A DNA stretch of 64,000 nt from Epithemia pelagica (lineage: Eukaryota; Protista; Bacillariophyta), in the NCBI GenBank assembly GCA_946965045.2, contig OX337242.1, forward strand, positions 2,816,467 to 2,880,466. Reading direction: 5' to 3'. The notes under the pieces were generated by a model, which saw only the letters and a list, made by a program, of their open reading frames with translations, made no database searches and was not told where the DNA came from. The position numbers and the translations under genes are program-made. This document shows, piece after piece, positions 1 to 64,000 of the stretch (the stretch's first letter is position 1; every line of letters begins with the position of its first letter).

Positions 1-50
1 GAAAGCGAAAGGAAAGAGAACAGTCGATTGCTTCAAAATCACCCACATCG

Positions 51-3000
51 ATGGCGACACCTCTCAGCGAGAAAGATAGCGAAGATAAGGTGGCTATAGC
101 CAATTCTTCTTCAACGATCTGCGATGCGGGAGTTTTGGAGAAAAAGCAAGGAGTGCTCAAGGCATGTGCAGGAGAACACAAAATTGGAATAGTTTGTCGC
201 TCTACCCCGTTCTGGTTTTGGGCTGTGACGACCTTGGGACAGGTAATATGGATTGACAGGATAGAGGAATCCGACGCCACGATCTGCGAGACGGCCTCGG
301 AACAATGGTCCTCATTGCTTGTAACGAAGAAGCCTCAAATAATTGGGTCCAAGCGGAGCTCCAATGGAAAGATGAAGCCGGTTTGGCAAAACAAAACGAC
401 ACATCGTCAAGAAGATGAGAAGCACTGGAACAAGGCTGATATTGTGTTCTTCGACGATGTCTCTCCCGGACCACACCATCCTGTTTGGTTAGTTCAAGAT
501 GGACCAAAGTTCGTCATCTGGTGGAAAAGCAGAGCGTCTGCTGGACCTCCTTCTTCACTTGACTATTGGAAGACGGCCAAGTTGAGACTGGACCACGGCA
601 TCTTGGGAGGCGTCACCACCAATGTAGATTGGATGTTCATATCGACGAGGATGTGCCCGAAAGAAAGCACGAGTCGATCGTTTGAAGAATGGTGGGAAGG
701 ATCCATCGAGCCAGGACTGTCGTCAACAACAGTCCGGGGCATTGTTGATCCCATGCTGCATGGACGTCCAAAGTCAAAAATTGTTGGATCCGCCGAATTG
801 TTGGATCGAAAACTAAATTGGAAGGTGGATCGATGGCAGGAACATATACTGCCTAGCGTCTTTTCTCCCACGGGCTTTGTATCACGCAAGTTGGGGATAC
901 GGGAGTTAGCTTTGGGTCTTGACTTCCCCGCAGTGTTGAGTAAACGAGCAACCGACTCCGAACTGGAACGCTGGATTGCTAAGATCGGTCCGCCATTCAA
1001 AACACGGATTCAGGTGGCACATTTGTTGCGAAGATTTTCTGAAGGTGTTACTTCAAAAGTGCTTTCTCCCGAAAGCAACTCAGAGTCGGACTCGAAAAGA
1101 TCGACGACGGACCACTATGGAATGAAGGAGGACGACGGCGAAGTGGTTTCTCCTGACGACATAGATCCATCGTTGATTGTTGTTTCCAATCTGGAAGAAA
1201 GGGAAGAGGACCGAAATCTAAAGGCAACCAAGTCGGACGACGCCTCAATTCCGTATCACCTGTGGAACGATCGCATACTGAGCCACTATTCTTTTGAGAC
1301 GGCTCCAGAAGTGAAAGAAGCGATCGATGCGTTGGACATAATTCGCAGAGGAGCACTCCGTTACTGGAAGCGAGTAGTCGCACAAGACTTTTGGACTTGG
1401 TGGCGGTTGCACTGCAAAAAGATGGACGACAGGGAAAGAAAGGCATCGATTGAATCAGGGTTGAGTGCTCTGCGACATTCTGCACTCGCTTCATGGTGGG
1501 ACTGGGATCAGGGATCGTCACCCTTTTTCTGGAGAATGCCGGACCTTACCTGGATGACTGAAATGCGAGACGGAGTGAAGCCAATGTACAGGACCTCCGC
1601 CTAGATACCGAATTCCCCAGCGACCAAACCCAGACCCCATCAGTCTGAATTTAGAAAAGAAGAAGATTGGGAAAGTGAGGCAGAGAGGATACATCGCACC
1701 ACGTCCAGGTATTCTGTCGCTCACAAGCTTCTTCTCAGTCCCTAAGGGGACGGATGATATACAAATGGTGTACGACGGCACCAAAAGTGGCTTGAACCAC
1801 GCGTTGCACGCTCCTTGGTTCGGACTAGCAACGGTCGACACCATGTTAAGGACGGTAGAAGCGTGTACCTGGTCAGCCGACAACGATTTCGGGGAGATGT
1901 TCCTAAATTTTTGGATACACCCCGAAATCCGCAAGTACACTGGCGTCGACCTTACCACCCTGTTTCCAGAAGAGATGGAAGACGAGAGCGGTACCAAAGG
2001 AAAGCGAAAGTGGGAAACTTGGGTGCGATGTGCCATGGGGGTAACCGTTTCCCCATATCAAACAACCCAATGTTCACAAAGAGTCAAGCGAATTGTTTTT
2101 GGGTGTCGAACAGACCCGGACAACATTTTCCGATGGACCGAAGTTCGGCTGAATCTTCCTGGGAACAACGATTATGACCCATCCAAGCCATGGATTTGCA
2201 AACTCAGAGAGGATGGACGAATTGCAATTAATGTCCACACGTATGTGGACGACCTCAGAGAAACCGCACCAACTCAAGAAGAGGCCTGGTTGGCCGCAAG
2301 CACCATGGCCAAAGGATCCGCACATTTCGGCCTCCAAGACGCGGCTAGGAAACGAAGACCGCCAAGTCGGTCACCAGGAGCGTGGGCAGGTGCTGTCGTA
2401 GAAACCACAGACGATGCGATATACAAGACAGTCTCCCAAGAGCGATGTGATAAGACACGCAACCACATAGCGTCGTTGAGAGAATGGTCGAAATCCGAAA
2501 AGGAGATCGACCGAAAAGAGTTAGAGAAGATAAGAGGGTTCCTGGTCTACGTGTCCTTGACTTACCAAAGTCTCGTACCGTACTTGAAGGGAGTTCATCT
2601 TACCCTTGAATCGTGGAGACCCGACAGAGATGAGGAAGGCTGGAGGTTGAAATCGAAGGAACGGAACGAGCTTTTGAATGACGCTGAGGTTATAGGAAGA
2701 TCGTCCAAGGACCGGCGCCAAAGACTGTAAGGAAGGCTCGTTGTTTTGATGACGACGTCAGGGCAATGTCCGATTTAACAGCCTCTGAACAACCTCCAAA
2801 GCTCTTGGCCAGACCAAAGAAGGGAGCAAGCGTAGTAATTATATTCGGGGATGCCTCGGGCGAAGGATTCGGCTCATCCCTTTGGGTGTACGGCTCGGAT
2901 GATGTTGAAACTGAACATGGGTTATGGACCCGGGAATATGGCGCTCGGTCGTCAAATTTCAGAGAACTTTATAACCTGATTCTGCGGCTAGAGTCCTTGG

Positions 3001-3776
3001 TTGCATGTGGCAGTTTGAAACAAGGGACGGAAGTATTTATGTTCACGGACAACTCGACAGCCGAGGCCGCGTTCTATCGAGGAACCTCCTCAACAAGACT
3101 GCTGTTTGAACTGGTTCTAAGAGCAAGAAAGTTAGAGATGAACGGTAACATTTTCATGCGAGTGGTCTGGGTGGCGGGTACTCGGATGATATCTCAAGGC
3201 ACAGATGGACTGTCCAGAGGTGACTTAATGACAGGAGTCATGTCGGGAAATTCAATGCTGTTTTACGTACCTTTGAACAAGTCGTGTGAAGAGAGACAGC
3301 CTGGTGTGGTCGATTGGCTTATCAGAACGTCAGGAACGGGGTTTTGGAATCTTCTGGACCCACAAGATTGGTATGACAAGGGTTTCGAGCGCGGAAGATT
3401 CGTCTGGGCGCCACCGCCCGCAATAGCCGACGTCGCAGTAGACTTACTTTGCGATTCGAACCACATACGCCCCGACAATGCCCACATTTTCGTTTGTCCA
3501 GCGCTCATGAGCAATCGCTGGCGCAAGAAACTGGGAAAGGTTGCAGACTTTGTCTTCACCATTCCGGTTGATTGTGACATCTGGAGCAAAGAGCAACATG
3601 AACCTCTAATAGCTGCGTTTGTTTGCCCTCATTTATCTTCCAGGCCATGGCAAGTCTCCAAAGCAAACAGAGTATTGGATGAGACAAGAACTGCCCTGTC
3701 TGAAATGTGGGCATCCGGTCCACCCACTGATGGGCGTTGTTTGCGCAAATTATGGACGTACCAGGGGTACGAGTAA
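51..3776 (+). pseudogene. pol polyprotein (N-terminal region + reverse transcriptase + RNase H) broken by two frameshifts
   Basis: The RT frame is open upstream of 1675 (..TGPPPRYRIPQRPNPD..KIGKVRQRGYI) and switches from the ORF1 frame near 1586. The RNase H frame is open from about 2697 (..GPAPKTVRKARCFDDDVRAMSDL), so a second shift lies near 2700. Confidence 0.8.
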
Positions 3777-5187
3777 ATTGTGCACAAGCGTTTGGCATGC
3801 CGGTTGTTATCGCCAAGATGACCGAGACAGATTTCCCATATTGGAGGCCGGCGATTTGGACGATGCATTGTTGGATACAGAGGGACATGGCGAATTGGAA
3901 GATGACGAAAATCGCTTCAGAGAAGCGAGAGATGGAGACCATCTCATGTGCCCCTTTCAGTGCGACTCATGCACTTTTTATAACTTAAAGGGACGATATG
4001 CCAGAGAAGACTCGGAGCAAGACATGTTGTTAGCGGTGTGCATCCGTCGAGCAATTTTAGATTCCTTTTGGTCGAGAGAAAGATCAACCGTAGAGAAGAA
4101 CACAAGAGAAATGAAGAATTTGCGAAACTTGGGCGAGTCAATTGGGCTTGATGAGCCATTGCCCGAGCGTGGCCCATTCCCAATCGGCGACACCCAGGGG
4201 GTTGGGATCGCCAGCTTGATGCTCATGAAAACCTTGAGTGTTGGAAGAAACGCAAAACACATACAATACGAGACGGCAAGAAAAGTAAGGTCAGTGGTGT
4301 CCAACTTTGCTCACACGTTGCCAGGATACACTGGATTGTCGACCATGGGAGGAAGCGACCGATCATCGATGATGTTCACTGCCAGTCCCACGAACTCCCT
4401 GTGGTTCAAAAGATTTATGGCTGGGTGTCACCGGAGAATGGGTGACGTCTGGATTCCAGACCGAGCAGTTACGTTAGACGAAGTTCACTGTGGATTGGAT
4501 ATCTTGGAGGGGGAATGGAAGAAATCACCACAAGGACAATGACGACTGGAGCTAGCTCTTACCGGTGCATTGGTGGTAATTGGATTCTGTGCGGCATTAA
4601 GAGGCGAAGAAATACCGCAGGTTGATGTTGGATTGCTGCGAAAATACTGGATGGAGGGCATTAATTACACACCTGCTCCGCACATCCCTCTGGCACTCGC
4701 TGGCCGTTTCAAGCAGACGGACGGCACCTTTTGCCTTTACATCCAACCGCTGGCCATCAAGACAGGATCTGGAATAGAAATACGGGTATGGATCGGACGT
4801 GCTATCAAAGAGTTGGAACTGAGGAAAGTAACCTCAGGACCCATGTTTCGCCGAACAGACAAGACAGGAAAAACCAGACGAGCGCTAGTGGGAGACCTGG
4901 ATCACCTGTTCCATAGTCTATGGAAGCGCATTCAACATCGAAGACCAGACTTGATGGCGGACAATATCAAAGTCGATGAGGTGTACAGCGCGAGGCGATC
5001 TTTCAGACGAGGAGCCACCACAACTGCACAAAACCGAAAGATCAAGACCGAGGTAATTGAAATGAACAATAGATGGCGGAAACACATTCGGAGCCGAGGA
5101 GTCTTGCCCGGAATGACAATGCTGGAGAGATACTCCGACGCGAAGACTGCAGTGGAAGCCTTGATTCAATTCTCAGCCGGAATGTAA
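3730..5187 (+). pseudogene. Tyrosine recombinase of the retroelement, one in-frame TGA at 4540-4542
   Basis: ORFs 3619-4542 and 4570-5187 share a frame (QGQ*RLELALTGALVVIGFCAALRGEE). A Cys/His-rich N-terminus overlaps the end of RNase H. Confidence 0.85.
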
Positions 5188-5757
5188 GAATGGAGAAACA
5201 AGAGAGGAGTAAGAGCAAGGACAACAAGAAGCAGCGAAGCAGAGAAGACGAAGACAAGAAAGAGAAATTACTTGCATGACCGAAATGGGGGAATTGGCTC
5301 GGCTCAACTCTTCGGAGTTGGCCTAGCTCGCTTGTCGTTGCCAGCTTGCCTGATGATAATCATGTATGAAATCCTCCAAACGTTGACCAGGGCTTGGCAG
5401 CTCATGGAATATACGGCAGAGAACTTGTGAAGATATTTCGAGGTGTCTCTGGCTCCGTACTGGGGTTTGGATTGGGATGGATTCTTGATTGGATTCACAC
5501 TCGCGCGTAACGGACAGACCATGCCAGGATCCGAGTCCTGACATGACTGGAGCGAATCACGATTCTCGCCTACCTTGGGAAAGGAGGGTGGAGGGCATAG
5601 CCCCCCCCCCCCATAGTATTGGTATGCATAGTAATAAATGTGTTATATCTATTTGGATGTGAGTTTGCACACGAGATCGTTGAGGAAGCACGACCGTTGG
5701 ATGAGAAGCGAGGAACTAGTACCGGATAGCGGCTTGGCGGAGCCAACAAGGGGAACC

Positions 5758-8700
5758 ACACATCGCCCGCCTCGCCAGTAAAATCACCAAACCGTCGCCC
5801 CGCTCGCAGCCATGCGAACCACCATCTAGCCATCACACATCTCACCACCCTGCTCTACAAAAAAGGTCCGCATCGAACACAGCGGTAGCAGATGTCCACA
5901 ACAAACAACACACCATCGCCACCCAACAGCAACACCACACGTCTATCCAGCACGACAAAAAGCGCACGGACCTTTGTCCCAGCGCCACCTCGCCTTTTAT
6001 TGGGCACCAACAACCATCCAAACGAGTAGTATTGTAGTCACCTTTTGTGTAGTACCGAAATGCCGGATTGGATTCACCAATGCCTCCTCTTGACACTCCA
6101 AGTGTTGCACCAGTACCCCGAGTTGAAAGAGGCTTGGTCCACCTTTTGACAATACTTGGAGTCCCACAATGGATTTTTTTGGCAAACCGGCCACACGGCG
6201 GGAATGTGTTGTGGGCGAGTCAAGACCCAGAGATGAGAGTGCGCGGAACGTGCACCACGGATTTGACTCTGTGTGTTTGGAGGCCCGGGATCGGACAAGA
6301 AACCACGACGGATCCCCATAACAATTACAACAACCAGACCGCATTTGTTCTTGTCACACTGGACGAAAGAAGAATGACATACTCTCAACGACAACTTTCA
6401 TCGCAACAAACTAGAAATCGTACCTTGGTTTTTGATTCGCAACAGGAGGCGTAGTGTAACAAAGAACAACAACAACAAAGAAGAGCACTACCTAGTACGA
6501 TGTTATGCTTCTGTCTTTCTTGGAACGAGAATCCTCCTCCAGTATTGACCAACTAGTAGATCAGGATTCACGCCAACAACAAAAGACCAGACAAATCTCT
6601 TTGTTTTGTGGCACCGCATTGCAGTCGGGTCGCCAATTATGTGGTCGCAATGGCATGAAGAAAACAATACAATTACTGTTTGAGAGTAAAATGATAAATG
6701 CTAGAGTTCCGCTAATGTTAGGACATACATGCAAAAATACGTTGCAAATTTCAAGTTCCATCCTTCCCGTCATCACCACGGTGCGTCTTGGACCTTGCGC
6801 GTTTACGAGCTGTTGTCGAGGAAGTGAAGGGGGGAAAATGAGCATCTCCGATGCCCATTCCTTCCCGAAAATGATGCCATCCGTTAAGTTGCTGCTCACA
6901 GAGTCGACGAAAACACCACGTATGCTTGTCCAGTAGTGGTAATGTCGCACAGGTAGGGTTCTGAGATCCACCAATCACGGCAACATGGTTGGCAACAGTC
7001 ACCATACTGCAACCACTGCGAGAATTCGCGAATGGTGGGAGATTCCACACGTGGTTGCGGTGCGTATCCAAGACTTGCACGGTTGAATCGGCTCGTCCTC
7101 CCGCCACCACCAGACAAGATCCCACGGCAACCACAGCACAAGACCTTCGTGCATTGGAAAGCACCAAATCAGAATGAGTGGTCCAGGTGGGTGAGAAAAA
7201 AATGAACGTCGAGCCAGTTTCCTTTTCAGTCTCATCACTGTCAAAGGGTGTTGTGCCGTCCAAATACTCCACCAAGTCAAGATTGCCATGCTCATTACGG
7301 CCTCCAACGACAAAGATGCGGTGACCAATAACCGCACTGGCACATAATTGTCGAGGAACAGCCATGGATGGTCCAGCAGTGACAATGTGATTGTTGGTAT
7401 CAATAATATCCACTGACGACAAAAATTGATCGTTGTAATAGCCACCCATTACAACGATGTATCGGTTGTGAACCGCGACAGCACAACATCCTGATCGTCC
7501 CATTGATAAGCGACATGTCAATGTTGTCCAATGACTATCCTGAGTGGTGGTGGTTGTTAAGGATGATCGAAGCAAATCATTGCCATCAATTCGCTCAATA
7601 CAATCCAAAGGTCCTCGCCTGTATCCTCCCATCACGTACACGCTGCCATTGCAAGCAACAGCGGCATGATCGTCACGTTTCTTGCTCATGGGTGGTCCTT
7701 CTCGCCATTGCTTGTCTGGGTCTGATAGATTCAATACAAGAACTGAATCCGTGGTACCTTGGCCTTGTTGCCATCCTCCCAACACGACGACCGTCTGCCC
7801 CCTGTTATTGTTGCTATCGTTTTCCGTATCGGGATGGTCCAGTACGACCGAAGCATGATCCAAACGCCATCCACCCTGGAGAGGAGGCCAGTCCTCGAAG
7901 TTCCATTGTGCTGTCTCTTCCAAAAGAACAAGGCCCGACTGCCATGCCCGTTCTTTCAGTGTTCTTGTCATGGTCACGGCGCTGACAAGAAATTGCGGCA
8001 CGAGAAGTATTTGTGAGCAACGCGTGGAAGCTTTGCCGCGTGTGGAAAAGGTGTGCCTGTCCTGCGTACGATGGTGAAGGGCATTCAATCGCACATAGAA
8101 TTCATGACACGCCCCCAAAAGTATCTTCTGTGCTGCGCAAGATACGACGACATAACAAGAGGTCCTTTTGTACGATGAAGAGGTCCACAGATCGACAATC
8201 CCTAATTTCCAAGTCATCTCGTCCACGCCATTGATGGAACACCATAATTCCCTTGGTCCTATACAGTCTGTTCACAACGACGACAACAACAACAACAACA
8301 GAGAGAGTGGTCTTCGTTTGATGCAATGAACCGAAAAAGTGATCTTCTTGATGCGAGTGGGCATCATATAGTGAAGGAAGCAAGGCCACAAGTACAACTA
8401 CACAAAAACTAGAATCCGACGACATGATGGACCAGAAGGAGCATGATGTCATTCATCCCATTGTGACTCGCTTCCCGTGCTGCATTAGCAGCAGACGCCT
8501 GCATTCGTCTTCTTTGGATCGCTTTCGAAAATGTCACATGGATGTGGTTGGATCGCAAGGGCTGGTCCCCTATGCCATTATTGATACCAACTCCATCAAT
8601 CATCTTTATGGGAGAGCCAAAACCGTCTCGTGCCGTCTTCGCCAGTTGTCAGCAATGCTCGCGCATGTGGTCCAATGATTGTGGCAGACGCATATCGCAC

Positions 8701-9340
8701 TGGCTCAATGGCCTCCGTTCGCCAAGGTGGGTCTCAGGACCGGTGGCTGCTACATTTTGCCAATGGGTGATGTTGTCGTCTTGATTGGAAACCGCAAGAG
8801 CTCAAGGAACCAAAAGTGGACCGGGGGAGTCGTCGCTTGGATCCACCTGGCGTCGAGAACGTACAAGAGTTTTGTGTGTCCGGTTCCGGCAAAACGACCT
8901 ACAGCCAAAATAGAGCCAACCTAGATGAGGATATCACGACAAACAAGAGAAGCCAGTCTCGCGAATGAACAATTAATCAACATTCCTGTCCTGCTCGTGA
9001 CAAGGCTTTGTTGGATGAGTTCGTGTTGCTTGTTGTCGCTTTCTGATTCTGCTGCTTAGTTCGAGGTACAAAGATTGTCGTGGCGGAGTGGTGATGGAAC
9101 CAAGGTCACAAGCACAACTACATAGAGACGAGAATCCGACGACATGATGGACCAGAAGGAACATGATGTCATTCATCTCATACTGACTCGCTTCCTTGTT
9201 GCATTATAGCAGCAGACGCCTGCATTTGAGGAGACAAAGCAGCAAGAGGACGAACAAGAGTAAATGTTAGGAGCGATCACGAAGAGAGGAACGTTCATCG
9301 GCAAGATGGAATGACCGAAATCAAAGGAGAAGACGGCGAC
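5758..9340. repeat. Direct segmental duplication, copy 1 (kelch-gene unit, about 3.5 kb)
   Basis: Near-identical to 16918-20300. The shared sequence runs from CACACATCGCCCGCCTCGCC to AAATCAAAGGAGAAGACGG. Confidence 0.9.
6751..7971 (-). CDS. Kelch-repeat (beta-propeller) protein, 406 aa from MTRTLKER
   Basis: Repeated GG...W kelch motifs (VVVLGGW, VYVMGGY, IVVMGGY, IFVVGGR, LVVAGGR, VAVIGGS). ATG at 7971. Confidence 0.85.
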   Translation of the reverse strand: MTRTLKERAWQSGLVLLEETAQWNFEDWPPLQGGWRLDHASVVLDHPDTENDSNNNRGQTVVVLGGWQQGQGTTDSVLVLNLSDPDKQWREGPPMSKKRDDHAAVACNGSVYVMGGYRRGPLDCIERIDGNDLLRSSLTTTTTQDSHWTTLTCRLSMGRSGCCAVAVHNRYIVVMGGYYNDQFLSSVDIIDTNNHIVTAGPSMAVPRQLCASAVIGHRIFVVGGRNEHGNLDLVEYLDGTTPFDSDETEKETGSTFIFFSPTWTTHSDLVLSNARRSCAVVAVGSCLVVAGGRADSTVQVLDTHRNHVWNLPPFANSRSGCSMVTVANHVAVIGGSQNPTCATLPLLDKHTWCFRRLCEQQLNGWHHFREGMGIGDAHFPPFTSSTTARKRARSKTHRGDDGKDGT

Positions 9341-9754
9341 AACCATGGTCAAGGTTCGATGGAACCACGGAGTCGACTCGTTGCCCGTGGAGGAGGAGAA
9401 ACTGCTGTTGGTCGACGGCTGGATGATGGTTCCTCGTTGTTCTTGTTGTTGGTTCTTGGTGGCCGGAACGTTGTGATTTGATTGGACCAAAGCTTGTGGC
9501 GGTGGTTGTGGTTCCTGGTTTGGTTGTGGTTCTCCTCCTCGTGTTGGTGGGAAATATTTCCACAGGTCCATTAGGAGGAACACTGCCACCACCGACACCA
9601 CCACCAATGCGTTTCGTACGGCTGGTAGAGTCACTCGTCGCTGCCCTTGTTGTTGTGGTGTGGTACTGCTAGGAGTCGTTTGACTTGGATTCCTAGTTTG
9701 TGACCAGCGATGCCGCATGTGAGCGGACGCGGAGAAGGATGGGAAGGACGACAT
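9341..9754 (-). pseudogene. N-terminal fragment (TM + stem) of a paralog of the gene at 24536, truncated at the duplicated unit
   Basis: MSSFPSF...RGGEPQPNQEPQPPPQALVQSN...PWFHRTLTMVVAV matches 24536-24950. Homology stops exactly where the duplication ends. Confidence 0.75.
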
Positions 9755-11551
9755 GGTCCTGTGGAACAGAGAATCACACAGTGATGAGAGGAGAGGATGA
9801 TGCCCGTCGTTTCTGTCGTCTCGTCTAGAGCTGAGTGGGTACATGAGGCCAATCCTTTACCACTTGCAAACAGGGTGTGGAAGTTGGAAAATCAGCCATT
9901 AGACTTAACTTCCCAACTAATAATTCATTAGACAGTTTACTGTGATGCGACTTGTACCCACTAGTTAGTTCAACATGTATGATTAAATTAACTTAAACTA
10001 ATCAAATCACAAAACCACGATACAGAATGAACTTGCAACTAATAGTCTAACACGACTTAGGTACTAACTTGACTAGATTAAATATGGTTCCAATGAAGAA
10101 CCTGCCACTTAACTTAGACTAACTTTGAAAGTCGTAGTTTCTTTTCTGAGTCTGCAACTAGACTAAGCAAGTCCAAGTTGCAACTTTGCCCCTTGTAATT
10201 AAACTTCATCCCTCTGTCACCTCCATAGTTACAACTATTAGTTGCAACTTCTTTGTTGTCGTAGTCACAAACAACAACTTTTATTCAGAGGAACCATTCA
10301 CTCTTATCTGTTTCTACGTATTTATTCACACTCTTCCTGCACATATTTACCAATATCACTCCCAGAGGAGTAGAACGTTCACGACTCACGACAGAGGTTC
10401 AACCAACACTCACAACTCACAACTCTCAACCTCTCAACATTCACCAATCCACTGTCACCTGTCACCTTTACCTCTGTTCCTTTCCATCAACGACACAACC
10501 TTCAGTTTTCCCGCCCTTCTCATTTCTCTGCCACTATTATTTCCCCATCCCCAACCCCATGCATCTAATATTCAAGTACAATGGAAGCATCAGATGACCG
10601 TACAATCAACCTTGATGTGACTTGTCACCAAGTCATCACTGTGACCCATATTCCAATGTCGTTCATGACCATGATGCTAGAGGACTCAACTTTGTTAACC
10701 ACTCCCTTGGAAAAGGCGACACAAGACTTGGCAATGGAGAACATAAAAGATGTGGTGTTGCTGTGGCTTACCCGGTACAATGGAAGTCTGCACTACCAAC
10801 AAGTCGACTATCCATCCAACACAAGCCACCCTTGTTTATCTCCAAGTCGCATGTCATTCGAAAGCTTACTGAACACTGTCTGTCGAATAGTGTTTACGGG
10901 TCTGTATTCCCAAGAAGATGACTCATTCCAAGTCACATACGAGATGAACCCCCCCCCACCGACGACCTCCCCTTCATCTCCATTGAAGGAAAATGCCGAC
11001 CAATATTTTCTTTGCCTTGCTCCAATGGTCTCAGAGCTTTTCAAAAATTCAATGCCGATTACCATCAGCAAAACAACTACACTAAACTTTCCGTGGAATG
11101 GAATCTTCTAACCTGGATGACCCGACACAATGCCAGAATCCAGGTTAGAAATTCCTTTGACCTACGGACGGAGTGTCCTATTTGTATTAGTCCAAGCATC
11201 GACATCGTTGTTGAGGACATTGTTGCGCATACTAAGAAGAGCACGAAGGAGGATGACCCTTACTCAATGAAACTGGATACAACGACGTCCCCTCCTCCTA
11301 TTGATACAAGTCCTCCATCAACTCCAGTTGCCAAAGCTTCTCAATCTACCATGGGCCCAAATAGCAACAACGCTTCTACTTCTGTCACCCATGAATATTG
11401 GGCTTCTTCTCCCGTCATTGATGAATATTGGACCAAGCGACAATTTTCCCCCACTGCCCATGTCTTGACTCGGCAAAGAAAAACTGTTCTCTGCCATGCT
11501 TTATTGCAATCATGTGCCGCCAAGGAATAGATAGTCTATGGCGACAGACAC

Positions 11552-12424
11552 ATGCCTGGGACACCTGCAATTACCAAACCTGTCATGACCAGAATGTTTC
11601 GCCCTTCCATCCCCATTAGAAACCAATCCACAATTGATTCCCGGCTGTTTTTACTTGATAATCTTTCCCATTTACGTCGGTATTTCCTTCAGTCTGGTTT
11701 GGAAGCCCCCAGAGACACATGGTCCGAATGGATTACCAACAATATGTCGGAATATGAAGACTCTGACCCAACCTTCATGTGTCTCATTGTTATCTTGATG
11801 AGCTCGGCCACATCAGATCAAAGTCTCTCACAAGTGATCCCTCGCTTATTCCAATCGGGCATCACTAGTGCACAAGGAACAATTGAAGTGTCTACATATT
11901 TTGGGATGGATGTTTTCTGTAGTTTGTTTGCAGAAACAGGACAGTATCGTGTCAATGCGGAACGCATAGTCAACGCCGCGGACTATTTTGTCCAGCGACA
12001 CAAAGGTCGCATTCCTAAAGACATTTCCCTTACTGAGCTTATGACCTTACCTGGAATTGGCCACAAGACGGGAACAATCATTCTACAAACGGCATTTGGC
12101 CGGACGGAAGGAATTCCCTCAGATATTCATGTTATCCGATCAACTAAGGTTCTCAATTGGACGGAATCTCATATCAATGACGGCATGGAATGCTCTTTGA
12201 ACCTTCAATCATGGCTTCCTAAAGAACGATGGGAGGAGATCAATCCTTTATTTGGTTCTCTAGGACAACTACTTAACAAATCACAGACCAGAAGCAAGTG
12301 CCAAGAACAAATGGAGTCTTTTATTGTGGCTCACTCTCATGACCAATCCAAATCTAAATCTCCAGCGAATCTTCGCCATCTCAAGTATTTCTTTCTGCAG
12401 TTGATAAAAGAATATACTAAATGA
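11552..12424 (+). CDS. HhH-GPD DNA glycosylase (endonuclease III/Nth-like), cargo of the hAT element; upstream ORFs 10581-11530 may be parts of the same gene
   Basis: LMSSATSD, HhH motif LMTLPGIGHKTG (Lys), GIPSDIHV (Asp), and LPKERWEEINPLFGSLGQ. No 4Fe-4S cysteine cluster is visible. Confidence 0.8.
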   Translation: MPGTPAITKPVMTRMFRPSIPIRNQSTIDSRLFLLDNLSHLRRYFLQSGLEAPRDTWSEWITNNMSEYEDSDPTFMCLIVILMSSATSDQSLSQVIPRLFQSGITSAQGTIEVSTYFGMDVFCSLFAETGQYRVNAERIVNAADYFVQRHKGRIPKDISLTELMTLPGIGHKTGTIILQTAFGRTEGIPSDIHVIRSTKVLNWTESHINDGMECSLNLQSWLPKERWEEINPLFGSLGQLLNKSQTRSKCQEQMESFIVAHSHDQSKSKSPANLRHLKYFFLQLIKEYTK

Positions 12425-13266
12425 CTGTCAATATATTGTATTTACCAAAATGCACTGCGATTATGGATGTATAGTTTCCGTGACGTTTCTTCCATTGTCA
12501 CCTTCAGTGACGTTCGTGGTCGGAGATCAACTGGTACCGTCATTGTCCGCACTTGAGACTTCCTTCTCTGCAAGTCTTGAGCTTCTTCTCGTTGGCGAGT
12601 CGTTTGGGGTTGGGGGTGGTTTGCGATTGTCTTTCTTGCGTGGTGTTCTAACCACAGTTCTTGCGAGTGCCTCAGAGAGTGAATTCTGTTTCGTCCGTTT
12701 CCTTCCTTTTTGAATAGTTGAAGAGGCTTTACGTTTCCCACTATCTCCTTTCGTGCCTTCATTGGCTTTTGCAACGGGCAGACTAGCAACAGTCTTCTCC
12801 AACGCGGTTGGTTGAATGAGTTCATTCTTTCTTTCCTGGATGGCTTCTTTTAACGCCGTGTTGGAATCTTCCTTGTCTTCGTCATCGTCGTAAGGAGCAA
12901 CAACTTTTCGATCCAAAGCCTCTAGTTGGTCGTCATCTCGTGGATCGTCTACCAGATCAACCAATTCGACGTCGTCACATGTCGCATCGCTCACAACTGT
13001 CTTCTTATCAACCTTTTTGACCGACTTGAACTTGTAACTTGTTTCCGCCGTTATGCCGTGGGCACCAATAGTTCCGGACAGTTCGTAGAGTTCCAGCTTC
13101 GACGTTGCTCGTAGTACCGTTTCCATCCGAGTCATATCGGATTGTGTTGGTGTGGCTTTTTCCAGTGGGACAACAGGAACTTGTGTTCCTGCTGCCAGGG
13201 TGCGTTGTTGTGCGGTCTGTTGTACCTGACTGACTTCTTCCCCTTTAGATTCCTAGCTGAGATCTA

Positions 13267-16189
13267 TCACCTTCTTTGCTTGGCGGCCACTGGCTGCCTT
13301 TTTTCGTCGGAGGTCGCGCCTTGTTTGAGTAGTTTTTCATTCTTGACAATCTCAGAGCGCACCTCCCTTGTAATACTTTCCATAGTGCGCATTTCAAAGT
13401 TCTTGTCTAGCTGGCGTCTCATTAAGGGATTCCTATCCATGAACGACGACCGAGAGAACACGCGTTCCTGGAATGCGTTTGTCGCAGGTTTCGATATCCA
13501 AATCAAGGCACTAGGAAAGAGTTTGGGGAATAGCATCTTGTTGTCGGACCACCATTTCAAGACGTCAAAATATTTCCCAACGACATGGAAATAGTGTTCC
13601 GTACAGGCCAACTTGAATTCTTGTCGTTTTTCAGGGTTCCACGAACCAAATAGTTTCAGAAATGCGGCAGTGGGATACTGGCGAATCAAGTCCTCCCAGG
13701 ATCCATGAACAACGTTCTCGCAGAATTCGAGATAGCGTCCGAACTGTTCATCACACATCTTGTATAGCTTGGCTCTATCAACTTGGTCATCTGTACTGGT
13801 ACTTGTCGCCGTCGCCTCCATCAGTGCAGCATTTTCTTTCTCCTTGGTGATGCGATGTGTCTTGAAGATGTTAAAGCAGTCCATTACATTCAAGACAGCT
13901 TTTGGGACTGAAGACTCTTCCTCTTCGTCCTCGATGATCTCCACAGGTGTACTTTCCTTGTGTTGTTCACGTTCCTGCTGATTCGACTTGGACTGGGGAT
14001 TGGTGCCATTCTTCTTTGGCTGCGAGAACTTGCGGATAATGTCCATCACAAATTCTTTCCGAATCCGTTTAAGACTCTCATCGTCGTAAACCTTTATGGT
14101 TTTCAGTATGTTGGGACCATAAGATGCAAGGAAAGGATGTCCACACATGGCGTGTTCAGCGTGGGAGTCATGGCCTTCCTGAATGTAGTTTGTATATTCC
14201 ACAAGTACTCGCTCGATCAACAATTGACTCTTTTCTGACAATTTGTCGTATGTTACAATGTCTCGATACGATTGAAGCTTGGCGATGGTGAGACTGGCAT
14301 CCCATGGGCGTGCATTAGGCCCAGTAACAGTCAACACGGGCACTCCCTTATCTTTCATAACTTCCACACAATGCTTACTGGTGAAGATTTCGAGCAATGA
14401 ACAAGCCGATGCAGAAGGGTCGTCAACTTGGAGTGACATGGAGACTTGTTTGAGTGGGGCCAAGATTCCCTCGAATTCGGCCAAGAGCTGCCAGTCCTCT
14501 TCAGAGGGATAATGTTTAATGAATTCGTCGTCCTTGTACTCAAATTTCTCTTTTGTATACATATCCGTTACAAATTTGTTCCGGAATAGGTCATGAAAGG
14601 TAATGATGCAGCCTCCAACACGGGTTGTATTCGGCATAGAGACTTTGATGACCTTCCTCCCATGTTTTAGGGCGTAGGAACGTAGCTTTTCAAATCTTTT
14701 GGCACGCGAACTCATCATCCATGCTGCAAATTTGAAGAATTTTCTATAAACAGTCATGAATTCCTCGTTACTGTCCACCACTTCGCCTTTTTTTCCGGAC
14801 TGCCAGACCTGTGGAGTGTTTCAAGATCAGTTCGGCCCTGTGCATGTCGCACTTGCCGCCTGTCTTATTACCCACTATATACTTTCCAGCCAACACGGCG
14901 GAGTTCGTGTTGTCATTCACGGAGGCAGAGAGGTCTTGTTGCGTAAAGCCGACAGCGTTGAGGATTGATGAGGTGTGGTCGGCTACTTGTTTTGCTGTAT
15001 GGCCCTTTGTTGAGCAAAGGCCAATCGGGAGTCTGTAAGATTTACAGTTCCGAGGATCGGTGAACATCAAACAAACCCCAAGGACATCCTTGTCATTTCC
15101 CTGCCAGATGTTGTGTGTTATCGTAGAAAAGGCGATGGGTTTGTTGCATAGATCATGGTACGCTTGTCGTACGTTTTCTCCAAGTTCCGTAGCGGTCTTG
15201 AGAAAACCATTGTAGGACTCCAATCTCATCCGAGTGATTGCTTTGTTGCTTATGGAACAGTCCTTTTCCTTGAGCTTTGGGGCGTTGGCAATTGCACACT
15301 TAAGAAGATCTCTAAACGATTCCTTCTCAACAGTTGATGCCGGGAAACCACAGTCATTCACGAACTTATAAATTGACTGATGAAACATTACTCTGGCATC
15401 TTGTTTGCTAACCATTGTGCCAGAATACATGGAAATGGGTTGTTGAGTAGGGTCGGTTGCAACAGAGGCAGTATCTTCCACGACTTCGGGGTGGTATTTA
15501 CCGAAGTGTGTGCTGATGTTGGACGAAAGGCCTCTGCCAAGACCAAGGAGACATTTGTCGAGACTAACAGTCGGGTCGTCGAAGCAATGTGGACAAACAA
15601 CAAGCTTCTTTACAATGGAATGATAGCCATTGTTCATTTCTTTGTCTTCATCAGAAGCTGACTCTAACAATTGCAGACACGAAAATAAACCTGGCATTTT
15701 CCCCAAATTGACAGCGGGGTTTGATTTTAAGGTCTTCTTCGTGCTGGTCAATTTCTTGAAGTTCAGGTAACGAACTTTTCCAAAGAACGAATTTTGGAAA
15801 TTTCGAAAGAGCTTCTTCGGAGGTGGACAAAACGAGACATGTGATTTCTCTTGTTTGATTTCATCCTTTTGGCTTTGTGTCAAGGGTCCCTCGTCCGTAG
15901 GAGCAGGAGCAGCAACTTGTTGAGAGTTGTCTTCATTGTTGGCTGTTGTAGGAGGCGCCTGGTTTTCATTTTCTCTTTCATTGGTTGTTGTCGGTGGGTT
16001 CATGGGTTCTTCATTGTTGTCGTCACCTCCAGTTGCTGACGATAGTGGAGCTTCTTTGGAGGATTGAGATGACTGCTGTTGATTCTTTCCTTGGGGAGCC
16101 ATGGCATACATGAATGTCGCTGATGAAAGACTGGAAACAGCAGGGGAGTTCAAATCTACTTCAATGTCCTCGATTGGCAACAAAGACAT
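13267..16189 (-). pseudogene. hAT transposase with a frameshift near 14775; a low-complexity tail may continue in 12527-13135
   Basis: BED-like finger (CPHC...HFGKYH), catalytic-type region (VNDNTNSA, CDMH), and the C-terminal dimerisation motif VLKWW...FPKL...KPATNAFQERVFS. Confidence 0.85.
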
Positions 16190-16917
16190 GTGCTTTCAAC
16201 CAGAGATTGGTTGTTTGATTCCGACAGTGTCAACTGGAAAAATCACACCTCATTCGTGTGCTGTAACGCTTCAATAAGCCACAACAGAGGTGAAGAGATT
16301 GTGTGTTGGGTTCAGTGTTAAGAGGTAAGAGGTAAGGGGCCAGTACCGATTATATCTTGTTGACTGTGTTTGTTGCTGTAGGATAGTGCCAAGTGACCAA
16401 GTGTCGACAGTCGACACTGACACTAGTTGCAATGAAGTAAAATTACAACTTGATTTGGAGAATTTAGTTCTCATCTTGAGACTTGCAATTAGACTTCAGA
16501 CTTCGAGTCACTAAGTGGAGACATGTAACTTGATTGAACTATGTGAGAAAATTGCAACTTGGATAATTACATTGGTGTGTGCCAATGTTCCGGTAATAAG
16601 AGCTTGTAAATAACTAAGTTGGATGGGTCCAAGTCAAGTTCGATGAAAAATGTGAGCGATTTGACTTTGTGCAAAAAGTTCGTTTGGGAAAGGCTAGTAA
16701 TGTGATTTGATTTGTGAAATTATGGTGAAAAAGTTCAAAAGTTGCAGAACTTAGAAAATTTTTCGCGAGTGACTTCCACACCCTGCTTGCAAAACAACAG
16801 CTGGAGCATGACACGTCGGAAATATGACGTCAAATCCGGGTAGGCCGATCGCTATGCTGACGTATTGGGGCTTTCTGATTGGCCTCGTTATCCGGATATC
16901 GGCCAACCAACAAACTC

Positions 16918-19900
16918 CACACATCGCCCGCCTCGCCGGTAAAAGCACCTCCGCTGCCAACCGTCGCCCCGCTCGCAGCCAGGCGAACCACCATCTAGTA
17001 CCATCACACATCTCACCACCCTGCTCTACGAAACAACAAAAAAGGACACAGCGGCACCAAGCCCACGTCAAACGACACACCATCGCCACCCAAAAGCAAC
17101 ACCAAAAACGTCCATCCAGCACGACGAAAAGCGCACGGACCTTTGTCTCAGCGCCACCTTGCCTTTTATTGGGCACCAACAACCATCCAAACGAGTAGTA
17201 TTGTAGTCACCTTTTGTGTAGTACCGAAATGCCGGATTGGATTCACCAATGCCTCCTCTTGACACTCCAAGTGTTGCACCAGTACCCCGAGTTGAAAGAG
17301 GCTTGGTCCACCTTTTGACAATACTTGGAGTCCCACAATGGATTTTTTTGGCAAACCGGCCACACGGCGGAACTGTGTTGTGGGGCGAGTCAAGTCCCAG
17401 AGATGAGAGTGCGCGGAACGTGCACCACGGATTTGACTCTGTGTGTTTGGAGGCCCGGTATCGGACCAGAAATCACGACGGATCCCCATAACAATTACAA
17501 CAACTAGACCGCATTTGTTCTTGTCACACTGGACAAAAGAAGAATGACATACTCTCAACGACAACTTTCATCGCAACAAACTAGAAATCGTACCTTGGTT
17601 TTTGATTCGCAACAGGAGGCGTAGTGCAATAAAGAACAACAACAACAAAGAAGAGCACTACCTAGTACGATGTTTTGCTTCTGTCTTTCTTGGAACGAGA
17701 ATCCTCCTCCAGTATTGACCAACTAGTAGATCAGGATTCACGCCAACAACAACAAGACCAGACAAATCTCTTTGTTTTGTGGCACCGCATTGCAGTCGGG
17801 TCGCCAATTATGTGGTCGCAATGGCATGAAGAAAACAATACAATTACTGTTTGAGAGTAAAATGATAATGCTAGAGTTCCGCTAATGTTAGGACATACAT
17901 GCAATACGTTGCAAATTTCTTCAAGTTCCATCCTTCCCGTCATCACCACGGTGCGTCTTGGACCTTGTGCGTTTACGAGCTGATGTCGAGGAATTGAAGG
18001 GGGGAAAATGAGCATCTCCGATGCCCATTCCTTCCCGAAAATGATGCCATCCGTTAAGTTGCTGCTCACAGAGTCGACGAAAACACCACGTATGCTTGTC
18101 CAGTAGTGGTAATGTCGCACAGGTAGGGTTCTGAGATCCACCAATCACAGCAACATGGTTGGCAACAGTCACCATACTGCAACCACTGCGGGAATTCGCG
18201 AATGGTGGGAGATTCCACACGTGGTTGCGGTGCGTATCCAAGACTTGCACGGTTGAATCGGCTCGTCCTCCCGCCACCACCAGACAAGATCCCACGGCAA
18301 CCACTGCACAAGACCTTCGTGCATTGGAAAGCACCAAATCAGAATGAGTGGTCCAGGTGGGTGAGAAAAAAATGAACGTCGAGCCAGTTTCCTTTTCAGT
18401 CTCATCACTGTTAAACGGTGTTGTGCCGTCCAAATACTCCACCAAGTCAAGATTGCCATGCTCATTACGGCCTCCAACGACAAAGATGCGGTGACCAATA
18501 ACCACACTGGCACATAATTGTCGAGGAACAGCCATGGATGGTCCAGCAGTGACAATGTGATTGTTGGTATCAATAATATCCACTGACGACAAAAATTGAT
18601 CGTTGTAATAGCCACCCATTACAACCATGTATCGGTTGTGAACCGCGACAGCACAACATCCTGATCGTCCCATTGATAAGCGACATGTCAATGTTGTCCA
18701 ATGACTATCCTGAGTGGTGGTGGTTGTTAAGGATGATCGAAGCAAATCATTGCCATCAATTCGTTCAATACAATCCAAAGGTCCTCGCCTGTATCCTCCC
18801 ATCACGTACACGCTGCCATTGCAAACAACAGCGGCATGATCGTCACGTTTCTTGCTCATGGGTGGTCCTTCTCGCCATTGCTTGTCTGGGTCTGATAGAT
18901 TCAATACAAGAACTGAATCCGTGGTACCTTGGCCTTGTTGCCATCCTCCCAACACGACGACCGTCTGCCCCCTGTTATTGTTGCTATCGTTTTCCGTATC
19001 GGGGTGATCCAGTACGACCGAAGCATGACCCAAACGCCATCCACCCTGGAGAGGAGGCCAGTCCTCGAAGTTCCATTGTGCTGTCTCTTCCAAAAGAACA
19101 AGGCCCGACTGCCATGCCCGTTCTTTCAGTGTTCTTGTCATGGTCACGGCGCTGACAAGAAATTGCGGCACGAGAAGTGTAATAGAGCAACGCGTGGGCG
19201 TTTGGAAACGGTGTGCCTGTCCTGCGTACGATGGTGAAGGGCATTCAATCGCACATAGAATTCATGACTAGCCCCAATGGTATCAAGACGACATTTGTGA
19301 TGAAGAGGTCCTTTTGTATGATGAATAGGTCCACAGAAGGAAGCAAGGCCACAAGTACAACTACACAAAAACAAGAATCGACGACATGATGGACCAGAAG
19401 GAGCATGATGTCATTCATCCCATTGTGACTCGCTTCCCGTGCTGCAATAGCAGCAGACGCCTGTATTCGTCTTTTCTTTGGATCGCTTTAGAAAATGTCA
19501 CATGGATGTGGTTGGATCGCAAGGGTTGGTCCCCTATGCCATTATTGATACCAACTCCATCAATCATCTTTTTTGGAGAGCCAAAACCGTCCCGTGCCGT
19601 CTTTGCCAGTTGTCAGCAATGCTCGCGCATGTGGTCCAAAGATTGTGGCAGACGCATATCGCACTGGCTCAATGGCCTCCGTTCGCCAAGGTGGGTCTCA
19701 GGACCGGTGCTACATTTTGCCAATGGGTGATGTTGTCGTCTTGATTGGAAACCGCAAGAGCTCAAGGAACCAAAAGTGGACCGGGGGAGTCGTCGCTTGG
19801 ATCCACCTGGCGTCGAGAACGTACAAGAGTTTTGTGTGTCCGGTTCCGGCAAAACGACCTACCGCCAAAACAGAGCCAAACTTGATGAGGATTTCACGAC

Positions 19901-20300
19901 AAACAAGAGAAGCCAGTCTGGACAATAAACAATCAATCAACTTTCCTGTCCTGCTCGTGACAAGGCTTTGTTGGATGAGTTCGTGCTGCTTGTTGTCGCT
20001 TTCTGATTCTGCTGCTTATTAGTTCGAGGTACAACGATTGTCGTGGCGGAGTGGTGACGGAACCAAGGTCACAAGCACAACTACACAGTGACGAGAATCC
20101 GACGACATGATGGACCAGAAGGAACATGATGTCATTCATCCCATTCTGACTCGCTTCCTTGTTGTATTATAGCAGCAGACGCCTGCATTTGAGGAGACAA
20201 AGCAGCAAGAGGACGAACAAGAGTACATGATAGGAGCGATCACGAAGAGAGGAACGTTCATCGGCAAGATGGAATGACCGAAATCAAAGGAGAAGACGGA
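16918..20300. repeat. Direct segmental duplication, copy 2
   Basis: Matches 5758-9340, with an indel difference around 19260-19340. Confidence 0.9.
17921..19141 (-). CDS. Kelch-repeat protein, near-identical paralog of 6751-7971
   Basis: Same length (1221 nt) with few substitutions. Confidence 0.85.
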   Translation of the reverse strand: MTRTLKERAWQSGLVLLEETAQWNFEDWPPLQGGWRLGHASVVLDHPDTENDSNNNRGQTVVVLGGWQQGQGTTDSVLVLNLSDPDKQWREGPPMSKKRDDHAAVVCNGSVYVMGGYRRGPLDCIERIDGNDLLRSSLTTTTTQDSHWTTLTCRLSMGRSGCCAVAVHNRYMVVMGGYYNDQFLSSVDIIDTNNHIVTAGPSMAVPRQLCASVVIGHRIFVVGGRNEHGNLDLVEYLDGTTPFNSDETEKETGSTFIFFSPTWTTHSDLVLSNARRSCAVVAVGSCLVVAGGRADSTVQVLDTHRNHVWNLPPFANSRSGCSMVTVANHVAVIGGSQNPTCATLPLLDKHTWCFRRLCEQQLNGWHHFREGMGIGDAHFPPFNSSTSARKRTRSKTHRGDDGKDGT

Positions 20301-21003
20301 GACAAGACTGGCAGATTCTCAGGAATGAGCATATTGGCGGTTCCCATTGCAGATATCGAATGGCATACAGTTGCCGTTGGCATTACCCAGATTACCAATT
20401 TGGGTCTCAAAGCCTTGTCAAGAGCACTGGACGATGAAGATTGTGTCATTGTATTCTTCATGATGAGGGTGACATTCGAATGGCTATGGCACTGCGAGAT
20501 AGCTTACGGTGGTGTATGTTTGGTCGGAAATACCAACGGACCGACGATTGTATGAAACAGGTTTTGGAAGCATTGGACAAGAATGCGGATTGACATACTT
20601 TGGATATGCGGTACAGGAAGGTATTCCATACAGAACTAAACTTTTTGTCAAGACAATGAAAACCATGAAAAAGGTCAACCATTCATATGTATGGATCCAA
20701 TCTAGGAGTAATTCTCTAATGACGAAATGTGGCCTGTAGTACAACGGCTATTGGTGATGGAAGCAACTTCTGCCGCAGACATGGTGATAGCGCGCGTGTG
20801 CGTTTGTGTTTGTTCGAATGCATTGCCACACCGCATGGGGAGAATCAAAACAATGAGAGGAAGCGAGCCAGAAGAAGGAGAATCCAAACCACTTTTATTC
20901 TAGTAGCGGAGAAGGGCCCTGAGGAGTCCTGTGCTACTACGTTCCGATAGATAGAACCAGCTTATTGAATGCAACAATCACGAGCTCCTCGTATTCGACG
21001 AGG

Positions 21004-23991
21004 TCATTCATCATCGTCGTCATCCTCATCATCATCATCGCTGTCCACATCGTCGTCTTCATCATCATCCTCATCGCTGTCCACATGTGCCTCCAAGACG
21101 GGGCAAAACCACTCATCGCTGGGCAAACGCGAGCACGAAACGACGCCGTTGGTACCACCCATCTTTTTCGGAGGCACGTCGAATTCGTCGGGGAGGAGCG
21201 GAGCTCGGACGATGGACCCATTGAGGTATCCGGCCACGAGCCATTTACCATACATGGCGTGGGCCACCGGTCCTCCATTCCCTTGGCCGTCGTCTCTATC
21301 TGTTATCCAAAACCCAATATCATCATCCGGTACCTCATTGCTTTCTAACGAGAAACCGCCACTCTCAAAGGCTCCGAGACGACGCTTTTTACGTTTCGGT
21401 GGGAAACCAGCAAAAGGAGGAAATTCCACTTTTCCCAGTGCTAGCTGTCGTGCCAATTGTTGCCGAGTGGCCGCATCCTCGTCGTCGTCGCCATGTCGCT
21501 CGCCGAAAAACAGTCGACGATTGCCATCGCGTTTGTCCAGGCGAGCATCAGAACAGACGGACTCAATGTCAAACAGCCAGCAATTGTGGTCGACTTCATT
21601 CGACAGAGCGACTTTGCCCCCCGACCTTGCCATGGAACCGTGAGAGCCACTGTCTTCATAGTACCTGGCACCCACACGGGCGTACCCCTCCATGCTCAAC
21701 GAGACCTTGCCACGGCGACGATGCTTATTCACCTTGACAGCGGCAATTCGATCGGCACTGTCGTCAAAAAACAGTACACAACGTCCCGAGATGCTAATGC
21801 CGGAAATATCTTCGAGTCGATACTTTTGTTGCTTCCGCAACGACGCTGAAGGGTCCCAGAAATCAAATCGTGACAGCGGGACGCCGGGATTTTGCAGGTC
21901 CCACAAGACCATGGCATCGGGCAAGCCATGACCATGGCGCATAGAGTAACTCAAAAGGTACTTGTCTTTGAGCATGACGGCCATGGCGCGGATGATTCCC
22001 GAATGTTCTCGCCATGTTTCCAAAGCTTTGCCAGTGGAGAGATCAAATGGCAAAATGTTTCCTTCGCCACAAGCCTGGGCCGCGTCCAGATCAAAATCGG
22101 AATAGTCTTGGTTCCACTCGATGAGACCTGCCGGGGAGCAGTGGAGACCCACCACCAACGTGTCCATCCATGCTTCCTCATCTTCATCCCACAAGGGAGC
22201 GACGACAATGGTAGCAATGGAAGGAAATGCGACTCTTCCTTTCGTGTCTTGACCGACGTGGCAGGTATAGGTAGTCACGAGGCTTCCATTGCTCCCATTG
22301 AGACAGTGGACCACTGATGGTTGTGGATCATCGTCGTCGATCGCATGGGTCCAAACATACAAGAGGTGCTTCCCGTCGTCCTGCTGGCGAATCACCAAGC
22401 CAGCCACGCCACCTGTTGCTCGAAGCCAAACGCCAATGTATTTGCTAAAGTGTTCAAAGTCGTCCGTACAATCTTCAAACACTTGTTTGGACCAAAGTAA
22501 CTGGTTGGTTTTGAGGCACCACTTGTTGAGCATGCCATTCACGTGGCCACAATAAAGTACCATCTTCCCATCATCCTCTTGAGCCATTTCCATGACGGTA
22601 ATCATCTTGTGGTTCGTGTCGTTGCACTTGGAGACCACCACAGCATCTTGTTTCCTTCCCAGCACTTTCGGTTCGGGTGGCAGGGGATGGGACGGCCCCA
22701 CATCCGCGTCAATGCCGGCAAGAATCGTGTCTGCCTCCAAGGGATAAGTCCCGTACACCCAACTGGCTTCCACGGCACAGAGGAGCTCGTGAAGGGTGCA
22801 AAAGGTGCGACGCCACGTAACGAGTACTTGATCCGAAGAAAACTCTCGATGGTCGTGTCCCGTGGCCCGACCCACCAGGACGCGTAACATGCCATTTTTG
22901 TATTTGATCCAGCGAAACTTGCCACTGGTAAAATGAGCATATGTCTTGGGAAAGGTCTTGCCAAAGTCAAAGGACGGAGTTGTCTTGGTTTCATCCACTG
23001 CTTCGTCTCGTGGCTTTCGAAACAACAGGAGTTTGGGTCCAAACTGGGCATTTTCATCGTTACTTCGCTCTGTCATGTGCTCAAAGGAAGCATCCCCCGT
23101 GGAATCGGACGGAAACACATGACGCGACACAAAGTTGCGATTGTATCGTTTGGTTTGCTTGGTGGGCGTCCATGCCTCTTCGGCCAACGTTAGAAACTCT
23201 TGCATGTCGGTAAAAGTCTGCGACGCAAAAAAGACGTCACTGCTACACGTGGCATTCTCCATGGAACACCAAACCGTGTCCCGTTCGGATCGAATCTTGT
23301 TGCACAATCCCCAGGTAATGCTCCCCACTTGTTTGGACAAGAATGCCTTGGCAAAGTTGGGATAGAATGCGTCAATCTGATCTTCTTTGTGGAGACTGTA
23401 CGCCGCTAAAGCCTCCATTCGCTGAACTTGTGCCTTCGAATCGGCGGGACCAAGGTACCGAAGAATGGCTCCCGCAACCATTGGTCGAACCGACACTACT
23501 TTACAATACAAATGGGTGGTGGATCCCATGTCGTAGGTAAAATGAAGAATATGACCTTGGGGAAGCAGGGCGGTACTTAGTTTTTCACGGGCCGCATCCA
23601 ATAATTGATATTCGTCCTCATTCAAGTCTTGGCGGTACATGTTCAACTGTTCGCGGGGTGCGACCAAGTGGCCACCTCGGTACTGATCTTCATTGTCCGA
23701 ATCTTGGTCCTCACTACCACTACTTCTACTATCATCGTCCATCCTACCGAGGCCTCGGCCTTGCGCAGTCTTGAGATGATGCTGGAGCGAGCTGACTTTC
23801 CAGTTCCACGCGTGTGCATGGACATGGTAATCGTTGGGACGGCGTTTTTGGAGGGAGTGATTGCACAATTCAGTCGCCAACTGCAGAAAGGAATCCTTGG
23901 AGGTGGCAATCAACTGTTCGTCGTCCCACAATGGTTCCTGTTTCTTCCACACGCGCGGTTCCACATCGGTAATGCCCAAGACAAATTCCAT
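21004..23991 (-). CDS. About 995-aa protein: N-terminal pRiA4b-ORF3-like segment plus a probable WD40-like beta-propeller and an acidic tail
   Basis: Start MEFVLG is shared with the paralog. LHFTYDMGSTTHLYCKV resembles the pRiA4b/MM3350 YDxG motif. LYCGHVNGMLNKW, WREHSGIIRAM and MVLWD are WD-like. Confidence 0.65.
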   Translation of the reverse strand: MEFVLGITDVEPRVWKKQEPLWDDEQLIATSKDSFLQLATELCNHSLQKRRPNDYHVHAHAWNWKVSSLQHHLKTAQGRGLGRMDDDSRSSGSEDQDSDNEDQYRGGHLVAPREQLNMYRQDLNEDEYQLLDAAREKLSTALLPQGHILHFTYDMGSTTHLYCKVVSVRPMVAGAILRYLGPADSKAQVQRMEALAAYSLHKEDQIDAFYPNFAKAFLSKQVGSITWGLCNKIRSERDTVWCSMENATCSSDVFFASQTFTDMQEFLTLAEEAWTPTKQTKRYNRNFVSRHVFPSDSTGDASFEHMTERSNDENAQFGPKLLLFRKPRDEAVDETKTTPSFDFGKTFPKTYAHFTSGKFRWIKYKNGMLRVLVGRATGHDHREFSSDQVLVTWRRTFCTLHELLCAVEASWVYGTYPLEADTILAGIDADVGPSHPLPPEPKVLGRKQDAVVVSKCNDTNHKMITVMEMAQEDDGKMVLYCGHVNGMLNKWCLKTNQLLWSKQVFEDCTDDFEHFSKYIGVWLRATGGVAGLVIRQQDDGKHLLYVWTHAIDDDDPQPSVVHCLNGSNGSLVTTYTCHVGQDTKGRVAFPSIATIVVAPLWDEDEEAWMDTLVVGLHCSPAGLIEWNQDYSDFDLDAAQACGEGNILPFDLSTGKALETWREHSGIIRAMAVMLKDKYLLSYSMRHGHGLPDAMVLWDLQNPGVPLSRFDFWDPSASLRKQQKYRLEDISGISISGRCVLFFDDSADRIAAVKVNKHRRRGKVSLSMEGYARVGARYYEDSGSHGSMARSGGKVALSNEVDHNCWLFDIESVCSDARLDKRDGNRRLFFGERHGDDDEDAATRQQLARQLALGKVEFPPFAGFPPKRKKRRLGAFESGGFSLESNEVPDDDIGFWITDRDDGQGNGGPVAHAMYGKWLVAGYLNGSIVRAPLLPDEFDVPPKKMGGTNGVVSCSRLPSDEWFCPVLEAHVDSDEDDDEDDDVDSDDDDEDDDDDE

Positions 23992-24535
23992 GGCGTCGTC
24001 TGTTTTTTGTTGTTGTTCTCTCGGGGGAATCTCTCCAGTCGGCCGCTCTCTATGCTCACACGCTCTCTCCGCTGTCGAGATTCGAGATTTGTTCTTCGCA
24101 GAGAGCCTCACGGCAATGTGAGAGATTGAAAATTGAGGAACAACACACAACAAACACCACTTACTCCGCTTCGCTTTCAATGCGCGTCTTCTCCCGTCGC
24201 ATTGGTGGAGTTTCAAGATCCAATGATACCAAGACGGATACCCGACGCGCGATCGCGAACGGGTCCGCAGTGATCTCTTTCTGGGGGGGTACCCCCAAAC
24301 ACCGGTAAACCGGTCGCACATGTATCGTGCAACTACGTTGCAAACCGAAAGGGCCAAATACCATAGTTGCCCCTTTCCTGATAATATATCAAGTCACAAA
24401 CGATGAGATGACCATGAAGAATACTCTTCTTTTCCCCCAATATCATCTTTGTTTTTTACTTTTATAGCCACTCATCCAGCTTTACTAGACGGCATCACTG
24501 GCATCATCATCCATGTGATTCTCTTTTCCGGGACC

Positions 24536-26157
24536 ATGTCGTCATTCCCATCCTTCTTCGCGTCCTCTCCAAGAATGCCGCATCGTTTGTCCCCAACACG
24601 GATTCCACGTCAAACTCCTAGTACCACGCCACAACGACAACGACAGCGAGGAATGTATCTACCAGCAGGAAGAAAATCGTTGTGTTGTGGTCGGTGGCGA
24701 CAGTGTTCTTGCTGTTGGAGTGCGGCGTTTTCCACAACGACCTGCGAATCCATGTCCAGCCATCCAAACGAGGAGAACCACAACAAACCCAGGAACCACA
24801 ACAACCGCCACAGCCTTTGGTCCAGTCGAACAACGTAACCAGGAACGAAGAACAAGTCACAATCCACCATTCGATTAACAGCAGTTCCTCAAAAACGACG
24901 ACGACTCTTCCGTGGTTCAATCGAACCTTGACCATGGTCGTTGCAATGTATGGCCAAATGAGCAATCATCTACTGTACATGGCGCAGGCTCGTCAGATTC
25001 AACAAACTCTCGAAGCAGCGGTGCCCGGTCTGTCCATTCGCTTGATTGGACAGCCAGGAAACCACTTTCTCAACGTTATTCCACAGTGCTTTCCTGGATT
25101 ACGGACAATCTACAGTTCTGGTGGCAAGAATGACCCGGAACAGTTTGGGCCTATTCAAACGGCTCAAAAGAAGTGGCTACGGAAGAACGCCATATAACTA
25201 CACAATGTCAAAACACCGTCTCAAATTGAGTTGCTTCGAGACTTGTTGAAACAGCAGTACGAAGCGGAGCAACAGCTCCAACGTGGAATTCAACCCAACT
25301 TGAATCACGTTCCCTTGCCATCCTCGTTTCCCAAAAATCCCTACTCGATACCATTCCTCTACGTAACCGAGAAAATGCCCTTATCCGGTATTTTGCAACA
25401 TGCCGATTTGTACCACGACCTTCGTCACTGGCTTCGCATCGATCCCTCGTGTTGTGCCCAGCTACCGTACGAGGATGAAACCGTGTTTCATTTTCGGAAC
25501 TTTGTTACAGAAATTGAAGTACTCAACAAATCAACCACGAAAGAGAGGTTTGGGGAACTGACACCCGGCGATACCGCTCAACACTTGTTTGGTCCGCCGC
25601 CACCCTTGTCCCACTCCATCTCATCTCACATGAGCAGCACCAGCACCAGCAAACACCAGAACAACCACAGTGCCAGTAGTAACCGAATAGCGATTATCAG
25701 TCGGTATCCGAGCACAGCGACCCCCTATGCGCAAGCGTTACATGACCAGGGATGGAAGGTACAAGTGATTCAGAATCAATCGGGAATTCAAGACTTCTGT
25801 TTTGCCATGTCGACACAAGCCACAGTTGTGGGGGTTGCCCATTCCACCTTTGTCCAATTGCCCGGTTTGTTGGGCAATGCCTCCACGGTACGATGGTATT
25901 ATTTGACGCAAACCATGGGGAAGCAGCGTCAATCATCAACAAAATTTTGCTACGAAACTAAAGACCGCAACCACTTGACATCGTCCGCTGTGGGCTTGGT
26001 GGAACAAAAGCGTACCTTCTTTCCCCTGGACCCCTCGGTGCTGAATTCTCCTCAACAAGAGTTTCGACAGGAACTCGTTTGTCCGTCAGGATTCATTACA
26101 GGTCAATCCTTGAAACAACAATCCGATGCGCTGTTAGTATCCACTCCAGATTCATGA
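24536..26157 (+). pseudogene. Type II membrane glycosyltransferase-like gene (GT11/fucosyltransferase-like), with a frameshift near 24680 and an in-frame TAA at 25195
   Basis: TM + stem, then YGQMSNHL, VFHFRNF and QDFCFAMS...HSTF motifs. ORFs 24682 and 25231 share a frame. Confidence 0.55.
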
Positions 26158-26376
26158 AATACTCGGGGCTACACAAGAGCTGTCACATGATTTGTACCTA
26201 CTAGACCACACGGTACTCATTCGAACGAAACCATTCTATGTGCTTGTCCTTGGATCAAGGAATTTTGTGTTTGGGTTGTGCCTGGACAATGCTTTGTTAG
26301 GATCCAATCCGGAGAAAGGAACATGTGTACCTAGACCACACGGTCCTATAATTCAAACGAAACCATATTCTATGCG

Positions 26377-27858
26377 TTATGATGAGTCATTGGATCCAAG
26401 AGTGTTGTTCTTCTTGTTTTGTGCCAGGAGGAGGACGGCTGCCATGTCCGTGTGATAGGCGGGTGATCGTACATAGTCTGTCAAGGGGCCGATTTGCTTT
26501 TTGAGCCAAAAACACTGGGTCCGAACGTGGTGCACATTCATCATACTCGGGTCTTTGGGAGCCGCACCATAACACATTCCAGCAGTCTTGCCGGTTTTCC
26601 AATATCCATTGTGGGGACGCAATTGTCGTTTAAACTGGAACCAGGCCTCTTCAAACTGGGCGTCCCGCAATACTTGGAGTGTAAACATGCATTGGAAGAT
26701 AAAATAAGGCATTTCGGTACACACATCCTGTGACTGGTCGGGAGTGGTTTGCACCATGTGCTCCAGGTGGTTGGTATAGGCTTGCATCCACCGTTGCATC
26801 ACGAGACTTTGGGGTCGTGCTACCATGAAATAACTGTCCAGCATGCGTGCCTGGCCGGCCAGTTGTAGGTACGGTTTCTTTGGCGGGGACGATCTGTCTC
26901 GAATATGACAGGTTTTATATTTTTGGAGTTGACGACGGCTCAAAGCACCGGCCTTGCTAAAAAAGGGGGGCACAAAAAAGTCGACATGGCTGGATGGAAT
27001 CAAGTGGTCCACATAGTCATCCAAGGGTCGCATGGGACAAATGGAGGTATCGGCATAGACACCCCCGTACAAGGCCATGAGTTCGGTGCGCAGCAAGTTT
27101 CCCAGTTTGACGGGGCAGATTCGTGTACCGTTGGTCCTGTGGTTGTTGTTGCCGTCGATTGTTCGAGGAATGCTGGCCAACCGAGCAAAGTTGGGAGCCA
27201 GTGTCATGGCTGTGGTCCGATTGAGGATGCGAACATCCCACGTGGGATGCAAAATCTGCCAGGCTTGGACGCAGGCATAGTCGGCCTGATATTTGTTGGG
27301 TGTCGAGTGGGGGCCACCAATGTCCGCCAAATGGTCCAGTCCTCGATCCCAATACAACCAAACGATTTTGGGGATACCCTGAATCGTTGTGTTGGTGGTA
27401 AGAGGTGGTGCAATTGTAGGAACGGGCAAGGAGGAGGAGACGGAGGAGGAGGAAGAAAGAGAAGAACCCGGCGAGGATCCAATCGAAACTGGTCGGCCTC
27501 TTGCTGGACCAGGAGCGTCGGCGTGGTGAGTGGACGTGCTTGAGTCGTTGGTTTTGTTGGAGTCGATCGATCCCACCAAGGGATCCTTCCTTGTCGACAA
27601 CAATTGAACGGTGCTTCGGGAGGAGTTGACCAAACTTGCTGAATGATCGAGTCCATCCTCCTCCTCTTCCGTTGTATTGGACGAGGAAGACGACTGAAAC
27701 AACACATCTCTGTGTGGAGTCAACTTTACAATATTGCATATGGACGTCCACATCAAGAGTGTTGAGAATAGGAGTGCCACTTTCAGGATGGTCGGCCGTT
27801 TGGAAACTCGCAAGATCCAGGGCATGGTTCGATCGTCGTGAGATGCCGAATGCCCCAT
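26377..27858 (-). CDS. DXD glycosyltransferase (capsular polysaccharide synthesis / GT32-like), type II membrane protein
   Basis: N-terminal TM, Ser-rich stem, IPKIVWLYW...W.ILHPTWDVRILN...NLLRTELMALYGGVYAD...FMVARPQS. Confidence 0.8.
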   Translation of the reverse strand: MGHSASHDDRTMPWILRVSKRPTILKVALLFSTLLMWTSICNIVKLTPHRDVLFQSSSSSNTTEEEEDGLDHSASLVNSSRSTVQLLSTRKDPLVGSIDSNKTNDSSTSTHHADAPGPARGRPVSIGSSPGSSLSSSSSVSSSLPVPTIAPPLTTNTTIQGIPKIVWLYWDRGLDHLADIGGPHSTPNKYQADYACVQAWQILHPTWDVRILNRTTAMTLAPNFARLASIPRTIDGNNNHRTNGTRICPVKLGNLLRTELMALYGGVYADTSICPMRPLDDYVDHLIPSSHVDFFVPPFFSKAGALSRRQLQKYKTCHIRDRSSPPKKPYLQLAGQARMLDSYFMVARPQSLVMQRWMQAYTNHLEHMVQTTPDQSQDVCTEMPYFIFQCMFTLQVLRDAQFEEAWFQFKRQLRPHNGYWKTGKTAGMCYGAAPKDPSMMNVHHVRTQCFWLKKQIGPLTDYVRSPAYHTDMAAVLLLAQNKKNNTLGSNDSS

Positions 27859-28421
27859 TGAATTATACCATGTATTTCTCGTAAGAGGTTATCGACGAGT
27901 TACGTCAAGGAGAGCAAACTTCCAAAAAGGCCCAAGATATTTTTATACCATTACTCATACAACACTATGTATGGTATTTTCCCTTTCGGTTTTCTTATGA
28001 GGGAGATATTGACTCACGGACAACAACTGACAACACGATCACAGGCGAGGTGCGCGGATGGACGGGTGGACGCTGGCTTCTTGCGACCGGAGGTCGACTA
28101 TGATCCTTAGCCCCCCCCAGCGGGGGAATCCACTCATCAAAAAGAGCACCTCCACAGCCGGAGCTGGGGGTTGACTTTGGATCTAACCAAATCGCGGCAA
28201 ACAATGCGACGTCAAGCCAAGCGGAGTACATGCAGGTGGTGTTTGTTGTGTGTCTGTCGTTTCCATTATCGCCGTGAGGCTTTTCGTTGAACATATTTAG
28301 AAAAGGTTGAGAGGGAGGAACTGGCTGCGAAGAACGAATCTGAGCGTGTGTGAGCACATAGAAAGGCCGACTGGAGAGATTCCCCCCGAGAGAACCCAAA
28401 AAACAGACGACGCCATACGCC

Positions 28422-31355
28422 ATGGAATTTGTCTTGGGCATTACCGATGTGGAACCGCGCTTGTGGAAGAACCAGGAACCATTGTGGGACGACGAACAGT
28501 TGATTGCCACCTCCAAGGATTCCTTTCTCCAGTTGGCGACTGAATTGTGCAATCACTCCCTCCAAAAACGCCGTCCCAACGATTACCATGTCAATGCACA
28601 CGCGTGGAACTGGAAAGTCAGCTCGCTCCAGCATCATCTCAAGACTGCGCAAGGCCGAGGCCTCGGTAGGATGGACGATGATAGTAGTAGTCCTAGTAAA
28701 AGTGAGGACCAAGATTCGGACAATGAAGATGCGTACCGAGGTGGTCACTTGGTGGCACCCCGTGAACAGTTGAACATATACCGACAAGACTTGGAGGAGG
28801 ACGAATATCAATTATTGGATGCGGCCAGGGAAACACTGAGTACCACCCTGCTTCCCCAAGACCACATTCTTCATTTTACCAACGACATGGGATCCACCAC
28901 CCATTTGTATTGTAAAGTAGTGTCGGTTCGACCACTGGTTGCGGGCACCATTCTTCGGTACCTTGGTCCCGCCGATTCGACGGCACAAGTTCAGCGAATG
29001 GAGGCTTTAGCGGCGTACAGTCTAACCAAAGAACACCAGATTGACTCATTCTATCCCAATTTTGCCAAGGCATTCTTGTCCAAACAAGTGGGGAGCATTA
29101 CCTGGGGATTGTGCAGCAAGATTCGATCCGAACGGGACACGGTTTGGTGTTCCATGGAGAATGCCACGTGTAGCACTGACGTCTTTTTTGCGTCACAGAC
29201 CTGTACCGACATGCAAGAGTTTCTAACGTTGGCCGAGGAGGCATGGACGCCCACAAAGCAAACAAAACGATACAATCCCAACTTTGTGTCGCGTCATGTG
29301 TTTCCGTCCGACTGCACGGGGGATGCTTCCTTTGAGCACATGACAGAGCGAAGCAACGATGAAAATGCCCAGTTTGGACCCAAACTTCTGTTGTTTCGAA
29401 AACCACGAGACGAATCCGTGGAGGAAACCAAGACATCTCCGTCCTTTGACTTTCGCAAGACCTTTCCCAGGACGTATGCTCACTTTACCAGTGGCAAGTT
29501 TCGCTGGATCAAATACAAAAATGGCATTTTGCGCGTCCTGGTGGGTCGCGCCACGGGCCACGACCATCGAGACTTTTCCTCGAATCAAATACTCGTGACG
29601 TGGCGTCGCATCTTTCGCACCCTTCACGAGCTCCTCTGTGCCGTGGAAGCCAGTTGGGTGTACGGGCCTTATCCCTTGGAGGCGGGCACGATTCTTGCCG
29701 GCATTGACGCGGATGTGGGGCCGTCCCATCCCCTGCCACCCGAACCAAAAGTGTTGGGAAGGAAACAAGATGCGGTGGTGGTCTCCCAGTGCAACGACCC
29801 GAACCACAAGATGATTACTGTCATGAAAATGGCTCAAGAGGATGATGGGAAGATGGTACTGTATTGTGGCCACGTGAATGGCATGCTCAACAAGTGGTGC
29901 CTCAAAACCAACCAGTTACTTTGGTCCAAACAAGTGTTTGAAGATTGCGCGGACGACTTCGAACATTTTACCGACTACATTGGTGTTCGGCTTAAAGCCA
30001 CGGGTGGCGTGGCTGGCTTGGTGATTCGCCAGAAGGACGACGGGAAGCACCTCCTGTATGTTTGGACCCATGCCATTGATGGCGATGATCCATATCCATC
30101 GGTGGTCCACTGCCTCAATGGGAGCGATGGAAGCCTCGTGACGACCTATACCTGCCACGTCGGTCAAGACACGAAAGGAAGAGTCGCCTTTCCTTCCATT
30201 GCTACCATTGTCGCCGCTCCCTTGTGGAATAAAGATGAAAAAGCATGGATGGACACCTTGGTGGTGGGCCTCCATTGCTCCCCGGGAGGTCACATCCAGT
30301 GGAACCAAGACTATTCCGATTTTGATCTGGACGCAGCCCAGGCTTGTGGCGAAGGAAACATTTTGCCATTTAATCTCTCCACCGGTAAACCTTTGGAAAC
30401 ATGGCGAGAACATACGGGAATCATTCGCGCCATGGCCGTCATGCTCCAAGACAAGTACCTCCTGAGTTACTCCATGCGCCATGGTCATGGCTTGCCGGAT
30501 GCCATGGTCTTGTGGGACCTGCAGTATCCCGGCGTCCCGCTGTCACGATTTGATTTCTGGGACCCTTCCGCCTCGTTGCGGAAACAACAACAGTATCGAC
30601 TCGACGATATTTCTGGTATAAGCAACTCGGGACCTTGCGTACTGTTTTTGGACGACAGCGCCGATCGAATTGCTGCTGTCAAGGTGAATCAGAATCGTCG
30701 CGGCGGCAAGGTCTCGTTGAGCATGGAGGGTTACGCCCGTGTGGGTGCCAGGTACTCCGAAGAAGAGGACTTTCACGGGTCCATGGCACTGTCCGGGGGC
30801 AAAGTCGCTCTGTCGAATGAAGTCGACCACAATTGCTGGCTGTTTGATATTGAATCCGTCTGTTCCGATGCGCGCCTGGACAAACGTGATGGCAATCGTC
30901 AACTGTTGTTAGACGAGCAACAGGGTGACGACGAGGACAATCGGCAACAATTGGCACAACAGCTAGCACTGGGGAAAGTGGAATTTCCTCGCTTTGCCGG
31001 TTGTCCGCCGAAACGTAAAAAGCGTCGACTCGGAGCCTTTGGGAATGACGATAACTCGGTAGAAAGCAATGAGATACCGGCGGATGATATGGGGATTTGG
31101 ATGACTGATACCGACGATGGCCAAGGGAATGGAGGACCGGTGGCCCATGCCATGTATGGGAAATGGCTCGTGGCCGGATACCTCAATGGGTCCATCGTCC
31201 GAGCTCCGCTCCTCCCTGACGAATTCGACGTGCCTCCGGAAACGATTGGTGGTACCAACGGCGTCGTTTCGTGCTCACGTTTGCCCAGCGATGAGTGGTT
31301 TTGCCCCTTCTTGGAGGCACATGTGGACAGACGACGAAAACGACGAAAACGATGA
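28422..31355 (+). CDS. 977-aa paralog of 21004-23991 (pRiA4b-like + beta-propeller)
   Basis: Collinear, high-identity translation. Confidence 0.7.
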   Translation: MEFVLGITDVEPRLWKNQEPLWDDEQLIATSKDSFLQLATELCNHSLQKRRPNDYHVNAHAWNWKVSSLQHHLKTAQGRGLGRMDDDSSSPSKSEDQDSDNEDAYRGGHLVAPREQLNIYRQDLEEDEYQLLDAARETLSTTLLPQDHILHFTNDMGSTTHLYCKVVSVRPLVAGTILRYLGPADSTAQVQRMEALAAYSLTKEHQIDSFYPNFAKAFLSKQVGSITWGLCSKIRSERDTVWCSMENATCSTDVFFASQTCTDMQEFLTLAEEAWTPTKQTKRYNPNFVSRHVFPSDCTGDASFEHMTERSNDENAQFGPKLLLFRKPRDESVEETKTSPSFDFRKTFPRTYAHFTSGKFRWIKYKNGILRVLVGRATGHDHRDFSSNQILVTWRRIFRTLHELLCAVEASWVYGPYPLEAGTILAGIDADVGPSHPLPPEPKVLGRKQDAVVVSQCNDPNHKMITVMKMAQEDDGKMVLYCGHVNGMLNKWCLKTNQLLWSKQVFEDCADDFEHFTDYIGVRLKATGGVAGLVIRQKDDGKHLLYVWTHAIDGDDPYPSVVHCLNGSDGSLVTTYTCHVGQDTKGRVAFPSIATIVAAPLWNKDEKAWMDTLVVGLHCSPGGHIQWNQDYSDFDLDAAQACGEGNILPFNLSTGKPLETWREHTGIIRAMAVMLQDKYLLSYSMRHGHGLPDAMVLWDLQYPGVPLSRFDFWDPSASLRKQQQYRLDDISGISNSGPCVLFLDDSADRIAAVKVNQNRRGGKVSLSMEGYARVGARYSEEEDFHGSMALSGGKVALSNEVDHNCWLFDIESVCSDARLDKRDGNRQLLLDEQQGDDEDNRQQLAQQLALGKVEFPRFAGCPPKRKKRRLGAFGNDDNSVESNEIPADDMGIWMTDTDDGQGNGGPVAHAMYGKWLVAGYLNGSIVRAPLLPDEFDVPPETIGGTNGVVSCSRLPSDEWFCPFLEAHVDRRRKRRKR

Positions 31356-32402
31356 ATGACCTCGTCGACTACGAGGAGCTCGTGATTGTTACATTCAAAT
31401 ATACGCTGGATCGATCTATCGGAAGGGAGCACAAGACTCCTCTGTGCCCTTCTATAGAATAAAAGTGGGTTGGATTCTCCTTCTCATTGCTCGCCTCCTT
31501 TCATTGTTTCGATTCTTCCCATGCGGTGATGCATTGCATTCGAAGAAACACAAACGCACACGAGCTCGATCATCATGTCTGCGGCACAAGTTGCGTCCCA
31601 TCACCAACAGCCGTTGCACTACAGGCCACATTTCGTCATTATAGAGAATTACTTCTAGATTGGATCCATAGATTTGAATGATTGACCTTTTTTATAATTG
31701 TCGTTGTCTTGCCATGAGTTAAGTTCTGTATGGAATAACTTACTGGAACAGTAGTTTGCTCATCGACACTGCGTTTGAATCCAATCCACAAACAAGCTCA
31801 TGGTAAACTTGAGTCACGTTGACAGAAGAAACGCATTCTGGTTGCCGTCGTTGAATGGGCAGGGAAAATGCGTGCAAGTTGTCGGCTTTCACCAAACTAC
31901 TTTGGGCGAAGCTCAAGGCCAACGTACACCAGAGAATCGATCGAGTCATGGTCAAACACACTTCTGCAACGTTGCCGGCGCTGTAGCTGCTACCAGGCTT
32001 GGATTCACAATCGATATCCATGCTCGCGTTCGATGTTTCATGTCAGCCACCACACAGGCATTGGACAAGGCGCTTTGTCATTGTCTTGTTCCTGTTCGTA
32101 CCGTTGTACTACCCCCTCTATTTCAGAAATGGCAGAGAAAGGGCCAACCAGAATGCAATTCCCGAATCTAATACGCAATTTGCAATTTATACTTTGCTGG
32201 GTGTAAGTTAAAGTTACCCAACAACAAAGCCCACCCAGACAGTTATTTTACTGGAGTTCATAGAAAGGCCCTTTGCGTTTGATCCTTTCAATAGGGTACA
32301 GTTTCGAGTCATTGATGACCCAGAGATTTGCTCCTCTTCTCACGAAAACCCGAGAAACTCGATCTGTTCATCGTGTCATTCCACGCATCAAGGAAAAGTA
32401 GT

Positions 32403-33869
32403 ATGACCATTAGCCGGTCGTTTCCCGTGTTGACAACCAGGAAACAGACCAAGGTTCTGTTGTGTAGTGGTATATTAACATTGTATGTGTTGCACCAGGT
32501 TCTTTTCTTTGATAAAACACGACATGATGAATACGTTTTGGATCAACACGTTTTGGAATCCGAGTTGAAATCCAATAAAAAGACCACTCCATCGAAAGCC
32601 ATTCACTTCTCTTCTTGGGACAAAAATAGAACAAGTCCTGTTGAAACGTTTACGAACAGTCAATCCATTCGAGATCGAATTCGACCCTTATTTTCTTCCC
32701 ACCCTTGGCGGCAGCAGGAGCAGCACTCGGTGGCAGATAACTCATCCAATCTGGTTGTGGTTCCAGTGTTTGAACACAACGATGCAGACAGTCCGTCCTA
32801 CTTTGAAGTACCCTTGGTCACGGACCACCGTCATAGAACAACGGAGAATGACAACGACGACGACAAGATGTATACCATTACAGTCTTTACCCAAGTCAGT
32901 GTTGACAAATTGCCCCGAGTCAGGAACGTTGTCCAACGATGGAGGGCACCCGTCAGCTGTGCCGTCTACCTGTCTACTGAACAGGATATGGACACCTTTA
33001 TCGACTTTTTGGAGCAGCAACAACAGCAACATCTAGAGGATGGTATGAGGTGGACAAGTTTTGTAGCATTTCACGCCATGGTGGAGCCTCCTGTTGACAA
33101 GAACAAGAAACAAAAACAGTACCCTATTAACATTCTCCGTTCCTTGGCCCTCAAACACGTACAGACGGACTATGTATTCCTGCTAGATGTCGACTTTGTT
33201 CCAAGCGTGGGTGCACATGATCGAATCGCACGCATGATGTAATCCATCGAACACCAAGAGCAGCGGCAGCAGCAGCAGGCCAAACACAACACCAACAACA
33301 ACAATGAGGTCAGTCGACATGCCAAAACCATGTACATTTTGCCAGCCTTTCAGCAGTTTCCAGAAAATGGTACCAATACCGTGAAGAATGTATCAACTGT
33401 ACCCTGGACAAAGAAGGAGCTTCTGTATGCAATTCAGCAACACCGAGTGGATATATTCCTCAAGAAGTGGAAGCGTGCACATCTAGCTACAAACTTCCCA
33501 CGCTGGTTGGTGCTGGGAGGCTCAGAAGGTGAAGAAGCAATCAATGAGCCCTATTGGGTGACATATACTTCGGAACATTTTGAACCCTATGTGGTTGTGC
33601 GAAAAGACTACTTGCCACTCTTTTTCCCCGAGTATCGCGGGTTTGGGTTCAACAAGGCATCCTGGTTTGTGGAATGTGTGTTGCGGGACTTCAAGTTCCG
33701 AGTACTTCCCAATGACTTTGTGGTTCACATGAATCATCCATATGGCAAACGGCGCAACAACTATCGCGCTTTATACAATGAGCACTTTTCTCAGTACCTG
33801 AAGAAGGTCTATGGGCTTGCAAAGTATAGACGCATGAAGTTGCCTCTCAACCAAGGTTTTGTTTCGTGA
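32403..33869 (+). pseudogene. Glycosyltransferase family 49 (LARGE/B4GAT1-like), one in-frame TAA at 33240-33242
   Basis: TQVSVDKL, RWRAPVSCAVY, YPINILRSLAL, FLLDVDFVPS, FEPYVV, GFGFNKASW, VLPNDFVVH. The two ORFs share a frame. Confidence 0.85.
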
Positions 33870-34820
33870 GTAGACTCAACAATGATTGTCACTTTATGTT
33901 GGAAGCAAGTTTAAGTTTTCTTAGTTCCAGTTAAGACACTTCTTTTCGATGAAGCACAAGGTCTGATGAAAGGAACTGACGCTCAAGGAAATGGTTCTCT
34001 TGTGTTTCGAGCCATTCGATGGTGGCTACGAAAGAAGCGCAAGGTCAAGGTGGTTGCCGTCTCGGCTGGAACGACTGTCAAGCTCTCCAACCTTTTTCCC
34101 ACCAGATCCCCCTAGTAGGCAAAGTGTTTCAAGAACAGCGACGGTCACCTACGTGAAATATAAAGAAGGTAGTCACGACAAGAAGATGTTGTATGCACCC
34201 TTTTTTCTGAATACACATGCTTGTTTGTGAGGGATGTGGAGCAAGAAACTCGGAGCGACACCGACCCAGCACTATCCACAGAGTCCCAATTTCCGGATGC
34301 GGTGATCTACGGAAGACCTTTGTTTGCCTACTTCTATATCACAAATACGCTGGATCAGAAAAAGCTGACAGAATTTGCAAAGCGTTTGGTGTTGTCATCC
34401 GCAGACCATGGAAAAAATTTCTGCATGCAACAGCGTTTTGGGTGAGCAAGTGCAGATGGGATTCGTCAACTCCTTTGACACATTGACCGACCTCTTGAGC
34501 TCTAGAAACTCCTGTTTAGTTAGCAACAGTACCTGTACTTCTGCGGCGCAAGTGACCTTTATACCGGATCCTCTGTGCGCGACCCTGGCCATACGGTGGA
34601 TGGACGAAAACTGGCAAGACGGGGAGCTCAAGGGCAACGGGAAGCATTTTTGGACTCAACGGGAAGAGAAGGCATTCACAACCACCAGATAAGGGGGACG
34701 CGGGCGAGATTTTTGCCGCTTTGTACATGCTTATCTGCGGTGATGAGCTTCGAAAAGAGACTGACTCTGGACTCTCTTTCTGTTTCGTTGGACGAATAGC
34801 TTCGACTCTTGAAGTCCTGC

Positions 34821-35866
34821 TCACTCAACGTACATGCGCGAAGACTCGTTCTCTATTGTGGACACGGTCACGAAAGCAGGCTTCGGCCACAGATCGCTAT
34901 ATTTTTGCTGCAGCTGGTTGGTCTTGCGTAAAGCTCCAAACTCTGAGTAGTATTTTATCGCCTCACGAAGGCGAAAGGCAGCCTCATCGTCGTCACCGAT
35001 CTCCAATAAATACTGTCCAAAGCATTCCGAAAACAATGCAGCATCGAATAGTAGGCCTCCTCGAGCTGCAATCACAATAGAAACCTGGAAACTCTTGATG
35101 GCGGCGAATTTCTTGCCAGCAAGAGTGGCAAATTGAGCATCCATAAAGGCGTCGAGATGAGCAACATTGGGGTTTCCCTTCTCAATCCAATTCTTCAAGC
35201 GGCGATGGATAGCTTGAGCATTTTTTCGATAGGCACGATTCCCAGTTGCCCGAGCCGCGATAGCCGACGAGATGCCTTTGCAGATCACTTCGAACATAGC
35301 GATAGTGTAGGTCCCGGGATTTGACTTCACCGCCGTGTTGTTGCCATACTTCACGACTAATTTGGAGCATTCTTCATGCTTGCCGTAAATTGTTCGCACG
35401 TATCATTCCCATAGGAGGCAGTGATGGTAGTAAAATGGGTCACATTTCATCCATTCTTCGTTATCTGCGACAGTACAGTACTCTCCTGATAGAGACAACG
35501 GATCAGTCTCGGTCCGCCCGGCCAGATTCATGAACATCTGATAGTTTACCATTGTACTTCGATAGGCTACAAGGAAATCCAACTCCTTCATCTGCGGCAT
35601 ATAGATCTCGAGGTCAGCAATGCAGAGATCCAGCGAGAAGCTTGTCAAAAATCGGTTGTGATAGAACAGGTGTATTGCCCAGCAGGCACTCTCAGTGTCT
35701 CCAGATGATAATCCTAGCTCATATGCGCGAAGCGATGGTTTGATCTGGTCTCGCATAGGCTGCGTCCATGCCAGCCCCATTCCATGAGCCACAAACAGTG
35801 TCCGCGCCTTTACTAGAGGCGACACTCGAGGCAGTAGTTCTACTGCTGTTCTAGCAAATTCGGATC
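34821..35866 (-). pseudogene. C-terminal helical/TPR-like part of a diatom-expanded ATPase-associated protein; interrupted by the Ginger element and truncated at 43361
   Basis: LREAIKYYSEFGALRK-type C-terminus and an in-frame TGA at 35403-35405. The frame continues across the empty Ginger site into 43319-43360 (IIFAGIMGDLQSGSEFARTAVELLPRVSPLVKAR). Confidence 0.65.
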
Positions 35867-36110
35867 TGTTACCCGAGATTTCGACGCAAACGGCAAATCA
35901 AAACTTTGCGCTGATTTGTTGAAAATTATTAAAACGTCGTCATGTTTTGATTTGTTGTTCGCCGGCATATCAAATTAAAACAAAATCCCCATATTTTTTC
36001 TATCATTTTTCATCGTTTACGACCACTGATTTTCTTACCTCACAGCACCGTCATACTCGTTGTTCTTTCGCTTCATCGAATCGTTGACAGCCTCCCTTCA
36101 TACGTCCATC

Positions 36111-37892
36111 ATGAAGAAGACAAAGACTTCATCCAAGCATAAGAGCAACTCTTCTCGTCGCAACCGACCTCCAGGAATCATTCATGTGTATCAATCCGCT
36201 CAGACTTCTATCCGACATGAGCCATACTGCTTTGATACTGACGACTTCACATTACTTCTCTGTGAAATGTTCTCCCTGTGTCTACCAGGGGATGATGTTC
36301 AACAAGCCTTCATCCAACACAGTTTGCCGTACCTTAAATCTGTTCTTCGTCCTTTCTTAAGGCCAAGTGTCCCTCATATTCCTATTTTCATCATAGAAAT
36401 CAAGCGGGGATTTAAAGAACTACAGTTGACACGTTCATCAATATCACATCATGACCTACGAATACAGGAAGCCATTCCTTTACAGCTGACGCATGAATTG
36501 CATGGTGTATTCATGCTAGACTGTACATTGTCCAGGACACACCGTAAACCAAGAATTCCGTACAACCAACCCTACTACGAAGTGATACACCGTACACGAA
36601 CCTCCAGGGAATTCTGTTCTACTGAATTTGACCACATTTTTCGCACCGTCATAATTATTTTCCCCTATGCATCAGTATTTTGGACAACTGCCTTTACCTC
36701 GGACAATTCCAAATTTCTTTGTGAACTACAGTGTGGCATTGGCAAATCTATCACCACTTTGTCACTTACTCCATTACCACTTTCCTGGTTACGTCTTGTT
36801 TATACAACTGGTGAACCAGCGTTGGGAAGCTTCATCAAGTCTATAAACAAAGTATGGACAATCAATGATGTTGTTTCCAATGAATTGCCCAAAGTTATTC
36901 ACAGCATTCAATTTGACGACGGTGATGTTGATACTCCTCTTCTACCACCTGACTGTATCGGTGACAACATTATTAACAAAATCCAAGATCGCCGTACATT
37001 TTACCATGCTTTATTTGAAAAATCAGGATCCAATAAAATTGGCTGTCGCAGATATGTCACTGGTGCACTGTATCGTTCCATCCGTGGTTCCTCGGCCTAT
37101 GTTTTAAACCCAAGATCTGAAGAAAGACGAATCCACGCATTCCAGACTACTATTTTGGACAGCAACAAACGGCCAGTTGGACAATCCTACATGGTCGTGT
37201 CCTATGTATCATTGTCTGAGAAGCTATATCATGACTTTGCTTCTGTGGCAAACTTATACGTCTGAGACAAGAATGTTTCAAGCTGTGGGAACTCCAGGAG
37301 AAACACAGGAGACAACGGACAAATGAGTGGGTATGGAATCACGTTCAACCGTTATCAGCAACAATTAAAATCAATACCAATCTCCATGGACAATACATCA
37401 CTCAACAATAATGTAGGGCAGTTATGCTCCACGGTTGGGACAAGAATTCAACAACTCTATCCGGGAATATTGCCTTTGTTTACATCTTTGCGTAAACAGG
37501 CAGATATTGATGTCCCTCAAGATTTGGGTGGGACAGACGGATTTTGTTCCAACATCGCAGTAAGTGTTGATTTGGAAAACTCATCCCATGTTGATATCAA
37601 CGACGCTAGTGTTTGCTTCGTTGTATTTTCCGAAACCATGCCACATACTACAAAGAACTGGTTTTTCATTTTTCCAGATGTTCTGCTGAAAAGAGATGGC
37701 CGTACTTATAATGGACTGGTGATTGATTTATCACATGGCGTGACAATTCCATTCGACGGTCGTGTCATCCGTCATTACACTTCCAAACATGAGTGTGCCT
37801 TTGGTTCCGATGGAACAATTGGTCACACAGTGGGTTGGTTTTTCGGTACCTCATTTCCGGCCTTGACTTCATCTTCCAGTACTACCCCGTGA
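36111..37892 (+). pseudogene. Protein with a C-terminal TET/JBP-like 2OG-Fe(II) dioxygenase domain; in-frame TGA at 37263-37265
   Basis: ORFs 36060 and 37323 share a frame (NLYV*DKNVSSCGNSRRNTGDNGQMSGYG). HxD motif SHVDINDAS, NWFFIFP, and distal His in LSHGVTIPFDGRVIRHYTS. Confidence 0.65.
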
Positions 37893-38506
37893 ATATGCCT
37901 GTTCATGCAATCACTTTTGTTGCATTTACACAGATGCGTACAGACAATTCCAGCTTTTCGACATCCACAAGTATTAGTCTTGCATTGAAGCCCTAGTCGT
38001 TTGCAATTGCACTTTGTTTTCCTTCTTTCAAAATTTGTCTTTTGTTTCTTGATAGAATGATGCTTGCTGTAGGTAACACGATGTGCTTCTCGGACAGAAA
38101 TGATTTTATACTTGGTTTGATCAAAACTTTTATCCAAAATCTGTTGCCGTAACAAACGCCGTTCTGGTCCGAGAGGTGATGAGGCATCAAGTAAGTTGTA
38201 TTTATCATGTGTAAACCAAATGGATGTTTTTGACTGTTTATCTCCAATGATGCCTTCAGGAATTACCAATCGTACAGAAGGATATGCACCCGTGGTTGCA
38301 TCAATTATCAGACAGTGGATACCAAGTCTACTGTGGGTTGCTCTGTCCCTTGGATCTGCAAATAACGCCACAGACTGTCCCTTATGGACTTTGAAACCTG
38401 CTCTTCTATTCATTCGTATCATCTTACTCGCTTGATACGATTGATCAAACCTTCTTTGCTTCACATTTTCATTGCGTTGGTCAGTTCGCATTTCATTGTC
38501 GTCCAT
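37823..38506 (-). CDS. Cys-rich (CXC-like) C-terminal piece of the Ginger polyprotein
   Basis: KCNCKRLGLQCKTNTCGCRKAGIVCTHLCKC. Confidence 0.55.
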   Translation of the reverse strand: MDDNEMRTDQRNENVKQRRFDQSYQASKMIRMNRRAGFKVHKGQSVALFADPRDRATHSRLGIHCLIIDATTGAYPSVRLVIPEGIIGDKQSKTSIWFTHDKYNLLDASSPLGPERRLLRQQILDKSFDQTKYKIISVREAHRVTYSKHHSIKKQKTNFERRKTKCNCKRLGLQCKTNTCGCRKAGIVCTHLCKCNKSDCMNRHIHGVVLEDEVKAGNEVPKNQPTV

Positions 38507-38577
38507 AATACATAAATCACTAGGTTTTTTTCAGACGCGTCACTTATAGATCTAAAAGTATCGTTCTTGTTTGATAC

Positions 38578-39609
38578 TCACCTATTTGTTCGATTTCTTC
38601 GGGAACGCCGAAGCTCTGGTTTTGTTTGTGCTGTGTTGTTTCCAGTGGTGTTTCCTTGATTTGTTGATGTACCTTGTGGAACTGTCTTTAGTTCTGATGG
38701 TGCTTGTTTTATGGTCTTTGCAGGAGACTTCACCTTAGACGACTTCTCCACAAAATCGTTCGTAGGCAGAGTCTTATCTTTCTGGACACTCTGTCCAGCA
38801 CTTAGAAAGTTGCGGATTTGAGTGGTAATGTGAATGTCCATCACATGTTGCTGATCCGCTGTCGGGATAGTCTTCACAGAATACATATTTGTCCATGTGA
38901 ATTCAATAAACTTTTTGAATAAGGTGCACGCTGTTGACCTCCAGTTTTTGGACGGCACATTTGCTGGATGCAATTGAGATAGGCTTGTCCCGTCGTCCAT
39001 TTTGCTCTGTCGCGTTTGGAACAAACAGGCAATTACTAGCATTGCGATTGGACCACATGAGTGTGTGTCAAGTTGAACACCACTAATTGTTTGATCCCGA
39101 GATATTGTCCATTGGTCTATGATGCCTTCTGTTTTCTGTTTGGTCCTTTCGTCAATAAGTTCATCAATGTTGTCCAATCCTTGGACTCCAAATTTCCACA
39201 AAACATATTTCACAACATTTTTCCAAACGTCCATTGTACTTGTTACCATTCGGTCATAGACAATTACTCTCTTCTCTGACAGAAGGATGTGGATGACTGC
39301 GTAGTGGTCACCAGTGAAACCCAACAATACTATTTCATCAATGTTTGCATTATCCTTCAGAACAGGTGAGATCTCTCCAATAATTTTCGAAATTTCCAAG
39401 AAAGTTGCCGTCGACAAGTTATGCATACAGGCATAGAAAATCACTGTGGAACTGTGATTCCAATGGGATGCAAGTTGTCCAAATGTGTGGACAAGGGAAT
39501 GTGGTAGCCACTGTCTTGAATTTTCTCCGAAATAATGCTCCAAGCACTCGCCAGATGGGATGTTAAACCGAACATCTTTATTCACAAAAAAGATCCGGAT
39601 AAATCTCAC
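38578..39609 (-). CDS. Ulp1/C48 cysteine protease domain (frameshifted piece of the Ginger polyprotein)
   Basis: GDHYAVIHI...VIVYD...QLDTHSCGPIAM gives a His-Asp-Gln-Cys arrangement. Confidence 0.75.
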   Translation of the reverse strand: MRFIRIFFVNKDVRFNIPSGECLEHYFGENSRQWLPHSLVHTFGQLASHWNHSSTVIFYACMHNLSTATFLEISKIIGEISPVLKDNANIDEIVLLGFTGDHYAVIHILLSEKRVIVYDRMVTSTMDVWKNVVKYVLWKFGVQGLDNIDELIDERTKQKTEGIIDQWTISRDQTISGVQLDTHSCGPIAMLVIACLFQTRQSKMDDGTSLSQLHPANVPSKNWRSTACTLFKKFIEFTWTNMYSVKTIPTADQQHVMDIHITTQIRNFLSAGQSVQKDKTLPTNDFVEKSSKVKSPAKTIKQAPSELKTVPQGTSTNQGNTTGNNTAQTKPELRRSRRNRTNR

Positions 39610-39894
39610 ACTTCATGAATACTTGCAATGTCTTGTCAGCGGCTTGTGCATTCCTGAAACCATCGGAATTCACGAGAACATTTAGAACTGTTGACAAGAG
39701 TGGGTTATTGTCATTCCGTTTGGACGTTACTGGTGTTCCCTTGGGTGCTGCAACAACAATGACAGACTCACTACCAGAGTCTTCTTGATCATTGTTTCGT
39801 AAAATCTGGTGTTTTGATCTGCTGTCATTCTCTTCTGTCGACGTGTTATGATCTTGTTTTGACAGATCAGGATTTTGTTCCAGTATGGTCGTAT

Positions 39895-40177
39895 CATGTT
39901 TTGATATGTCGACACCTTGTTTCAAAACATTTTGTTTCCCGTCCGACGCGTCAAAACTTTCATCTGGCTTCTTGTCGGAACGAAGTTTTGATAAATCAAC
40001 CTTGTGTTTTGATATGTCAATACCTTGTTTCAAAACATTTTGTTTCCCGTCCGACGCGTCAAAACTTTCATCTGGCTTCTTGTCGGAACGAAGTTTTGAT
40101 AAATCAACCTTGTGTTTTGATATGTCGACACCTTGTTTCAAAACATTTTGTTTCCCGTCCGACGCGTCAAAACTTGC
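39895..40177. repeat. 108-bp (36-aa) coding tandem repeat, about 2.6 copies
   Basis: TTGATATGTC recurs at 39901, 40009 and 40117; unit KQNVLKQGVDISKHKVDLSKLRSDKKPDESFDASDG. Confidence 0.9.
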
Positions 40178-40341
40178 ATCTAGCTTGTTATCGACATTTG
40201 ATGATTTCTTGGTATCATCTGGCTTGTTGTCGACATTTGATGATTGCTTGGTATCCTGTTTTGAAATCTCTTGTTGGGCTGCTTTTTGGGTTGCCAATAC
40301 GGGTTGGCAATACAACAGACCCGCCAGATCTGAGGAACTTA

Positions 40342-41873
40342 CTAGTTCCTGTGTCTTCCGACTCTCGATCTCCTTTCGGAATATCTGATTGTCCACTGCT
40401 TTAAGTTTGCAATCAAGGTCATCGTCAGGTACTTCACTGTCTTGATTCGCCGTAGCCATATGTTTTGTTTTCGGGCCAAATCAACAGCTTTTGGTTTAGA
40501 ATCTAAGTCGCCCACAGTTTCTTCACCTTCTCTGACCATATCATGTTCATCTGGAACTGATATAGGTCTAAGACCTTCAGGTACCAGTGACCAATCGGAA
40601 TTTTGTATCAGCATGAACTTGTCATCTGCCGCTTCTTTATGTGTTTGTTTATAGTTGTGCATTAGGTATTGCACTCTCGGCGATGCAAGGTCTCCAAGGT
40701 CTTCAATGTTGGCTTCAGTAATCTCACCACAAATCGCATATTTTTCTGTGAGGGCGCTACTGCGGGTGCGGAGACACCGTTCAACCGCTGTGGTCCCGGC
40801 TATTCTCAATTCTGTTGAAGATAATCCTTTCACAGCTTCTGAATTGGGAGAGTAGAATTTGGTTCCAAAGACAGTTTCGTATGACGAAATGGCATTTGCT
40901 GTTGTCCGTCGAAAAGCACCGTTCAATGTTCCCATTGCTCTTCCCAGTGCCATTGTCCAGTTGAACTCCGTATTCCCACGAGCCCATTCCTCCGAAACAA
41001 TCGATTGGACAGTATTCCGAATGCCGTTGTTTGCATTCTCCACGGAACCTTGTTCTCGAGGAGTACAAGGACGTCCTGTAATTGTGTCAATGTGTGGATT
41101 ATTTTCCATCACAAGCCTCACTACCTCATTGCCACAGACTTCGTTCCCATTATCAGTTTGATAAATCGTGGGAAAGCCCATGATTCCATACATAATACCC
41201 AAGTGATGGGCTATTATTTTCGTGCTTTTACTCGGAATGGCCGCCAACATGACGAACTGGGTGAAATGATCTTTGCAGGAGAGGATAAACTTCATTTCAA
41301 TTCCGTACACATCTTTATCCCCTTCTTTTTCTTCCTGAGTCATTGTTATAAGATCAGCTTGGAAATGGTCTCTAAAACCGAAAGACCGTATTGGTTTTGA
41401 AGCCCCCTTGTGAGGCACCTGTTTTTTTTTCGTAAGACACATTGAGGGCATCCATTGATAAACTGTTTCACCTGTCTCATAGTAATATTTTGATAATCGT
41501 CTTTGATGAAATTATATGTCGTTTCTTCGTTTAGAGCATGACCGGTTCGTCTGTGTCTTTCATGGATGATATCGAAAACTTGCTCTGCAGAACAAACACG
41601 ACGACCTTCATGGAACAAGGCATATTCCACTTCGTTGTTCTCCAAAGGAATTGTCCTAACTTCCCGTTTTTGATATTTTGTGTTACGCCCAATTGGATGC
41701 AACTTTCTAAAGCCAATGCCCGTTCTCGGATCTGGTGCACTGTCATCTTCTGGTGGAGCAGCGTTAGGGTCTCCAGATTCCCAATGCCGACGAATGTAAA
41801 TCTCTTGCTGCAGAAGATACCGAGACATTACTTGGGAATTCCTTGATGTTGATCCTGCAGAGACTGGTTCCAT
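40342..41873 (-). pseudogene. Retroviral-type integrase: H2C2 finger + DDE core, frameshifted near 41400
   Basis: HRRTGH...CPQC, then FQADLI...KDHFTQF...QTDNGNEV...GRPCTPREQGSVENAN. Confidence 0.9.
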
Positions 41874-44256
41874 CGAGGAAGGGTCCGTAAAAGAGTTGCC
41901 AAAGACAGCAAGGTTGAAACGAAGTCTATGTTCTTCGTTGAGATTACCATCAAAATTGTCAGGTACTACTTCCGTAGCAGGACCAGGTTAGGGGGTGGGG
42001 GAATCTTTGGCCGTCTCTTCGGTTTGGTCTTTTGCAGATACATTCCTTTCAGGAGATGATGACTGCCGTGAATGATGTTTGGAAATACCTTTTTTTGGAG
42101 GACTCTTTTTCTGTCTCCCTCTTTTCTTTTTTGTGCCATCAGTAGTCACAGTGGCAGCCTTATTTGAAGCAGTAGGGGAACGTTGCTTGGACGTAGAAGA
42201 ATGTTGTTTTGATGCAACATTTGTCAGAGAGGAGTCGGATGAAAAGTCGGATTTCTCCTCCTCATAAGTGCTGCCTTCTTCCTCAATGTCAGATAGGCTA
42301 GTTTCCTTGGTCTTCTTCTGTCGCTTAAGTTTGTTGAGCAAGGGTCGAAGCAATTTCATGTCTTCTTTGGTAATTACCACCTCCTCCAAGTCATGGTCTT
42401 CGGTCTCTTTTCTTTTCTTGTTCTGTCGGCCAGACATGATACAACTTACAAGGTACCACTTCTTGGAGAGCTCTTGAGGAACGGAATTTGTTGGTTGAGC
42501 TACTACAGTTTCTGCTCCAACCACAAGTCAGCCAAGCTACCACAATGTCTTTTGCGCCGAACGAATTCCGTATCAACTTGGAAGAATATGAAACAAACAG
42601 TGGTACCAATGAAAGTGTCTCAGTGTCAAACACGACAGTTGAAAGAGGAGAAAGAGAGAGTTGAACAGCCAATGTGCAAAAGAGGTGTGCAACACCAACA
42701 GACAGAGGACCAGTGTCACGCCAAAACGACGCCCCAATTTGAAATACTTGGGGCATAAATGTATGGAATGTCACAAATGCGTTGATTTGTTTGTATCGGA
42801 AACAAATCGAAACAAAAATTCGAACATGTTATAAGTGAGGATGAAAAAATATTAATCTGTTGGATTTTTGTGCCGATTTGATGGGTCCATATTAGGATAT
42901 TTCAGAAAATAGCTTCAACAAATCAAAAAAATACAAATCTCTGGCGAGACAAGTCATATGGGAATGACTTGGGGGAAAAATGAGACGACACAAAGCAAAA
43001 ACTGACAATGGCGGTCAAATATTCTGATAGGGAGATTTGGGAAAGATCGTTGATTACTCACGAACCTACCGGTAACATCTTCAAGAGAACTATCAGAACC
43101 ATCAAACACGTGAGTTTCATGGATAACCATTGTTCATGGAGCAAGAAAACAGACGATTTGTGGGCAGCTCCAAATATTTTTAGAAATGAACGATAGGTAT
43201 TGAAAAAACGTTAGGTTTTACAGTAAGGAAAAATAACGCTAGGATTTGCCGAACTGCATATTAATCTGTATTTTTTCTCATGCGCGAAATAACCTTTGCG
43301 TTGAAATATTGAGTAACAGATCCACTTTGCAAGTCTCCCATGATTCCCGCAAAAATTATACCCTAAGGAAATTTAGGTCTAGATTCTAATTTTGTACCAG
43401 AGCCCGTAGCTTTCTACAGGTTGCACTTGAGCTGCATATTTTGCATATGAGCTCCCATAGGTACAGCTAGGTATGGCCCTTTTTGCACTTGAGCTTTGGT
43501 TTTGATATGCCACTTTGCACTTGAGCTCCAAAACCAATTAAGCCGGGCTCTGGTGCGCCATTTTTTCTCCCGCGCGATTATATTCAATATGACCATTGTA
43601 ACATGACAACAAGGACAGGGACTAACGCTATAGGAGTTTTGTCTCAATGATAATCCTAAGGATTACCCCCCCCCCCAGCGGGGGTGTTCTTGAGGGAGTA
43701 ATTTCGTTGAAACACCCCCTTCTCTGTTCGCTGGATCTTGACGGTAGGCATATCTCATTTCCTCCACCACGATAACAACACGACAATCAAACTTTGTTGT
43801 TGCTGGTGACCTCCAATGGCCACCCCATCATGATCCGACCATCATATGCTTCATCTGGGTACCATGGCAGTGCATTGTGAGGGACACAGTGGATTCGGGC
43901 CACTCTAGGAAATGACCAATACAGTGACGCCTAATACAGGCACAATAGGAGACCATGATGGCATGAAAATACATGAGAGTTGATGTTTTGCTATCAATGC
44001 AGCGCGTAACTACTACTGTTATGAGTATTGTAGATCAATAGGTGTTCAAACAATGCAAGATCAGAGCCATATTGTCCCTTTGAGTTGCTTCGTTCGAAAT
44101 TGTGAGACGTCGCGTCCGTGCCTGTGCCACGAGGCATGGCGCCTATGAGTCTGATGCACAACAGCCTTAACCTTTAAACTTTGGTGATGCAGATGCATTC
44201 TACACTATTGGTTTGAGGTCTATGACTGGGAAGACAGGTTTCAAGAGTTCAAATGG

Positions 44257-45366
44257 GTGCACAACAACCTGTGCAACACCATGGCCCGTGTTGTTATCGT
44301 GGTGGAGGAAATGAGATATGCCTACCGTCAAGAAATAGGTTATTATTTACCCCCAAGCAGGGGCGAGAATCTGGTCGCACAAAAAGAAGAATCTGTATTC
44401 TCACCCCCAAGGCGCGACGGAAAGTCCCCGAGGTTGATACAAAACTCCAAAACCACACATGCATTCATCACGGTGTTGGAGGTGCAGTGGTTGATAACAA
44501 AGTCTATAATGTCGACATCCTCTCACAAGCGAACCCGAAGGTCTCAAAAGGCTGTCAGGAAAGCCTTCGGCACCCGTAGTGCCTCCGCACCGCCTTATAC
44601 AACGCAGAATCCAGATGATAGCAGACCCATCGCCGAAACTACACCTGCACCTCAATCTCAAGAAGCCAACACCGACCCTGTCTCCACCGGCAACGCGACC
44701 TCGTCGGTTGCTTTGTTGCCCTCTGCTTCCTCTGGTGTTCCGTACGAAACTCGGCAAATCTGCCCTACTCAACCAGGAAGCAACGGACAACCTTCCAACA
44801 GGTCTGAACCGTCCTCAACAAGAGCAATGGACAGTTCAATCTCGTCGGTGTCAACTACACCACGCTTCCATGCGATCCCTCCACCGGTCTTTCAACCCTT
44901 TACGTTATTTCCCACAGTGCCACCACAACGTCAGACCACCACAGCTTCCGCTTCAAACAACAGCAACACTTCAACTTCCGTCCAAAGCAGGGTCTTGTCT
45001 TCATCCTTTCACGTTTTGCATCGTCGCGATTCCATTGGACTTGTTCAATTTGGTACGCAATCTTCCCCTCCCAAGCCCATGAATGTGCAGAGTCCAAAAG
45101 AGGCGGACGCTTCCACACCAGCTGGTACTTTGGGAACCGAAAGAAATGAGCAAACGTCAACCACAACCATGCACAACAACCCTCAGCAAGCCACCACTCC
45201 GTACACTGTTGCTACTGCCGCCGCGCCTCCGACTGCACAAAGCACCGGCACTGATTCGTCATCATCCCTTGAACTCCTCGGTTCCGGTCTTAATCTCACA
45301 CGTCGGCCACCCACTTCAGCAATGCAACCTTATATACATCCTTACCTGAAGTTACAAGTACCCTAA
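44257..45366 (+). CDS. Ser/Thr/Pro-rich ORF of unknown function in module D; its stop is supplied by the CCC-TAA of the next core
   Basis: The ORF ends KLQVP* exactly at 45361 CCCTAAGG. Confidence 0.35.
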   Translation: MHNNLCNTMARVVIVVEEMRYAYRQEIGYYLPPSRGENLVAQKEESVFSPPRRDGKSPRLIQNSKTTHAFITVLEVQWLITKSIMSTSSHKRTRRSQKAVRKAFGTRSASAPPYTTQNPDDSRPIAETTPAPQSQEANTDPVSTGNATSSVALLPSASSGVPYETRQICPTQPGSNGQPSNRSEPSSTRAMDSSISSVSTTPRFHAIPPPVFQPFTLFPTVPPQRQTTTASASNNSNTSTSVQSRVLSSSFHVLHRRDSIGLVQFGTQSSPPKPMNVQSPKEADASTPAGTLGTERNEQTSTTTMHNNPQQATTPYTVATAAAPPTAQSTGTDSSSSLELLGSGLNLTRRPPTSAMQPYIHPYLKLQVP

Positions 45367-45852
45367 GGATATTTGCCTTTTTTGGGTGTCTTTAGTACTA
45401 GACACCGTAGGATTTGAACGTGTGCATATGAGCACAAGGGGCTATAGTATCTGTGCATATGAGCACTGATATATATGCCTTTTGTTGCAAAAGAGCACTG
45501 CCCCTTGTGCAGATGAGCACAGAATGTCTATGCGCCGCTCAAGTCTAATTTCTAAGCACTCATATTCAATATGAGTCCTTAATTTCATTCATTACTAACC
45601 ATTACCGCACTCTTAGTTGTTCCCCCATTCTTTGGCGCGAAAAGCTCGCCTGCGTGCCCCTTCGCGCCAAACATCTTCACCTGAAAACCTCAATTGGCCC
45701 AACATCTTCACCTGAAAACCTCAATTGGCCCAACAAAAGGTCATTGTTGTTTCATGAATTATGACTCTTGCAAAGAGGCCCATCCTTGCTTTTGCTTGAG
45801 AGTCGGCTGGTTATGTCTCTTCCTCTGTTCCATGCACACGAGAAAACCAGCA

Positions 45853-46616
45853 ATGGCTACCAACAATGGGCCTGGAACGCCATCTCCATCCCGGAGACGG
45901 CCTGTAAAGAAGATCCGTTCCGATCAGGGCATTGGCTTGTCATGTTTAGATGCTACAATTGTGACACCCTTTGGTATGGGATGCGGCATATGCAAAAAAT
46001 CATTCGGAGAAAGTCTTTGGTCCATGCAGCGGCATCTAAATCAACATGGAGTCTGTGTCTCAGCAACCGACAACCAACTCCTTGTTGCAAGAAAACAGTC
46101 CCTTGAGCAAATTTTGCAAGAAGACCCTCATACCGCAAAAAACTTCTTCACGGGGAGGTCTGTTCTTGGATATTCCTGCAGGTGTCTTGTTGGTTGGACA
46201 AGACTCAGCAATGTTATGCGTCATCTCTCCTCGCCTAACTCCTGTGGAGCCATTGGGCCTGAGAGGGAACAATTGCAGGTCACTTCTTATGGGAGGCTGG
46301 TATCTATGACTGCTGTCAGTATGAAATATTCCCAAGAGGATCCAATCTTGAAAACAAAGAGAGCGGTCACCCAAACTTTCCATATAATATCTGAGTAGAT
46401 GGTTGATTGTTTTGTTCCTTTGTTTCATCCATTGGCTCAGGAGGAACACTACTCTTCCAAGCCAGATGGAGCAACCTTTCAAGAACGGATGGAAAATTTG
46501 CTTTCTCTGACAACCACTACCGGCAAAGATGAAGTCAACGAACCCATACTCAAGTTTTTTTATGATTTTGGAGAGAAGTGGTTGTTGCATGGCGCTCCAA
46601 TTCATGTGAAAATGGT
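45853..46616 (+). pseudogene. Type A module ORF (C2H2 fingers, TLH-like N-terminus), in-frame TAG at 46396, truncated at a core
   Basis: MATNNGPGTPSP...GMGCGICKK...QRHLNQH...YSCRC...RH. It ends PIHVKMVP at CCCTAAGG 46617. Confidence 0.75.
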
Positions 46617-46692
46617 CCCTAAGGATAAACTAGGTCTCTACGTAGAGCTATGTAGGTCCTGGCTTCCCACCCTCCCCTCCTACTATTCCCCT

Positions 46693-46792
46693 TCATCCCG
46701 CCTTCGCACAGCCCTCATCCCGCCTTCGCACAGCCCCTTATCCCACCTTCGCACAGCCCCTCATCCCACCTTCGCACAGCCCCTCATCCCAC
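46693..46792. repeat. 22-23-bp subterminal tandem repeat x4 in the type E leader
   Basis: TCATCCC(G/A)CCTTCGCACAGCCC(C). Confidence 0.9.
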
Positions 46793-47040
46793 AAGGTACA
46801 ATCAAAACCTATAGTAATTATTATTGCCTTTCCCTTGGGACTGCCAAGGTCATTTGGCCCATATGAATTTCTATGGGCCCAATGACCTCACTCCACCCCA
46901 TCTATCTATCTCTCGTCTCGCTCTCATTGGTACCTTGCACAGTTCCTCCATTAACCATGTCAGATTCTTCCCCGTTGTTTGACCCTAAGGAGAAAGTGCC
47001 CCCTAGCGTACACCCTACGTAATCTTGGTATTGCACGTAG

Positions 47041-47415
47041 TGTCTCAGTGTTGCATGTAAGCATAGCCCTAGTGTCTTAGCATTGTATGTAAGCAAGGCC
47101 CCTTGTGTCTCAGCATTGCACGTAAGCAAAGCCCCTTGTGTCCCAGTGTTGCATGTCCATTAGACCTATTCTCCAAGCTGCATACTCTTTTCAGATATAG
47201 TGAATACATATGCCTCATCATATTCCTAGCGTGCCATGACAGACTCATTGCTAACAGGTCTATTATTTCATCAGGACCTATACAATATCTCCATAGGGTA
47301 TGAATTGGGGTCATCTCGTTTGAAATTTTGAAGATTTCCTGTGAATGACCTGCATTGGGCCTTTTTGTCTTGAAGATTTCCTGTGAATGACCCTGCATTG
47401 GGCCTTTTTGTCTTG
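47041..47415. repeat. Subterminal repeats in the type B leader: 32-33-bp x3.5 (47041-47156) and a duplicated GAAGATTTCCTGTGAATGACC(C)TGCATTGGGCCTTTTTGTCTTG (about 47330-47415)
   Basis: Read directly from the sequence; mirrored at 59320-59700. Confidence 0.85.
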
Positions 47416-47446
47416 CCCATTTCGACCATCCAGCTGCAAACCGACA

Positions 47447-49305
47447 ATGGCAGCAAATCCTACTGCTGATCCTAAGATGGAGCTGTTTGATCCCTTAAGT
47501 GGGAAGGCCTTTCGGGGTCATCATGGTCTCCGTGTTTCCCACTATGGTGTTTTCTGTGTGGAGTGTCGAATGTCTGTGGCGAGCTCACCTTCATCCCTCC
47601 AACGCCACCTCAAGAAACATCCAAGCTGGGAGCTCATCATCTCCCTTCAAGATTTGAAGAATCTGTGTTCTAAGCACATTGAAGAATTAAAACACAATCA
47701 AGATATTACAATCAGCCACCTACGAATTCAAGATGGCTACAAGTGTTCTTGCGGCAATTTGTTCAAGGAACAAAGGTACCTGAAGAACCACTGTCGATAC
47801 AACGGGGCATGCCAGTCATCAAGTGCTACAAAAATTAAGGCTGTTGTAACTGTTTGTTACAGATTTGTTCATGTGGATTCGAGTCATCCTTCAGACGATT
47901 GGAATATCCATAATACAGAGACCATCCTTGAAGGGTTTGCTTCCCCACGTGGTGGTCTCAAGACATACTGCCAATTACTCCACGGACTGTGTTTGTCCCA
48001 TCGAGAAGACTTTTTGAAAAAAATGACTGAGATGATAGGTTGGGCAAATCAAGAGCCAAACCAAGCCCATGAACCTATGTTGTGTGCACTAGTGTCTGAC
48101 TCTAGTGTTTGGTTGGAGTCTCATGTCAGACTCCATGTCAGTCGAACACCTGGGAATTTCCGAGCAGGGTTGATGGTCTTTGATGGTTCGGATGTTGACG
48201 AGGTTAGCCAAAACACAACATTTGTGTTCAGAGAGAACAATGATGTGGTTGGGAGGGAACTCAAGAAATTGTTGTGTTTTCTCTTTCGGCAAGACATCAA
48301 CAACAAGTGGCATGACCGGATTCATGGCGAAAAGGAAAAGAAGAAAGAGTCTGTTCATGAAATTTTGTAGGGCCTGTTGTTGGATACTATGTTGAATGTC
48401 ATGGATGATGCGATGGTTGTTGTTTACTGTCTGAGTCGGATGCTCAGAATACATCAAGATAAGGGACCGGAGTTTGTTTCACCTGGGTATTCAGCCAGTA
48501 TTTGCTCAGATGTTCTTTGCTTGTTGCGAGGGGCAGTGTGTTCGGCTATTGCGGACTTTGTAGACAATGTCATTCCGCAGGCCACAGCATTGGTGAAACA
48601 AGTCCGACAAAGTTCTGTACTACATACCCTTTCTCCATTTGTGAGGAGACTACAAGAACTACAAAGTCAACAACCAACGGAGTGTAAGGTCACTGTGACC
48701 TCCACAGGAGACATAGTGGTGCAGAGTCATAAGTTTGCATATGGTCTTTGGTCCAGCCTACTCTCGGTATTGAAAGTCCACTGCGACAGTGTCTGCTCAG
48801 AAATCTTTTCTAGCTTGGACTGGATGGCTTTCACTGACCTCAATGGATGCCCAATTCACGTGATACAGGATGACTATGGTCGGTTCAATTATTCCATTGA
48901 ATCTAATGCGACTCAATTTGATGGAAATGACTTGACAATCAATGACCTCTCGCCTGAATTGGATATGAAAATGACCAGGTTCCGTGGATTGGTGGATGTG
49001 ATTTTCCATGGGACGGGTGGTGGATCAATGTGCTATGAGGAACTTGGTCGTATGTCTCAGAGAAGTTTGACATGGCACAACAAAACAATCTACTATCATT
49101 CTGCATCAATCAAACGGTTCAACCACAAACAAAAACAACGGCAGGTCACTACAGAGCGGAAGCTGTCACAACAAATGGCACGGTACTACCTGCTGTACCA
49201 GACAGCCATCAGCAGGTACACAGTAGAAGGATCAGGGTTTGATTTGGGAAAAGACTCCCTCCCGATGCAAAAGGAAATCCAGAATCTCTTTGGGCTTTCT
49301 AACCC
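47447..49305 (+). pseudogene. Type B module ORF: C2H2 finger + helical region + YR-like motif; in-frame TAG at 48368; truncated at a core
   Basis: HYGVFCVECRMSV...LQRHLKKH; YKCSC...NHC; VIFHGTGGGSMCYEEL...SIKRF...ERKLSQQMARYYLLY. The two ORFs share a frame. Confidence 0.75.
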
Positions 49306-49816
49306 CCCTAAGTATTTTCCCCTTTTTTGGCATGTTTTAGTACTAGAGACCGTAGGATTTGAACGTGTGCATATGAGCAGAATATCCTACAGTGCTTTGT
49401 TGCATATGAGCAAATTTGTTATGCTCATTTTGCAGATGAGCTGCAATTTTTTAGAACCCCCGTTGCGATTGAGCCAGGAATTTACCTATGCCCTCTATTT
49501 ACTTCTCAAGTGGTCATATTCAATATGGCCATACTTGTTCATTGGCTCATAAAGCTACTAGCGCTAGATTTTTGCTTTTTTGGCGGGAAAGCAAAAAGTC
49601 TGTAGAAGAATACTTCTTGTACACGAAAAAGGCAAAAGTTAGGATTTTTGTGGAATCACCTTGCGTAGGGCCTGTTTTGCTACAAGAATGATTTCTCTTT
49701 GGGCCTTTGTGGACAACATTGCTTTGGGCCTTTTTCAAAGCACTATTTGTTGTCAATGACCTTTGCTTGGGCCTGTCTGGTCACACCGTCTCTGATACTC
49801 ACAAAGACTGGTGACA

Positions 49817-51620
49817 ATGGCTCCCCCTGTGAATGTTGGGCCAGGCACTCCATCACCTTCACGAAGACGACCGTGCAAGAAAACAAAGACAGCAGAGAGC
49901 AAGGTATCATGTCTGCAGGTGACCCTTGTAACCCCCTTTGGTATGGGGTGTAAACAATGCGGCAAGCCCTTTGGATCAAGTCTGTGGTCGATGCAGAGAC
50001 ATCTCAACCCACATGGTGTCTCTGTGTCCCGGTCGGAAAATCAGATTCTACTGAAGAAACACCATGCCCTTCGGCAATGTTTAATGGAAGATTTGTCCAG
50101 GTCATCGCAATATTTGACAGGAAAACATGTCAAGGGATATTCCTGTCGTTGCCTAGTTGGGAGCACCAAGGCCCATAATGTCTACAGACATCTGTCCTCC
50201 AGTCACAGCTGCGGTGCTCCGTCTCCAACTGAAGAGGATCTGCAATTGAGTACATGTGGTCGACTGATTTCTATTATCGCGTTACAGAAGATGTATGCCA
50301 GTCAAGAGTCATCACCTCTCAAAATGACCACAGATATGATCAAGACGACCATTTCTACACTCCCCGAAATGTATGAGTGCTTGGTCCCACTCTTTTATCC
50401 TTTGGCTCAGCAAGATGAGGCGTACGCAAATAGGCCCAAGGGAAGGACATTCCTGGACCGGGTTCATCTGTTATATGACTCCGTAAATATTCGATCCCAT
50501 AGCAATCAACCACTCTTTGATTTGCTCTATGACCAAGGGGAAAAATGGCTCACTGAGCATGTGCCGCTGCATGTTCAGAAAGTTCCTGCAAACTATCGAT
50601 CAAAGCTCTTGGTCTTTGAAGGAACAAGAACTCCCAACGAAGGTTGTACTTACACCTTCACTAAGCACCCGAGACGACTTCTCCCAGAGTTCAAGAAATT
50701 TCTCTCCTTCTTGCTCCACAACAACAACAAGCTTCTACATTTCAAAACAGATCTTCCCTCTGTATTGGCTAAGTTGTGTTTGGAGACTGCAGAGTCGGTT
50801 CAACACCACACAACAGTGATGACCTACTGCACTGGTTGGGTCCTTCGGCAACAAGAGGGTTCACAGCAATTCTCTCTATGCAGTCCATCATATATTGCAA
50901 GTATGATGGCATCAGTGCTTACCATACTGCGGGCCAGTATTTGTTCTCTAATATACTCCATGGGGACTGGTTACCACAAGAGGGCTATGACCTTGGTTGA
51001 GAAGGCCCAACAGTCCATCACAACCAATTTTTTGGGTAGCATGATCCGCCGGATGCGGGAAAAAGAGATTTTGACTCCATCTAGCCAAAAAGTCTCTATT
51101 CAGGGAAATAAAGACATTTTGGTTGACAACTTCAGGTTTCCTTTCCCGAAGTGGTGCAAGGTTATCCCGACGATCTACGATGTATGCATGCAAGCCTTGA
51201 GCAAAGTCATTGTTGGGAATCAATGGGTCTTTCTCCTGGACAGGAGATATGGTATGGAAGTGTCATGGGACTCTGTTGGGAAGGTACGGATGTAACTTCA
51301 TTCGGCATCCAGGAGTTACACCCATGGAGATATTGTACTCTGTCAAGACTACGATACATACCACTTGGACATTGTTGCATCATACCTAGAACTGGCCTTC
51401 CACGGAACAGGCCTTGGCTCCATGAGGTACACTGAAGTTGAGAGGTGTTTATTTTCAGATACACGGTGGCATGGTGGGAGTTTCTATTACTACTCGCACT
51501 CGGACAAAAGCTTCACTGCGATGGACAATAAACACCGCAAATTGGTCGAGCATAAACTTTGTGAGTCATTGAGCCGGATTTATCTTGTCTTTCGGGTGGT
51601 TTGTCAATTGCGTGGTACTT
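49817..51620 (+). pseudogene. Type A'' module ORF: C2H2 fingers + YR-like motif; in-frame TAA at 51293; truncated at a core
   Basis: GMGCKQCGK...QRHLNPH; RM*LHSASRSY...LELAFHGTGLGSMRYTEV...SDKSF...EHKLCESLSRIYLVF. Confidence 0.75.
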
Positions 51621-52690
51621 CCCTAAGGATATTTCACTTTTGTGGAGCTTTTAGTACTAGAGACCGTAGAATTTGAACGTGTGCATATGAGCACAAAATC
51701 CTATAGTGCCTGTTGCATATGAGCAAGGATTTGTTGCGGATGAGCTGCAATTTGTTATGCTTTTGTTGCGATTGAGCAGTGGCCTTGTCTATGCCCCTTT
51801 GACCACTCCCCAAAAGCAGTCATATTCAATATGCTCTTTACTGGCCAGATACTTTTTAGAGCTATGCCAGTTAGGTTTTTGTCTCGCCCTACTCTACATA
51901 GAAGAATCAACGTAAGATTGAATTTCCCTTGGTTTGCTGTACAAAATTTCCCTGTTAACAGCTAATATGTGTGTAAAAGTGACATATATTTGTACACAAA
52001 TGACCAACTAAACTTTTTGTACAATCTTTTACCCGCCTAATGACGTTGGCATTTAACAGAAAAATCTCATTTCACCCTAAGGAGAAAGTGCCTGTCCGTA
52101 GGCCTACGTAGACTCTAGCGTCCCTAAGGATATTTGCCTTTTTTGGGTGTCTTTAGTACTAGACACCGTAGGATTTGAACGTGTGCATATGAGCACAAGG
52201 GGCTATAGTATCTGTGCATATGAGCAGTGATATATATGCCTTTTGTTGCAAAAGAGCACTGCCCCTTGTGCAGATGAGCACAGAATGTCTATGCCCCGCT
52301 CAAGTCTAATTTCTAAGCACTCATATTCAATATGAGTCCTTAATTTCATTCATTACCAACCATTACCGCACTCTTAGTTGTTCCCCCATTCTTTGGCGCG
52401 AAAAGCTCGCCTGCGTGCCCCTTCGCGCCAAACATCTTCACCTGAAAACCTCAATAGGCCCAACATCTTCACATGAAAACCTCAATTGGCCCAACAAAAG
52501 GTCATTGTTGTTTCATGAATTATGACTCTTGCAAAGAGGCCCATCCTTGCTTTTGCTTGAGAGTCGGCTGGTTATGTCTCTTCCTCTGTTCCATGCACAC
52601 GAGGAAACCAGCAATGGCTACCAACAATGGGCCTGGAACGCCATCTCCATCCCGGAGATGGCCTGTGAAGAAGATCCGTTCCGATCAGGG

Positions 52691-54573
52691 CATTGGCTTG
52701 TCATGTTTAGATGCAACAATTGTGACACCCTTTGGTATGGGATGCGGCATATGCAAGAAATCATTCGGAGAAAGTCTTTGGTCCATGCAGCGGCATCTAA
52801 ATCAACATGGAGTCTGTGTCTCAGCAACTGACAACCGACTCCTTGTTGCAAGAAAACAGTCCCTTGAGCAAATTTTGCAAGAAGACCCTAAGGATATTTC
52901 ACTTTTTTGGGAGCTTTTAGTACTAGAGACCGTAGAATTTGAACGTGTGCATATGAGCACAAAATCCTATAGTGCCTGTTGCATATGAGCAAGGATTTGT
53001 TGCGGATGAGCTGCAATTTGTTATGCTTTTGTTGCGATTGAGCAGTGGCCTTGTCTATGCCCCTTTGACCACTCCCGAAAAGCCGTCATATTCAATATGC
53101 TCTATACTGGCCAAATACTTTTCAGAGCTCTGCCAGTTAGGTTTTTGTCTTGCCCTACTCTACATAGAAGAATCAACGTAAGATTGAATTTCCTTTGGTT
53201 TGCTGTACAAAATTTCCTTGTTACAACAAACCAGCTAATATGTGTGTACGAGTGACATATATTTGTACACAAATGACCAACTAACTTTTTTGTACAATCT
53301 TTTTTCCCGCCAAATGACGCTGGCATTTCACAGAAAAATCTCATTCCACCCATCACTAGTTCTCATCAAAATCCCATTTTGACCATTCCTAGTTTATGCC
53401 TCTAGGTCTTTGTACCTACCCATCATTCGTTCAGTAAATTGGGCCCAATGCAATTCTGCAAAGGGTCATCACTCCCTTTCTTTGATGAACGATGAAAGAT
53501 GTCTCTTGAGCACTCTCAGCAAAACCTCTATGGACAATGGCTTCCCCCTCTAATAATGGGCCAGGGACTCCTTCTCCATCAAGGAGGAGACCAACGAAGA
53601 AAAAAAAGGAAGAGAACAAACTACAGGCTGTCATTGGCTTGTCATGTTTAGATGCAACAATTGTGACACCCTTTGGTATGGGATGCGGCATATGCAAGAA
53701 ATCATTCGGAGAAAGTCTTTGGTCCATGCAGCGGCATCTAAATCAACATGGAGTCTGTGTCTCAGCAACTGACAACCGACTCCTTGTTGCAAGAAAACAG
53801 TCCCTTGAGCAAATTTTGCAAGAAGACCCTAAGGATATTTCACTTTTTTGGGAGCTTTTAGTACTAGAGACCGTAGAATTTGAACGTGTGCATATGAGCA
53901 CAAAATCCTATAGTGCCTGTTGCATATGAGCAAGGATTTGTTGCGGATGAGCTGCAATTTGTTATGCTTTTGTTGCGATTGAGCAGTGGCCTTGTCTATG
54001 CCCCTTTGACCACTCCCGAAAAGCCGTCATATTCAATATGCTCTATACTGGCCAAATACTTTTCAGAGCTCTGCCAGTTAGGTCTTTGTCTTGCCCTACT
54101 CTACATAGAAGAATCAACGTAAGATTGAATTTCCTTTGGTTTGCTGTACAAAATTTCCTTGTTACAACAAACCAGCTAATATGTGTGTACGAGTGACATA
54201 TATTTGTACACAAATGACCAACTAACTTTTTTGTACAATCTTTTTTCCCGCCAAATGACGCTGGCATTTCACAGAAAAATCTCATTCCACCCATCACTAG
54301 TTCTCATCAAAATCCCATTTTGACCATTCCTAGTTTATGCCTCTAGGTCTTTGTACCTACCCATCATTCGTTCAGTAAATTGGGCCCAATGCAATTCTGC
54401 AAAGGGTCATCACTCCCTTTCTTTGATGAACGATGAAAGATGTCTCTTGAGCACTCTCAGCAAAACCTCTATGGACAATGGCTTCCCCCTCTAATAATGG
54501 GCCAGGGACTCCTTCTCCATCAAGGAGGAGACCAACGAAGAAAAAAAAGGAAGAGAACAAACTACAGGCTGTC
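52691..54573. repeat. Tandem duplication with a 941-bp period (52691-53631 / 53632-54573)
   Basis: CATTGGCTTGTCATG at 52691 and 53632; cores at 52886 and 53827 are 941 bp apart. Confidence 0.9.
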
Positions 54574-54769
54574 GATGTCACGCTAGTGACCCCCTTTGGT
54601 ATGGGGTGTCGCCTATGTGGGAAACCGTTCGGAACCAGTCTATGGTCCATGCAAAGGCACCTTTATGGCCATGGTGTGTCTGTCTCACGTTCTGAAAGCC
54701 AGTCACTGATAGAACATCAAATGACCCTAAGGAGAAAGTGCCTGTCCGTAGGCCTACGTAGACTCTAGC

Positions 54770-54874
54770 GTCCCACTGCAGAACAGCCCCCATCCCACTT
54801 GTCCCACTGCAGAACCGCCCTCTGTCCCACTGCAGAAGTGCCCTGTCCTACTGCAGAACAGCCTGCGGTCCCAC
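54770..54874. repeat. About 20-23-bp subterminal repeat (GTCCCACTGCAGAA..) in the type B' leader, directly abutting the telomere
   Basis: Several CC(C/T)ACTGCAGAA units, then GTCCCAC followed by TTAGGG. Confidence 0.85.
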
Positions 54875-55372
54875 TTAGGGTTAGGGTTAGGGTTAGGGTT
54901 AGGGTTAGGGTTAGGGTTAGGGTTAGGGTTAGGGTTAGGGTTAGGGTTAGGGTTAGGGTTAGGGTTAGGGTTAGGGTTAGGGTTAGGGTTAGGGTTAGGG
55001 TTAGGGTTAGGGTTAGGGTTAGGGTTAGGGTTAGGGTTAGGGTTAGGGTTAGGGTTAGGGTTAGGGTTAGGGTTAGGGTTAGGGTTAGGGTTAGGGTTAG
55101 GGTTAGGGTTAGGGTTAGGGTTAGGGTTAGGGTTAGGGTTAGGGTTAGGGTTAGGGTTAGGGTTAGGGTTAGGGTTAGGGTTAGGGTTAGGGTTAGGGTT
55201 AGGGTTAGGGTTAGGGTTAGGGTTAGGGTTAGGGTTAGGGTTAGGGTTAGGGTTAGGGTTAGGGTTAGGGTTAGGGTTAGGGTTAGGGTTAGGGTTAGGG
55301 TTAGGGTTAGGGTTAGGGTTAGGGTTAGGGTTAGGGTTAGGGTTAGGGTTAGGGTTAGGGTTAGGGTTAGGG
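54875..55372 (+). repeat. Telomere array (TTAGGG)83
   Basis: 498 bp of perfect hexamer up to the N gap. Confidence 0.98.
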
Positions 55373-55572
55373 NNNNNNNNNNNNNNNNNNNNNNNNNNNN
55401 NNNNNNNNNNNNNNNNNNNNNNNNNNNNNNNNNNNNNNNNNNNNNNNNNNNNNNNNNNNNNNNNNNNNNNNNNNNNNNNNNNNNNNNNNNNNNNNNNNNN
55501 NNNNNNNNNNNNNNNNNNNNNNNNNNNNNNNNNNNNNNNNNNNNNNNNNNNNNNNNNNNNNNNNNNNNNNNN
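55373..55572. other. Scaffold gap of exactly 200 N joining two telomeric contig ends
   Basis: Round-number gap between oppositely oriented telomere arrays. Confidence 0.95.
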
Positions 55573-56012
55573 CCCTAACCCTAACCCTAACCCTAACCCT
55601 AACCCTAACCCTAACCCTAACCCTAACCCTAACCCTAACCCTAACCCTAACCCTAACCCTAACCCTAACCCTAACCCTAACCCTAACCCTAACCCTAACC
55701 CTAACCCTAACCCTAACCCTAACCCTAACCCTAACCCTAACCCTAACCCTAACCCTAACCCTAACCCTAACCCTAACCCTAACCCTAACCCTAACCCTAA
55801 CCCTAACCCTAACCCTAACCCTAACCCTAACCCTAACCCTAACCCTAACCCTAACCCTAACCCTAACCCTAACCCTAACCCTAACCCTAACCCTAACCCT
55901 AACCCTAACCCTAACCCTAACCCTAACCCTAACCCTAACCCTAACCCTAACCCTAACCCTAACCCTAACCCTAACCCTAACCCTAACCCTAACCCTAACC
56001 CTAACCCTAACC
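55573..56012 (-). repeat. Telomere array (CCCTAA)73 + CC
   Basis: Perfect hexamers, then a direct join into a module ORF. Confidence 0.98.
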
Positions 56013-59000
56013 ATAACATTGCTGAGTCTTGTCCAACCAACAAGACACCTGCAGGAATATCCAACAACAGACCTCCCCGTGAAGAAGTTTTTTGCAGTAT
56101 GAGGGTCTTCTTGCAAAATTTGCTCAAGGGACTGTTTTCTTGCAACAAGGAGTCGGTTGTCAGTTGCTGAGACACAGACTCCATGTTGATTTAGATGCCG
56201 CTGCATGGACCAAAGACTTTCTCCGAATGATTTCTTGCATATGCTGCATCCCATACCAAAGGGTGTCACAATTGTAGCATCTAAACATGACAAGCCAATG
56301 CCCTGATCGGAACGGATCTTCTTCACAGGCCGTCTCCGATATGGAGATGGCGTTCCAGGCCCATTGTTGGTAGCCATTGCTGGTTTCCTCGTGTGCATGG
56401 AACAGAGGAAGAGACATAACCAGCCGACTCTCAAGCAAAAGCAAGGATGGGTCTCTTTGCAAGAGTCATAATTCATGAAACAACAATGACCTTTAGTTGG
56501 GCCAATTGAGGTTTTCAGGTGAAGATGTTGGGCCAATTGAGGTTTTCAGGTGAAGATGTTTGGCGCGAAGGGGCACGCAGGCGAGCTTTTCGCGGGAACA
56601 ACTAAGAAAGCGGTAATGGTAAGTAATGAATGAAATTCAGTACTCATATTGAATATGAGTGCTTAGAAATTAGACTTGAGCGGGGCATAGACATTCTGTG
56701 CTCATCTGCACAAGGGGCAGTGCTCTTTTGCAACAAAAGGCATATATATCAGTGCTCATATGCACAGATACTATAGCCCCTTGTGCTCATATGCACACGT
56801 TCAAATCCTACGGTGTCCACAATAGTACTAAAGACACCCAAAAAAGGCAAATATCCTTAGGGCCATACCTAGCTGTACCTATGGGAGCTCATATGCAAAA
56901 TATGCAGCTCAAGTGCAACCTGTAGAAAGCTACGGGCTCTGGTACAAAAACTAGAATCTAGACCTAAATTTCCTTAGGTAAGCACTGATGCCATCATACT
57001 TGCAATATATGATGGACTGCATAGAGAGAATTGCTGTGAACCCTCTTGTTTCCGAAGGACCCAACCAGTGCAGTAGGTCATCACTGTTGTGTGGTGTTGA
57101 ACCGACTCCACAGTCTCCAAACACAACTTAGCCAATACAGAGGGAAGATCTGTTTTGAAATGTAGAAGCTTGTTGTTGTTGTGGAGCATAAAGGAGAGAA
57201 ATTTTTTGAACTCTGGGAGAAGTCGTCTCGGGTGCTTAGTGAAGGTGTAAGTACAACCTTTGTTGGGAGTTCTTGTTCCTTCAAAGACCAAGAGCTTTGA
57301 TCGATAGTTTGCAGGAACTATCTGAACATGCAGCGGCACATGCTCAGTGAGCCATTTTTGCCCTTGGTCATAGAGCAAATCAAAGAGTGGTTGATTGCTA
57401 TGGGTTTGAATATTTACGGAGTCATATAACAGATGAACTCGGTCCAGGAATGTCCTTCCCTTGGGCCTATTTGCGTACGCCTCATCTTGCTGAGCCAAAG
57501 GATAAAAGAGTGGGACCAAGCACTCATACATTTTGGGGAGTGTAGAAATGGTCGTCTTGATCATATCTGTGGTCATTTTGAGAGGTGATGACTCTTGACT
57601 GGCATACATCTTCTGTAATGCGATAATAGAAATCAGTCGACCACATGTACTCAATTGCAGATCCTCTTCAGTTGGAGAAGGGGCACCGCAGCTGTGACTG
57701 GAGGACAGATGTCTGTAGACATTATGGGCCTTGGTGCTCCCAACTAGGCAACGACAGGAATATCCCTTGACATGTTTTCCTGTCAAATATTGCGATGACC
57801 TGGACAAATCTTCCATTAAACATTGCCGAAGGGCATGGTGTTTCTTCAGTAGAATCTGATTTTCCGACCGGGACACAGAGACACCATGTAGGTTGAGATG
57901 TCTCTGCATCGACCACAGACTTGATCCAAAGGGCTTGCCGCATTGTTTACACCCCATACCAAATGGGGTTACAAGGGTCACCTGCAGACATGATACCTTG
58001 CTCTCTGCTGTCTTTGTTTTCTTGCACGGTCGCCTTCGTGAAGGTGATGGAGTGCCTGGCCCAACATTCACAGGGGGAGCCATTGTCACCAGTCTTTGTG
58101 AGTATCAGAGACGGTGTGACCAGACAGGCCCAAGCAAAGGTCATTGACAACAAATAGTGCTTCGAAAAAGGCCCAAAGCAATGTTGTCCACATAGGCCCA
58201 AAGAGAAATCATTCTTGTAGCAAAACAGGCCCTACGCAAGGTGATTCCACAAAAATCCTAACTTTTGCTTTTTTCGTGTACAAGAAGTATTCTTCTACAG
58301 ACTTTTCGCTTTCTCGCCAAAAAAGCAAAAATCTAGCGCTAGTAGCTTTATGAGCCAATGAACAAGTATGGCCATATGGAATATGACCACTTGAGAAGTA
58401 AATAGAGGGCATAGGTAAATTCCTGGCTCAATCGCAACGGGGGTTATGAAAAATTGCAGCTCATCTGCAAAATGAGTATAACAAATTTGCTCATATGCAA
58501 CAAAGCACTGTAGGATATTCTGCTCATATGCACACGTTCAAATCCTACGGTCTCTAGTACTAAAACATGCCAAAAAAGGGGAAAATACTTAGGTGTTCGA
58601 CTGACATGGAGTCTGACATAAGACTTCAACCAAACACTAGAGTCAGACACTAGTGCACACAACATAGGTTCATGGGCTTGGTTTGGCTCTTGATTCGCCC
58701 AACCTATCATCTCAGTCATTTTTTTCAAAAAGTCTTCTCGATGGGACACACAGTCCGTGGAATAATTGGCAGTATGTCTTGAGACCACCACGTGGGGAAG
58801 CAAACCCTTCAAGGATGGTCTCTGTATTATGGATTTTCCAATCGTCTGAAGGATGACTCGAATCCACATGAACAAATCTGTAACAAACAGTTACAACAGC
58901 CTTAATTTTTGTAGCACTTGATGACTGGCATGCCCCGTTGTATCGACAGTGGTTCTTCAGGTACCTTTGTTCCTTGAACAAATTGCCGTGAGAACACTTG

Positions 59001-60839
59001 TAGCCATCTTGAATTCGTAGGTGGCTGATTGTAATATCTTGATTGTGTTTTAATTCTTCAATGTGCTTAGAACACAGATTCTTCAAATCTTGAAGGGAGA
59101 TGATGAGCTCCCAGCTTGGATGTTTCTTGAGGTGGCGTTGGAGGGATGAAGGTGAGCTCGCCACAGACATTCGACACTCCACACAGAAAACACCATAGTG
59201 GAAAACACGGAGACCATGATGACCCCGAAAGGCCTTCCCACTTAAGGGATCAAACAGCTCCATCTTAGGATCAGCAGTAGGATTTGCTGCCATTGTCGGT
59301 TTGCAGCTGGATGGTCAAAATGGGCAAGACAAAAAGGCCCAATGCAGGGTCATTCACAGGAAATCTTCAATACAAAAAGGCCCAATGCAGGTCATTCACA
59401 GGAAATCTTCAAAATTTCAAACGAGATGACCCCAATTCATACCCTATGGAGACATTGTATAGGTCCTAATGAAATAATAGACCTGTTAGCAATGAGTCTG
59501 TCATGGCACGCTAGGAATATGATGAGGCATATGTATTCACTATATCTGAAAAGAGTATGCGGCTTGGAGAATAGGCTTATAGGACATGCAACACTGGGAC
59601 ACAAGGGGCTTTGCTTACGTGCAATGCTGAGACACAAGGGGCCTTGCTTACATGCAATGCTAAGACACTAGGGCTATGCTTACATGCAACACTGAGACAC
59701 TACGTGCAATACCAAGATTACGTAGGGTGTACGCTAGGGGGCACTTTCTCCTTAGGTGCTCCATCTGGCTTGGAAGAGTAGTGTTCCTCCTGAGCCAATG
59801 GATGAAACCATCTCCTCAGATACCATATGGAAAGTTTGGGTGACCGCTCTCTTTGTTTTCAAGATTGGATCCTCTTGGATATATTTCATACTGACAGCAG
59901 TCATAGATACCAGCTTCCCACAAGAAGTGACCTGCAATTGTTCCCTCTCAGGCCCAATGGCTCCACAGGAGTTAGGCGAGGAGAGATGACGCATAACATT
60001 GCTGAGTCTTGTCCAACCAACAAGACACCTGCAGGAATATCCAAGAACAGACCTCCCCGTGAAGAAGTTTTTTGCAGTATGAGGGTCTTCTTGCAAAATT
60101 TGCTCAAGGGACTGTTTTCTTGCAACAAGGAGTCGGTTGTCAGTTGCTGAGACACAGACTCCATGTTGATTTAGATGCCGCTGCATGGACCAAAGACTTT
60201 CTCCGAATGATTTCTTGCATATGCTGCATCCCATACCAAAGGGTGTCACAATTGTAGCATCTAAACATGACAAGCCAATGCCCTGATCGGAACGGATCTT
60301 CTTCACAGGCCGTCTCCGATATGGAGATGGCGTTCCAGGCCCATTGTTGGTAGCCATTGCTGGTTTCCTCGTGTGCATGGAACAGAGGAAGAGACATAAC
60401 CAGCCGACTCTCAAGCAAAAGCAAGGATGGGTCTCTTTGCAAGAGTCATAATTCATGAAACAACAATGACCTTTAGTTGGGCCAATTGAGGTTTTCAGGT
60501 GAAGATGTTGGGCCAATTGAGGTTTTCAGGTGAAGATGTTTGGCGCGAAGGGGCACGCAGGCGAGCTTTTCGCGGGAACAACTAAGAAAGCGGTAATGGT
60601 AAGTAATGAATGAAATTCAGTACTCATATTGAATATGAGTGCTTAGAAATTAGACTTGAGCGGGGCATAGACATTCTGTGCTCATCTGCACAAGGGGCAG
60701 TGCTCTTTTGCAACAAAAGGCATATATATCAGTGCTCATATGCACAGATACTATAGCCCCTTGTGCTCATATGCACACGTTCAAATCCTACGGTGTCCAC
60801 AATAGTACTAAAGACACCCAAAAAAGGCAATCCTTAGGG
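56013..60839 (-). mobile_element. Right-arm stack of telomere-terminal modules; cores (as CCTTAGG) at 60832, 59750, 58587 (ACTTAGG), 56972, 56855; order from the interior A, B, A'', C, A, telomere
   Basis: Same leader families as the left arm in reverse complement, with different truncation points. Truncated ORFs at 60357-59757, 59293-58594, 58083-56979 and 56377-56013. Confidence 0.85.
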
Positions 60840-61337
60840 TCATCTAGCATGGCTGAATCAACAAATCGCATGGGAGCAGCGGGATACAGAAGCGAAAAGA
60901 GTCCATGATCATGACAGTGATGACAACGATGACGAAACCAATAGTATCACAGAGATTCAGATACAGCCTTCCGATGTATTGCTTGGAAGAACGAAGGACT
61001 GTCGAGATCATCCAGGCAACAAACGGGTCCAAATTTGGGTACAATTGTATTTTGAAGACACTATGAAACATGCACAAAGTATGGCAAGGTGGAATTGTCG
61101 GAACGAATTTTTCAAATGGTTGGAGCCTCGGGAGGTCGGTTTCTCAAATTGGACCGAGCGCAGTGGACCGAACTGGACGAAACGACGGCGGTGCACAAAA
61201 TTGCTCATTTCTTTCGTCGACAACGGGAATTAACACGAGAACAAGAAGAAACGAAGAGGATGTACGACGCACAAAGTCCTCTCAAGACACCTTACCCGAA
61301 TGGAGTATCACCACGAAAGCGTTCCTCGGATGGCTAG
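60840..61337 (+). pseudogene. DUF6824-type diatom gene, 5'-truncated at the module core and frameshifted near 61065
   Basis: The frame is open from the junction (GHLAWLNQQ...QPSDVLLGRTKDCRDHPGNKR), followed by GGRFLKLDRAQWTELDETTAVHKIAHFFR in another frame. Confidence 0.7.
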
Positions 61338-61792
61338 ATACCAATTGAGTCGCTATATGTCTTGTGGTTGTCCCTCTGATGGGTTGACTACTTTGATCCA
61401 TCAACGCATATTTGGATCATGGTCAATTACGACAAATTGCAAGACGAGTCCAGTACTGTCCTCTGCCCTCTGCCAATTGTCGGCTCTATGATGCTCCCTA
61501 TATAGCCTGTGCGCGATCAGGCTGGTGCAACTTCCACGTGCTGAAGGGCGAATGTGTGAACACAATGACAACGCTGGTCGAGTTGGTTTCCAATCCAAAT
61601 CGAGGACATGAGTTTCCTTTTCGTGCAGGAGGAACAATACTAGTAGTAAAGATTCCGTTTGAAACCTACACGCACCACACATATTGTAGGGTGTCACTCA
61701 ACTAGTTGTAGGAAAGGTTTAGCGATTGGGCAAAGCAACAACCTACCTAAGATTATTTGGATCTCTACGCTTGCGCAGTTCTTGCGGACTGC

Positions 61793-63271
61793 TTACACCA
61801 ACACCGAAAGGGCCATGAGACACGACATGCACGTGGTGGCCGCCATCCACCAACCTGTCGCCGCCAAAAAGGCGTTCGAGGAGACCTCCGGGGAAGGAGA
61901 CGGAGTGGGGGGAGCCGTGGAGGGGGGAGACGGAGTGGGGGGAGCCGTGGGGGGAGACGGAGTGGGGGGAGCCGTATAGTGCACACCCAATGGGAGGGGC
62001 TCACAGAAACTTCCCAACTTGAGGTAGTCCATGGAACGAAATTCATCGGTACACTCTCCAAACGTGCGAATGGGCGTATCAATGTGGCGCAAAAAGGTCG
62101 GCACGTGGGGCTCCACGAGGATACTGGAGGTACCCGAAATGTGGCAAAAATCTTCGAGGAGGGCATCCGGTTCCACCTTGCGTTCGTTGAACCAGGCATC
62201 TTGTCCCAACCCCATGATATCGTAGAGCTCATTGTTCTTGACGGCTTTCAACTCTTGGAGTTCCGGATATTTATTGAGGGTGGTTTCGAGGTCTCCACCG
62301 TTGTAGACCAAAGCGTCCGCATCTTTGGCCAATTCGACAAACTCGGTCACGTTAATGCGCGAGCCATCCGTAGAAATCAAATTGACCCCACAGGCTTGAG
62401 CGAGTTCACAGTAGTAGTTGGGGCAGGTGGCCGGTGAGAAGGCGTTGCTCCTGTAGGAAACCCAGGCCACGGTCTTGGGAGCGGGAAGATCGGCCACAAC
62501 GAGTCCGGCATTGTCCGTGGCACACTCGTAGCGACGGCGTGTAGCATCAAAGATGTCGGTAGCTTCTTTTTCCTTGTTGAAAAAGACGGAAAAGTACTTG
62601 AGCCATTCAAAGACAGCCAAATTGGTCACCTCGTACCATTCGGACACTTCAATAGGGTTCTCAAAGACGGTGCTCGACCCAACGCCCACAAAAAAGGGCG
62701 TAGCCGTGTCCACTCCCGAGGCACTGACCACTGTGGCGTTTGAAATACTGGAAATAAGGGGGACAGCACCATTGTCCACCAATTCGTTGAAGCAGGGAGA
62801 AAAGAAGTAATCGGGCTGGCCGGCCTGAATGGTGATCTCGTTCCGCAATCCCAAAAGTTCCAAAAAGGGCACGTAGGTGGAATAGTGATTCCCAAAGCCC
62901 AGTTGCAGCGAGTCTTCTTGGAGGGGAATTTGGAACACATTGTCAAAATCGGCAACGTTCAAGTCGGCCGGTACCGGTGTGCCGCACTGCACCAAGAGGT
63001 AACGACGCGGGGGTACTTCCGGTGCCCAGGACGTGGCCGCCGTCAGTACGGTGGTGACAATCTTGTAGTTGAGACCGTATTCGACATCAAAGCGTTCCGC
63101 GAGTTCCACCGATACCTTGTCCGGGAAGTAATCCGTGGTGCTATCGAACGAGGTCACACAGGTTTGAGGATTCGCTCCCTCGACCACCAACTGCGATGCC
63201 ATCCACATGAGGATGGCACCAACAAACGAGAGGCTCGGGAAGGAGCCAGAGGACAAAGGCAACTTGATCAT
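61793..63271 (-). CDS. CBA1: Cobalamin acquisition protein 1-like (periplasmic-binding-protein fold; signal peptide, Pro/Thr-rich linker, hydrophobic C-terminus)
   Basis: CVTSFDSTTDYFPDKV, YKIV, YLLVQCGTP, FLELLG, SPC, EWLKYFSVFFNKE..A..IF....RYEC and PDALLEDF match the algal CBA1/ABC substrate-binding pattern as I recall it. Confidence 0.7.
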   Translation of the reverse strand: MIKLPLSSGSFPSLSFVGAILMWMASQLVVEGANPQTCVTSFDSTTDYFPDKVSVELAERFDVEYGLNYKIVTTVLTAATSWAPEVPPRRYLLVQCGTPVPADLNVADFDNVFQIPLQEDSLQLGFGNHYSTYVPFLELLGLRNEITIQAGQPDYFFSPCFNELVDNGAVPLISSISNATVVSASGVDTATPFFVGVGSSTVFENPIEVSEWYEVTNLAVFEWLKYFSVFFNKEKEATDIFDATRRRYECATDNAGLVVADLPAPKTVAWVSYRSNAFSPATCPNYYCELAQACGVNLISTDGSRINVTEFVELAKDADALVYNGGDLETTLNKYPELQELKAVKNNELYDIMGLGQDAWFNERKVEPDALLEDFCHISGTSSILVEPHVPTFLRHIDTPIRTFGECTDEFRSMDYLKLGSFCEPLPLGVHYTAPPTPSPPTAPPTPSPPSTAPPTPSPSPEVSSNAFLAATGWWMAATTCMSCLMALSVLV

Positions 63272-63480
63272 GGTGGAGATATGGATCTTCTTTCCCTTTT
63301 GCAAGAATTTTGAGGTTGCTTCTCCGCCACAAATCTTCCTGACTCCTACTACCTAGGGGTTATAATAGGTGAACTCGTATAGGTATAGGCCTTGGCCTTG
63401 GCCTGCGAGAGAAAGCAGCCTCCCAACACAGCCAACAGGCGCTTTTTTGCCTCTGTCCTATCTTGGGTCTAGGGAGTTGA

Positions 63481-63551
63481 ACGAAGCACGTGATTTGGGA
63501 GTACTTTGGACGAAGCACGTGATTTAGCACGTTGGACGAAGCACGTGATTT
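63481..63551. promoter_or_regulatory. Triplicated ACGAAGCACGTGATTT motif 210-280 bp upstream of the CBA1-like ATG
   Basis: Exact copies at 63481, 63510 and 63536, each with a CACGTG core. Confidence 0.6.
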
Positions 63552-64000
63552 GGGAGCACTGACTGTGGACTGTGTGTGGACCACTCATATTTCTCGGAGC
63601 GACGAATGGCGGCAGCTCTCCTACGTATCCCTTAATGGGGTATAAGCCGTGGCCTTATGGCCTTGGCCTTCTGGGTCTGCTAGCCTCCGCCAACAGGGAT
63701 ACCCATTATTTCTTGTCGATAGGTGATATTTTTACTGTAAGGTTGACAAATTCTACAATTAATCTACAAAGGTCCATATTGCCCTTCTGGTGCGACATTG
63801 GTTTTCTTTTCCTTTATTATAGCCTAGTTAATTGTCTACAGTTGTCCACTTATGTAGAGTGAAGTCGGATTATTATGAGATAATCTTATGGGCATTAAGC
63901 AAAGGTGCGGCTTTTTTCGTATTTTTGGCAAAATGCGAATTCCCCAACAGGGTATTCGCAACAAACGGCAGAAGACCGCCAAAAGAACGACAGCTCGTGG

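Follow-up and report, generated by a model that had tools for sequence, protein, structure and literature searches.

Introduction

TLH genes have been known for decades, in the Y' elements of yeast, as tlh in S. pombe and in many fungi, and they are switched on when telomeres fail; we know of no account of the route by which they spread or of the reason for their position at chromosome ends. The Y' elements of S. cerevisiae (Y'-Help1/YRF1) form tandem subtelomeric arrays that are amplified on telomere failure, and their mostly full-length copies, unlike the 3'-truncated copies of the diatom stacks described below, have normally oriented telomere repeats between them. The Y' helicase gene reads toward the telomere (SGD gene names), and the elements spread by homologous recombination or through Ty1 cDNA. 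A TLH protein has two N-terminal C2H2 fingers and a 'TLH domain' just before a RecQ-like helicase; its gene, single or arrayed, is the last before the telomere, and hosts include Magnaporthe oryzae, Fusarium oxysporum, Ustilago, S. pombe (tlh1/2) and the choanoflagellate Monosiga (10.1101/2024.02.27.582403; PMC1635262). The family definition places the TLH domain, of ~250 residues, directly upstream of the helicase. In fungi, TLH regions occur in arrays of full or truncated copies flanked by single telomere repeats (10.1101/2024.02.27.582403).

The stretch of DNA analysed here (the window: 64,000 nt of Epithemia pelagica, GCA_946965045.2, contig OX337242.1, positions 2,816,467 to 2,880,466, forward strand) carries stacked modules of elements that, judged from modelled folds, are members of the fungal TLH/Y' family in a diatom. 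This assignment is made because the best fold match of their recombinase-like domain is yeast Y'-Help1; two C2H2-type zinc motifs, a TLH domain (by fold), a RecQ-like SF2 helicase and telomere-adjacent arrays were also found, one internal stack being the exception to the last. A preliminary description of this DNA knew of no described diatom system of this kind; precedent does exist in the TLH/Y' family and its published fungal arrays (10.1101/2024.02.27.582403). The protein plan, the location at chromosome ends and the arrays flanked by single telomere repeats are shared with fungal TLH regions, whereas the diatom host, the many diverged families within one genome, the dense, very short stacks (47 bp to 2.3 kb), an interstitial unit that is both single and inverted, the (A)CCCT microhomology and the reused acceptor sites are particular to the present case. 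Fungal arrays with single telomere repeats are thus already known; no description of the TLH domain as recombinase-like, of the inverted unit or of the microhomology was found in the literature searched.

The range of the TLH/Y' family is hereby extended from opisthokonts to stramenopiles, and the diatom supplies many recent, independently truncated copies that reveal the joining rule at single-base resolution: a fixed terminus with one inverted telomere unit, pairing over 1–5 nt, and loss of everything distal. Taken together, this rule and the predicted breaking-rejoining domain make it directly testable whether TLH genes behave as selfish transposons of chromosome ends, serve as a reserve capping system, or do both. 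Our results suggest that TLH/Y' genes belong to mobile DNA by which damaged chromosome ends are capped anew.

Two chromosome ends within the window

The features of the window are collected in Table 1. Since two true telomeres face each other head-to-head across the N gap, the two arms are separate chromosome or contig ends that a scaffolder set telomere-to-telomere. Open reading frames spanning the gap were rejected as translation artefacts of the telomere repeats. Both telomeres sit directly on broken modules, at arbitrary break points, and telomerase-type (TTAGGG)n healing is present at both tips. The position of the elements is accordingly subtelomeric, and what they replace is the chromosome tip rather than the function of the telomere; the epithet 'telomere-replacing' given to them previously was overstated, ordinary telomerase-type tracts capping both ends.

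Table 1. Modules, telomeres and assembly gap in the window, in order of position
Feature	Start	End	Strand	Details
Module C, 293 bp	43361	43653	+	core + C leader; first on left arm, joined to unique chromosomal DNA
Module D, 1707 bp	43654	45360	+	core CCTAAGG + unique leader; 47-bp perfect inverted repeats, 43736-43782 / 44287-44333; 369-aa S/T/P-rich ORF; TLH homology not found
Module A, 1256 bp	45361	46616	+	leader with iterated GTGCATATGAGCAC motifs; ORF start 45853; zinc-finger N-terminus; cut at GGTCCC
Module E, 366 bp	46617	46982	+	forward family; 23-bp tandem repeats; ORF cut after 10 codons (MSDSSPLFDP)
Module B, 2323 bp	46983	49305	+	33-bp iterons in leader; ORF from 47447, OrsD/C2H2-like fingers; one in-frame stop, 48368; ends on reaching recombinase-like box I (~49010)
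Module A'', 2315 bp	49306	51620	+	core CCCTAAGT; ORF 49811-51295, frameshifted continuation to box I (FHGTGLGSMRYTE, ~51400); cut at TTCCCT
Module A', 454 bp	51621	52074	+	leader only
Module B', 47 bp	52075	52121	+	start of inverted element end
Module A, 764 bp	52122	52885	+	cut at GAAGACCCT
Module A', 941 bp	52886	53826	+	chimeric A'/A ORF; first copy of 941-bp tandem duplication
Module A', 898 bp	53827	54724	+	cut at ATGACCCT
Module B', 150 bp	54725	54874	+	broken inside its 23-bp repeats, telomere directly on it
Left-arm telomere	54875	55372	+	(TTAGGG)83
Assembly gap	55373	55572	.	200 N between two telomeres; sequence not continuous
Right-arm telomere	55573	56010	-	(CCCTAA)73 on + strand
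Module A, 852 bp	56011	56862	-	distal-most on right arm; ORF broken at GTTATG, healed by telomere addition
Module C, 117 bp	56863	56979	-	
Module A'', 1615 bp	56980	58594	-	cut at CTTACC
Module B, 1163 bp	58595	59757	-	cut at GAACACCT
Module A, 1082 bp	59758	60839	-	first on right arm, host gene region joined at GATGACCC

The oriented stacks recognised in the preliminary description were confirmed, all 17 cores in the window reading toward the nearer telomere. CCTAAG[GT] matches 20 times in the window against 9.4 expected, a count reached in none of 100 shuffles; 12 matches on the forward strand lie within 43362–54732 and five on the reverse strand within 56855–60838, the remaining 43 kb holds only two, and one more (54873–54879) is the telomere boundary itself. 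The conserved donor terminus is probably one base longer than first defined (ACCCTAAGG). Leader types A, A', A'', B, B', C, D and E were all recovered at the positions first reported for them, and the range of module lengths (47–2323 bp) was borne out. Two assignments proved wrong: B', taken for a variant of B, is an element end attached inverted, with the helicase gene on the other strand, and E, taken for a single copy, is multi-copy elsewhere and is a forward family. Host genes are interrupted at the first core on both arms, and repeated rounds of addition, as originally supposed, account for the stacks. Copies on the two arms are 98% (A'') and 99% (B) identical yet cut differently, A'' having its own cut point on each arm, a comparison of sequences that points to recent activity.

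In assembly ERZ21939226 the same leaders, cores and polarity recur at the contig ends L001/L008, L002 and L010, and again in the stack L011; telomere-ward cores number 16/17 in L001, 5/5 in L002, 3/3 in L010 and 10/12 in L011. One stack is internal: that of L011 lies 10–40 kb from the ends of a 52-kb contig, and the location is therefore not strictly terminal.

The element and its protein

No free linear or circular form of the element was seen in the assembled Logan contigs searched. A complete element, of ~4.6 kb, is present in L002 (13282 to about 17880). It consists of an end region of ~450 nt, in which motifs are iterated, and a single long gene. The protein has two zinc fingers at its N-terminus, followed by the tyrosine-recombinase/topoisomerase-IB-like catalytic domain (R-K-R-H-Y) and then by the RecQ-like helicase. 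The modules of the window are 5' parts of such genes and end before the helicase domain; since all stop at or before recombinase box I, none of them is autonomous. Cx2C...Hx4H motifs occur in every module ORF, the N-terminal region is matched by 184 cluster representatives, and Pfam gives OrsD (E 2.6e-5) for the B ORF, and weak zf-C2H2_4 matches. DEAD and Helicase_C were assigned by Pfam to the F-type and C-type copies of L002 and to six homologues; one homologue is named 'helicase RecQ' by a JGI source, and a metagenome relative lies ~570 bp from telomere-like repeats and reads toward them.

In the recombinase-like domain the residues R, K, R and H do not vary, and 39 of the 40 aligned sequences also have Y. 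Classical tyrosine recombinases have an HxxR histidine that is lacking here, its position being occupied by L, T or V, so that in its residues the domain comes nearer to the topoisomerase IB pentad. The AF2 model of the domain (pLDDT 84.8) gave VIA-align Z-scores of 9.7 with XerH and 9.1 with Cre over ~147–150 residues (range 9.7–8, including XerA/XerD), while Foldseek matches to the PDB were weak (E 0.03–1). In Swiss-Prot the fold matches were, best first, Y'-Help1 (E 1.5e-5), XerS/XerD and S. pombe Tlh1; by fold only, residues 350–720 of the F-protein model match ~358–787 of Y'-Help1, at that E value, and 843–1094 of Tlh1 (E 0.056). On these models the 'TLH domain' appears to have the fold and the catalytic residues of DNA breaking-rejoining enzymes.

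In our best explanation, in which we have about even confidence, the physical terminus of the element, (A)CCCTAAGG, would be one telomere unit, inverted; the complementary strand would therefore end in ...CCTTAGGG-3'. Both B-family ends seem to bear this terminus, because B and B' are identical over their first 18 nt; in B' modules the helicase and C-terminal ORF lies on the opposite strand, with its stop codon ~400 nt from the core. Right ends of the A family were never seen as module starts, though A is abundant, and hence it is B and B' alone that speak for a two-ended model.

Junctions between modules

Every module has a conserved start, (A)CCCTAAGG plus leader, and a variable stop; in the ~45 modules examined the start is, almost without exception, one of ~nine conserved termini. 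No reciprocal product and no resumption of the target was found among ~45 junctions, and no module begins internally, in support of the earlier claims that the proximal, donor end is fixed while the distal, acceptor point varies and that the interrupted sequence never resumes: the junctions are polar and non-reciprocal, and no cut copy continues downstream. Ordinary chromosome ends are not the donors, because both telomeres present adjoin arbitrary break points. When native acceptor continuations were compared, acceptor and donor were identical over only 1–5 nt, always inside (A)CCCT(A), and a second telomere unit was never found at a junction. The number of C residues at the junction is 2 or 3, as set by the acceptor, and the crossover is not fixed to one phosphodiester; A precedes CCC at ~17 of 31 junctions in a tally of contexts, against a background of 27%. 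Some acceptor sites are reused: GAAGAC/CCT is joined to A' and to two B' variants, GGTCAC/CC to E, A' and A, and the site GAAGACCCT occurs elsewhere with B' donors.

It is very improbable that the stacks are mis-joined repeats in subtelomeres that are hard to assemble. The DNA here is very rich in repeats, a scaffolding join between two telomeres falls in the window and the read evidence is at the level of contigs, yet the junctions follow an identical grammar on five contigs, in the Logan contigs of three runs the breaks and branches fall exactly at the cores with the predicted native continuations present, and a biofilm metagenome run has the B' terminus joined to two other partners; consistent microhomology, moreover, is not expected of random chimeras.

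Proposed mechanism and alternatives

The reading that we prefer, with a confidence neither high nor low, is that each subtelomere is a polar pile of truncated mobile TLH (yeast-Y'-type) copies built by element-end capture. A free or cleaved element terminus would first pair, through the 1–5 nt of (A)CCCT(A), with the 3' end at a chromosome tip that is deprotected, broken or in replication. The join would then be sealed or copied, so that the element and everything beyond it became the new tip and the old distal DNA was lost; later the tip would break or erode and be re-capped, either directly by telomerase or by the next element. Three points are inferred: the donor would be a physical end of DNA, the recombinase-like/helicase protein of the element would make that end or join it, and events would follow this order.

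Site-specific recombination replacing the tip had originally been proposed. The replacement of distal DNA stands, but as to joining, homology that varies over 1–5 nt fits annealing better, and a variable crossover is no less expected of annealing in host repair than of a site-specific recombinase. Host repair might even suffice, TLH being an ordinary subtelomeric gene family whose protein has no catalytic part, and eroded or collapsed-fork ends switching template to other chromosome ends, or being end-joined to them, by microhomology (MMBIR/alt-EJ) with the CCCT match merely the pairing used. The short, annealing-like homology, the acceptor-set C count, the reuse of those acceptors that match best (ACCCT, ACCC) and the direct healing of breaks by telomerase all agree with this, as do the 941-bp and 5.4-kb tandem duplications and a chimeric A/B' leader, by which homologous recombination also shapes the arrays. 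We nevertheless regard it as unlikely: template switching into an integrated donor has no reason to hit the same nucleotide in ~nine unrelated leader families, and a breakpoint fixed on the donor side implies either a physical end or nicking at a specific place; CCCTAAGG(A), the terminus, is kept across families whose leaders are otherwise unalignable; and an intact R-K-R-H-Y set is kept across 40 diverged homologues.

Telomere fusion with breakage-fusion-bridge cycles, in which an uncapped end fuses with another whose telomere has been reduced to one repeat, the dicentric breaks and the inverted tip of the partner stays behind, would account well for B', which looks exactly like an inverted tip with its helicase gene reading toward a single TTAGGG unit; in another organism (L006) a head-to-head (TTAGGG)n/CCCTAAC junction lies beside a TLH homologue. 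This route is improbable for the stacks in general, since ~75–85% of modules are forward and would need donors whose gene reads away from the telomere, contrary to the observed direction; telomere-adjacent sequences are random break points, yet no module begins with one, and every junction has exactly one unit. We give still less credence to RNA-mediated copying, by which full-length transcripts starting at CCCUAAGG would yield run-off cDNA ending ...CCTTAGGG-3', made by a retrotransposon reverse transcriptase as with Ty1-mobilised yeast Y' and captured by chromosome ends. It would explain the fixed 5' end as a physical terminus, and copia and YR retroelements are present in the genome, but the elements encode no reverse transcriptase, an RNA copy would have to start upstream of the apparent promoter and binding iterons in the leader, and B' would require an additional transcript, antisense, whose start coincided exactly with the other terminus.

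Returning to element-end capture, a bolder form of it is possible, if somewhat doubtful: TLH/Y' 'genes' may be the transposase genes of an unrecognised class of eukaryotic DNA transposon that transposes end-first onto deprotected chromosome ends. If so, the transposon enzyme would be a tyrosine-recombinase/topoisomerase-IB-like domain fused to a RecQ-like helicase, each terminus would be one telomere unit, and the element end would supply a ready TTAGGG-3' seed for telomerase; such elements would be a DNA-based counterpart to telomere retrotransposons and would explain chromosome-end helicase genes from yeast to diatoms.

Comparison with other mobile elements

With telomere retrotransposons (Drosophila HeT-A/TART, rotifer Athena/Terminons, Bombyx SART/TRAS, Magnaporthe MoTeR) the diatom stacks share polar head-to-tail end arrays, repeated terminal additions and telomere-like units at the termini. 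A telomere-specific retrotransposon was nonetheless rejected: a reverse transcriptase domain is absent from the module ORFs and the full-length homologues, telomerase repeats still cap the ends, and the polarity is reversed, the fixed 5' end being proximal and the truncated 3' end distal.

The modelled fold and the R-K-R-H-Y residues resemble those of Cryptons and other tyrosine-recombinase transposons, protelomerases and type IB topoisomerases, and very short identity between end and target without target-site duplication is common to Crypton-type elements and the diatom ones, which differ in the fusion to a RecQ-like helicase and in the one-ended outcome. No evidence of a circular intermediate or a resuming target was found here, and conservative insertion of the Crypton type was rejected on the ~45 junctions described above. 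Helitrons (HUH nuclease plus Pif1 helicase) likewise combine a DNA-cutting domain and a helicase behind zinc fingers in one protein, with a fixed 5' end and no target duplication; they differ in nuclease and helicase superfamilies, in their rolling-circle motifs, which are absent here, and in location, the diatom elements lying at chromosome ends. They too were rejected, Pfam giving DEAD/Helicase_C (SF2) and neither Rep nor Pif1. Protelomerase leads were weak (TelA at Foldseek rank 20; ResT/TelK clusters 0.89 in the Atlas), and no head-to-head dimer junction was seen; CCTAAGG is palindromic except for its central base.

Two facing chromosome ends

The two telomere tracts in the window face each other across an assembly gap, so that the gap marks the join of two chromosome or contig ends, and the sequence on either side of it is not continuous. 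The gap was probably introduced by scaffolding, which joined two chromosome ends, and the two sides should not be taken for one chromosome; consistent with a scaffold made of several contigs, the record for the left-arm ORF product is a contig of 521 kb, while the scaffold runs for more than 2.8 Mb upstream. The left and right arms are therefore treated as two independent subtelomeres, that is, as two replicates within one window. Each telomere caps an arbitrary break with a 1-nt overlap, the left in B' repeats (CCCAC/TTAGGG; here and below the slash marks the join) and the right in an A ORF (GTTATG/GTTAGGG), so telomerase heals broken modules directly. Long 'ORFs' that seem to span the gap are translated telomere repeats.

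The core that opens each module, CCTAAG[GT], has 20 matches in the window where 9.4 are expected. There are 12 forward cores, at 43362-54732 on the left arm, and five reverse cores, at 56855-60838 on the right arm; as the preliminary description had claimed, all 17 are oriented towards the telomere. Only two matches lie in the remaining 43 kb, and one more is the telomere boundary. On re-inspection the leader families were found where they had first been placed, and the module lengths, measured in the window at 47-2323 bp, bear out the earlier estimate of 47 bp to about 2.3 kb. Module copies compared between the arms are 98-99% identical, with different cut points. The same termini and polarity recur at other contig ends of the ENA assembly ERZ21939226, where the forward cores number 16 of 17 on L001/L008, 5 of 5 on L002 and 3 of 3 on L010. 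A stack of ten forward cores, nine of them with recognised termini, lies inside a 52-kb contig (L011), so the location of modules is usually, not always, terminal. The stack (L011 4104-14330) has about nine same-orientation modules and lies 10-40 kb from the ends of the contig, ctg1087l; it may represent either an old chromosome end that has become internal or a repeat contig that was left unplaced, and the ORFs flanking it have no Pfam match.

Coordinates of the telomere tracts, the assembly gap and the modules with a reversed helicase ORF
Feature	Sequence	Position	Strand	Remark
Telomere, left arm, (TTAGGG)83	window	54875-55372	+	repeat tract
Assembly gap, 200 N	window	55373-55572		between facing telomere tracts
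Telomere, right arm, (CCCTAA)73	window	55573-56010		repeat tract
B' module	L001	3773-5711		reversed helicase ORF
B' module	L002	11926-13281		reversed helicase ORF
B' module	L011	10274-11760		reversed helicase ORF
Chimeric A/B' copy	L010	10618-11562		same reversed ORF

Junctions between donor termini and acceptors

Seventeen junctions were scored, namely those whose acceptor is also available in uninterrupted form, either from other copies or from Logan contigs (assembled contigs of sequencing runs). The native identity between acceptor and donor, the element end joined to it, is 1-5 nt: C at one junction, CC at two, CCC or CCT at eight, CCCT at five and CCCTA at one. Homology never extends into a second telomere unit, and there are no two-unit junctions. 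The number of C residues in the product is set by the acceptor, as in TTACC/TAAGG, and this variable count looks more like end-pairing than a fixed enzymatic crossover. A fixed cut like that of vaccinia topoisomerase, at CCTT/AGGG, was considered because the bottom strand of six of seven termini reads (T/C)CCTT; it was set aside, since acceptors with only CC or only CCT still give ...CCTAAGG, so that the crossover is not fixed. In a tally of junction contexts, A stands before CCC at about 17 of 31 independent junctions, against a background of 27%, and this enrichment makes ACCCTAAGG the probable donor terminus. Acceptors are used again with different donors: GAAGAC/CCT is joined to A' in the window and to two B' variants elsewhere, and GGTCAC/CC is joined to E, A' and A. 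Support for the junctions comes from the assembled Logan contigs, which break or branch exactly at the cores and yield the native continuations that were predicted, as well as other partners at the junctions, two of them in a biofilm metagenome; we regard an assembly artefact as a less likely origin of the junctions. Among the loose ends listed from these contigs no (CCCTAA)n-leader form was present.

The fixed donor breakpoint is common to families whose leaders cannot be aligned, which favours either a physical end of the DNA or a specific nick, located at ACCCTAAGG, while the variable pairing of 1-5 nt argues that joining involves annealing of the element end to a chromosomal 3' end. The main rival to an element-driven process is that host microhomology-mediated repair joins the ends. 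In the element-driven reading, the putative recombinase-like/helicase protein described below would be the natural candidate for making or transferring the element end. No copy was found in which the interrupted sequence resumes downstream, in keeping with the preliminary description, and reciprocal products are absent, since no module begins internally; together these argue for a one-ended outcome that replaces the chromosome tip, breakage-fusion-bridge cycles being a less likely route to it. Nor does any module begin with telomere-healed sequence, so that donors are always true element termini and not ordinary chromosome ends. Retroelement models (HeT-A-like TPRT, Athena-like G-overhang priming and TERRA-like templates) were rejected on paper, since the sense strand is the G-strand, the fixed proximal end is the 5' end and there is only ever one unit; capture of cDNA is likewise considered less likely.

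On a 99.5-kb metagenome contig from another organism, a short interstitial (TTAGGG)n tract (L006 15340-15395) comes after a TLH (telomere-linked helicase) homologue and meets, head-to-head, a single CCCTAAC unit with unrelated DNA. On the donor side this junction obeys the rule found in the diatom, but its acceptor has retained its telomere repeats.

Homologous recombination also acts on the stacks. A 941-bp tandem duplication begins at 52886 and 53827 (window 52886-54724), and the module ORF there is a chimera of an A' N-terminus and A-type sequence, which points to unequal homologous exchange between modules. At L001 6634-17317 a five-junction block of five modules is duplicated in tandem with a period of 5395 bp (about 5.4 kb); a leader on L010 is of type A for its first 120 nt and B' thereafter; and the A'' copy at L011 4104 has an internal deletion.

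Module anatomy and a proposed two-ended element

Forward modules consist, in this order, of the core, an end region of about 450 nt containing four iterated motifs of about 30 bp each, a TGTGAAATGACC...GGGCC-type motif in two copies, and a telomere-ward ORF. A pair of C2H2-like fingers opens the ORF (Pfam OrsD, E 2.6e-5). All modules in the window end at or before the motif FHGTG.GSMRY.E.

In B' modules long enough to be judged, the TLH helicase and C-terminal ORF always lies on the opposite strand (see table), with its stop codon about 400 nt from the core. B' had been taken as a variant of B; it is instead an inverted end which, read on the ORF strand, is the 3' trailer of the element, ending ...CCTTAGGG. 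B and B' have their first 18 nt in common and the same sub-terminal architecture. The simplest reading of these sequences, for the B/B' family only, is that the element would have two similar ends with one telomere unit each, either of which could become attached to a chromosome. In free linear form, such a two-ended element would carry TTAGGG-3' on both strands and be a ready substrate for telomerase, and an intermediate in the form of a head-to-head dimer would read ...CCTTAGGG/CCCTAAGG... Right ends of the A family were never observed as module starts, despite the abundance of that family. Among relatives on short contigs from metagenomes (L003, L004 and L007), no terminal inverted repeats were found.

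Several modules have peculiarities of their own. Right-arm A leaders (56800-56862 and 60775-60839) differ from those of the left arm by a 7-nt insertion (TAGTACTATTGTGGACACC), and the proximal one (60775-60839) lacks 4 nt directly past the core (GGATTGCC vs GGATATTTGCC). Module D (43654-45360) begins at a core and contains perfect inverted repeats of 47 bp, separated by 504 bp, together with a Ser/Thr/Pro-rich ORF of 369 aa for which Pfam gave no match; TLH homology was absent from both strands, and D may represent another kind of passenger, or else a non-autonomous element with the same terminus. An E-type module at L001 1705-3772 holds, on its minus strand, a Ty1/copia-like reverse-transcriptase fragment (weak RVT_2 match), probably a nested retrotransposon remnant. 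In the unique DNA beside the first right-arm core (60850-61340), shifted frames code for a DUF6824-like protein of diatoms, with the motifs PSDVLLGRTKDCRDHPGNKR and GGRFLKLD; an ATG at 60850 follows this core at a distance of about 10 nt, but its frame stops after 20 codons.

The encoded protein and its relatives

Two copies on L002 continue into DEAD and Helicase_C domains: a C-type copy with 41% identity to the A'' ORF of the window, and a near-complete F-type copy encoding 1067 aa. Beyond the F-type element, a satellite of about 180 bp (L002 17900-21316) occupies at least 3.4 kb, up to the contig end. When the full library was searched with residues 1-720 of the F-type product (the F protein), 184 cluster representatives matched, many of them 1300-1850 aa long and encoded on contigs about 6 kb in length. 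Forty of the 184 were aligned: R529, K559, R634 and H665 (F-protein numbering) are invariant and Y674 is present in 39; the HxxR histidine is not conserved. As judged from this alignment, the R-K-R-H-Y order and spacing are those of tyrosine-recombinase and type IB topoisomerase active sites. In Foldseek, nearly all top matches of an AlphaFold model of the recombinase-like domain (pLDDT 84.8) were to Cre, XerH, XerA, TelA and topoisomerase I, with weak E-values; VIA-align returned Z scores of 9.7-8 across about 147-150 residues. Among Swiss-Prot models, copies of yeast Y'-Help1 matched best (E 1.5e-5), over the stretch that immediately precedes their helicase domain, followed by bacterial XerS/XerD and then S. 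pombe Tlh1.

Fungal TLH genes encode two C2H2 fingers, a 'TLH domain' and a RecQ helicase, and the regions containing them occur in arrays, in full or truncated form, with single telomere repeats at the flanks (10.1101/2024.02.27.582403; PMC1635262). The diatom elements have the same protein plan, which places this system with the TLH/Y' kind. On the predicted structure, the diatom 'TLH domain' looks like a DNA breaking-rejoining domain; no paper was found that links TLH or YRF1 to tyrosine recombinases or describes the TLH domain as breaking-rejoining. Word-based searches for homologues gave almost nothing outside this genome, an exact-protein look-up of a 210-aa L001 product matched its own contig only, and the A leader had no match to phage DNA. 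The window ORF at 36891-37784 (+) matches residues 1304-1588, the C-terminal part, of the metagenomic TLH homologue P0013 (tblastn, 28% identity, E 4e-18), and this part of P0013 has a weak Pfam call as a Tet-like 2OG-Fe(II) oxygenase, so that some TLH relatives carry the same kind of domain.
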